From the NCBI GenBank assembly GCA_030390025.1, contig CM059432.1, positions 66,652,001-66,716,000 on the forward strand: a stretch of DNA of 64,000 bases, given 5' to 3'. Made by a program: the position numbers and the translations under genes. The notes below the pieces were generated by a model. That model was not told the DNA's origin, made no database searches, and worked only from the letters and a program-made list of their open reading frames with translations. Positions within the stretch are counted from its first letter, which is position 1; every line of letters starts with the position of its first letter. Below, piece by piece: positions 1-64,000 of this stretch. The stretch is from Squalus acanthias (lineage: Eukaryota).

Positions 1-1590
1 TGCCTTTATTATTTCTCATCTCTACCCAAACCGCGTCTACATCCTGGTTTCCTGAACTTAGATCATCCCTCTCTATTGTGCTAATACCATCATTAATTAA
101 CAGAGCCACCCCTCCAACTTTTCCCACCTTCCTGTCCTTCCTAAATGTCATGTACCCTTCAATATTCAGGTCCCAATCTTTGTCATCCTGCAGCCATGTT
201 TCTGTAATGGCTATCAGATCATATTTATTTATTTCTATTTGCGCTATCAGTTCATCTGTTTTGTTTTGAATGCTACGTGCATTCAGATTCAGAGCCTTTA
301 GTTTTGTCCTTTTATTATTTTTGTAACCTCTAGCCTTATCTGTTGATTTACTCTTAGATTTGTACTCTCTATCCCTTCCTGTCACAGTCCGTTTATCATT
401 TCCCATATTAATACCTTCCTCTATTGCCTTGTCTGTAATCTTTGAATTACCACATCTTCCCAAATTTGATCCCATGCCCCCAATATTTAGTTTAAAGCCC
501 TCTCTACCGCCCTAGTTATACGACTCGCCAGAACACTGGCCCCAGCACGGTTCAGGTGAAGACTGTCCCAACGATACAGATCCCACTTTCCCCAGTACTG
601 GTGCCAGTGCCCCAGGAATTGAAACCCATTTCTCCCACACCAGTCTTCGAGCCACGCATTCATCTCTCTAATTTTATTTACCCTATGCCAATTTGCTCGT
701 GGCTCAGGTAATAATGCAGACATTATTACCCTTGAGGTTCTGCTTTTTAATTTAGCCCCTAGCTGCTCATACTCTCTCAGCAGAACCTCTTTCCTAGTTC
801 TACCTATGTCGTTGGTACCTACATGGACCACGACCACTGGCTCCTCCCCCTCCCACTGCAAGTTCCTCTCCAGCCCAGAGCAGATGTCCCGAGCCCTGGC
901 ACCGGGCAGGCAACACAGCCGTCTGGACTCTCGCTCTTGGCCGCAGAGAACTGTATCTATCCTCCTGACAATGCTGTCCCCAATTACCACTACATTCCTA
1001 TTAACTCCCCCCGCTTGAATGGCTTCCTGTACCTCGGTGCCATGGTCAGTTTGCTCATCCACCCTGCAGCCAACGCTTTCATCCATACAGGCCGCAAGAA
1101 CCTCAAACCTATTGGACAATTGCAAAGGCCGAGGCTCCTCCACCTCCTGGGTCCCCATACCTGCCTCACTCGCAGTCACATCCTCCTATCCCTGACCACT
1201 GACCAAATCAGAAGACCTAAGACCTAAGGGGTGTGACTGCCTCCTGGAATAAAGTGTCCAGGTAACTTTGCTCCTCCCTGATGCATCGCAGAGTCGGCAG
1301 CTCGGCCTCCAGCTCATCAACTCTGAGCCGAAGCTCCTCGAGCTGCAGACACTTACCGCAGACATGTTCATCCTGGATTACACTGGTGTCCAGGAGCTCC
1401 CACATACTGCAGTCACAACACATCACCTGCACTGCCATCTTTATTGAGTCTTAATTAATTTATTTTTATAAATAAATAATTAACAAACCCTACTACACCT
1501 ACTAAGATTTATTACTGCTAGTAAACTAGTACTAATGAAACCTTACAATTACTAATAAATTTCCTGGGCTTTAAAAGTAGTCATTTAGTA
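1..1590 (-). mobile_element. CR1 LINE 5' part (5' UTR, ORF1, start of ORF2 AP-endonuclease), running off the left edge
   Basis: Minus strand near 290-180 reads LNLNARSI...IAITETWLQ (EN N-terminus). ORF1 lies upstream and is homologous to the CR1 at 28347. Confidence 0.9.
487..1438 (-). pseudogene. CR1 ORF1p (CxxC/CxxC zinc finger, coiled coil, SGNH esterase), frameshifted near 1215
   Basis: ORFs 1217..1438 (CCDC...CGKC) and 487..1179 (GDSI, PGA, GTND, DSLH) are collinear with ORF 28347..29135. Confidence 0.9.
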
Positions 1591-3763
1591 CCTCAGCCAT
1601 ACCCTCTGTCTCCATGCGTAGGTCTCCTTTTTGGTCCCTAATCGGCCCCACCCCTCCTCTTTGTACCCATTTACTATTTATATGCCTACAGAAGACTTTT
1701 AGATTCCCTTTTATGTTAGCTGCCAGTCTATTTTCATCATCTCATTGCCCCTCTTATTTTCTTTTTCACTTCCCCTCTGAACTTTCTATATTCAGCCTGA
1801 TTCTCACTTGTATTCTCAAGTGTACAATATTGTACGCCCCCTTTTTCTGCTTCATCTTACTCTCTATTTCTTTCATCATCCAGGGAGCTCTGGCTTTGGT
1901 TGCCCTACCTTTCCCATTCATGGGAATGTACCTCGACTGTAGCCAAACCATAACCTTTTTAAAGTCAGCCCATTGTTTGATTACAGTTTTGCCTGCCAAT
2001 CTTTGATTCAAATTTACCCGGGCCAGATCTGTCCTCAATTGGCCCTCCTCCAATTAAGTATTTTTACTCTAGATGGGTCCCTGTCCTTTTCCATAGCTAA
2101 TCTCAACTTTATGATACTATGATCACTGTTCCCTAAATGTTCCCCTACTGACACTTGCTTCATTTGCATTACCTCATTCCCCAGAACCACATCCAGCAAT
2201 GCCTCCTTCCTCATTGGGCCAGAAAGATATTGAACAAGAAAGTTCTCCTGAACACACTTCAGAAATTCTCCCCCTCCCCCGTTCTGCCCTTTACACTATT
2301 ACTATCCCAGTCTATATTAGGCTAGTTGAAGTCCCACATTATCACTACATTATAGTTCTTGCACCGCTCTGTAATTTCCCTGCAAATTTTCTCCTCTATA
2401 TCCTTCCCACTAGTTGGCGGCCTATAGAGTACACCTAGAGCCCTCCCTCCTGCACCAGCTCTCCAGCTATGCATTCATCTGCTCTATCCTCCTATTTCTA
2501 TACTCACTAGCTCTGGCACCGGGAGTAATGCGAAGAATACTACCTTTGAGATCCTGCTTTTTAATCTCTTTCCTAGCTCCCTAAAATCTGCCTGCAGGAC
2601 CTCATCCCTCTTTCTACCTATGTCGTTGATACCGATATGGATCACAACCTCTGCCTGTTCTCCCTCCCTCCCCTCAGAATGTCCTGCAGCCACTCAGTGA
2701 CATCCTTGACCTTGGCACCAGGGAGGCAACATACCATCCTGGAATCACGTCTACGGCCGCAGAAATACCTATTTGTTCCCCTAACTATTGAATCTCCTAC
2801 CAGTATTGCTTTCCCGATCTTCCTCCTCCCTCCCTGTACAGCTGAGCCACCCGTGGTGCCATGGACATGGCTCTGGCTGTACTCCCCAGAGGAACCATCG
2901 CCCTCACCAATATTCGGTACTGAATACTGGTTAGAGAGTGAGATGCACTCAGGGGACTCCTGCACTATCTGCCTGGTCCTCCTTGTCTGTCTGATGACCA
3001 CCCATTCCATCTGCTTGCACACCCTTATGCTGCGGGGTGACCACCTCCTGAAACGTGCTATCCATGTAGCTCTCAGTCTCACAGATGCACCACAGTGACG
3101 CTAGCTGCTGCTCAAGCTCTGAAACCCAGAACCCGAGCTCCTCCAGCACTTCCTGCACATGTGGTTGTCCAGAACACTGGAAGCATCCTGGAGTACCCAC
3201 ATGGCACAGGATGTGCATTCCACGGGACTGAGGTGCCCTGCCATGCCACTATTTAATAGACTATTAACTAACTTCAGGGAAAAAAACTTAAAACTAAGGG
3301 GGAAAAATTCATGTTCGTTAGCATAGTTGCCAGTGTCACCATCAACTGCTGTTAGCACTGGAAATGGCCGCAATGCTAACCAAGTCAAATTGGTCTGGGA
3401 GACATGGAGATAAGCAGCGCAGCGCTCACCTTCCGTGCAACGCCGTCCTGGTGGCGTTGCTGGAGGGATCCGATACAAAGTTTCTGTCCAGGTCCGGCGT
3501 TACAGCTTCCCACAGCCTCTGTGAGCGAAGCTGTGGAGCTTGCAAGGAATTGTGGGAAATGAAGATGTCTGAGAATTAAAGGGGCCATGCACACTGAAGC
3601 AATTCAAAATAAAAAGCTGTGAATCAATAGATTTTTCAGCTTTTCTGCCTTTTAAAAAATATTCAACATTTAAAAGAAGTTCCAAATGTGAATATTCAGC
3701 TGTTAAAGCTGAATTACCTTCTTAACCTCAACAAATGGGACAACTGTCTCAGCACTAACACAA

Positions 3764-3992
3764 ATGGCTCAGCAAGCCAGGGAAGGGGCTCCCAGGGTAT
3801 CACACGCAGCACTCCAGCTTTGTGCAGCGGCCCAACGCTGCAAGAGCGGCCTCCTACCCTCAGGGGCAAGGAGGCCCTCCAGAAAGAACGATGTGGGACC
3901 ACATCACTAAGGCCTTCACTGCCAGCTGTGTCACCCCCACCACCTGGCTCCAGTGCCAAAAGAAGCTTCATGACCTCAGACCACTGGTCAAG
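3764..3992 (+). pseudogene. Myb/SANT-like (trihelix) DNA-binding exon of the Harbinger accessory gene
   Basis: Reads ...PPERTMWDHITKAFTASCVTPTTWLQCQKKLHDLRPLVK, followed by donor GTCAGT. Homologous to 23475-23709 and 62812-63030. Confidence 0.7.
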
Positions 3993-4326
3993 GTCAGTGA
4001 ACGCATCACAAAACTCTTCTCCTACCAACTGCACCACTAGCCTCACACACTGCTCAATGCACGACCCAAATCACTCACCTACCAACAATCTGCATCAATG
4101 ACGAGGCATATCTCCCATTCCTAGCCTCACCTCATCCTCTTGGAGGAGACGGTGCAGGCCATTCTTGGCAGGGGCATGGCTGAGCCCTTGGCCAGTGACG
4201 GGACTGAAAGGATACAAGATGCTGGTATCCTCGTACGTTATCCTCCTTCTGGCACGCACCTCTTGCTTTCCCGCCCTCCCGTCAGCACAACCCCACCCTT
4301 GTGCCTTCCTCATTTCACACACCCAA

Positions 4327-4460
4327 GAAGTGCAGCCTGCCCAGCCAGTGGGTCAACTAGAAGAGGCAGCCTGCCCAGCCAGTGGGTCAACTAGAAGAGG
4401 CAGCCTGCCCAGCCAGTGGGTCAACAAGAAGAGGCAGCCTGCTCAGCCAGTGGGACAACA
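4327..4460 (+). repeat. 34-bp minisatellite, about 4 copies
   Basis: Unit GAAGAGGCAGCCTGCCCAGCCAGTGGGTCAACTA repeated in tandem. Confidence 0.95.
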
Positions 4461-5817
4461 GGTGGATGATTCCATCCCGGATATCCTAGCATCAAAGGGG
4501 CTGTCTGGGATGGATCCTTCCATCGGATTCCTCCTCTTCGGCTTCCTCCTCTTCTGCGTCGTCGTCTTCTGCATCTTCCTCTTCCCTCTGCAAGTGGATG
4601 CTGTAAATGTGAAATGTCAGCATAAGATGCTGGAAATACTCAGTTGGTCAGGCAGCATGTTGACCTGAGACGTGAACTCTGTTTTTCTCTCCACAGATGT
4701 TGCGTGACCTGCTGAGTATTCGCAGTACGTTCTATCTTCTCAAAGGCCTTCATTTACCATCTGAGCCCTTGCAAGCATTCAGCAGCACTCCCTACACACT
4801 TAAAAACCTTTTCACATCTATTACAGCAAGCCACCACTTCAATAATTCTTTTTAAAAAACAGTCCAAACCGTTAAATTCAAACTTATCTGCATGATGTGT
4901 GTCTCCATTGAAGAGCTGCAGACATTGCCACTGTCAGCCTGCTTGCATGCCAAATTTACCTGGCGTACTTGGGACCCAGCAATGAATTCAGGGCTAGGGT
5001 CGAAGTTCGCGTTGGTGATGTTAAGTCGACGTTGCACGCCGATTGACATCACCACGCCACCATTTTTTTTCCAGGGCGGCAGCGCAAATGGGGAGAGCAA
5101 TATGACGGCCGCCGTGGAACCCACCACCAGCTGGCGAAAGAGGGGCGGCCGCCATTTTATCAGCATTTCATGTCGCGATGGAGTGTCGGTAAGGAGATGA
5201 ATTTCTAGCCCCAAGAGCCTTAAAAGTCGGGCCTACCTTTATCTCCGGTTGCTTCTCTCGTTCTCTTAGTCAAAGTCTTTATTCAAATGATTATTTATAG
5301 TAATATTAATTAATTTATCTGGTTAGGTTAGAGTGAAAAAAGTGCAAATACTCACCCACCAATCACCTACCTGCTGTCCTGTGATATCACTCCTTGTTTT
5401 TTTGGTTTTTCTTTTGGAATTCGCCAGATTTGGACTGCCGCCTCTGATGTCGACTCCTTCCAGGTCCGCGCTATCCTCGGGCCCCACTCTATTTATTCTC
5501 TCTGGCTGCCTCAATTGTTTGGTTTGGACATTCTGAAACATGATGTTTGATATTTGCACATGTTAGATACCTGGCTGACCAAAATAAAATATATATTTTG
5601 GCTTAAACTTCCACTTCCTTATGAGGCCTTATTTTTCAGGATTCACTTTGAAATATCCACTATTTACCACTAACCTCGTCACCTGCCACTTTATCTATCT
5701 TGTCTGACAAAGCCTGGCCCATGTTGGGTGTTATACTTTTTATTTAATGATCTTTGGGGCAATTTCACAAATTTACACTCCTGGCAGGTGAAGCTCTAAC
5801 ACAAGGAATGGATATTC

Positions 5818-6058
5818 TGTTGAGGCTGCCGCGAAACACAAATTAAGGCTGAATCCATGTGTGGAAAACAAGAGACTTTTTTAATACAACTGCATGGTAC
5901 AAAATGGCTGAACAGACTGCTCCCAGAATTCTCTGGAAAAATCCTGAGGCCCCGCCCACTCCTGCCTTAAAGGTAAGGTGCCTTAAAGGGAAGGTGCTCG
6001 ATATATTGTCCACGGACAGAAAAGTGGATAATGCCCATTTAGGTGGCGATCCGACACA
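5818..6058 (-). repeat. 3' LTR of Gypsy copy 1
   Basis: Direct repeat of 9931-10171; 9 substitutions in 241 bp by eye count. Confidence 0.97.
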
Positions 6059-6078
6059 CAGCTCCCCCCAGAATCCGC

Positions 6079-9000
6079 TTAGGAGGTGTGGATGAGATGG
6101 TGCGGCGGTCTGATGGGCCGGCCGGAGCGGTTCTTGTAGGACGCCGGTGGATGTGGAACGGCCGGGCGTGGAGCAGCCGGGTGAACCAGCTTGAGGGCAG
6201 GTCGGCCGCATGGAGGTGGACGAGCTACAGGGACCTGCTCACCAGGCTCCGAGTGTGCTGGCTTGAGTTGGTCAACCGACACTTTTTCGGTCCTGTCGCC
6301 CACTTGCAGGGTGAAAAATTTGTCCCCAGCCTGTAGCACCTTGTAGGGCCTGTCGTACGGGGGTTGAAGGGGTCCGCGGTGGGGGTCGTGCCGGACGAAA
6401 ACAAACCGTGCCTGGTGCAGGCTTAGTGGGACATGTGAGGTGGATTCGCCACGTTGGGCAATGGGCACCGGGGCGAACTGCAGCGCCGGTGAGGCAAAGT
6501 CGTGGCGTTGCTGGTCGGTTGACCAGGGTGTCATGGCGGTGGGCAGGAACTCGCCGGGTACGCGCAGCAGCTGACCGTACACGAGCTCTGCTGCCGATGC
6601 GTGGAGGTCTTCTTTAACCATGGTGCGCAGGCCGAGGACGACCCACGGAAGTCGGTCGGTCCAGGCGCCGTCCTGGAGGCTGGCTCGAAGAGATGCCTTC
6701 AAGGATCTGTGGAACCGCTCACACAGTCCGTTGGCTTGGGGGTGGTACGCTGTGGTGCGGTGAATAGTCACCCCGAGATTGCGTGCGACGGTGGTCCAGA
6801 GTTCAGAGGTAAATTGTGGACCTCTGTCCGACGTCATGTCGAAGGGGACGCTGAACCGTGCGACCCAGGTGCTGACGAAGGCTCTGACGATGTCGGCAGT
6901 GGTGGTAGAGGTCAGTGGAATTGCCTCGGGCCAGCGTGTGGTGCGGTCAACGATGGTCAGCAAGTGCGTGTGGCCTTGCGACGGTGAAAGGTGCCCGACG
7001 ATGTCCACGTGGATGTGGTCGAATCTCCGCGAGGGGACGGTAAACTCCTCGAGGGGTGCTTTCATGTGTTGCTGTACCTTGGCCCGTTGGCAGGCTAGGC
7101 AGGAGTTGGCCCAAGTACGCACATCCTTGCGAAGGCCGCGCCAGACGAAGCGGTTGGCTACCAATTTGATGGATGCGCGGGCGCCGGGGTGGGAGAGGTT
7201 GTGGAGAATGTCGAATACCCGGCGGCGCCAGGACGCTGGGACGACGGGCCGAGGTTGACATAGGGATATGTCGCACTTGACCGTGACTGCGGTCGGGCCA
7301 CAGGCGACGTCGGCCAGGCGTAGCCCTGGGTGGTTGGTGGGTGCGGAGAGCAGATCAGGGTCGGTGATCTGGTCTGCTGCGAGTTGAGCGTAGTCGACTG
7401 CCAGGTGTGTGGCGTGGATGGCGGGGCGGGAGAGGCAGTCGGCTACCACATTGTCTCGGCCGGAGACGTGTTGGATGTCCGTGGTGAACTCGGACACTGC
7501 CGCGAGCTGGCGCTGCTGCCTGGCGGACCAGGGGTCGGTTGTCTTTGCCATTGTGAATGTCAGGGGCTTGTGGTCGACAAACGCAGTGAAGGGGTGGCCC
7601 TCAAGCAAAAACCGGAAATGTCGGACCGCCAGGAACAGCGCGAGGAGCTCGCGGTCGAAGGTGCTGTACTTGACCTCCGGGGGGCGAAGTTGGCGGCTGA
7701 AGAAGGCAAGTGGTTGCCAGGCGCCATCGACCCACTGCTCATACACGGCGCCGACCGCGTGGTCGGAGGCGTCCGTGGTGAGCGCTACCCTGGCATTGGG
7801 CCGTGGGTGCGCGAGCAGGGTGGCGTTGGCGAGCGCGGTCTTGGTGGTGTCGAAGGCGGCGGACGCGTCTGCCGTCCATTCGACCGCCATCTTGCCGCTC
7901 CTGCCCCGGAGGGCTTCATACAGGGGCCTCATGAGGGACGCCGCTTTGGGGATGAAGCGGTTATAGAAATTCACCATCCCGAGGAACTCCTGGAGGCCTT
8001 TGATGGTGGTGGGGCGGGGAAATTGTTGGACGGCCTGCACCTTGGTGGGCAGGGGAATGGCCCCAGCATGGGTGATGTGGTGGCCAAGGAAGTCGATCTT
8101 GTCCAGGCCGAACTGGCATTTGGCTGGGCTGAGGATGAGCCCGTGGTCGCTGAGGCGCCCGAACAGGATGCGAAGGTGTTCGAGGTGTTCCTGCTTGGAG
8201 GAACTGGCTACCAGGATGTCGTCTAGGTAGACGAACAGGAACTTCAGATCCCGAAGGACCGAGTCCATGAGCCATTGGAATGCCTGGGCCGCGTTTTTGA
8301 GGCCGAAGGGCATCCGCAGGAACTCGAACAGGCCGAAGGGGTGATTACGGCCGTCTTGGGGACGTCCGCGGGGTGGACGGGGACTTGGTGGTAGCCGCGC
8401 ACCAGGTCGACCTTGGAAAAGACTGAGCGGCCGGCCAGTCTAGCCGAGAAGTCCTGAATGTGCGGCACGGGGTACCGATCAGGGGTGGTGGCGTCGTTGA
8501 GGCGGCGGTAATCCCCGCAGGGGCGCCAACCTCCGCCTGGTTTGGGGGCGATTTGGAGTGGGGAGGCCCAGGGACTGTTGGAGTGGCGGATAATGCCGAG
8601 CTGTTCCATGGTGGCAAACTCGGTCCGCGCGATCTCCAGTTTGGTCGGGTCCAGCCTGCGGGCGTGGGCATACACTGGGGGGCCTGTTGTGGGGATGAAG
8701 TGTTCCACCCCGTGTTTGGCGGCCTCCGCGGAGAAGTTCGGATTGGTAAGGGCCGGGAATTCGGCCAGGAGTGCCGAGTAGTCATCCGTGGCCCGGGCGT
8801 GGCACTGTGACGCCATGTCGGCGGGTTGACGGGGGGGCCATGGCGCCCAGGATGGGGGACATGGTGTTCATGTCCACGAGGCGGTGACTGGGGATGTCTA
8901 CCAGTAGGCCGTGGGCGCACAGGAAATCTGCGCCGATGAGAGGGGAGAGCACCTTGGCAGTGATGAACTCCCATCGGTAGCGGTGACCAGCGAGGTCGAG

Positions 9001-9890
9001 GGTGACTGTCCGGGTGCCATACGTCCGGATTTCCGAGACGTTAGCAGCAGCCAGCGCCGGTCCTTATTCGCCCTTTTGGATGTCGAGGGAGGAGGCCGGG
9101 ATGATGCTGAGCTGAGCCCCAGTGTCGCACAGGAACCGGCGGCCGGTTTTGTCATCCGTGACGAACAGCAGGGAGCCCGCGTGGCCCACGGCCATCGCGG
9201 GGCTGGTACGGGGGCGGACTTGAAAGAGCAGGGAGGTGTGCACCGTTGTGCCCTGGCGCCGAACCGTGCATGGTAGTAACAGTGGCCCGGGCTAGTGGGG
9301 CGTGAAGGCCCCGTGGGCCTGGTGGCAGGCCCTTGTGGCCGCATGGTGGCCGGTGAGGGGCGCGCCCAGGCATTGGCTGCCAGGTCCGGAGTGACGTCGC
9401 GGCTGGAGTGAGCAGACAGCAGCTTGTCGGACTCATCGGCCAGGGCTTCCAGGTTCGTGAGGCCGGACGCCACGATCGCTGGGCAGATGCTGAGAGGTAG
9501 CTGGCGGATGAACAGCGTGCGGAAGAGGGATCCGGGTGGGCTCTCGTCGGTGAGGGAGAGCATGTGGGAGAGGAGGTCTGACGGTGAGGCATCACCGAGG
9601 CCTGGAAGGTCGAGGAGGTGGCAGTTTCGCTGATATGCCGAGGCCGTAAATTTTTTAAGGAGTGCTGTCTTGAGATGTGCGTACTTGCCTTCCTCTGGTG
9701 GGTTCTGCAGCGCTGTCCAAACCTTCGAAACTGTGGCGCTACCGAGTGATGTGATGAGGTAGTCGTACTGCGTCCCCTCTGTGGTGATGTTTCGCAGCCG
9801 GAAGCGAGATTCAGCTTGGAGAAACCAGGCTTCGGGCTGGTTTTCCCAAAACGCCGGCAGTTTCACGGAAACTGCGTTCGTGTCCGCCAT
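6079..9890 (-). pseudogene. gag-pol: gag-pol polyprotein with three 1-bp frameshifts (near 9196, 8835, 8340); RT C-terminus, RNase H and integrase open from 8313 to 6079
   Basis: Gag CYYHARFGARAQRCTPPC; RT YLDD; RNase H TTDAS...DRELLA; integrase HHCC and D,D35E (HVDIVG, SDRGPQF, NGLCER). Confidence 0.95.
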
Positions 9891-9915
9891 TGCAGTTCTC
9901 GGAATACATTCTGAG

Positions 9916-9929
9916 CGTCGGTGTCACCA
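9916..9929 (-). promoter_or_regulatory. Primer-binding site, tRNA-Trp type
   Basis: TGGTGACACCGACG directly inside the 5' LTR. Copy 2 has TGGTGACCCCGACG, complementary to the tRNA-Trp 3' end. Confidence 0.85.
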
Positions 9930-9930
9930 A

Positions 9931-10171
9931 TGTTGAGGCTGCCGCGAAACACGAATTAAGGCTGAATCCATGTGTGGAAAACAAGAGACTTTTTTAATAC
10001 AACTGCATGGTACAAACTGGCTGAACAGACTGTTCCCAGAATTCTCTGGAAAGATCCTGAGGGCCCGCCCACTCCTGCCATAAAGGTAAGGTGCCTTAAA
10101 GGGAAGGTGCTCGATATATTGTCCACGGACGGAAAAGTGGATAATGCCCGTTTAGGTGGCGATCCGCCACA
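9931..10171 (-). repeat. 5' LTR of Gypsy copy 1
   Basis: Direct repeat of 5818-6058, adjacent to the PBS. Confidence 0.97.
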
Positions 10172-10724
10172 ATTCATTAATTATCCCTCTTCTGTACTGC
10201 TAGCCTGGCTACCATTACTGTTTATCTCATTTTTGTATTAGTTGGTGTGAAGTGATTTTGATCTTTTAACATTTTGAGGTGGGAAAATAGACTTATGGAG
10301 GGTGGCCATGTTTTCATTTGAAAGGGGATTTATGATCTGAAAAGAATTTGAGTACGGAGGACAGTCGGTCCATTCATTTTAATCACTGGAAAATCCTAGG
10401 GATGAATTGACCTTCATGCCCAAATTCCTGATATTCGCTCCTGGTGTGTGAAATCCACGCCAGGAGCACAAATTCATATATAGGACCCTTTAATGTATTT
10501 GAAAAAGGAATCTCGCCTGTTCTATGCAAAATAAATTAAACTAGTGAGAATTTCTTTTACAGATGTAATTTTAATTAAAAATCTAAAAGATAAATTCAAC
10601 AATTCAGGGGTCTCACAAGGAGTCACTAGAAGGGAGCACAGTTATTGCCCTATCTCTGAATGTTCCCAATAATTTAACATAGATATAAGATACATACTGT
10701 GCATAATTCACAGTAGGTCTTCAG

Positions 10725-12190
10725 TTTTCAGCCAATTTGATTCACTCCACATTATGTAAAGAAATGGCTGAGCGAACTGGATACAACAAAGGCTGAGGGC
10801 CCCGACCGCATCCCAGCTGTCGTGCTGAAGACTTGTGTTTCTGAACTAGCCACGCCTCTAGCCAAACTATTCCAGTGCAGCGACAACATTGGCATCTACA
10901 CGACAAAGTGGAAAACTGCCCAGGTATGTCCTGTCCACAAAAAGCAGGTCAAATCCAATCCGTCCAATTACCAACCCACTAATCTACTGTCAATCATCAG
11001 CAAAGTGATGGAAGGTATCATCGAGAGTGCTATCAAATGGCACTTACTCACCAATAACCTGCTCACCGATGCTTACTTTGGGTTGCACCAGGACCACTCA
11101 GGTCCAAACCTCATTACAGCCTTGGTCCAAACATGGACAAAAGAGCTGAATTCCAAAGGTGAAATCAGAGTGACTGCCTTTGACATCAAGGCAGCATTTG
11201 ACCGAGTATGGCATCAAGGAACCCTAGTAAAATGAAGTTAATGGGAATCAAGGGAAAACTCTTCACTGGCTGGAGTCATACCTAGCACAAAGGAAGATGG
11301 TTTTGGTTGTTGGAGGCCAATCATCTCAACCCCAGGACATCGCTGCAGGAGTTCCTCAGGGCAGTGTCCTGGGCCCAAACATCTTCAGCTACTTCATCAA
11401 TAACTTTCTCTCCATCTTAAGGTAAGAGGTGGGGATGTTCGATCATGATTGGACAGTGTTCAGTTCCATTTGCAACTCCTCAGATAATGAAGCAGTCCGT
11501 GCCCGCATGCAGCAAGACCAAGACAACATTCAGGCTTGAGTTCATAAATGGCAAGTAACATTCACGTCACACACATGCCAGGCAATGACCATATCCAACA
11601 AGAGAAAGTCTAACCAGCTCCCCTTGACATTCAATGGCATTTCCATCATTGAATCCTCCACCATCAACATCCTGGGGCTCACCATTGACCAGAAACTTAA
11701 CTGGACCAGCCACATAAATACTGCAGCTCCAACAACACTTAAGAAGCTCGACACCATCCAGAACAAAGCAGCCCGCTTGTTTGGCACCCGATCCACCACC
11801 TTATTCACTCCCTCCACCACCGGCACATCATTTCTGCAGTGTGTGCCATCTAAAAGATGCACTGCAGCAATTCACCAAGACTTTTTGACAGCACTTTACA
11901 AACCCACGACCTCTAAAACCTAGAAGGGAAAGGGCAGTAGGCACATGGGAACACCACCACCTCCAAGTTCCCCTCCAAGTCACACACCATCCTGACTTGG
12001 AAATATAGCGCTGATCCTTCATCGTCGCTGGCTCAAAATCCTGGAACTCCCTCCCTAACAGCACCGTGGGAGGACCTTCACCACACGGACTGCAGCAGTT
12101 CAAGAAGGCGGCTCACCACCACTTTCTCAAGGACAATTAGGGATGGGCAATAAATGTTGACCTTGCCAACGACGCCCACATCCCGTGAAT
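10725..12190 (+). mobile_element. 5'-truncated CR1/L2-group LINE (RT fragment plus 3' end); a different family from the esterase CR1s
   Basis: ORF 10822..11235 reads NYQPTNLLSIISKVME...FDIKAAFDRVWH, then GVPQGSVLGP. Homologous to 47806-49932. Confidence 0.88.
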
Positions 12191-12908
12191 GATTGTCTAC
12201 TTCTTTTTACATTTACAAAAGGAAATAACATAAAGATATATTTAGCCCATGCGCCCTTTGAGGATCAGTGAACCTTTCCTATAATCTATTGAAATTAGTA
12301 CATTTTATTTTGTGCTTCTCATAAATATTTTCCTATTCTGCATTTTAACAGTGGTTATCAAGACTCAAACTTGTGGTAAAAAATTCAAGGAATGTTGTCA
12401 CTTTCTATTGCTATTGCTCAAACTTTATTCTCATTTTTTTCATGAATCTTTACACACACAGGAAAATCTAGCTCTTAGAATGCCAGATGGCCCTCAACTT
12501 ACATTATTCTGTGCTCGTTAATCTAATGAAATCCTAAATGTTCCTAGGATTCTTAACTACAAATATGTCTGCAAATTTAAAATTTATTCAGCTTTCATTG
12601 GCAAATTGCTTGTAATTCATCAATACAATGCTTAATCAGATAAAGATGAAAATACCTCAATAAAAACCTGAGAGTACACATTGTTTGTAGATATGTCTGA
12701 AAGCTCCATTCAGGAGAAACTGCTGTAAAAGACTGGAAAATTTTCCAAACCTTTCCAAAGAATGCTCATTTCAGAATTCAGTGCAGGAGTAAAGATAGCC
12801 CATGCTAACTGTCTCATATCACATTTGTTTCAGAAACAGTGATTGAAATTTGGTGAGTGCTAGCTTAGGTCTTAATACAGTGCAGCAGAGGTGATCTGTA
12901 AACACTTT

Positions 12909-13609
12909 GGGGGCGAAATTGGGTGCCTTTGTGCCTCCCATTAACGGGGCACAAATGGCTTTGCGACTGGGCACGGCGCTGACATCGACTCCCGCCATAT
13001 TCAGCGGGAGTTTTGCGGCAGCGCACCCCGATCTACTTCGCCCGGAGATCGTGACATCATCGCCGTCCGCATCACCCAGGTAGCGCCCCAGACCCGAAAT
13101 TGACTTCCGCTGCCTGCATGTGCGCCGGTCGAAAACACCGACAGCTGCAGGAGGCGTGCATCGGGTGGCCGGCCGCTTCGGAGGTAAGTAAAAAAAATCT
13201 TACCTTTCTTGTTCCAGTTTCTTTCATGTGTTCCTGCCCACGATCGATCAGCCCGGCACTCTGCTTGAGTGCCAGGCTGATCGCGCGGGTTCGTGGCTGC
13301 CTTGGTGGTCTAGGTAGGTACTTTTTTATTGCAGAGCCTGCAGCGATGGCCCTTCCCTTCACGGGAAGGAAGGAGCCTTTGAACGCGGCAGCGCTGCACG
13401 GCCCAGTGTGCAGCTCTGCTGAAGCCTCCGCCCTGCCTGCTGCTGATTGTGCTCCAAGAAGGAAGTGGAGTGCTTGATTTAACGCTCCATTTCCTTCTTG
13501 GAGCGCAAACGGCAAATTTTTCAAAAGTTTAAAATCATTAGCCTGGCGCTAACTTTTCAAACTTTTAAAAATGAGCGCCCCAAACGGGTCGATAGTGAAT
13601 TTCTGTCCC
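12909..13609. mobile_element. Harbinger-type MITE
   Basis: Termini GGGGGCGAAATT / AATTTCTGTCCC with imperfect 3-bp TSD TTT/TTG. GC-rich interior similar to 54593-55208. Confidence 0.7.
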
Positions 13610-14113
13610 TTGATATTAATAAGCGGGTTGTTCATCACAGAGTCCTCAGCTGAGCTAACCTTACTGAAGATTGTCCCCAATATGATTGTTACAACCATTG
13701 GTAATTTTGTTGTATAATAAAACAACATTTGTTTTTTTTAATTCATAAAGAATACACAGGTGTCCTAATGTTCTTTGCAGTTGGTGGTAGGGGCTTTCTT
13801 ACATTTATTTAATATGCACTACACAATTCATATACTAATAACATACTGACCCCTAAAATCCTTTAATACTATCTGGATATGAGGAGTCAGCGCCAATGTT
13901 TTGCTCCATTCAATGTTTGAGGTCCAAGAAAAGCTATTGGTCCCAACTGACATTTTTTCTGAGTCATTATTTTAATGAAGCAATTTTCACAACATGTGAA
14001 ATCTTATAAAATTGCTCTAGTTTGACACAAAGCAGCAAACTCACAAGGCATTTACTTCATGCCCCCAGCTGATTTCTTGTTTTGTTGCCAATTCATTCCG
14101 TTCCTTCCCTGAA

Positions 14114-14315
14114 AGTGAGAAGCCACACAACACCAGGTTATAGTCCAACAGCTTTATTTGAAATCACAAGCTTTCGGAGCGCTGCTCCTTCGTCAGGTGA
14201 AGAAGGTGCAGCGCTCCGAAAGCTTGTGATTTCAAATAAAGCTGTTGGACTATAACCTGGTGTTGTGCGACTTCTCACATTTGTCCACCCCAGTCCAACA
14301 TCTCCACATCATGGC
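14114..14315. mobile_element. Hairpin-shaped Penelope-terminus mini-element with hammerhead motif
   Basis: Inverted arms span 14115-14278, plus a short tail. Flanked by the 12-bp direct repeat TCCTTCCCTGAA (14102-13, 14316-27). Same family as 37929-38151. Confidence 0.8.
14164..14200 (-). ncRNA. Minimal type-I hammerhead ribozyme motif
   Basis: UCAC-CUGACGA-A-GGAGC(AGC)GCUCC-GAAA-GC-UU-GUGA: conserved core, paired stems I and II, palindromic AGCU in place of stem III. Confidence 0.8.
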
Positions 14316-14471
14316 TCCTTCCCTGAAGGCATTGATTTCTTGCTAAGGTACAGTTCCATGGTACCGACAGCTCTCTACTACCTCCTCCAAGTGGCCAGTC
14401 TTTATATCTGAGCTGAAACAGTGAGCTTCAGTGGACTATTTCGCTATGGGGGGAGTCCTCATGGCTCATCT

Positions 14472-14830
14472 GACTGTTGTAATGTAGGGAAACATGGCAG
14501 CCAATTTGCACACAGCAAAGTCCCAGAAACAGCAATGAGATAAATGACTAGCTCGTCTGTTTTAGTGATGTTGGTTGAAGGGTACCGGGGAGATCTCACC
14601 TACTCTTCTTGGTGTAGTGCCCTGGGATCTTTTACATCCATCTGAGAGGGCAGATGGGGGTCTTGGTTTAACATCTCATCTGAAAGGCGGCTTCCCTGAA
14701 AGTGCAGCACTCCCTCAGTGTGGCACTAGAGTGTCAGGCTAGATTATGTGCTCAAGTCTCTGGAGTGGGACTTGAACCCACAACTTTCTGACTCAGTACT
14801 GAGAATGCTACCACTGAGCAAAGGCTGACA
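14472..14830 (-). mobile_element. Deu-domain tRNA-derived SINE (SacSINE1/AmnSINE1-like)
   Basis: Reverse complement has a tRNA-like head (GCTCAGTGGTAGCA...GGTTCAAGTCCC) and the Deu core ATTGCTGTTT...AAATTGGCTGCC...CTACATTACAAC. Homologous to 59889-60300. Confidence 0.8.
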
Positions 14831-16371
14831 CATTTGAACACTGAAAATTGCCAGCTCTAAAATGCAAGGTATCCCATTGATGATGGGGTACAAGGTCTGT
14901 GTTATCAATGATATTAGCATTCTTTTACTAAGCATTGAGAAATGGACTCTTAAATCTCTACAATCCTTAAAGCGCTGGAAAAATGTAGCCTAATAGTGCA
15001 TCACAGAAGAACTGAGTTACAATGACTCTTGAGGTGACCTTGGAAGAGCGTGAACATTTGAATCCAGGCTGATTTTTAAAAACAAACAGGAAAATTGGAT
15101 CGTGGGTTTGAACTACTGACAGTTGGGACATATGAGATTGTAAATTGCATTAAAATTGTTTTAAACTATTTGTTTTCTATCATCTTGGCTATGGCACAAT
15201 CTTTAAAGAGTCACATGATCCTTAAGTTTTGCTCACAGTTCCTCTCATTTTAAATTGTTCATGTGGTTCTTCCCCACCACACCGCCCCTCCCCCCACCCC
15301 CACCCTCCCTTCACAGTGACACTCTTCATCCCTCCCTTACTAGTTCATGTTGGCACTCTTCTTGTGCTCTCCTTCCAGTTCATAGAGGAATTTATTTCCC
15401 TAGTATGCCCTGCCTGCTGCCTCCATCCACATGGGGATCCTGGGAAGCAGACAGGTGGATGCTAGTAATACATGCCCGGGCCCAGGCCCCGCAGCCTTGC
15501 CACTTGGGAAGGGACGGCCAGCGATGGGCCTGGTGCAGGCAGAGCAGGGGAAGGAAATCCAGGTTGAGCTGGTGAGGCAGTGATGGACCTCACCACTAGA
15601 TTTGCTGCTATCATGCCCCATTTTTAGAGGAATCACGAAGGAGAATCCAGTCACACCACAGCAGGATAGAAACAAGTTTTAAATTAGTCTTCCTTTGTTA
15701 TTCTTAAAAATCAGTTTAACGTTTTCAACATCCTCTACGCAACAACCTTGGAAGAGTGTGAAAAGTTTAAATTTGTGCAATTATTTTCGGCAGAGGCAAA
15801 CAAACCATGCTGTAGGCCAAAAACATTAACTGTCCACATAAAATGCAGACAATTTCCATGATTGGTTAACTTCATAGTGGAAGGAATTTGTCCCTGTGTA
15901 TTGAAATATATACAACTATTTTATTTTCATATTTAAAATATCTATTACCCTTCCAAGATATTTTTTATTGGCTCCAAAGGCAAAAATATAGTGAATAAGA
16001 ACAATAGAAAATTCAGAGTCTCTCAAGCCCACTCCAGCCAGATCATAGGAACGTAGAAAAATACAGGACTGGAAAAGATGCTGGATGATCCCAAAATCTA
16101 ATACCCTTCAATCATCCATTTCCTCTAGCATGTATCCAATTCTCGCTTAAATTTTCCCACACTATCTGCCACCCTCTGCATAAAGTAGCTAAATCTAAAC
16201 AGTCTTTGGACCTTTCCTCTTTAAGCTAGAGCTTCTGTACCCTGGTTCTAGAGTTTGTGGAAATCTTAACCATATCATCAGAGTTCAACTTATCTATACC
16301 TAGACAATCTTTAAACATAGTTCCCCTGCTCCTTCTGTTCTCCAGAGTAAACAATACCAAGCTCTTCAGTC

Positions 16372-18409
16372 TGTAGGATTCTCAAAATTCACAGATCCCC
16401 CAAAACTCGAAGACAAACCCTAAGGGAAAAGACTTTGGACTCTTTTCTAACTATTTCAGGGTGGTGAAATGCATTTGGGCCTAAAACAAGGAATTTAAGA
16501 AAAAAAAAACAAGTTTTGGCATTTTAAAAACATGTCTGGGCCTGTAACGGGACAAGGAGGTGGGTTTGACCTCTGTAAAAGCAGTTTTGGATATTGGAGT
16601 TAATTACACTGTCTGGGGAACCGGGATGACCTCACTCAAGCCCCAGCAGACATTAACATTTTAACAATAGACCCACAGAAGAGCAGTCTCCACCCCAATT
16701 TACAGAACCCATTAAAGACATGCATAAAACAGATACTCTATAGAAGTCAAGAAACCCAAAACATGAGGACAATTCAAACTCCGATTAAACAACAGATCGA
16801 CAGGATGGAGCTATCCCGAAACCACTTCATACATTTACAAACCAGTTACTGTTAACGAGCCCTCCAAAATCTTACAATGACCGGGATTTGATTTGGCGCG
16901 CAACAAAGGAGGCTTCAATTAGCATAATTGAAGGCCTGCTTTTCTCAAGTTCAAGTTCAAGCAACAAGCAGGACAGGAGTCACACAGACAAGCAGCAGGC
17001 AGCAAGGAACAAGCAGTTCAAGGAAAAAGCAGTTACGTGTCCAGCCAGGAGGTCAACAGCTCGGAACCAGACCGTTCAACAAGGCGAGGGGGCAACAGAA
17101 AGAAATTCAACCGAGAAGGCCAGCAGCTCCAGAAGCAGGCCAACCCACAAGAAGAAACCAGAGCAACAGCACCAGTGACCATCAGACACCTCGCGGCAAC
17201 AATGCCCTTACGAAACTTTTTACTTAAAAAGACTCGAAACCCTGGCCCAGAAATTCGTCCGAATACGGGAGAGTACGCACTGTGTACTCACCCATATTCG
17301 GTCCCGAAGTGCCGGTTTCCTGCATGCACTGCGCATGCGCGGGAAACCGGCACTTCCGATATGGCGAAGGGGGCGGTTCCTAAGTGAACCGCGTGCGCAC
17401 TACAGGCTGTGCGCACGCAGCACACTTAGTTTTTTTTTCAGGTTTGAACGCGAAGGTAAGTGTTGAAGATTTTACACATGAAAAAGCAGGCGTAAGACCC
17501 CCTTTTAACAAGGTAAGTAGTTAATTAAGTATTATTTTAAAAAATTTTCAACAGGTTTATCTTTTTTAGAGACTTTAAAGAAAGGTAAGTTTATTTTTAT
17601 AACTTTTAAAAAGAATTTAAATTTTTTCAAAAATTTAAATTTTTGTTTAAAGTGGTTAATTTATTTAACTATAGTTATTTTATTAATGTGATGGTTTTTT
17701 TTAATTTAATTGAGGTTTAGCTGTTCTTTTGGGGGCAATTTGTATTCATAGCTTTGACAGCTCTTCCTGTCAAAACTATGAATGAAAGATGGTGTGCTGC
17801 CATTGGCTCTAACTGGCTCACGTGATCCCAGAGGTCGCATCGCACTAACTGCGCCTCTGGGACACGCACACACTGCGCGCCGGCACCAGGGAGAGGCCCA
17901 GGAACTGAAGTTCGTGTGGGCCAAAACCATAAAGGCAGGCGCGGTGTGCGATATCGCGGGGGATCCTTACCCCCGTGGCAACCATCGAAGTCCAATTTCT
18001 GGCCCCCTATCTCTAACAGAGGAAAAGTGGGTACTCACCTGATCCAATCCAGCGAATCCCGAAACCGCGAACCAGCTCAACTGTCAAGGATTCGTTTGGT
18101 GAGCATTATCCCTGGTTCTCCAGAGTCCAACTTAGCTAGTGAAGTGGGATTGGGAGGGGTGAAGTATTCTTCTAATGTTATTTCTTTCGCTTGTACCGAA
18201 GTGTTTCCCACTTTTAGAGTGTTAAGAGTGTTTGTGTTATGTTTTACTTTCTTGAATAAAGATCAAAGTTCTTGCATCAAAACCAATTGTCTGCTGCACT
18301 TTTTGTCATAACCCCCAAATAAGTCCATGGTCTAGAACCAAGGGAGTGGGAGCGATTCAAACCGCTCAGAAGTCAGAGGTGAAGCTGACACAAACCACCA
18401 CCCCCTACA
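16372..18409 (+). mobile_element. Solo LTR (~1.27 kb without the nested MITE) of an unidentified LTR/ERV family
   Basis: TGTAGG...CCTACA termini, 4-bp TSD AGTC/TGTC, AATAAA near 18255; it interrupts a CR1 fragment cleanly. Confidence 0.75.
17244..18005 (+). mobile_element. Harbinger-type MITE, family M (copy 1)
   Basis: TIR GGCCCAGAAATT / AATTTCTGGCCC with TSD CCT. Homologous to 48337-49078 and 61007-61769. Confidence 0.88.
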
Positions 18410-19014
18410 TGTCTCTCTTCATAGCTCAAATGCCTTAACTAGGTATCAGTTTGGTTGCCCTTTTCTGTACTTCTTCCTATACCTAGATATTTTTACTGCA
18501 GCTAGAATTGCGCACAGTACAATTGGTCCCTGTGTATTGAAATGCTCCAAGTGTGGCTGCACCAATGCCATATATGGACTCAATGTCATCTGTTGGGATT
18601 ATGCTCCTTTAAAGACCAATGGTTATGCTGCTCAACGCTGTTACAAACAGCCATTCATCAATATTGGGCAGATTGAGTTAAAAATTCAACACAAACGAAA
18701 ATCTATTTTTGTCACACCTGCACCTTGTTTTTTTATATTTGTCTTTGTCCATCCATAACTTTATACTTTAGGAACAAACATTTGTTGCCTTTATTCCCCA
18801 CATTACTTCTATTGTTTCACACATTGGTTATTTCCAGTGGTCTGTATCTATTCTATTCTCTTTGGATAGCATTGTGAAATATGACTCACTTTTCTTCACT
18901 CTAATAGTCGTTTCCAATCCAATATCCTTAGCTAACCCTCCATCCCCTCAATTTTATCTTTTTAAATTTTAATATTTCTGTTGTTCAATGTCCCAACATT
19001 CCTCCGTACTCGAT

Positions 19015-19978
19015 GGGGGTGATTTTCACTGAATACTTTAGGCACTAAATAGGTAAAGAGGTGGTCAAGATGGGGTCTTAAGCTGAATCACCGGTTTAGC
19101 CCATATTTAGCGCAAGACGCCATCTTGGTAAAGGAGTTGAAGCCAACACTAGGAGCGGCCATCCGGAGGCTCGTTAAACAGCTGTTTGCCACTTAAAATG
19201 CCTGCTGGCATTCATTAAAGAGGCTGCACGGCATTTTGGAGACTAGCGCTTCAACTAACGCCCTAGCCTAACAGCAACCAGCAGTTTGGGACTAAATACG
19301 CCATTGATGTTGATTTCAAGCGCTATTTAATGGGATACTCACCATTTCATGGTCATTGTTGCTGGAGCTGTGAAGAGGACCTCTGAAACACATCGGGAGA
19401 TTCTCTGGGACACTTTGTCAAGACTTCATCAACACTAGAACAACATTTATTCTGGAAATTCTCTGAAGACTTCATCTAAAAAGAGTAAGTGTTGTGCTAC
19501 TCCACCTTACTGGACACTTTATAGGAGTCACCGGGAGAAAGGGAGTTATTATTCAGCAATCTTTTTTCTGAGCCTTGCCTCCACAACCAGTTGCATGAGC
19601 TGCTGCAGACAGAATGTATCTCCACTTTAAGAGGTGCAGACCGCCTTTAATAAGTGGAGGCCTGCATTAATTGGAGCTCAGCAGCATGCTGCAATAAATT
19701 GCAATTGCAATTAGCAGGCAGTACCAAGGTCACATCCTGCCTGCATTCCTTTCAACAGGCATGGGCCAATTGTGCATCGCGATCCCCATGCCCGCTTTCG
19801 GGCGCTATCAAATTTTTAGCCCCAGGTGTCTGGTTAGCACCTCCAGGCAAGTTCAAGTTATGGTAATCAGCAATTAGGAACAAAATTGTGTGCTAAATCT
19901 GGACTTTTAAACAGGCTGGTCCTATTAGCACTGCACCCATTTAGCGCCTGTTTTCACCCTTTGGCCAAAATAACCCTT
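19015..19978. mobile_element. Degraded Harbinger-type non-autonomous remnant(s)
   Basis: GGGGGTGATTTT / AAAATAACCC ends. 19625-19823 is the reverse complement of the left end of the 23152 Harbinger. Confidence 0.55.
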
Positions 19979-20619
19979 ATTCTCTTTTTCCACAAAAGCC
20001 TAACCTCAAACTCACCATTTCTTTTAGCAGTACACAATTATTTCCTCAATGAATTATTTTAAATTTGTCATGCTTGAATTAGAAATGAATGTTGGCTATT
20101 CTTGATTAACTTATGTCTTGGTGATTATTAAGTTTATCTTGTATTATAGCCTCTAGTAGCTTACCCACTGTTGATGTTAGAATGACTGGTCTATAGTTAC
20201 CTCATTTATCTCATTCATCCTTTTTGAACAGAGGTCTTACAATTAGCAACACTCAAATCCTCTAGCACAACTTCCATATCCAAGTATGTTTGAAAGACTG
20301 TGGTCAGAATGTTTCCTCTCTGACTTCCTTCAACAGTGTTGGATGCATGGCATAAGGGCCTGGTGACTTACCCACTTTGATCTCTGCTAATATTTTCTAT
20401 AGTTATCACTAATAATGGTTCCTCTTCTATATTCAGATTTCTGCTATCAACACTTGTGGAAATGTTCCTGCTGATTTGAAAATCTACCCTTATTTCTTAA
20501 TTAAATTTAATTGTGGTGATTCATGTTAATCGCCATATAACATTCAGCTTGTAATTGTTAGATCAATCTCTTTGCTTTTTGTGGTTGTGCTTCTATTTGA
20601 ATCTCTGGTCATTCAATAG

Positions 20620-22580
20620 CAAAATACTGTGGATGCTGGAAATCTGAAATAACAACAGAACATGCTGGAAACACTCAGCAGGTCAGGCAGCATCTGTGGA
20701 GAGAGAAAAACAGAGTTAACGTTTCAGGTCGATGACCTTTCGTCAGAACTGGAAAAAAGTTAGGGATTCAACAGATTTTTAAGCAAGTACTGAGGCAGGG
20801 AAAGGGAGGAGGGGAGGAAAGAACAAAAGGGAAGGTCTGTGATAGGATGGAAGGCAGGAGAGATTAAAAGACAAAAGGGATGATGGTGCAAGGCAAAAGG
20901 AGATGGTAATGGAACAAGTTAAGAAACAAAAGATGACTCTAGATGAAGTGTAAATGGCAATGGCAGAATGATCGACAGCTGCCATGTGAGAGAGAAAAAA
21001 GAAATAGAAAAAAAATAGGGGCCGAGGTTATGGTCTGAAATTGCTGAACTTGATGTTGAGTCTAGAAGGCTGTAAAGTGCCTAATCAGAAGATGAGGTGC
21101 TGTTCCTCGAGCTTACGTTGAGCTTCGTTGGAACAGTGTAAGAGGCTGAGGACAGTGAGGTCTGAGTGGGAGTGGAGTGGAGAATTAAAGTGACAGGCAA
21201 CCGGAAGCTTGGGGTCCTGCTTACGGACTGAACGGAGGTGTTCCGCAAAACGGTCACCCAATCTGCGTTTGATCTCCCCAATGTAGAGCAGACCGCATCG
21301 TGAGCAGCGAATACAGTATACTAAATTGCAAGAAGTACAAGTAAATCGGTGTTTCACCTGGAAGGAGTGTTTGGGGCCCTGGACAGTGGGAAGGGAGGAG
21401 GTAAAAGGGCAGGTGTTGCATCTCCTGCGCTTGCACGGGAAGGTGCCATTGGAAGGGGAAGGGGTGTTGGGGGTGATAGAGGAGTGGACCAGGGTGTCGT
21501 AGAGGGTGCGTTCCCTTCAGAATGCTGAAAGGGGAGGGGAGGGGAAGATGTGTTTGGTGGTGGGATCACGCTGGAGGTGGCGGAAATGGTGGAGGATGAT
21601 CCGTTGAATGTGGAGGCTGGTGGGGTGAAAGGTGAGGACAAGGGGAACCCTATCGTGGTTCTGGGAGGGAGGGGAAGGGGTGAGAGCAGAAGTGCAGGAA
21701 ATAGAATGGACACGGTCAAGGGCCATGTCAACCACGGTAAAGGGGAATCCTCGGTTGAGAAAAAAGGAAGACATATCAGAAGCACTAGGATGGAAGGTGA
21801 CATCGTCAGAGCAGATGCGGCGGAGACGGAGAAACTGGGAGAATGAAATAAAGTCCTTACAGGAAGCGGGGTGGGAGGAAGTGTAGTCCAGGTAGTTGTG
21901 GGAGTCAGTGGGCTTATAGTGAATGTTTGTCAATAGCCTATCCTGAAAAATGGAGACAGAGAAGTCGAGGAAGGGAAGGGAAGAGTCAGAGATGGACCCT
22001 GTGAAGGTGAGGGAAGGGTGGAAACTGGAAGCAAAGTGAATGAAATTTTCTAGTTCAGGGCGAGAGCAGGAAACGGCACCAGATATAGTCATCAATGTAC
22101 CATAAAAAAAGGTGAGGGAGGGGACCTGAGTAGGACTGGAACAAAGAAAGTTCCACATATCCCATGAACAGGCAGGCATAGCTAGGACCCAAGCAGGTTC
22201 CCATGGCAACACCTTTAATTTGGAGGAAGTGAGTGGAGTCAAAGGAGAAGTTGTTCAATGTGAGAACAAGTTCAGCCAGGCGGAGGAGGATGGTGGTGGA
22301 TGGGAACTGGTTGGGACTATGTTCAAGGTAGAAGCGAAGCATCCTCAGGCCATCCTGGTGGGGGAGGGAGGTGCAGAGAGATTGGATGTCCATAGTAAAA
22401 AGGAGACGGTTGGGGCAAGGAAACTGGAAACGGTTAAAGTGGCGGAGGGCGTCGGAAGAGTTGCGAATGTAGGTGGGAATAGACTGGACAAGGGGAGAAA
22501 AAATAGTCGAGATAGGAAGAAATCAGTTCCATGGGGCAAGAACAGGCTGAAATGATGGGTCTACCAGGGCAGCCCTGCAT
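20620..22580 (-). mobile_element. Penelope-like element, 5'-truncated: RT, GIY-YIG endonuclease and terminal repeat
   Basis: RPIIS, DIQSLCTS, GVAMGT, YIDD, LPFLD, YKPT RT motifs; FTCTSCNLVYCIRCSRCGLLYIGEIKRRLGDRFAEH (GIY-YIG). Multiple frameshifts. Confidence 0.93.
20714..20750 (-). ncRNA. Minimal type-I hammerhead ribozyme motif in the PLE terminal repeat
   Basis: AGUU-CUGACGA-A-AGGUC(AUC)GACCU-GAAA-CG-UU-AACU, on the sense strand of the PLE, downstream of the ORF. Confidence 0.8.
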
Positions 22581-23070
22581 TTTCTGAATGGTCTGCTTTG
22601 TGCTGTGTACTTGTGTCACCGTTCTGTGTCAACAGCTGTTTGCTATTCCATTTTGTTTACTACTTTGAATCAACTAATGATTCAATTGACATTAATGCCC
22701 AAGGGTTTGGGAGGGGAAACTTATTTCAGGTATCCATCTCCTGATTGCTACCGAGCGAACCCGACTGGAGATGCATGACTCTCATTCCAGGTAAGGACAA
22801 GTATCATGTTCAGTTGTGATGCCTCACGTAACTGCATTGCCTGCTATACATAGTCAAACTAACACATGACTAATAACCAGTTGTTCAAGCTACCTCAGGG
22901 CACGCAAAGTTCATATGCATCATATGAGTCAATGCCTTCAGGAGATGAGGGGAGGGTGGAAATAAGTGAGCCAAAGTAATACTTGGTGCTTTGATTATAT
23001 CTGCAGCTGCTGTGTAACAAAAATATGATTCCCATTTCTTGTGGAGCTGTGTCATTAATCTTGGAGGAAA

Positions 23071-23151
23071 CAAAATACTGCAGATACTGGAAATCTGTAA
23101 CAAAAACAGAAAATGCTGGAAACACTAAGCAGGTCAGCACAGAAAGTTAAC
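23071..23151 (-). mobile_element. Short PLE terminal-repeat fragment that hosts the large Harbinger (resumes at 38471)
   Basis: Matches 20620-20720. GTTAAC|...|AATGTTTCAG continuity across the insertion. Confidence 0.7.
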
Positions 23152-24792
23152 AGGAGCTCAATTCGATAGCCCCCGAAAAGAGGCGCAATCGTGATGCGTG
23201 ATTAAGCCGCGCCCGTTTAATGTGATGCAGGCAGCATACCAACTTCATGTTGTCTGCTCGTTTCCATGATTCTAGCGTGCAGCCAGCGCTAAACGTGCAG
23301 TTTATTGGCTGCGTGCATCAGCAAGGGGCCCAAAATCGTGAGAGGCTAGCACCACTTAAAACTAGCCTGAACGACTTGAAGCCAGCCTGCACCTCTTAAA
23401 GGGGAGGTGCATTGTGCCTGGAGCTGGAGCTGGAAGTCGTTCTACAACTGATTCTGGCATGGAAACATTCAATAATGCCACAACATGGGAGAGAGCTGGA
23501 ACCAAGGTTTTATGATGCTGCATAGAGGCCTTGGTGGAGGAGGTGGAAAGCAGGAGAGATGTGCTGTATTCACAGAGCCAGGAGGCCCTCCAGACACACG
23601 CTCAGAAGGCAGTGACAGCAGATAGCTGTGGAGGTCACTGCCAGGAGTCTAGCCTCGAGGATCTGGATGCAGTGCGGCAAAAAATTCAATGACCACACAG
23701 GTGGTCAAGGTCAGTGAATGCATCTCAAATGCCATATCCTTTGCATTGGTTGTCATCTTCCAAAATTCTGTAGATTATGGAACAGTTCCTGCAGATTGGA
23801 GGGTGGCAAATGTAACCCCACTATTTAAAAAAGGAGGGCGAGAGAAAACAGGGAACTGCAGACCGGTTAGCCTAACATCAGTAGTAGGGAAAATGCTAGA
23901 GTCTATTATAAAGGATGTGATAACAGGACACTTAGAAAATATCAACGGGATTAGACAAAGTCAACATGGATTTATGAAAGGGAAATTGTGTTTGACAAAC
24001 CTACTGGAGTTTTTTGAGGATGTAACTTTTAGAATAGATAAGGGAGAACCAGTGGATGTGGTGTATTTGGATTTTCAGAAGGCCATTGATAAAGTCCCAC
24101 ATAAGAGGATAGTGTGCAAAATTAAAGCACATGGGATTGGGGGTAAGTTTGTCACGGAGTGCAGATTGGAACAGAGTGCTAAGCTGCGAGTTTGGTGAGT
24201 GAGGGAGTAAATCTTAAAGGTTAATCTCTTATTTTTATAAATTTTTATAAATTCTAGTCTTGTGTGCTTGCAATTAGCATTTAAATTTACTGTTTCAAGT
24301 TTTAAGTTTCTTCCAGACTTGGGCAGGACTAAGCAAGCTCTGTGCTGGAGAGCAGGTGATAGTAATTAATTAATTAACTGGTCTAATCTGGTTCTGCAAC
24401 TGCCAGAGAGCTCACTTATTTAAATCTCAGCAGTATAAATAAGGGAGACTAGAGTGCAGTTTGTCAGGGAGTGCAGATTGGAACAGAGTGCCAAGTTGCG
24501 AGTTTGGTGAGCGAGTGCCTTCCTTTTTCCATCTTTGTCAGTTTCCTGGTGTGGCGGCAGACCTGCGTGAGGCGAGGCGGCGGCAGAGGGTTTAAAAGGC
24601 TACAGAGACCAGGTAAGGCGGGACCAGTCTCTGAACTCGGAGGGAGGGAGAGAGGTAAAAATAATCGAGGTGTGACATCACCAGAAAGCAGGTAAGTAAC
24701 TGGTTGGTGAGTATTTCTCTCTTTTAAACTTAAACTCTGGGTTGTAGTTAATAAGGCCTTTCTGGTGCAGAGTGACTGTTGGTAAACCATTT

Positions 24793-27700
24793 ACATAAGA
24801 ACATAAGAACATAAGAAATAGGAGCAGGAGTAGGCCAATCGGCCCCTCGAGCCTGCTCCGCCATTCAATAAGATCATGGCTGATCTGATCCTAACCGCCA
24901 ATCTACTATCTATCACAGAACCATCTCCTGCATCTAACAGAATTGCACACACGAAATAGGAGCAGAATCAGGCTACACAGTCCCTGGGCCCGCTCCACTA
25001 CCCACAGGGCCATGACCGATCCGAACCTAGACTCATGTCCAAATTCCTGCCCGCTCCCCGTAACCCTTAATGCCCTTTACTTCTAGGAAACTGTCTATTT
25101 CTGTTTTAAATTTAATTAATGTTGTAGCTTCTACAGCTTTTTGTGGCAGCATATTCCATGGACCTACCACCCTCTGAGTGAAGTAGTTCCTCCTCATCTC
25201 AGTTTTGAAAGAGCAGCCCCTTATTCTAAGACTATGTCCCCTAGTTCTCGTCTCACCCGTCATCGGGAACATCCTCCCCGCATCCACCCGATCCAACCCC
25301 TTCACAATCTTATATGTTTCAATAAGATCGCCTCTCATTCTTCTGAACTCCAATGAGTAGAGTCCCAATCTACCCAACCTCTCCTCATATGACCACCCCC
25401 TCATCCCCGGGATTAACCGAGTGAACCTTTTTTGCACTGCCTCGAGAGCAAGGATGTCTTTCCTTAAGTAAGGACACCAAAACTGTATGCAGTATTCCAG
25501 GTGCGGTCTCACCAATACCTTGTACAACTGAAGCAATACCTCCCTATTTTTATATTCTATCCCCCTAGCAATGAAAGCCAACATTCCATTTGCCTTCTTA
25601 ATCACTTGCTGCACCTGCATACTAACCTTTTGAGTTTCGTGCACCAGGACCCCCAGATCCCTTTGCACTTCAGTACTCTCCAGTTTCTTGCCATTAAGAT
25701 AATAAATTGCTCTAGGATTTTTCCTGCCAAAGTGCATCACCTCACACTTTCCAGTGTTGTATTCCATCTGCCAAATCTCTGCCCACTTACTTAGCCTGTC
25801 TATGTCCCCTTGCAGGTTTTTTATGTCCTCCTCACTCACTACTTTCCCTCCCATCTTTGTATCATCTGCAAATTTTGATATGTTACACTTGGTCCCTTCC
25901 TCCAAATCGTTAATATAGATTCTGAAGAGTTGGGGACCCAGCACTGACCCCTGTGGAACACCACTAGTTACTGATTGCCAGTCTGAGAATGAACCATTTA
26001 TCCCAACTCTTTGCTTTCTGTTAGATAGCCAATCCTCTATCCATGCCAGAATATTACCCCCAATCCCGTGATTTTTTACCTTAAGCAATAATCTTTTGTG
26101 TGGCACCTTGTCAAATGCCTTTTGGAAGTCTAAATACACTACGTCCACTGGTTCCCCTTTATCCACTCTATATGTTACTTCCTCAAAGAACTCCAGCAAA
26201 TTTGTCAAACATGACTTCCCCTTCGTAAAACCATGCTGACTTTGTCCTATTAAATTATGATTATCCAAATGTCCTGTTACTGTTTCCTTAATAATGGACT
26301 CCAAAATTTTACCTACCACAGATGTTAGGCTAACCGGTCTATAGTTACCAGCCTTCTGTCTACTGCCCTTTTTAAATAAGGGTGTTACATTAGCAGTTTT
26401 CCAGTCTGCCGGGACCTTAGCGGAATCCAGGGAGTTTTGAAAAATTATTACCAATGCATCTACAATCCCTACCGCCACTTACTTCAAGACTCTAGGATGT
26501 AAGCCATCAGGTCCAGGTGATTTATCCACCTTGAGTCCCATTATTTTACCGAGTACCACTTCCTTAGTGATTTTGATCGTGTTTAGCTCCTCTCCCCCTA
26601 TAGCCCCCTGTTTGTCCAGTGTTGGGATATTCTTCGTGTCCTCTACTGTAAAGACTGATACAAAATATTCATTCAGTGTTTTTGCCATCTCCATATTTCC
26701 CACCATTAATTTCCCGGTCTCATCCTCTAAGGGACCAACATTTACTTTAGCCACCCTTTTTCTTTTTATATAACTATAAAAACTCTTACTATCTGTTTTT
26801 ATATTTTTTGCTAATTTACTTTCATAATCTATCTTCCCTTTCTTAATCAATCTTTTTGTTATTTTTTGCTGCCTTTTAAAGTTTTCCCAATCCTCTGTCC
26901 TCCCACTAGATTTCGCTACCTTATATGCCCTTGTTTTTAGTCGAATACTATCCTTAATTTCTTTACTTAGCCACGGATGACTGTCCTTTCTTTTACACCC
27001 TTTTCTTTTCAGTGGAATATATATTTTTTGGAAGTTGTAAAATAACTCCTTGAATGTACACCACTGATCATGTGTCGTCTTACCCTTTAATCTATTTTCC
27101 CAATCCACTCTACTCAATTCCGCTCGCATACCTTCATAGTCTCCTTTATTCAAGCTTAGCACGCTTGTTTGAGATCCAACCTTCTCACCCTCTAATTGAA
27201 TATGGAATTCAACCATGTTATGGTCACTCATTCCAAGGGGATCCTTTACTAGGACATTTTTAATTAATCCTGTCTCGTTACACAGGACCAGATCTAAGGT
27301 TGCTTGCCCCCTGGTCGGTTCAGTTACATACTGCTCAAGAAACCCATCCCTAATACACTCAATGAACTCATCCTCAAGGCAGCCCTGCCCCATTTGATTT
27401 GTCCAATTAATATGATAGTTAAAATCCCCCATAATTATAGATGTTCCCTTATTACATGCCTCAACTATTTCCTGATTGATACGCCGTCCAATAGAGTTGC
27501 AACTGTTCGGAGGCCTATAGACTACGCCCACTAATGTTTTTTTCCCCTTATTATTCCTTATCTCCACCCAAACTGTTTCATTATCATGATTTTTTGACCC
27601 AATATCATTACTCTGTATTACAGTGATTCCTTCCTTTATTAACATAGCCACCCCACCTCCCCTTCCTTCCTGCCTGTCCTTCCTGATCGTTAAATAACCT

Positions 27701-28225
27701 GGTATGTTTAATTCCCAGGCATTGTCACCCTGCAGCCATGTTTCTGTAATGGCCACAATATCATAACCATATGTAGTTATTTGTGCCATTAACTCGTCTA
27801 TTTTGTTACGAATGCTACGTGCATTCAGATAGAGAACTTTCAAATATGCTTTGTGGCACTTAGTTCCTGCTTTTTCACTTTTTACCAGTTTACCTTTTAC
27901 TCCACACACTCTGTCCCTTCCTGCCACGCTCTGATTTGTGATTCCCCTACTGCTACCTATGTCTATGACCCTCTCTGTTGTCATTTTTATTTTTGCTCTC
28001 TTGAAACCTCCCCCCCACTAATTAGTTTAAAGCCCTCTCCACAGCCCTAGTTATTCGATTCGCCAGGACACTAGTCCCAGCACTGGCCAAGTGAAGTCCG
28101 TCCCAACGGAACAGCTCTCTCCCGCCCCAGTACTGGTGCCAGTGTCCCAAGAAGCAAAACCCATTTTTCCCACACCAGTCTTTGAGCCACGCATTCAACT
28201 CCCTGATTTTATTTACCCTAGCCAA
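24793..28225 (-). mobile_element. CR1-C: same subfamily as CR1-B, truncated within ORF1, inserted antisense in the CR1-B 5' UTR
   Basis: (ACATAAGA)n tail at 24793, complete ORF2, ORF1 C-terminus 28022..28225. Confidence 0.93.
25033..27984 (-). pseudogene. CR1 ORF2p (AP endonuclease plus RT), 983 codons with a single in-frame stop at 26479-26481
   Basis: ORFs 26479..27984 and 25033..26478 are contiguous and in frame. TAA corresponds to GAA in CR1-B (near 32102). FADD active site. Confidence 0.95.
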
Positions 28226-28346
28226 CTGGTGTAATTTAGAGGGATTGATTTAATTTAAATCCAATTAATTAGAGGGGATACTAGCATCTATAATTGGGCA
28301 GAGAGTGTCCATAACTAACAATAAAAAATTTAATTAATTACATAGA

Positions 28347-29300
28347 ATGGAGCAGGTGATGTGTTACTGTTGCGAGATGTGGGAGCTGGTGGACCCCATT
28401 GAGGCTCACGGTGATTACATCTGTGACAAGTGTCTGCTGCTACAGGAACTCCAGCTCCATGTTGATGAGCTGGAGTCTGAGCTTCAGACACTGCGACACA
28501 TCAGGGAGGGGGAGAAGTACCTGGACTCTGTGTTTCAGGAGGTGGTCACACCTATGAAGTTAATTAATTCAGATGTAGCCCATGGTCAGGGACAAGACGG
28601 TGTGACTACGAGTGAGGCAGGTACGGGGATCCAGGAGGTAGTGCTGGAGGAGCCGCAGCCCTTGCTCTTGTCCAACAGGTTCGAGGTTCTTACTCCCTGT
28701 GGGGACAGGAGCAGGGACTGCAGGGAGGATGAGCAACCTGGCCACAGCACCGTGGAACGGGGGGCCATTCAAGAGGGGGGAGTAAATAGAAATGTTGTAG
28801 TGGTAGGGGATAGTATTATTAGGGGGATAGATAGAGTTCTCTGCAGCCGAGAGCGAGAGTCCCGTAGGCTGTGTTGCCTGCCTGGTGCCAGGGTTAAGGA
28901 CATCTCCTCTGGGCTGGAAAGAAACTTGCAGTGGGAGGGGGTGGATCCAGTTGTCGTGGTCCATGTTGGTACAAACGACGTAGATAGGACAAGGAAGCCG
29001 GTTCTGTTAAAGGAGTATGAGCAGCTAGGGGTCAAATTAAAAAACAGAACCTCAAGGGTAATAATCTCTGGATTATTACCTGAGCCACGAGCGAATTTGG
29101 CTAGGACAAATAAAATTAGAGAGTTAAATGAGTGACTCAAAGACTGGTGTGGGAGAAATGGGTTTTGCTTCCTGGGACACTGGCACCAGTACTGGGGCAG
29201 GAGGGAGCTGTTCCGTTGGGACGGGCTTCACTTGGCCAGTGCTGGGACTAGAGTCCCAGCGGATCATATAACTAGGGCTGTAGAGAGGGCTTTAAACTAA
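28347..29300 (+). pseudogene. CR1-B ORF1p zinc finger/coiled coil/SGNH esterase, one nonsense codon at 29133
   Basis: CYCC..CDKC, GDSI, GTND, DGLH. TGA replaces the TGG seen in CR1-C, and the frame continues to RALN-stop at 29300. Confidence 0.92.
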
Positions 29301-29463
29301 CTAGTGGGGGGGAGGTTCCTAGAGAGCAAATAATAAAAATGACAACAGAGAAGGTCATAGACTTAGGTAGCAGTGGGGAAATTAAAAACCAGAGTGTGTC
29401 AGGAAGGGGCAGAAGGTATGGAGTAAAAGGTAAAGTAATAAAAAGGGCAAAAGCAGGAACTAA

Positions 29464-30358
29464 GGGGGAGAAATTCAGTATCGCCCCATTTGGGGTGCAA
29501 TTCTCGGCCGGGCGCAAAGATTAGCGCCTGGCGCTAATTATCGCCACCGACTGCAAACTTGACTTTTATCGCCCCTGGAGGTGATTGCAGCGCTATATCA
29601 GGCGCTTCACACCTGTCTTAAGGCGCAAAGGCCGAGGAGCGAGGTGCTACCTCTGAGCGCTGGTGAAGCTCATGTAATGTCAGTCAGCAATGGAACACAC
29701 ACACAATGGCACGGGCCAGTTCTTAAAGGGGATGGTTAATCTTGCTTTCCATCCACATCCTGCTCATTGCAGCCTTGAATCTCGGCCTGGAGAGACTTGC
29801 ACATCAAATGTGCTGGAAAGAACAATGGAGAGTACCAGGCAAAGAGCTCAGAGTGCAGCTCCCACAGTCTCTGCTAAATCGATACAAGGAATGGCAAATC
29901 AAAATGAACCTGCAAAGTGCTGCTCAGTACCCAAAACTACTTCACACAACGTTGAATCTCTCCAGAAGTCTCTCCCTCTCTCTCTCTCAGAATGCGTAGT
30001 TCAAAAATGGCACCAACAATAAAAGGCAGGAAGCGGTCACCTTTAAATAGCGCTCCCCCTTTCCCTTCATGACTGCAGAACGCTCCCCTCAACCTGTCGT
30101 TGCTAGCGTCAGGCGGTAAGGCAGGAGGCGCCACTCAATATCCACTCCGGGGTGATACCGGGGCGTTACGCACTCGAGTGACGTCATGATCTGCCGGCGC
30201 AGGAGATCGTGGCGGTAGTGTTTAGCGCCGCCGCAAAATGTCTAGTTAATTTCGCGAGCGGTGCAAACTTCGCCGCGCCTGGACGCTAGATGCTTTGCGC
30301 CCCATTAGCGCCCTCTTAAGGCGCTAACGGGAGGCGCAACCAACTGAATTTTTCCCCC
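29464..30358. mobile_element. Harbinger-type MITE (895 bp)
   Basis: TIR GGGGGAGAAATTCAG / CTGAATTTTTCCCCC (14/15) with TSD TAA. The empty site is seen in CR1-C (~27860). Confidence 0.95.
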
Positions 30359-30813
30359 TAATTGTCACGAAACATATTTGAAAGTTCTCTATCTGAATGC
30401 ACGTAGCATACGTAACAAAATAGATGAGTTAATGGCACAAATAACTACATATGGGTATGATCTTGTGGCCATTACAGAAACATGGCTGCAGGGTGACAAT
30501 GCCTGGGAATTAAACATACCAGGTTATTTAACGATCAGGAAGGACAGGCAGGAAGGAAGGGGAGGTGGGGTGGCTATGTTAATAAAGGAAGGAATCACTG
30601 GAATATAGAGAAATGATATTGGGTCAAAAGATCAGGATAATGAAACAGTTTGGGTGGAGATAAGGAATAATAAGGGGAAAAAACCACTAGTGGGCGTAGT
30701 CTATAGGCCTCCGAACAGTTGCAACTCTGTTGGACAGAGTATCAATCAGGAAATAGTTGAGGCTTGTAATAAGGGAACATCTATAATTATGGGGGATTTT
30801 AGCTATCATATTA

Positions 30814-31174
30814 CAGGAAACTCTTTATTAACCGGCACCGACGGGACTGGCGTGGTGCCGATTAATCAAAAAGTCCGGATAACGGAGAGTTATATCTCCC
30901 AACGTACGAGAGCCCCGTACACATTTACATGCGCCTGCATTCGGAGCTCCGTCTCCCCGGGGACTGCCAGCTGACCATCTGTCGTGTCCGCTGCCTACCC
31001 AGGCTGCACATTCCCCTCCCAATCTACACGCTCCGATACAAGGCAAACACCTCGGGTTTTTTTTTAAGTTAATTTTAAACGAGAGATGAAGGAAAACCCC
31101 GGTTACCTACTCAAGAATTTTGCCGGTTAAGAGATTTCCGGATATTTGGGTGCCGGTTAATAAAGAGTTTCCTG
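30814..31174. mobile_element. Tc1/mariner (pogo/Tigger-like) MITE, 361 bp
   Basis: Perfect 26-bp TIR CAGGAAACTCTTTATTAACCGGCACC with TA TSD. The empty site is seen in CR1-C (~27408). Confidence 0.95.
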
Positions 31175-34100
31175 TAATTGGACAAAACAAATTGGGCAGG
31201 GCTGCCTTGAGGATGAGTTCATTGAGTGTATTAGGGATGGATTTCTTGAGCAGTATGTAACTGAACCGACCAGGGGGCAAGCAACCTTAGATCTGGTCCT
31301 GTGTAACGAGACAGGATTAATTAAAAATGTCCTAGTAAAGGATCCCCTTGGAATGAGTGACCATAACATGGTTGAATTCCATAGTCAATTAGAGGGTGAG
31401 AAGGTTGGATCTCAAGCAAGCGTGCTAAGCTTGAATAAAGGAGACTATGAAGGTATGCGAGCGAAATTTAGTAGAGTGGATTGGGAAAATAGATTAAAGG
31501 GTAAGACGATACACGATCAGTGGTGTACATTTAAGGAGTTAGTTTACAACTTCCAAAAAAAAATATATTCCACTGAGAAGAAAAGGGTGTAAAAGAAAAG
31601 ACAGTCATCCGTGGCTAAGTAAAGAAATTAAGGATAGTATTCAACTAAAAACAAGGGCTTATAAGGTAGCCAAATCTAGTGGGAGGTTAGAGGATTGGGA
31701 AAACTTTAAAAGACAGCAAAAAATAACAAAGATTGATTAAGAAAGGGAAGATAGATTATGAAAGTAAATTAGCAAAAAATATAAAAACAGATAGTAAGAG
31801 TTTTTATAGTTATATAAAAAGAAAAAGGGTGGCTAAAGTAAATGTTGGTCCCTTAGAGGATGAGACTGGGAAATTAATGGTGGGAAATATGGAGATGGCA
31901 AATACACTGAATGAATATTTTGTATCAGTCTTTACAATAGAGGACACTAAGAATATCCCAACACTGGACAAACAAGGGGCTATAGGGAGGGAGGAGCTAA
32001 ACATGATCAAAATCACTAAGGAAGTGGTACTCGGTAAAATAATGGGACTCAAGGCGGATAAATCACCTGGACCTGATGGCTTACATCCTAGGGTCTTGAG
32101 GGAAGTGGCGGTAGGGATTGTGGATGCATTGGTAATAATTTTCCAAAACTCCCTGGACTCAGCAAAGATCCTGGCAGACTGGAAAACTGCTAATGTAACA
32201 CCCTTATTTAAAAAGGGCAGTAGACAGAAGGCTGGAAACTATAGACCAGTTAGCCTAACATCTGTGGTAGGTAAAATTTTGGAGTCCATTATTAAGGAGA
32301 CAGTAACGGGACATTTGGATAATCATAATTTAATAGGACAAAGTCAGCATGGTTTTATGAAGGGGAAGTCATGTTTGACAAATTTGCTGGAGTTCTTTGA
32401 GGAAGTACATACAGGGTGGATAAAGGGGAACCAGTGGATGTGGTGTATTTAGACTTCCAAAAGGCATTTGACAAGGTGCCACACAAAAGATTATTGCTTA
32501 AGATAAAAAATCACGGGATTGGGGGTAATATTCTGGCATGGGTAGAGGATTGGCTATCTAACAGAAGGCAGAGAGTTGGGATAAATGGTTCATTCTCAGA
32601 CTGGCAATCAGTAACTAGTGGTGTTCCGCAGGGGTCAGTGCTGGGTCCCCAACTCTTTACAATCTATATTAACGATTTGGAGGAGGGGACCGAGTGTAAC
32701 ATATCAAAGTTTGCAGATGATACTAAGATGGGAGGGAAAGTAGTGAGTGAGGAGGACATAAAAAATCTGCAAGGGGACATAGACAGGCTAAGTAAGTGGG
32801 CAGAGATTTGGCAGATGGAATACAATACTGGAAAGTGTGAGGTTATGCACTTTGGCAGGAAAAATAGTAGAGCAAGTTATTATCTTAATGGCAAGAAACT
32901 GGAAAGTACAGAAGTACAAAGGGATCTGGGGTCCTGGTGCACGAAACTCAAAAGGTTAGTATGCAGGTGCAGCAAGTGATTAAGAAGGCCAATGGAATGT
33001 TGGCTTTCATTGCTACGGGGATAGAATATAAAAATAGGGAGGCTTTGCTTCAGTTGTACAAGGTATTGGTGAGACCGCACCTGGAATACTGCATACAGTT
33101 TTGGTGTCCATGCTTAAGAAAAGACATACTTGCTCTCGAGTCAGTACAAAGAAGTCCTCGGTTAATCCCGGGATGAGAGGATGGACATATGAGGAGAGGT
33201 TGGGTAGATTGGGACTCTACTCATTGGAGTTCAGAAGAATGAGAGGCGATCTTATTGAAACATATAAGATTGTGAAGGGGTTGGATCGGGTGGATGCGGG
33301 GAGGATGTTCCCGATGATGGGTGAAACTAGAACTAGGGGGCATAGTCTTAGAATAAGGGGCTGCTCTTTCAAAACTGAGATGAGAAGGAACTACTTCACT
33401 CAGAGGGTGGTAGGTCCATGGAATATGCTGCCCCAAAAAGCTGTAGAAGCTACATCATTACATAAATTTAAAACAGAAATAGACAGTTTCCTAGAAGTAA
33501 AGGGAATTAAGGGTTACGGGGAGCAGGCAGGAATTTGGACATGAGTCTAGGTACGGATTGGTCATGGCCCTGTGGGTAGCGCAGTGGGCCTCGGGGCCGT
33601 GCAGCCTGATCCTGCTCCTATTTCGTGTGTCCAATTCTGTTAGGTTCAGGAGATGGTTCTGTGATAGTAGATTGGCGGTTAGGATCAGATCAGCCATGAT
33701 CTTATTGAATGGCGGAGCAGGCTCGAGGGGCCAATTGGCCTACTCCTGCTCCTATTTCTAATGTTCTTATATACTGGCATGGATTGAAAATTGGTTAACA
33801 GACAGGAAACAGAGAGTAGGAATAAATGGGTCTTTTTCGGGGTGGCAGGCAGTGACTAGTGGAGTACCGCAGGGATCAGTGCTTGGGGCCCCAGCTATTC
33901 ACAATATATATCAATGATTTGGATGAGGGAACCAAATGTAATATTTCCAAGTTTGCTGACGACATGAAATGAGGTGGGATTGTGAGTTGTGAGGAGGATG
34001 CAAAGAGGCTTCAAGGCGACTTAGACAAGTTGAGTGAGTGGGAAAATACATGGCAGATGCAGTATAACGTGGATAAATGTGAAGTTATCCACTTCGGTCA

Positions 34101-36589
34101 GAAAAACAGAAAGGTAGAGTATTATTTAAATGGTGATAGATTGGGAAATGTTGATGTAAAAGGGACCTGGGTGTCCTTGTACACCAGTCACTGAAAGCAA
34201 ACATGCAGGTGCAGCAAGCAGTTGGGAAGGCAAATGGTATGTTGGCCTTCATTGCAAGAGGATTTGTGTACAGGAGCAAGGATGTCTTACTACAGTTATA
34301 TAGGACCTTGGTGAGACCACAACTGGAGTTTTGGTCTCCTTACCTAAGAAAGGATATACTTGCCATAGAGGGAGTGCTGCGAAGGTTCACCAGATGATTC
34401 CTGGGATGGCAGGACTGTCGTATGAGGAGAGATTGGGTCGACTAGGCCTGTATTCACTAGAGTTTAGAAGAATGAGAGGGGATCTCATTGAAATGTATAA
34501 AATTCTGACAGGGCTAGACAGACTGGATGCAGGGAGGATGTTTTCCCTGGCTGGGGGGTCTAGAACGAGGGGTCACAGTCTCAGGATACAGGGTAGGACA
34601 TTTAGGACTGAGATGAGGAGAAATTTCTTCACTCAGAGGGTGGTGAACCTGTGGAATTCTCTACCACAGAAGGTTGTGGAGGCCAAGTCACTGAATATAT
34701 TTAAGAAGGAGATAGATAGATTTCTAGACACAAAGGCATCAAGGGGTATTGGGGAGAGAGCGGGAATATGGTATTGAGATAGAGGATCAGCCATGATCAT
34801 ATTGAATGGCGAGCAGGCTCAAAGGGCTGAATGGCCTACTCCTGCTCCTATTTTTCTATGTTTTTTCTATGTTTCTATCAACTGCACCACTAGCCTGCTC
34901 AATCCACCACACCACTATCATTCACCTATCAACAATCTCTATCAATCAGGACTCATAGCTAAAATTCATAGCTTCACCTCACCCTCACACACTTAGTACT
35001 GCTGCAAGCCTCACACCCACATCAAACAGCTCGCACCACTGCCAGCTATTCAACCGTGACAGCCACATCACCCAAACATATTGCACCACACTCACTGACA
35101 CACTTCCCTCTCTCTTGCCAGACAAGGTGGTGCACAACTGGAGGCAGCAGGACCTAACCGGCAGGGGACAGGCACGCCTGCATGTCCTTATGTCCATGCA
35201 GGAGACGGTGCTTGCCACCATTAGAATGGCCATTGCTGAGGCCGTGGCCAGCAACATGGCTGAATCCATAGAAGATGACGTAATTCTCATACCTAATCCT
35301 CCTTCTCACATCCCACTCCCCCCTCATCCCATAATATCTTCTGATTTACAAGCTGCAGATGGTGTAAGCATGCACCTCTTGCTTTCCCCCCTCCCATCAC
35401 CACAACCTTACCCTTGTGCCACTGTCCTTTCAGATACCCAAGAGCTTCAACCTGGCCAGGCAGTGGTGGAATAGCAACAGGTGGAAGAGCAACAAGACAG
35501 TGATGATGAAGAAACACTGTCACTCGATTTCACACTTGCCCAGCTCAGATACTAACGCTGCGCATAATTTAGAGGCGGGATCTGCATGTGGTGCGACACC
35601 GGACATGAGTGGCCTGCAGCCAGGGCAGGGGGAACGATAGCGCAGGTGCCAACTCGCCAGAGGGTGAGGTCGCACACAAGTTCTGCTGCAGAGGGCTCAG
35701 ATGAGCATGTCGATGAGGCCGATGGATAAGCACAATGAAATGCTTGGTGCATTGGGAATCCTGCCAGAAAGCCTAAGTGTAATGTCAAGGAGCATGGAGG
35801 AGTCCAGTACCAACTTGGCACAGGGCTTTACGCAGAGCTTGGAGCCCATCCTTTCCAGCAAAGCAAGGAAGTGGTGGCTAACACCATTTGCACACTTGCG
35901 GAGCCAACCATGATACAGCTTCTAATGGCCGATGTTTCCGCTTCCATTGCAGCACAAGCAGCAGCCACCCAACATCTGAGTGATGCAGTGGAAGCTCAGA
36001 CTGCTGCCATCATGGCTGTGGATTCCAGTGTTGAAAGGGCCTGCAGGGTGTCATGGCAGTCCAGCAATCTATCCTCCAACAGATTACTTGGATTGCTGAG
36101 GCACCGCCCCGGGGGAGTGGCAGTGGCTCAATGGAGCACAAACCTGCTGTCCTCTCTCAGGATGATTGCATTCGTCCTGCCACTCCGCCAGTGCCCTTGC
36201 TTTCCCAGGCCGAGATGGAGCAGTCCACAGCCGGGCCTTCTAGGCCCAGAGCTGCTCGAAGTTCTCCTCCAAGGCCATCTGCAGTCTCCCTGCTGAAAGT
36301 CAGTAGTCTTTCACCAACCATGCTGCAGCCACTGGAGTAGCACTGTGTATGAGCACTAGGACAGACAAAGGCACATGGACGACAGGTACTAAGGGAATGC
36401 ACAAGGGTGATTAGTTTACGTTTGTATGAAATATGACATGATTTAATTCATAAATTTGGTTTGGAATGTTTAATTTATGTTGGTTTTTATTTTTGCATTG
36501 TGGCCAATTGGACGCTGCGATGGTCAGTGACAGAGGGAAGGTAAGGCATGGGACTATTGGTGAATGGGAATTGGGGTTGTGTTTACGGG

Positions 36590-37735
36590 TATCGCGCTCA
36601 GCCTGAGTTCTTCACGACAGCCAGGCCAGAAAGGTGCCTCCTCCATTCTCGTCCTCCTCTTCCTCCTGCTCCTGCTCTTGCTCCTCCTCCTGTTCCTCAA
36701 TTGGTCGCCATATAGCTGGTGGCAAGGGCTGTGCCCTCATGATAGTGAGGTTGTGCAGCATGCAGCAGACCACCATGAACCTTGACAGCTGCACTGCTGC
36801 GTACTGCAGGGCTCCTCCAGAGCGGTCCATGTAGATGAAGCATTGTTTCAGCATGCCAGTGGTCTGCTCTATCACATTTTGTGTAGCAGCATAGCTTTCA
36901 TTGTACACATGCTGCCCATGTGTGCATGGGTTGTGCACCGGAGTCATGAGCCACGTCGTCAGCAGATAGCCTTTGTTGCCCAGTAGCCACTCTTTGTTTG
37001 GCATCGTGGCTCAGGTACAGATGGCACATCAAATTGCCGCAGAATGAATGAATCATGACTGCTGCTAGGATACTGAGCTTTTCACCTGCATGATTTGCTG
37101 CCTATGGTCACACACCAGCTGGACGTTGAGCGAGTGGCATCCCTTTCGGTTGCTGTACATCTCAGAGTTTACATGCAGTGCCCGTAAAGCGACATGCGTG
37201 CAGTCAATGGTGCCCTGCACAATGGAGAAGCCTGCAATTCTTGCGAAGCCATGTGCTCACTCCGCCTGCTGCTCTCTGGCAAAAGAGAATGAAATGTAGA
37301 TAACTCTCTGAATACAGAGCCTCCGTGATCTCCCTTATGCAACAGTGGATGGCAAACTGCGAGATATTGCAAATAACTCCAGCTCCATTTTGGAAGGAGC
37401 CCGACACACAAAAGTTCATGGCCACGGTCACCTTCACAACCACTGGCAATGTGGTCCCTGCCCTGCTCTGAGGTTGCAGTTGTGGCTGCAGCAGGTGGCA
37501 GATTTCATTGAAGACGTCCTTACTGAAGCACAGACATCTGACACACTGTTCCTTGCTGAGGTTCAGTTGGGAGAATTACTCCCTTAACACCTGAGACAAT
37601 ATGGCCTCCTGCTGAGAGCCCTTATCCCCCTCCTTCTCTTCCCTCTTCCAGGAGCTTGTCGTTCTCTGCATGCCTTCTGCTCATTCTCCAAGTCATGCTG
37701 TATTCCAAGGGGAATTCCTACTATTACACCCAAGC
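36590..37735 (-). pseudogene. Harbinger (HARBI1-like, DDE_Tnp_4) transposase, frameshifted
   Basis: SGSFQ..ISQFAIHCCIREITEAL, QGTIDCTHV, NRKG.HSLNVQLVCD, SHDSFIL, WLLGNKGY, VIEQTTGMLKQCF, CCMLHN, acidic tail. Confidence 0.92.
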
Positions 37736-38022
37736 CTGTCAGGAAGTGGTTTGTGCAGAAACCTTGAAGTCAGGAAAAAGTCCTTCAGCACCTGCCATAC
37801 CACTCCCTGTAGACTTTAGCAACTTTAAACAACTATAAAAAGCACCAAACACTTGTAGAATCATATCCACAGCCAGTAGAAATCAATCAGTAACTAATCT
37901 ACAAGTAGGTGATGATCCCTTTAAATAGTGGTCATGATGCGGAGATGCCGGTGTTGGACTGGGGTGGACAAAAATGAGAAGTCGCACAACACCAGGTTAT
38001 AGTCCAACAGATTTATTTAAAA

Positions 38023-38060
38023 TTACAAGCTTTCGGAGCTGTTGCCCCTTCGTCAGGTAA
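38023..38060 (-). ncRNA. Minimal type-I hammerhead ribozyme motif
   Basis: UUAC-CUGACGA-A-GGGGC(AACA)GCUCC-GAAA-GC-UU-GUAA. Confidence 0.78.
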
Positions 38061-38070
38061 AGTTGTAACT

Positions 38071-38108
38071 TTACCTGATGAAGGGGCAACAGCTCCGAAA
38101 GCTTGTAA
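38071..38108 (+). ncRNA. Minimal type-I hammerhead ribozyme motif
   Basis: UUAC-CUGAUGA-A-GGGGC(AACA)GCUCC-GAAA-GC-UU-GUAA. Confidence 0.78.
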
Positions 38109-39375
38109 TTTTAAATAAATCTGTTGGACTATAACCTGGTGTTGTGCGACTTCCCTTTAAATAGCATTAGTGGGGAGTCCTTCCTGCTGCTGAATGTGTG
38201 TTCAGCTGTGCAAGCTTAAGAGAGGGCGTTAGCTGAAACTTTGAGCTCCAAAATGGCAGCGCTGACATCAAATCAGCTTTGCACACTGATTGACGTTATG
38301 ATCTGCCTACTCTGCATATTTCCAGCGAACGCTCACTGCACTAACACCCTCACCAATGTGGCTTCCGGTGCGACTCTCACCAGAAGTGTGCACGTGCGCT
38401 GTGGATGCCATTTTGGACCACTAAGGGCACCCATACTGCCAAAAAAACTACGGATCCGAATTTTGTGCCCAATGTTTCAGATGTACTTCCTCTTTAAAAC
38501 CAAAAAAAAATAGCGGATAGGCATATTGAAGCAACCAGGAAATGTGAAGGGGGCAATATTTATAAAAACACAGACAAACCCATGAGGGATCATGAGTGGA
38601 ATGATGTACCACAGTCAAGTAGTGGAGAGAAATATTAAGATATTAAAGAGATAAAGGTGCCAATTTTAACTAACCAAAATCATAGTTAACAGGGTGGTAA
38701 TGACCTCAAAATGGGGTTGGTAGACTTGCCACCCCATTAACCCAGCCACCATTTGTAATGGGGCCTTCCAATAGCCAGTCGGAGTCCATTTACTTTGCAC
38801 ATCAGCTCCTGTGAATTTAGTTAGAACCCTGATTGTAATTTTAAGGTACACATGGGCGGAAAGTGGGCCCCATATGGCCTGTCCATGTATTCCGGCATTC
38901 AGTGGCCTAACCAGATCTTCCCACTTAAAGGCAACTTTTTTGGCTGCTGCAAAAATGGCCCCCAAACTTTTGCCAAGTTATATTTCTGTGGAGCCAGGTT
39001 AATCAGGTGTGCTCATCCTGGCCCAATAAAAATTCTGTGGGGTGCTGCCAACCTGGGCTTTCTCCCCTTCGCTTTGCCTCACTGTCCCAAGACCTACCTG
39101 CGGTCCGCCATGGCGTCTGAGCTGCCCGATATTTTGATGGCGTAAAGCCAACCAGCTGCAGTGGAAAGTCCCTTCAGTTTCCCAGGCTGCTGGCAGGAAC
39201 AGGAGGCCGGCCAGCACTCTTTGCCAGTTGACCACCCAAAAGTTACAATCTGCCCCAAAAGGTGTGTAAATAACCAAGGAAGTGGGAGGGTCCGGTGAAC
39301 AGCATTAGAAAGGAGAGATGGAAAACCTGAGGGGGGTCAGAGATGGAATTAAAACAGGTTTGAAAATGAGGACAC

Positions 39376-40131
39376 GGGGGTAATTTTAACCCCCAAAAAT
39401 GGGTGACTTGGGGTTGGGTGAGATGTTAAAATTTTTAAATCTCAAACCCGACCCCAACCCGCCCAGTTCCAGGTTTAACGGAGGCGGGGCAGGGGGCGGG
39501 CAGCCAACCCGTTCCCAGGAGGTGCGCTAGCCATTTAAATATTATAATGAGGCTGGGAGCCTCACATTTTACCTGCTTTACAGGTTTAACCCTGGCTGGC
39601 TGGGTTTTCCAGGCCTCGGGAAACCCAGCACCTGAAGGAAGGCGAGGACAACTTTGAGGAAAAGGTACGTGTCTTTACAGCACTGCTTGTGGGCCAGGAG
39701 GCACAGGACTGCTCCCCCCCGCCCCACCCACCCCCCCGGCCCCCCATATGTACCTGCTTCCCTGGGATCGGACACCCTGACCCATCCAAAGACCTCACCC
39801 CCCAGGATCGAGAATTGGGTCCCCCTGGGGTCAGGATTCGAGCTCTGCTCCCCCCCACCCACTCCCCCATCACCCTGGGATTGGACTCCCCCCTACCCCA
39901 GGTGTCAGGGATCAGATCCCCCCCCCCGGTAGAAGCTGCAGGCTTCTTACCCAGGGCTGCGGCCTGCTCCGGAGTGCTCCCTGCCCGACTGGAAGCCAAC
40001 CTTGTCGATCAGGCTGACTTCCGGGCTGGGGTCCTGTTTTAAAAAGAAAGTCGCATGCGGTGGACTTTTGGTTTCTTGACTGAAACTCTGCCCCCCTGCT
40101 TACCAAATCTGCCCATGTCAATTTCAGGGCC
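39376..40131. mobile_element. Probable Harbinger-type MITE
   Basis: GGGGGTAATTTTAAC ... GTCAATTTCAGGGCC ends and a GC-rich interior; TSD unclear. Confidence 0.5.
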
Positions 40132-42190
40132 ATAGCTACTAAAGTCTGAAGTTACTGAAGTCAATGGGTCAGAGGGTTGCAGGGTGCCGAGGAGAAATAC
40201 GAGATATTCTAACAATATCTTTGAACACTTCCCACAGCTGAACCTCCAGGGCTTCATCACTGGAGACCCAATTTTTACCCATGTTTCTTCCATTTATTGT
40301 TGCATGGAATGAAACTAAATGCTGGTCTGATGTAAATAAAAAATCTCCCCTTCAAGAACAAGCATTCACATTTTAAATTCAGATGGTGTAACTGTCAGTT
40401 TACAGGTCTGACTCATGCACAGGGAGCCTAGGTAAATGAAGGGCAGACCTTACATTGCAAGACGCTCCACTACTTGCACAGATATGCCTGCACCACAGAT
40501 GTGTGTAGCCGTACTTTTTATAGAATCACAAAATCAGGATTATTCTCTGAATTAAATCCAATCAATCAGTTTGTCAGCAAAGTCCAGCTTCCACATCTGT
40601 GTAATGTCTCTCAGACAACTTACATAGCAGATTTAGAGGCACAGGCCCAAGGTGTTCCTTCTGTTTACCACCTGTTTTGTGGCAAACTCAGGGCAGACTG
40701 TGGAAGGAAAAGACTGGGAGGCCTGGTGCCAAATTCCCTCCCAGTCAAAAACCCAATTAAAATTTTCCTCCACCCGAGATGGGATTATGGCACAACATCC
40801 GCCATAATCCCATGCACCATACACAAATGGATTTAAATAAGTTACTGGTTTCAATCGTTGAATTTTTCTCCACTACCGACTGTGATACATCTCAAAAAAT
40901 CATTGACTGTATGAAAGCGGCATTAGGTGGAAATACTGTTATAGGCCACTTTGTTAGGATGGTGTACTTGGTCAAAGTTTGCTGTTAATGAGTGGGTTTT
41001 TTTGGGGCTTTTTTTTTATCTCCAGTTTTCTAAAAGCTTCAGCAGTGCTGCTGGTGCTGGAAAGAGTTTTTTGAACCTTCAGGCACAGGACGCAATGGTT
41101 CTTCCATTAAGAAGTTCCTTGTACCTGTGGTATGAAGAGGACAAAAAGAAAGGTGAAGAAGGGCAGCAAAATAAGGAGGCAGCCATAGCCTTGATTCATC
41201 AAGAGGTTACCCAGGAGAACCCTTGCCGGCTGGCCAGACATCACAAGACACATCTTCACCTAACAAAATCCATGCCCACTGCCAAATCTGTCTTGCCATC
41301 ATGGACCCTCTTTGGCAGCTTTATCAAGTCATTAATTTTGTAAATGCATAGCACATCTCCACAACTGCAAGGCTCCCATATTGAAAACATTGTGCTCTTC
41401 CTTTTTGCAAGCATCCCCCCACTGTAATGTTTTGACCATTTTTCCATAGATTGAACTTGGTAAAAAGAGCTAATTTAAATATTGTGTTTTCAAACATGGT
41501 TTATTCATGCAGGTTAAAACAACGAAGAGCTGAGGCAATAGTTAAGATGCTAATGAGCTAGCATTGATTTTTGTTTTGTCATAGACAGTAGACAATTAAT
41601 TCATTAATGAGTCAAAACTAATCAGTAAACATCTTGTGCCCACTGTACTGGGGAGTTGCTAGTCTCACGAATCATTGAGGCCCAGAAAAAGGCAGTGAGA
41701 TGGATACAATGCAAAGTGAGTTAGATAATTGACAAATGAAGTTCAACACCAATAAATGTGAGGTATTACATTTTGGCACGAAGAATAGGGAGGTTACTTA
41801 TCACTTGGAGCATGCGAGTCTAGGTGGGGTAGAGGAACAAAGGGATCTCGGAGTACAAATACACAAATCACTGAAAGTTGCGCCACAGGTTAGCAAGGCC
41901 ATAAAAAAAGCAAACCAAGCACTAGGGTTTATTTCTAGAGGGATAGAATTGAAAAGTAGGGAAGTTATGCTAAACCTGTATCAAACCTTGGTTAGACCAC
42001 ACTTAGAGTATTGCGTGCAGTTCTGGTCATTATATTATAAAAAGGATATAGAGGCACTGGAGAGGGTGCAGAGAAGATTTACAAGGATGATATCAGAAAT
42101 GCGAGGGTATACCTATCAGGAAAGGATGAACAGGCTGGGTCTCTTTTCTCTTAAAAAAAGAAGGCTGTGGGGTGACCTAATAGAGGTCTT

Positions 42191-42414
42191 TGTGGCGGAT
42201 CGCCACCTAAAACAGGCATAATCCACTCTTCCGTCTGTGGACAAATTTCCAGCCCCTTCCCTTTAAGGCAGAAGGGGGTGGGGCCTCAGGTTTTACCCAG
42301 AGAATTCTGGGAGCAGCTTTCTCAGACATTTTGTTTTGCCATGCAGTGAATAAAAGCTTCTTGTTTTCCACATATGGATTCAGCCTCCATTCGTGTTTCG
42401 CGGCAGCCTCAACA
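42191..42414 (+). repeat. 5' LTR of Gypsy copy 2 (224 bp)
   Basis: TGT...ACA ends; direct repeat of 46285-46530. Confidence 0.96.
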
Positions 42415-42454
42415 TTGGTGACCCCGACGCTCAGAATGTATTCCGAGCACTGCA

Positions 42455-45400
42455 ATGGTGGACACGAACGCAGTTTCCGTGAAACTGCCGGAGTTTTGGG
42501 AAAACCAGCTCGAAGCCTGGTTTCTCCAAGCTGAATCTCGCTTCCGGCTGCGAAATATCACCACAGATGGGACGAAGTACGACTATCTCGTCACATCACT
42601 CAGTAGCGTCGCAGTTTCCAAGGTTTGGACAACGCTGCAGAACCCACCAGAGGAAGGCAAGTACGCACATCTCAGAACAGCGCTCCTTAAAAAATTTACG
42701 GCCTCGGCATAGCAGCGAAACTGCCACCTCCTCGACCTTCCAGGCCTCGGTGATGCCTCACCGTCAGACCTCCTCTCCCACATGCTCTCCCTCACCGACG
42801 AGAGCCCACCCGGATCCCTCTTCCGCACGCTGTTCATCCGCCAGCTCCCTCTCAGCATCCGCCCAGCGATCGTGGCGTCCGGCTTCACGAACCTGGAAGC
42901 CCTGGCCGATGAGGCCGACAAGCTGCTGTCCGCTCACTCCAGCCGCGACGTCACTCCGGACCTGGCAGCCAATGCCTGGGCGCGCCCCTCACCATCCAGC
43001 CCGCGGCCACAAGGGCCTGTCACCAGGCCCACGGGGCCTTCACGCCCCACTAACCCGGGCCACTGTTACTACCACGCACGGTTCGGCGCCAGGGCACAAC
43101 GGTGCACACCTCCTTGCTCTTTCAAGTCCGCCCCCGTTCCAGCCCCTGCGATGGCCGTGGCCCACGCGGGCTCCCTGCTGTTCGTCACGGATGACAAAAC
43201 CGGCCGCCGGTTCCTGTGCGACACTGGGGCTCAGCACAGCATCATCCCGGCCTCCTCCCTCAACATCCAAAAGGGCGAACGAGGACCGGCGCTGGCTGCT
43301 GCTAACGGCTCGGAAATCCGGACGTATGGCACCCGGACAGTCACCCTCGACCTCGCTGGTCACCGCTACCGATGGAGTTCATCACTGCCAAGGTGCTCTC
43401 CCCCCTCATCGGCGCAGATTTCCTGTGTGCCCACGGCTTACTGGTAGACATCCCTCGTCACCGCCTCGTGGACATGAACACCATGTCCCCCATCCTGGGA
43501 GCCATGGCCCCCCGTCAACCCGCCGACATGGCGTCACAGTGCCACGCCCGGGCCACGGATGACTACTCGGCACTCCTGGCCGCATTACCGGCCCTTACCA
43601 ATCCGACCTTCTCCGCGGAGGCCGCCAAACACGGGGTGGAACACTTCATCCCCACCACAGGCCCCCCAGTGTACGCCCACGCCCGCAGGCTGGACCCGGC
43701 CAAACTGGAGATCGCGCGGACCGAGTTTGCCACCATGGAACAGCTCGGCATCATCCGCCTCTCCAACAGTCCCTGGGCCTCCCCACTCCAAATCGCCCCC
43801 AAACCAGGCGGGGGTTGGCGCCCCTGCGGGGATTACCGCCGCCTCAGTGACGCCACCACCCCTGATCGGTACCCCGTGCCGCACATTCAGGACTTCTCGG
43901 CTAGACTGGCCGGCCGCTCAGTCTTTTCCAAGGTCGACCTGGTGCGCGGCTACCACCAAGTCTCCGTCCAGCCCGCGGACGTCCCCAAGACGGCCGTAAT
44001 CACCCCCTTCGGCCTGTTCAAGTTCCTGCGGATGCCCTTCGGCCTCAAAAACGCGGCACAGGCATTCCAACGGCTCATGGACTCGGTCCTTTGGGACCTG
44101 AAGTTCCTGTTCGTCTACCTGGACGACATCCTGGTAGCCAGTTCCTCCAAGCAGGAACACCTCGAACACCTTCGCATCCTGTTCGGGCGCCTCAGCGACC
44201 ACGGGCTCATTCTCAGCCCAACCAAATGCCAGTTCGGCCTGGACAAGATCGACTTCCTCGGCCACCACATCACCCATGCTGGGGCCATTCCCCTGCCCAC
44301 CAAGGTGCAGGCTATCCAACAATTTCCCCGCCCCACCACCATCAAAGGCCTCCAGGAGTTCCTCGGGACGGTGAATTTCTATAACCGCTTCATCCCCAAA
44401 GCGGCGTCCCTCATCAGCCCCCTGTATGAAGCCCTCCGGGGCAGGAGCGGCAAGATGGCGGTCGAATGGACGGCAGATACGTCCGCCGCCTTCGATTCCA
44501 CCAAGACCGCGCTTGCCAACGCCACCCTGCTCGTGCACCCACGGCCCAAGGCCAGGGTAGCGCTCACCACGGACGCCTCCGACCATGCGGTCGGCGCCGT
44601 GTATGAGCAGTGGGTCGACGGCGCCTGGCAACCACTTTCCTCCTTCAGCCGCCAACTACGCCCCCCGGAGGTCAAGTACAGCACCTTCGACCGCGAGCTC
44701 CTTGCGCTGTTCCTGGCGGTCCGCCATTTCCGGTTTTTGCTTGAGGGCCACCCCTTCACTGCGTTTGTCGACCACAAGCCCCTGACATTCGCAATGGCAA
44801 AGTCAACCGACCCCTGGTCCGCCAGGCAGCAGCACCAGCTCGCGGCAGTGTCCGAGTTCACCACGGACATCCAACACGTCTCCGGCCGAGACAATGTGGT
44901 AGCCGACTGCCTCTCCCGCTCTGCCATCCACGCCGCACACCTAGCAGTCGACTACGCTCAACTTGCAGCAGACCAGATCACCGACCCGGATCTGCTCTCC
45001 GCACCCACCAACCTACCAGGGCTACGCCTGGCTGACGTCGCCTGTGGCCCGACCGCAGTCACGGTCAAGTGCGACATATCCCTATGTCAACCTCGGCCCG
45101 TCGTCCCAGCGTCCTGGAGCCGCCGGATATTCGACATTCTCCACAACCTCTCCCACCCCGGTGCCCGCGCTTCCATTAAATTGGTAGCCAACCGCTTTGT
45201 CTGGCGCGGCCTTCGCAAGGATGTGCGTACTTGGGCCAACTCCTGCCTATCCTGCCAACGTGCCAAGGTACAGCAACACACGAAAGCACCCCTCGGAGTT
45301 TACCGTCCCCTCGCGGAGATTCGACCACATCCACGTGGACATCGTCGGGCCCCTGCCGCCGTCGCAAGGACACACGCACTTGCTGACCATCGTTGACCGT

Positions 45401-46264
45401 ACCACATGCTGGCCTGAGGCAATACCACTGACCTCTACCACCACCGCCGACATCGCCAGAGCCTTCGTCAGCACCTGGGTCGCACGGTTCGGCGTCCCCT
45501 CCGACATGACGTCGGACAGAGGTCCGCAATTTACCTCTGAACTCTGGACCGCCGTCGCACGCAATGTCGGGGTGACCATCCACCACACCACAGCGTACCA
45601 CCCCCAAGCCAACGGACTGTGTGAGCGGTTCCACAGATCCTTGAAGGCATCTCTTCGAGCCAGCCTCCAAGATGGCGCCTGGACTGACCGACTTCCGTGG
45701 GTCCTCCTTGGCCTGCGCACCGCGGTTAAAGAAGACCTCCATGCATCGGCAGCAGAGCTCGTGTACGGTCAGCCGCTGCGCGTACCCGGCAAGTTCCTGC
45801 CCACCGCCACGACACCCTGGTCAGCCAACCAGCAACGCCACAACTTCGCCTCACCGGCGTTGCAGTTCGCCCCGGTGCCCATTGCCCGACACGGCGAATC
45901 CACCTCACACGTCCCACTAAGCCTGCACCAGGCACGGTTTGTTTTCGTCCGGCACGACGCCCACAGCGGACCCCTTCAACCCCCGTACGACGGGCCCTAC
46001 AAGGTGCTACAGGCTGGGGACAAATTTTTCTCCCTGCAAGTGGGCGACAGGACCGAAAAAGTGTCGGTGGACCGACTCAAGCCAGCACACTCGGAGCCCG
46101 GGGAGCAGGTCCCTGTAGCTCGTCCACCTCCATGCGGCCGACCTGCCCTCAAGCCGGTTCACCCGGCTGCTCCACGCCCGGCCGTCCCACGTCCACCGGC
46201 GTCCTACAAGAGCCGCTCCGGCCGGCCCATCAGACCGCCGCACCGTCTTGTCCACACCTCCTAA
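42455..46264 (+). pseudogene. gag-pol: gag-pol polyprotein with one nonsense codon (42710) and two frameshifts (~43374, ~45295)
   Basis: ORFs at 42455, 42782 (FLCDTGA protease), 43372 (RT, RNase H) and 45197 (integrase). Confidence 0.95.
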
Positions 46265-46284
46265 GCGGATTCTGAGGGGAGCTG

Positions 46285-46530
46285 TGTGGCGGATTGCCAC
46301 CTAAAACGGGCATAATCCACTCTTCCGTCTGTGGACAAATTTCCAGCCCCTTCCCTTTAAGGCAGAAGGGGGCGGGGCCTCAGGTTTTACCCAGAGAATT
46401 CTGGGAGTTTACCCAGAGAATTCTGGGAGCAGCTTTCTCAGACATTTTGTTTTGCCATGCAGTGAATAAAAGCAGCTTGTTTTCCACATATGGATTCAGC
46501 CTCCATTCATGTTTCGCGGCAGCCTCAACA
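46285..46530 (+). repeat. 3' LTR of Gypsy copy 2 (246 bp, includes a 22-bp tandem duplication)
   Basis: TTTACCCAGAGAATTCTGGGAG occurs twice at 46386-46429. Confidence 0.96.
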
Positions 46531-47069
46531 TCTTTAAAATTATGAGAGGTTTTGATAGAGTGGATAGAGAGAGAATGTTTCCACTTGTGGGGAAGAGCAT
46601 AACTAGAGGCCATCGATATAAGATAGTCACCAAGAAATCCAATAGGGAATTCAGAAGAACCTTCTTTGCCCAAAGAGTGGTGAGAATGTGGAACTCGCTA
46701 CCACAGGCAGTGGTTGAAGTGAATAGTATAGATGCATTTAAGGGGAGGCTGGACAAACATATGAGGGAGAAGGGAATAGATTTAGATGAGGAACGACGGG
46801 AGGAGGCTCGAGTGCAGCATAAACGCCGGCATAGCCTGGATGGGCTGAATGGCCTGTTTCTGTGCCGTATATCCTACGTAATCCTATGTAAATTTGATCA
46901 AGTCAAAAATGATAACCCACTGATGTAAGGAAGAGTAGCATTTTGATTGTTTTTGTATTATTATGTAAAGATACGTTGTACCAATTCAGTTAAGTAAACT
47001 TAATCATAACTGTTGCTTCATATATTCACTATAAGTCACCATTGCATTTACATTTCATGCCACCAATTA

Positions 47070-47720
47070 ATTTCACTGGTGACATTTGCCAGATCAGTCA
47101 AATGGGAATACAACGCTGCATCAAGAAAGTAACTGAAGGCTTGCTTGCCTGTGGCAACACTTAAGTCATAGTCTCCATGGAAAGACATATATGAATCACA
47201 AAGGAGTCCATTCAATCAACATTCAGATACACCATGATCTTTTCATCTTGTGACAGTCCACAATGCCACAACTATTGGAGGGAGTCAGGCAGAATGGCTG
47301 GATGGCAGCTGGAGGACCAGGGCAACTCTTTGTTGCTATGGTTATTAGGACCAGTCAGGAACTCTGTTACTAAGGCAGAGCAAAAATACAGTAAGACTAA
47401 AGCCGCCACCTGAATTCTAGCAAGACATGCAATTCGTATATTAAAACGGAACTTCAGGACAGATCAGGTGGAGTTTAACTTTACAGCCCCAAGAAGATGT
47501 TGAAGATCATCTGCATCTGCTGTGTCAGGTTTGCCATTTGTACAGAGGAACCTATGCAGAAAGAAGGACAGGAAGTCAAGTCTACAACCTTGGCTGCAGA
47601 GGAAGGAGAAGAGGAGGAAGATGAATTGGTCGCGTTTGATGTGCAGCCAGATAGATTGGTGCTTCAAACAATGACTGACAGGAATTTCAGTTCAAAGCAG
47701 CTGTTTGAGCTCCTCCATGA
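47070..47720 (+). pseudogene. Old Harbinger transposase remnant
   Basis: TGDICQISQMGIQRCIKKVTEGL; GWQLEDQG; AIRILKRNFR; YSPKKMLKIICICC; acidic tail. Confidence 0.65.
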
Positions 47721-47805
47721 ACAGTACTATTACTCGCTTTGCAGTATCTTGGTTCCTTAGCAACATGATGGACCAAATCTTCCATGACTCTATTACCATT
47801 TTTAC

Positions 47806-49932
47806 AGAAGGTGGTGGTGAGCCGCCTTCTTGAACCGCTGCAGTCCTTGTGGTGAAAGTACTCCCACAGTGCTGTTAGGGAGGGAGTTCCAGCACTTTGA
47901 GCCAGCGATGATATACTTCCAAGTCAGGATGGTGTGTGACTTGGAGGGGAACTTGGAGGTGGGGGTGTTCTCATGCACTTCTGCCCTTGTCCTTTTAGGC
48001 AGTAGAGGTCGCAGGTTTGGGAGGTGCTGTCGCAGTAGCCTTGGCGAGTTGCAGAATTGCAGCTTGTAGATGGTAAACTCTGCAGTCACGGTGCGCCAGT
48101 GGTGGAGAGAGTGAATGTTTAAGGTGGTGGATGGGGTGATAATCAAGCAGGCTGCTTTGTCCTGGATGGTGTCGAGCTTCTTGAGTGTTGTTGGAGCTGC
48201 ACTCATCCAGGCAAGTGGAGAGTATTCCATCACACTTCTGACTTGTGCCTTGTAGATGGTGGAAAGACTTTGGGGAGTCAGGAGGTGATACTCGCCACAG
48301 AATACCCAGCCTCTGACCTGCTCTTGTAGCCACAGTGGCCCAAAAATTAGTGCCGCTACGTGAGAGTACGCACTGTGTACTCTCGCGTATTCTGTCTCCA
48401 ATTGCCGTTTTTTTGCATGCTCTGCGCATGCGCTGAAAACCGGCACTTGGTGAATTCAAAAGGGGGCGGTTCCTAGGTGAACCGCGTGCGCGCTACAGGC
48501 TGCGCGCACGCAGTGCACTTAGTGCTTTGAACGCGCAGGTAAGCATGGAACATTTTAGACATAAAGAAAGGAGGCGTAAGACCCTCTTTTAACAAGGTAA
48601 GTAGTTAATTAAGTATTATTTTGAATTTTTTTTAACAGGTATATCTTTTTTAGAGACTTTAAAGACAGGTAAGTTTATTTTTATAACTTTTTAAAAGATT
48701 TAAAATTTTTTCAAAAATTTAATTTTTTGTTTAAAATGGTTAATTTATTTAACTATACTTATTTTATTAATGTGATGGTTTTTTTTAAAAATTTAATTGA
48801 GGTTTAGCTGTTCTTTTGGGGGGGTATAGATTCATAGCTTTCACAGCACTTATGTGAAAGCTATGAATGAAAGATGGTGTGCTGCCATTGGCTCTAACTG
48901 AATCACGTGATCCCACAGCTCGCACGAATTAACTACGCCTGTGGGATACGGAAGCCCTGCACAGCTGCTGTCCAGAACATCAAGTTCGTGCGAGCTCGGA
49001 CTGAAAAAGCCAGCGCGCAGTGAGAGATCGCGGGGAAGCCATCCCTCGCACGAAGGCTCCCTCACGAATTTTTGGGCCATTATTTATGTGGTTGGTCCAG
49101 TTAAATTTCTGGTCAATGGTAACCCCCAGGATGTTGATGGCGGGGGGATTCAGCGATGGTAATGCTGTTGAATGTCAAGGGGAGGTAGTTTGACTCTCTT
49201 GTTGGAGATAGTCATTGCCTGGCACTTGTATGGCACAAATGTTACTTGCCACTTATCAGCCCAAGCCTAAATATCATCCAGGTTTTGGTGCATGCAGGCA
49301 TGAACTGCTTTATTATCTGAGGAGTTGCAAATGAAAAGGAACACTATACAATCATCAGCGAACACCCCCACTTCTGTTCTTATGATGGAGGGAAGGTCAT
49401 TGATGAAGCAGCTGAAGCTGGTTGGGCCGAGGACACTGCCCTGAGGAACTCCTGCAGCGATGTCCTGGGGCTGAGATGATTGGCCTCCAATAACCACAAC
49501 CATCTTCCTTTGTGCTAGGTATGAATCCAGCCAGTGGAGAGTTTTCTCCCAATTCCCATTGACTTCAATTTTACTAGGGCTCCTTGTTACCACACTCGCT
49601 CAAATGCTGCCGTGATGTCAAGGGCAGTCACTCTCCCCTCACCTCTAGAATTCAACACTTTTGTCCATGTTTGGACCAAGTCTGTAATGAAGTCTGGAGC
49701 CGAGTGGCCCTGGAGGAACCCAAACTGAGCAGGTTATTGGTGAGTAAGTGCCATTTGATAGCATTGTCGCGGACACCTTCCATCACTTTGTTGATGATTG
49801 AGAGTAGACTGATGGGGCGGTAATTGGCCGGATTGAATTTGTCCTTCCTTTTGTGGACAGGACATATTTGGGCAGTTTTTCACTTTGTCGAGTAGATGCC
49901 AGTGTTGTAGGTGTACTGGAACAGCTTGGCGC
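47806..49932 (-). mobile_element. CR1/L2-group LINE fragment (same family as 10725-12190), split by a MITE
   Basis: GVPQGSVLGP, FADD, IYKAQVRSVMEYS, LQRFKKAAHHHLL. Confidence 0.9.
48337..49078 (+). mobile_element. Harbinger-type MITE, family M (copy 2)
   Basis: TIR GGCCCAAAAATT / AATTTTTGGGCC with TSD AGT/ATT. Confidence 0.9.
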
Positions 49933-50744
49933 TCCGTAGTATACTCTGGTTAGTGTAGTCACCTCCAGGAACGCTGCAGCCGGATCTTCAAAGAGGAGTC
50001 CACGTTCATATGCTTTGCAGCTTTGCTGAAGTCTCAAATGGCTGCCATGCAGGATCTGGACTCCAGCTTGGAGAAACAGGTATCCACCTTAGACAGATTG
50101 GTGGACCATATGGATAGGGGCTTTCAAGGCGTCACTTACCTTCTCCTCTTTGTGGGATGTATTGTAGGGAACCCCCATACATGTTGAGACACCTGGACCT
50201 TTGCTTCAGCATCCCTATGGTGTGCTCAATAATGAGCCTGGTGGTCGCCCGGCTTCAATTATATCTGTGTTCCTCAGGAGTGGTGGGGCTTTGGAGTGGT
50301 GTCATGAGACACATCTGTAGGGAGTATCCCTTGACCTCCCAGCAGCCATCCTGCCATGTTCCTGGGAGTTCAAATATTGGGGGGGATGGTGGACTGGTGC
50401 ATCTTAAATGAATCCTAACAGCTGCTGGAGTACCTTGCAGAAATTTGCATGATCCTGTTTGTTTGATTAGCCAGTAACTGCACATTAATGGAGTAGTAAC
50501 CTTTCCTATTTACAAATGTTGCTGGCTGGTGTTCTGGTCCCCTGATACCATGTGACCAGTCAATGACTCCCTGCACACAGGAGAAGCCAGCCACTGCTGC
50601 AAATCCTCAGGCTCTTCCATTTTTACTGTTGAGGTCAATAGGGGAGTTGATGAACTGCTCAAACCTGGAGAACAGGGCATCGGTGAACTGTTTATTGTAG
50701 ACTGGGAATGTGACTGATGGCAAAGAAGTTAAGGGCTGTAATAT

Positions 50745-51205
50745 AAACAGAAAATGCTGGAAATACTCAGCAGACCAGGCAGCATCTGTGGAGAGAAAAA
50801 CAGAGTTAATGTTTCCAGTCTATGACCTGTCATCAGAACTGGAAAATGTTACAGATGTACAGGTTTTAATCAAGGCAGGGAAAGGGGTAGGGGAGGAAAG
50901 AACAAAAGGGAAAGTCTGTGATAGGGTGGAAGGCAGGTGAGATTAAATGAGCAGCAGAGTCATAACCAGCACCTGTTGTTCAAAAAAATGGGAGTAGTGG
51001 TTATGGTCTGAAATTGTTGAATTTAATATTGAGTCCGGAAGGCTGTAAAGTGCCTAATTGAAAGATGAGGTGCTGTTCCTCAAGCTTCTGTTGAGCTTCA
51101 TTGGAACAGTGTAGGAGGCTGAGGACAGAGAGGTCAGAGTGGGAGTGGGGCGGAGAAATAAAATGGCAAGCGACCGGAAGCTCAGGGTCATGCTTGCGGA
51201 CTGAA
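50745..51205 (-). mobile_element. PLE 3' fragment (GIY-YIG C-terminus plus terminal repeat with a decayed hammerhead motif at 50804-50840)
   Basis: LPVACHF...EEQHLIFQLGTLQPSGLN; matches 20640-21230. Confidence 0.88.
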
Positions 51206-53021
51206 GTTAAAGGCTGTGGTGACTTTGACAGCCATTGGCAAAGCATATCTCTTGGTCCAGCAGGCAGCAGGTCCTATGGCAGGAGGTTGCAGAGATCTGA
51301 GACAGCCTGCCTGGAGAAGGGCAGCCTCCTGCAGCACTGCTCTTCAGATAGGTCCAAGAAACTGACTCTTGGGGGGTGATTTTGCCAATGGGGAGCTTTT
51401 GGAGGCGGGACTCCCACTTGTCAGGTTTCAGTCCCACCTCCTTCAACTTCTGGCTAACCCACGCTATTTTCCCTTGATTGACCTTGTTAAGCCCGCCCAG
51501 TAGGCTTAGCAGGCCAATTAAGGGAAAGCCAGCTGCAGAGAACGTCAATGTATGACGTTTCATCTGTCAAAAATTTTTGACAGATGAATTGTCATCGTTT
51601 GACAGCTCTGTGAAGCTGTCAAACACTGACATTCTCTGTAGTTTGATGAGGTCTTGAATTCAAGACCTCATCAAACCTCGTTCTTTTGCAGAAATCAGAT
51701 GCTTGTTACATTGGAGAATGCAACGGCCATCTGTCATCTCTACCGCGGAGGTGTGAGACTCTCCGCATACCCACCAATTGAAGCCTGCAGGAAGAAACAA
51801 AGGTAAGTACACTTTTTCTAACACTTTCCACTTACCTCAGATACTCACCTCTCCACACTTGCACCCATCACTCACCTCCACAGCACACTTTTGGACCCCT
51901 CCGACCCCCGCAGACCCACTACTCGCCTCGGTGACCCTGGCGGGGTTCGGAGCCTTCACAAAGCTCGCACTTGTGTGGGCAAAATGGTGATAAGCCTATT
52001 TTCTACATGTTAACTACCTGTTAACAGGCAGTTAAGTGGCTGTAATCCCTGCCCGCCTCCAAGGAGACGGGACCTGGTGTGGGATGGCACCCGCCCCCAA
52101 ATTCTGCCATTTTCCCGGCAGTCCCGCCTCCATACCCGCCTCCCCAGGGCTGGCAAGATCGCACCCACGGTCTGTACATCATATATGCTGGGTTTGGCCT
52201 CCTATGAACAGTCCCCTCACCTGCTGTTTTTTGATAGTCGCAGCTGCTGCTGGCACTGGTTTTGGAGGCTGCTGCTGCTGCACTTCTTCCTCCAAGTCTT
52301 CATCTATCCAGAAGAATGTAGCAATAATTGGACCCATTATAAACACAGAAAGCTTACTGAGGGCAATAATGCCAAATTATTGCTAAAGAGGCAATCTGGG
52401 AACTGGAAACTCTCCTGGAAAACCAGACAATGAAAAGATCCTGTGATCCGCTGAGCTTCAGCTGAGTGCCCAGATATATATTATATATAGATAGGCCTAA
52501 AAATTACAGTCGGCATAGCTACGGAGTACTCCGCCGACCTCCGAAAAGAATACAAACTTAGCTTGTGCGAGCCCCACACATAGGGCTGGATTTTGAATGA
52601 CCCATGGAGTCGGGTTTGGAGGCGTGTGGGGGGTTAAATTTGCGGGGTCGGGGTTTCCGACCCCATCCCGCCTCCACGCAATTTTGACGAAATCAGTCGC
52701 GGGGTTCCCGACTCCGTCCCGCCTCCAAGAGGCGGGAGAGGCCATTAAAGCCCTTAACAAGCTCAAAATTGGCTCTGTAATGCCATTTTGAAACGTTTTA
52801 GCTAGTTTAACCCTTTTCTGACGTGAAGTACGCCTGGTGTGAAACACTCCAGTGAAACCTGGCGGGAGCACAAGTGGACAGCTGACTATCAGCTGCAGGT
52901 CCACTATTACAACGGAGATGTGATGAAGGTAGTAGTAGTATTAGAAAGTCGCCGCTGCTGCATTGAATGTGTTCAGAGACTGCCTGGCCTTTGCTGCGAG
53001 AGGACTTGGATGCAAAAAAAA

Positions 53022-53095
53022 TTCTCTCTCTCTCTCTCTCTCTCTGTCTCTGTCTCTCTCTGTCTCTCTCTGTCTCTGTGTGTCTCTCTCTTCTC
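53022..53095 (+). repeat. (TC)n/(TCTCTG)n microsatellite
   Basis: Direct inspection. Confidence 0.95.
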
Positions 53096-53297
53096 CCCCC
53101 CCCATATTTTGCATCCAGGTCCACTCACATCAAAAGCAAGCCAGGCAGGTCCTCTCTCACCAACAGTCTCTGAGACTAGGCAGTCAGCAATGATGACATC
53201 ATCAGAGGCGACTTTCAGACTGAAACCACTAATTGGTTCATGGGTTCCCACATGCTGGAACTCAATTGCCCAATTAAGTGAAAATTGCGTCATTCAT

Positions 53298-53713
53298 TGA
53301 GATTGAGGGAGTTGGGGCTTTTCTCTTTAGAGCGGAGGAGGATGAGAGGCGACTTAATAGAGGTTTATAAGATGATGAGGGTGATAGATAGAGTGGATGT
53401 TCAGAGACTATTTCCTCGGGTAGAGGCAGCTGTTACAAGGGGGCATAACTATAAGGTGCATGGGGGGAGATATAGAAGGGATGTCCGAGGTAGATTCTTT
53501 ACTCAGAGAGTGGTTGGGGTGTGGAATGGACTGCCTGCTGTGATAGTGGAGTCGGACACTTTAGGAACTTTCAAGCGGTTATTGGATAAGCACATGGAGC
53601 ACACCAGAGTGATAGGGAGTGTGATAGCTTGATCTTGGTCTCGGACAATGCTCGGCACAACATCGAGGGCCGAAGGGCCTGTACTGTGCTGTACTGTTCT
53701 ATGTTCTATGTTC
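53298..53713 (+). mobile_element. Short CR1 3' fragment
   Basis: LRELGLFSLERRRMRGDLIEVYK..., followed by a (TGTTCTA)n tail. Confidence 0.9.
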
Positions 53714-54582
53714 ATCCACATTAATCTGGAGTCGGGGGGGAAACACGAAATGTGGATTACACGACCCCAACCCGACCCCAAGACAAAATCTAGCCCATAG
53801 ACTTACTGTTCGGCACTGCAGAGTTGTGTGCAGCGTATTACATCATGAGGGCCAGGAGCGCAGTGTGCAGCCTGTGTATAAAAGAAGACACGCCCACAAA
53901 ATCTGTCAAAACTAAGCCACACCCACAGAAACTTCTTTCAGTCTATCCCATTGAAATTACATTTTAAAAACTTTAAAAAAACTTTTCATTAAACTGGTAC
54001 TTGGACTTATTTCAAATATCAGCATTTTGTTAAAATTCTGTAACAAAATACCAGCATATTGATTTTTGAAATGCAGTATCTGTATAAGGTCATAGCCAAA
54101 AAAAGGGGAATTTGTACTGTAACATTTGCCACCTAAACCAAAAAAATAGTTGTGTTTTCCCACCTACTCTTTATGAAATTCACGTGCAGCTATGTATGAT
54201 ATACTTGTCACAATGTCTGCTTTCTCGCACATAGATATTTATATATAGTTCTATAAACTATTTATACATAGTTCTATAAAATGTCTGGATATTTGGTATA
54301 TGTGCAATAAACATAATTAAACATTCCATGGGTATGTTAAAGCGCCTGGTCTGCCACGGCTCCATATCATTTACAAACAGTACGTGAGGCGTTGGAATAT
54401 GATAAGGCTTGTTGGCGCAGCATACTAATAAAAACGGTATGTGTTCAGTACAAGTAGTTTGTTTCTGTGGGTGGTTTTCTGGTAACAGTTTCATTTAAAT
54501 TTTATTTAAACTTACTGAACAATTTGCAGATTTTGCATGTATAAGGGTAAAAGTTGTACTGCTTACAATTATATCCGCTGCT

Positions 54583-57500
54583 TAGAATCATAGGGGGAAA
54601 AATTGGGTTGGTTTGTGCCACTCGTTAGTGCCCCGTGGCGCTGTGCCGCCGGCAATGACATCATCGGCATGCGCAGTGCCCCGCTTGCGCCCCAGCTGCA
54701 AACTTCCCATGCGCCCCCTGAGCTATCGCCAGATGATATGACCGACAGGATCAGGGGGCGTTTTTGCAACGGCAGTGGCACAGGTTAAAGGGTAGGTGTC
54801 GGGCGGCCATTTACATTTTGGCCGACTGCCAGCGCCTGCCCCCTTTCCCTTTTTTATGCGGGGTGCCGGCCGCGATCGCTCAGCCTGGCACTCCTCTTGA
54901 GTGCCGAGCTGTTTTCACGGCATCCCGCTCCCCGGTGATCCAGCAGGGCCCCGGTGCACGCAGCGCTAGGCTCCTCTCCTTTAATCAGGGGAGGAGGCCT
55001 GCCATACTGCGGCGCTACATGCCGCTGCTGCATGTAGCACCGCGAACTTCAGTAGTAGCGCCCCAAGCAGGAGGTGGAGCGCTCCACCTCCCACTTGGGG
55101 CGCCACTACTGGATTTATGGCAGAGGGGCGCAAACTTTTTTGGGGCAATACAATTAGCCCCCCAGCAACGTTAGCACCTCAAAAGGGGTACCACCCAATT
55201 TTTCCCCCGTAGAATCATACAATGGTTACAGCACGGAAAAAGGCCATTCGGCCCGTCGAGCCCGTGCCGGCTCTCTACAAGAGCACCTCAGCTAGTCCCA
55301 CTCCCCTGCCCTTTCCCTGTAGCCCTGCAAATTTCTTTCCTTCAGATACTTAACCAACTCCCTTTTGAAAGCCGTGATTGAGTCTGCCTCCACCAGAGTT
55401 TCAGGCAGTGCATTCCAGATCTTAACCACTCACTGCGTAAAAATGTTTTTTCTTATGTCGCCTTTGGTTCTTTTGCCAAGCACTTTAAATCTGTCCTCTG
55501 GTTCTTGACCCTTCTGCCAATGGGAGCAGTTTCCTTCTATCTACTCTGTTCAGACCCTTATTATTTTGAACACCTCTATCAAATCTCCTTTCAATCTTCT
55601 CTTCTCCAAGGAGAATAACCCTAGTTTCTCCAGTCTATCAACATAACTGAAGTCCCTCATCCCTGGAATAATTCTTGTAAATTTTCTCTGCACCCTCTCG
55701 AAGGCCTTCACATCCTTCCTAAAGTGTGGTGCCCAGAAATGGACACATTACTCCAGTTGGGGCTGAACCAGTGTTTTATACAGGTTCATCATAATTTCCA
55801 CACTTTTGTACACTATTTATGAAGCCCAGGATCCCATAAGCCTTTTTAACTGCTTTCTCAACCTGCCCTGCCACCTTCAACGATTTGTGCACACACACCC
55901 CCAGGTCTCTCTGTTCGTGCACCCCCTTCAGGATTGTACCATTTAGTTTATATGTTCTCTCTTCATTCTTTCTACCAAAATGTATCACTTCACACTTTTC
56001 TGCATTAAATTTCATCTGCCACATGTCCGCCCATTTCACCAGCCTGTCTATGTCCTCTTGAAGTCTATCACTCTCCTCCTCACTGTTCACTATACGTCCA
56101 AGTTTTGTGTCATCTGCAAATTTTGAAATTGTGCCCTGTATACCTAAGTCCAAGTCATTAATATATATCAAGAAAAGCAGTGGTCCTAGAATTGACCCCT
56201 GGGGAACACCACTGTATACCTTCCTCCAGTCCAAAAAACAACCGTTCATCACCACTCTCTGTTTCCTGTCACTTAGCCAATTCCGTATCCATGCTGCCAC
56301 TGTCCCTTTATTCCATGGGCTTCAAATTTGCTGGCAAGCCTATTATGTGGCACTTTGTCGAACGCCTTTTGGAAATCCATGTACACTACGTCAACCGCAT
56401 TACCCTCATCAACCCTCTCTGTTACCTCATCAAATAACTCAATCAAGTTAGTTAAACACAATTTGCCTTTAACAAATCCATGCTGGCTTTCCCTAATTAA
56501 TCCATACCTATCCAAGTGACCTAATTTTGTCCTTGATTACTGTTTCTAAAAGCTTCCCCACTACCGAGGTCAAACTGACTGGCCTGTAGTTGCTGGACTT
56601 ATCTTTACACCCTTTTTTGAACAATGGTGTAACATTTGCAATTCTCCAGTCCTCTGGCACCACCCCTGTATCTAAGGAGGATTGGAATATTATGGCCAGT
56701 ACCTCCGCGATTTCCTCCCTCAATTCCCTCAGCATCCTAGGATGCATCCCATCTGCTCCAGGTGATATATCTACTTTAAGTACAGCCAGCCTTTCAAATA
56801 CCTCCTCTTTATCAACTTTTATCCTGCCAAGTATCTCCACTACCTCCTCCTTCACTATGTCTGTGGCAGCATCCTCTTCCTTGGTGAAAACAGATTCAAA
56901 TGACTCATTTAGTACTTCAGCCATACCCTCTGCCTCCATGCAATGGTTTCCTTTTTGGTCCCTAATCGGCCCCACCCCTCCTCTTACTAACCTATTGCTA
57001 TTTATATGGCTATAGAAGACTTTTGGATTACCTTTTATGTTGGCTGCAGTTCTATTCTCATACCCTCTCTTTGCCCCTCTTATTTTCTTTTTCACTTCTC
57101 CTCTAACCTTTCTATATATAGCCTGATTCTCAGATATATTTGCAACCTAACATCTGTCATACATGCTCTTTTTCTGCTTCATCATATTCTCTATCTCTTT
57201 CATCATCCAGGGAGCCCTGACTTTAGTTGTCCTGCCTTTCCCCCTAATGGGAATGTACCTCATCTGTACCTGAACTATTTCCTCTTTAAAGGCAGCCCAT
57301 TGCTCCATTACAGTTTTACCTGCCAATCTTTGATTCCAGTTTACCCGGGCCAGATCCGTTCTCAACCCACTGAAATTGGCCTTCCCCCAGTTAAACATTT
57401 TTACTCTAGGTTGCTCCCTGTCCTTTTCCATAGCTAATCTAAACCTTATGATACTATGATCACTGTTCCCTAAATGTTCATCTACTGACAATTGCTCCAC

Positions 57501-58700
57501 TTGTCCTACCTCATTCCCCAGAACTAGATCCAGCAATGTCTCCCCTCTCGTCGGATGTAAACATACTGATCAAGAAAGTTCTCCTGAACACAGTTCAGAA
57601 ATTTTTCCCCTTCTCTGCCCTTAATACTATTACGATCCCAGTTTATATTAGGATAGTTGAAGTTCCCCATTATTATTACTCTATAGTTCTTGCATCTCTC
57701 TGTAATTTTCTGCAAATTTGCTCCTCCATATCTTTCCCACTATTTGGTGGCCTATAGAATACACCTAGTAGTGTAATGGCACCTCTATTATTTCTTAACT
57801 CTAGCCATATAGATTCTGTCCTTGACCCCTCCAGGACATCCTCTCTCTCCAGCACTATAACATTCTCCTTAACCAATACTGCCACACCACCTCCTATCTT
57901 TCCTGAACACTTTATAACCAGGAATATTTAATACCCAATCCTCCCCTTTTTTGAGCCAGATCTCAATTATTGCCACAATATCATATTCCTATGTGGCTAT
58001 CTGTGCCTGCAGCTCACTTACCTTGTTTATTACACTTCGTGCATTCACATGCATACACTGTAAATCCATCTTAGACCATCCTGTATTCTCTCTTAGTTTG
58101 ATCCCACCTAATACCTTACTATTTCTTACTTTAATGCTCTCTGCCTCTACCAATCATTTGAGCACTTTATTTCCACTTTCTAATGTTACATCCTGGTGCC
58201 CATCCCCCTGCCAAATTAGTTTAAAGCCTCCCCAACAGCATTAGCAAACCTCCCCGCGAGGATATTGGTTCCGGCCCTGTTGAGGTGCAACCTGTCCGGC
58301 CTGTACAGGTCCCACCTCCCCCAGGACTGGTCCCAATGCCCCAGGAATCTAAAGCCCTCCCTCCTGCACCATTTCTGCAGCCACGCATTCATCTGCGCTA
58401 TCCACCTATTTCTATATTCACTAGCGCATGGCACCAGGAGTAACCCAGAGATTACTACCTTTGAGGTCCTGCTTTTTAATCTCTTTTTCTAGTTCCCTGA
58501 AATCTGCCTGCAGGACCTCATCCCTCTTTCTACCTATGTCGTTGGTACCGATATGGACCATGACCTCTGGCTGTTCACCCTCCCCTCTCAGAATGTTCTG
58601 CAGCTGCTTGGTGACATCCTTGACCCTGGCACCAGGGAGGCAACATACCATCCTGGAGTCACGTCTGCGGCCGCAGAAACACCTGTCTGGTCCCCTAACT
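54583..58700 (-). mobile_element. CR1 (ORF1 esterase C-terminal half 58216-58700, degraded ORF2, 3' tail split by a MITE)
   Basis: ORF pieces at 58421, 58216, 57676, 57147, 56508, 56273 and 55776; (TAGAATCA)n tail at 54583/55210. Confidence 0.92.
54593..55208. mobile_element. Harbinger-type MITE (616 bp)
   Basis: Perfect 16-bp TIR GGGGGAAAAATTGGGT with TSD ATA/GTA, inside a CR1 tail. Confidence 0.9.
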
Positions 58701-58780
58701 TTCTTTCAATGTTCAATACAAATGGGTTCCTTTCTTCTGCACCTGCTTTCACTAACCGTGACATTTTTGGATGCCACTAT

Positions 58781-58948
58781 ATATTCAAGAAGGAGTTAGA
58801 TATATTTCTTAAGGCTAAGGGGATCAAGGGATATGGGGAGAAAGCAGGGACAGGGTACTGAATTTGGATGATCAGCCATGATCGCATTGAATGGCGGAGC
58901 AGGCTCAAGGGGCCGAATGGCCTACTCCTGCTCCCATCTTCTATGTTT
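58781..58948 (+). mobile_element. Very short CR1 3' end
   Basis: FKKELDIFLKAKGIKGYGEKAG plus the GGAGCAGG...CCTGCTCC stem-loop. Confidence 0.85.
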
Positions 58949-59888
58949 AATTGCTGGGCAGTTGGTGGGTAATTAGCCCAACTCTGCCAGCAATTAGTAT
59001 TTCCCCATCGGTGCGGATCATTTGTCAAGGCGTACCTTGACAGATCGTAAGTTTGTGATTAAGCGCGTGCGGGGAGGGGCAGGGGGGAGGAAGAGCAAGA
59101 GGAGGAAGGGAGGAGAAAGAGGAAGGGAGCAGGCAACCCAGACAGGCTCTTTCTTGCTGGGCTCTTTGTGACCGACTCCTCTGCCTGCGCATCCAGTAAA
59201 CGCAACTCCAATTCCCCAGTCACCAATAGTCCCACAGTTTCGCAGAGGGAATACTGAAAGGGGAGGGGAACATGTGTTTGGTAGTGGCATCATGCTGGAG
59301 GTGGCGGAAATGGTGGAGCATGATTCGTTGAATGTGGAGGCTGGTGGGGTGGAAGGTGAGGACAAGGGAACCCTATCATGGCTCTGGGAGGGAGCAGAAG
59401 GGGTGAGAGCAGAAGTGCCGGAAATAGGACGAACCCGGTCGAGGGCCCTGTCAACCAGGGCCTCAGACGCTCCGTCCAGGTGAAACAGCGATTTACTTGT
59501 ACTTCTTTCAATTTAGTATACTGTATTTACTGCTCAAGATGCGGTCTCCTCTACATTGGGGAGACCAAATGCAGATTAGGTGACTGCTTTATGGAACACC
59601 TCCGTTCAGACCTCAAGCTTCCAGATGCTTGCCATTTTAATTCTCCATCCCACTCCCACTCTGACCTCGCTGTCCTCGGCCTCCTACACTGTTCCAATGA
59701 AGCTCAACGTAAGCTCAAGGCACAGCACCGCATCTTTCGATTGGGCACTTTACAGCCTTCCAGACTCAACATTGAGTTCAACAATTTCAGATCATAACCA
59801 CTGCCCCTATTTTTTCAGACAACAGCTCTTGGTCATGATTCTGCGATTCCTATTTACACCACTTCTAGACCCATCTTTTGTTTCTTTA

Positions 59889-60300
59889 CTTGGCTCAGTT
59901 GGTAGCACTCTCACCTCTAAGTCAAGTTCCACAAGAGAGAGTTGAACACTAAAATCTAGACTGGCACTCCAGTGCCGTACTGAGGGAATGCTGCACTGCC
60001 GGAGGTACCATCTTTCTCAGGTCAGCGTAAAAGATCCCATGGCCCTATTTTGAAGAAGAGCAGGGGAGATCTCCCCGGTGTGCTGGCCAATATTTATATT
60101 TATCCCTCAATCAGCATTACTAAACACAAATTATCTGGCCATGATCACATTGCTGTTTGTGTGGAGCATACTATGCGCATATTGACTGCTATGTTTCCTA
60201 CATTACAACATTGACTACACTTCAAAAATACTTAATTGACTGCAAAGCACTTTGTCCTGAGGTCGTGAAAGGCACTATATAAATGCAGATTCCTTCTTTC
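59889..60300 (+). mobile_element. Deu-domain tRNA-derived SINE (SacSINE1-like)
   Basis: TGGCTCAGTTGGTAGCA head, Deu core, L2-like tail GGCACTATATAAATGCA. Confidence 0.82.
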
Positions 60301-60448
60301 CTTCTTTCGCCTTGCACCATCAACCCTTTTGCCATTTAATCCCTCCTGCCTTCCACCTTCTCACAGACCTTCCCTTTTGTTCTTTCCTCCCCTCCCCTTC
60401 CCCTTCCTTTGTACTTGCTTGAAACCTGTTACAACTCGAATTTTTTCC

Positions 60449-60485
60449 AGTTCTGATGAAAGGTCGTTGACCTGAAATGTTAACT
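60449..60485 (+). ncRNA. Hammerhead motif in a PLE terminal repeat (stem-III CG decayed to TG)
   Basis: AGUU-CUGAUGA-A-AGGUC(GUU)GACCU-GAAA-UG-UU-AACU. Confidence 0.65.
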
Positions 60486-60487
60486 TT

Positions 60488-63460
60488 GGCCTAGAAATTC
60501 CCCGGTGTAGCGCCAGCCGTTAAGGCCAGTTTTGTTGAAAAAATGGCGGCCGCCTTGTTTCTGGCACAGGAGACGGCTGCTGCCATTTTGGTGAGGGCCA
60601 TAGCACTGTCGTTAACAATGCTGACCTCTCAAATGTAAATTAACAGATTGTGATATCAATCAGGCGTGCAACACCTGATTGATGCCACGACTACTAATTT
60701 GGATGTTCTCCCTCTCCATAATGCTGTGTCCAAAGCATGCGTGAAGCAGTTCTGCAAAGACGCTGTCAGCACTTCTTAAAGGGACACACATATCTTTCAG
60801 GAATGTTTGGATTTAAGTTTTTGGCCTTTTTTTATATTTTATTGAAGTAGTGGCTTGGTGCAATAGATTTTAAAAGTTTTTAAAGTGTGCAGGGAGTGCT
60901 GCTGGATGCTTGCAAGGCTTCGGATGGTAAAGATGAGAAGACAGAAATGTTGGAAATACTGAGCAGGTCAGGCAACATCCATGGAGAGAGAAACAGAGAT
61001 AAAAACGGGCCAGAAATTCGGCTTTCCGGCTTCCTGCGGGTGCAAGCATCGCGCGCGTACTTGCCTATCGCGCCAGCAGTTGTGCTTTGGGCCCATGAGG
61101 ACTTCGGGTCCTGGGCCTCCTCCAGCTGCCGGCGCGCAGTGCTTGCGTGTCCCAGGGGCACAGTTAGTTCGAAGCGTCCTCTGGGATCACGTGGGCCATG
61201 GAGAGCCAATCCTAACAGGGCATTTTCATTCATAGATTTGACAGGAAGACCTGTCAAATCTATGAATAGAGATCGGCCCCATAACCACACTTAAACTTCA
61301 AATACATTTTTTAAAAAACATCACATTTTTAAAATAACTAAGTTACATAAATTAACTACTTTAAACAAAAATTTAAATACTTGAAAAAATGAATTATACT
61401 TTTAAACGGTGCTAAAAATAAACTTACCTTTTTTTAAAGTATCTAAAAAAGATAAACCTGTTGAAAAAAAATTTAAATTGTAATTAATTAACCACTTACC
61501 TTGTTAAAAACAGGCCTTGCGACTCCTTTTTAAAAGTGCAGCTTCTCCACACTTACCCTCCTGGAGAAATCTGGAAAAAAAAATGAAGTTCGCTGCGTGC
61601 GCGCAGCCTCTCCCGCGCACGCGTTCGACTTCTGAACCCCTTCCTTCAGGGGAATGGAAGTTTCGGTTTCCCGCGCATGTGCAGTGCATGCAGGAAACCG
61701 GCACTTCAGGTGGCCTTACGGGTGAGTACACAGCGTGTACTCACCCGACAATAGCCGAATTTCTGACCCAACATCTCAGGTCAAGATACTCAGTATTTCC
61801 AGCATTTTCTGCTTTTATTTCATATTTCCAGCACCCTCTCGCAGAGAGAGGAAGAGGAAGATGAAGAGGCAGAAGAGGAAGAGGTAGAAGAGGAGGAAGC
61901 AGAAGAGGAGGAAGCAGAAGGAAGGATGCAACCCAGACAGTCCTTTTCTGGCCGGGTTATCCAGGATGGAATCATCCGCCTGCGGTGCCAGTGACCACAA
62001 CCCCAATTCCCATTTCAACATATGTCCTACCTTGCTTTACCTCTGTTACTGACCATCACAGCGTCCTCTTGGCCACAATGCTGAAATAAAAGCCACCACA
62101 AAGCAAACTTTCCAATCCAACTTTATACATATATGCATCTAATATGACATCAATAAATCAACGAATCATCATTGTGCATTCCTTTAGTGACTCTTGTGTG
62201 TGCCTTTGCATATCCTACTGATGTCACGTAGTGCTACCCCAGTGGCTGCAGCATGGCTGCTGACTTTCAGTGGGGGACATTTCAGATGGCCGTGCAGGAT
62301 GACCTCAAGGAGCTGGTGGCTGGGAGTGTCAAATTGAGTGACTGTGTTTCTTCTTCTTCACTCTCCTCTCTCTCTCCTTGGTCACCCATTGGCTGGGCAG
62401 ACTGCATTTCTTGGGTGTCTGAAATGAGGAAAGCATAAGGGTAGAGTTGTGGTGAGGGGAGAGTGGGAAAGCAAGAGCTGCATGCTTACACCATATGCAG
62501 CTTGTACATCAGAAGATATTGTGGGATGAGGGGGAAGTGGGATGTGAGAAGGAAGATGATGTATGAGGATACCTGCATCTTGTATTCTTTCAGCCCCGCT
62601 GCTGGCTAGGGACTCAGTCATGCCCCTGCTAAGAATGGCCAGCACCGTCTTCTCCAAGGGTGTGAGGTGAAGCTAGGAATGTGAGGTGTGCCTTGTGATT
62701 GGTACAGATTATTGGTAGGTGAGTGATGTTGGGAGGTTGTGCAATGAGCAGTGTGTGAGGCTAGTGGTGCAGTTGGTAGGAAATGGCTTTTGATGATTTA
62801 TTCACTGACCTTGACCACTGGTTTGAGGTCATGAAACTTATTTGGGCACTGAGCCAGGTTGTGGGGGCGACACTTCTGGCAGTGACGGCCTCAGCGATCT
62901 GGTCCCTCATCATTCTTTCTGGAGGGCCTCCTGGCCTCCTGTGGGTAGAGGAACTCTCTTGCAGTGTTGACCCCTGCACAAAGCTGGATTGCTGCGTGCA
63001 AGATCTTGGTGCCCTGGCTTGTTGAGCCTTTTGTGTTAACGCATTTGTTTTATGTGCGGAAGGCAGTTCAGCTTTAAGAGCTGAAGACTGCCATTTCAGA
63101 ATTAAAATTAATGTTTATTTTTTTCTCAGAAGGCAGTTGACCTCTAAGGGCTAAAGATTGCCTATTTTTAAATGATTTTATTTCTTTCATTTTAGAAGGC
63201 AGTTGCTGCTTTCTAAAATGACAGGGTAGCTTTAAGAGAATGCTGCCTCACTCCAGGGACGCTACGGCCACGTTATATTGGGCCTCCTGTTGAGACTACT
63301 GCCTGAAACAGTACATTTCATGGTAAGTTTTGCACTGTGCTAATTAAATCAGCGGGCAGCACCAAAATACCGGTGCTAGCTGCGCTCTTTTTGCGGGTGG
63401 CCGTTAACTTTGGCTCGCGGTGGCACTGGCCATTTCCCAGCCTAATCGAATTTCTCGGCC
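60488..63460 (-). mobile_element. Non-autonomous Harbinger derivative (same family as 3298-5211)
   Basis: TIR GGCCTAGAAATTC / GAATTTCTCGGCC with TSD TTT. Myb exon 62812-63030; transposase acidic tail 61845-61995. Confidence 0.85.
61007..61769 (-). mobile_element. Harbinger-type MITE, family M (copy 3)
   Basis: TIR GGGCCAGAAATTCGG / CCGAATTTCTGACCC with TSD AAC. Confidence 0.9.
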
Positions 63461-64000
63461 TTTGTTTCTCTCTTTCCACAGATGCTGCCTGACTTGCTAA
63501 ATTTTTCCAGCATTTTCAGTTTTTTATTGAACTTTAAACATTGTTTTAGCTCTAGAGTTTACTGGATCCAATAGAGTTTTATGCTTCAAAGTTGTTTTTC
63601 CATGCTGTATCTAGGAAAACATTTTGTACTGTACTAGTTAACCAGAAACAATTGCATCTGCACACCCATGATCATGTGAAAGCAGAGCGCAGAAAATACT
63701 GGATGAAGTATTTTTTACAACTTCTAATGAATCCTCTCAAAAGAATCTGGTTAGCATTAACATTTGTAAGTTGGTGAGTGGATATCTTGACAGAGCTTGA
63801 CAGAGTTGGCTGTGAAAAGTTTGTGTGCTCAAATAAAAGTGATCCGTGGAGACCAAAACATCAGTAAAAGATCTGAGAAAGAACTATGCCAAAGAAACAT
63901 TCTCAATAAGCGATTATGGGACAAGGGATAACAGAGTATGGTGGTGGTTATATAATTTCCTCTGTTTGGAAGAACAGACATAGTACTCGATTATAAGAAC

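Follow-up and report, generated by a model that had tools for sequence, protein, structure and literature searches.

Why should a stretch of shark DNA contain a palindrome of 223 bases (37929-38151) that is flanked by direct repeats and that carries hammerhead ribozyme motifs on both of its strands? That is, is such a hairpin a mobile unit in its own right, or is it instead what remains of some larger element? Coordinates throughout are positions within the window, i.e., the whole stretch of 64,000 nucleotides that was analysed, with position 1 its first letter. The answer preferred here, with a probability of roughly 0.68, is that this palindrome (the 'main element') is a now-dead copy of a very abundant Penelope-like retroelement (PLE), cut short from its 5' side so that only the 3' end (pLTR) with its hammerhead was inserted, and with a mirror arm that was likely made via self-primed fold-back during insertion. 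The features of the locus are the following:

36615..37010, minus strand: DDE transposase fragment (PF13359), E 2.1e-13; context, outside of the element
37916..37928, no strand: left target-site duplication, 13 bp, from repeat comparison along with empty-site loose ends after 37928
37929..37977, minus strand: tail, a 3' extension of one arm only; 49 bp, or 51 bp without the 2-nt duplication overlap in the arms
37978..38065, minus strand (element sense on the minus strand): tail-bearing arm, from arm comparison
38012..38017, minus strand: mirror copy of AATAAA, as read in the sequence
38023..38060, minus strand: minimal type I hammerhead motif, core CUGACGA at 38056, from the motif scan; predicted cut after 38027
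38062..38069, no strand: fold-back centre, a 2-nt unpaired core flanked by short complementary bases
38066..38153, plus strand: tail-less inverted arm, its last 2 nt common to the right duplication
38071..38108, plus strand: minimal type I hammerhead motif, core CUGAUGA at 38075, from the motif scan; predicted cut after 38104
38114..38119, plus strand: AATAAA, from the sequence
38152..38164, no strand: right target-site duplication, 13 bp, from repeat comparison

The arms of the main element, at 88 bp each, pair at 86 of 88 positions, with the two mismatches being G/T at the centre and, at 38079, a C>T change of the CpG type. Folded as RNA the element reaches -159.6 kcal/mol (z -27.9), as low as none of 200 shuffles, and it contains no ORF. 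The 13-bp direct repeat is above chance, as words of at least 12 nt were common to none of 20,000 random flank pairs. The first 2 nt of that repeat extend the palindrome, such that the insertion contains 86 bp of the right arm along with a tail of 49-51 bp. A first-pass annotation of this DNA had described a near-perfect palindrome with arms of about 88 bp, a minimal hammerhead plus AATAAA on each arm, a 13-bp flanking repeat, and a one-sided tail of about 45 bp. All of these are indeed present, with only the length of the tail having been put too low. The main element, that is, is real as well as well preserved, and the original observation is confirmed.

Both hammerhead motifs have a stem I of 4 bp, a stem II of 5 bp, and a palindromic AGCU. 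They fit the minimal type I definition for PLEs, i.e., CUGANGA/GAAA/UH, a helix I of 4-5 bp, an extra base after position 9, G10.1-C11.1, and a palindromic 15.2-16.2, with these criteria taken from the description found in part of Cervera and De la Peña 2014 (PMC4209133). Shared with the metazoan PLE hammerheads described there are a 4-bp helix I, the extra base, G10.1-C11.1, the palindromic 15.2-16.2, and the lack of a helix III. Helix II, however, is 5 bp here versus 7-8 bp in Schistosoma motifs. Minimal hammerhead pairs on opposite strands are described from metazoan PLEs in that same source as well, at distances of about 100-700 bp, whereas the two cores of the main element are about 20 bp apart; a shark family is not mentioned in the available portions of that paper.

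A stem-checked scan of the window yields four minimal hammerhead motifs (38075 on the plus strand; 38056, 14196, and 20746 on the minus strand) versus none in each of 100 shuffles. Stem I is UUAC/GUAA in the main element, UCAC/GUGA at 14196, and AGUU/AACU at 20746, with the palindrome being AGCU or ACGU. The stems thus covary between families, suggesting that hammerhead structure has been kept while sequence has changed, as judged from three independent sequences only. No Rfam hammerhead model matches the main element, with 11 matches up to E 1 of which all score below gathering scores.

Predicted folds place the stem I plus stem II structure of each single motif 0.8 kcal/mol above the minimum, and the catalytic dimer 5-10 kcal/mol above the dimer minimum. 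Folds of monomers 56-66 nt long do not stand out from shuffles in stability (z -1.18 to 0.91), and therefore folding energy supplies no evidence for a ribozyme. As the two hammerheads are on opposite strands, a single transcript carries only one of them, and the antisense arm comes ahead of it whichever strand of the whole element is considered. The cis dimer that minimal hammerheads need consequently cannot form from the main element alone. The computed cost of freeing the hammerhead in full-length RNA is 69.0, 65.4, or 47.9 kcal/mol. With the antisense arm coming first, the predicted ribozymes would be masked in read-through RNA, and the hammerhead motifs are best read as passengers. Minimal hammerheads generally are weak in vitro, dimers included (PMC4209133), the hammerhead of PAc, a Poseidon element of Anolis carolinensis, requires protein (Frangieh et al. 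2024, PMC11167929), and one of nine Xenopus retrozyme dimers cut (Li et al., bioRxiv 10.64898/2026.07.22.740005), as reported in those parts of these sources that are available. Read-through RNA of the stub would be a long double-stranded hairpin, which is a possible source of small RNAs as well as of false microRNA calls.

Abundance was assessed in four of 22 listed related public sequencing runs, which were compared over 37600-38066 only, i.e., over the left flank, the tail, and one arm. No RNA run was among those listed, which has no bearing on expression. Matches consisted of 12,323 contigs in run X5, 1,473 contigs in X6, and, for the two raw-read runs, 13 reads in X21 and none in X22. Across most of the element the summed depth in X5 reaches 1.1-8.7 million, versus 4,853-140,410 in the flank; summed contig depth does not equal copy number and is used here solely as 'very abundant'. 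Among the loose ends listed, those at 37933/37934 (55 and 68 contigs) have an agreement of 0.36-0.38, with additional ends found at 37965/37975 (27 and 54 contigs). Such low agreement indicates many different flanks, as is expected given many insertions with two 3' end positions. Beyond 37928, furthermore, 35 contigs run on, and of the first 24 bases of their consensus 20 agree with the right flank (by eye; median loose length 13). These contigs, as paralogous empty sites with a single copy of the repeat, support the duplication.

No reverse transcriptase (RT) gene of the main-element family, i.e., no donor gene, was found in the 64-kb window, and membership among the PLEs rests therefore on layout plus motif. 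What is seen is what characterizes EN+ PLE insertions: an inverted, truncated pLTR found head to head with a palindrome at the junction, a hammerhead in the pLTR near the 3' end, and a short target duplication of variable length (13 and 12 bp, the latter from a second copy considered below). Also seen are two 3' end positions and the one-sided tail that is optional in PLEs (37 bp in the second copy; 49-51 bp in the main element, which is above the printed range). The complex EN+ insertions described in parts of Arkhipova et al. 2013 (PMC3846280) and Craig et al. 2021 (PMC8557442) have in common with these the head-to-head inverted 3' end, junction palindrome, one-sided tail, and short duplication. 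They differ in that the main element lacks any ORF remnant, the whole insertion being the inverted pair, and in that tails are 37-51 bp and duplications 12-13 bp here versus 30-40 bp and 8-10 bp in print. The architecture of this insertion thus is already published, and the main element most likely is a well-preserved example of a known pattern.

Literature searches listed no paper on a shark PLE hairpin by title and no paper combining 'Penelope', 'non-autonomous', and 'palindromic structure', and the available portion of a Repbase review contains no hairpin statement; repeat databases and supplements may already name the family. Pattern scans for relatives of the main element gave no loci in viral contigs, three in metagenomes, and two in prokaryote genomes, with all five matching only 19-23 bases and treated as chance.

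PAc, in the portion of its description available (PMC11167929), shares with this family two 3' end positions that bound the tail, a hammerhead located upstream, and the copying of uncleaved RNA. The PAc ORF starts at stem II, whereas no such start is seen in the main element. By eye, the arm-tail boundary at 37950-37985 (minus strand) and at 14275-14312 (plus strand) resembles a splice acceptor (branch-like CTCAY, a pyrimidine run, and CAG). The tail ends near CATCATG, also by eye, such that what is seen may be the end of a 5'-UTR intron along with the start of a parental ORF.

Non-LTR retrozymes, as described in parts of Cervera and De la Peña 2020 (PMC7229834) and of Li et al. (bioRxiv 10.64898/2026.07.22.740005), likewise are short, non-coding, possess type I hammerheads, are pLTR-related, and presumably are mobilised by PLEs. 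Retrozymes, however, are head-to-tail tandems that release monomer circles, while the main element is head to head with hammerheads on opposite strands. As a candidate, the non-LTR retrozyme was rejected given a single head-to-head pair, and no tandem array, at either locus.

The window contains as well a second PLE-like family. At about 20600-22600 on the minus strand, the minimal hammerhead at 20746 is found downstream of broken frames which, based on motifs, I take to be RT-like. Neither of these two frames matched a Pfam family, and a GIY-YIG match is weak (E 0.0061, under the Pfam cut-off). This locus may be a broken, 5'-truncated PLE of the second family. More 3'-end pieces of this family are present at 23071, 50736, 60304, 60941, 61789, and 63460. 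An old head-to-head stub of the same family, at 4594-4733, is about 85% alike to its reference and has a longer tail-less arm, an unpaired centre of about 37 nt, and no clear duplication.

The first-pass annotation also held that the same hairpin-plus-tail design recurs independently elsewhere in the window, at 14114-14315:

14102..14113, no strand: left 12-bp duplication, from repeat comparison
14114..14315, plus strand, opposite in orientation to the main element: second, independent insertion of the same family, from layout and sequence
14164..14200, minus strand: the only complete hammerhead motif of this copy, from the motif scan; predicted cut after 14168
14279..14315, on the side of the tail-bearing arm: 37-bp tail
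14316..14327, no strand: right 12-bp duplication, from repeat comparison

As to layout, family, and independence that claim holds, with the two copies 80-81% identical over the aligned element, but the hairpins themselves are not the same. The second copy, that is, has a different centre, at 14196/14197, and only its tail-less arm bears a complete hammerhead, with the tail-bearing arm lacking the CUGAC part of the core. Its arms pair at 77 of 82 positions. Fold-back centres and arm identities, which the annotation had pointed to as informative, can be compared for these two copies: the centres are not the same, and identity is higher between the two arms of one copy (86/88, 78/83) than between arms of different copies (0.85-0.91), which is the outcome that the annotation had set down as favouring independent truncation products over a propagating unit. 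Over the 77 columns common to the four arms, five differences group by copy, none group by arm type, and four are singletons. With all five diagnostic columns grouping by copy, and with the centres differing, the two hairpins should not have descended from one hairpin, unless there has been gene conversion or there are separate hairpin subfamilies.

The best reading instead is that every insertion makes its own hairpin. Going by what is known of PLEs, the target would be nicked by the RT-GIY-YIG protein, reverse transcription would start at one of two neighbouring sites, thereby defining the tail, and the RNA that is copied would be uncleaved. As the junctions suggest, synthesis would stop within about 15 nt of the core, with the antisense, tail-less strand then turning on a micro-hairpin possessing a 2-nt loop and copying itself. 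Nuclease trimming, renewed priming at the opposite nick, or use of the second RT start site are candidate sources of the one-sided tail on the second arm. In the available portions of the PLE literature, self-priming on an antisense template has been inferred from head-to-head palindromes (Arkhipova et al. 2013, PMC3846280), nuclease resolution is considered a possible source of tails (PMC8557442), and for the Anolis element two RT start sites define the tail, both strands are extended, and uncleaved RNA is used (PMC11167929).

The predicted cut site lies within all four arms, and three of these include the whole hammerhead core, which implies an uncut template, as seen in vitro with PAc (PMC11167929, in part). 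At the junction of the main element, the tail-less strand can turn on a 2-nt loop with two terminal pairs, while at that of the second copy the last 5 nt of the tail-less strand pair at four positions across a 2-nt loop. In both cases self-copying from the micro-hairpin yields the next bases that are observed. The unpaired bases at 38062..38069 match the upstream sequence of the family when read on the tail-less arm, and two X6 contigs extending past 38064 match the centre as so read, the polarity call for the main element thus consisting of 2 nt from two contigs of that run. In the second copy, too, the tail-less arm runs on naturally into the centre, as one X6 loose end indicates. The tail-less arm, moreover, reaches further upstream in all three head-to-head stubs of the window, for which chance is 1 in 8. 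The simplest version of fold-back, in which the tail-bearing strand stops early, was rejected as the unpaired centre belongs to the tail-less arm, and simple fold-back alone does not account for the tail. Extreme PLE truncation with fold-back priming, one of the two origins that the first-pass annotation had offered, nonetheless is what layout, differing centres, diagnostic columns grouping by copy, and junctions all support. Should it be a fixed rule that the turn is primed by the tail-less strand, on a micro-hairpin next to the hammerhead, this would pin down the second-strand step of PLE insertion.

The same stub could have been produced in another manner, with the two arms being independent cDNAs, one from each target nick and each RT start site, whose 3' ends were joined by microhomology. 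This resembles twin priming as it occurs in L1 inversions, and is judged to be unlikely, if still the most serious of the alternatives. It accounts directly for both the one-sided tail and the duplication, junction overlaps of 1-2 nt are present, and the Anolis protein is described as extending both strands, from two start sites, and as a predicted dimer (PMC11167929, in part). Independent stops do not require, however, that both junctions should be symmetric with a 2-nt centre, the tail-less arm is the longer one in three of three stubs, and a literature search for Penelope with twin priming returned no PLE paper by title. Following the junction analysis this explanation was demoted. A genome with very many short, young stubs permits statistics on their junctions, and these can tell fold-back and twin priming apart as the way in which PLEs come by their inverted ends and one-sided tails.

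The other origin put forward in the first-pass annotation, in which a PLE acting in trans would retrotranspose a non-coding hairpin as one unit from a transcript of its full length, is improbable. PLE proteins are able to mobilise sequences other than their own in trans (PMC3846280, in part), retrozymes are non-autonomous PLE derivatives (bioRxiv 10.64898/2026.07.22.740005, in part), and the two copies are similar in size and stop near the same place. Those copies nevertheless differ in their centres, one of them is without one core, none of the five diagnostic columns group by arm type, and the ribozyme would be masked in the full RNA, leaving this claim unsupported so far as two copies can tell. 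Among the loose ends listed, those near the centre are scattered (38038, 38059, 38060, 38063, and 38064, the last in two X6 contigs), and summed depth at 38064-38066 falls to 332 (X5) and 237 (X6), from 511,328 and 20,140 in the preceding bin, though this is at the edge of the compared stretch and contigs also break at palindromes. Scattered ends plus low central depth argue, if weakly, against a dominant master hairpin. Among the joints listed for 37600-38066 in the four runs none changes strand, and three backward joints are listed without kind. Similarly improbable is a subfamily of non-coding hairpins that propagate themselves by means of the PLE enzyme, the antisense arm of each locking the hammerhead and keeping the RNA intact for copying.

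Least probable are a DNA-transposon MITE, a microRNA precursor, or later local rearrangement or assembly artefact. A DDE transposase fragment is nearby, but the inverted repeats are not flush with both ends, given the one-sided tail, duplications differ in length (13 and 12 bp) and in sequence rather than being of fixed length, and hammerhead stems covary, so the MITE was rejected. Rfam microRNA models do match the hairpin (the best being mir-1597, E 6e-6), but at 45.4 bits versus a gathering score of 93, and this candidate too was rejected. Against rearrangement or artefact, the layout is common to two independent loci, and one X6 contig spans the left junction (37808-37949) with 0 differences over 142 bases, X6 possibly being the window's own source.

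The PLE stub, as the main element is preferentially viewed here, is about 900 bp from the PF13359 fragment, and its flank is itself repetitive in X5 and X6. A decayed DNA transposon at 35000-38400, presumably Harbinger-like, likely hosts the insertion; this transposon is multi-copy in runs X5 and X6. The window generally is repeat-rich, with LINE as well as LTR-retrotransposon frames. Two copies of an LTR retrotransposon, 94-97% identical and in opposite orientation, are found at 5818-10171 and 42188-46407 and have long RT-integrase frames, while LINE copies that are 94-97% identical form an inverted pair, about 2.5 kb apart, at 24900-27900 and 30350-33670. Short palindromes or hairpins without a hammerhead motif are seen at 55050-55111, 51641-51676, 61228-61267, and 13441-13515, and a 34-bp tandem repeat at 4332-4459 consists of 3.8 copies with 96% matches.
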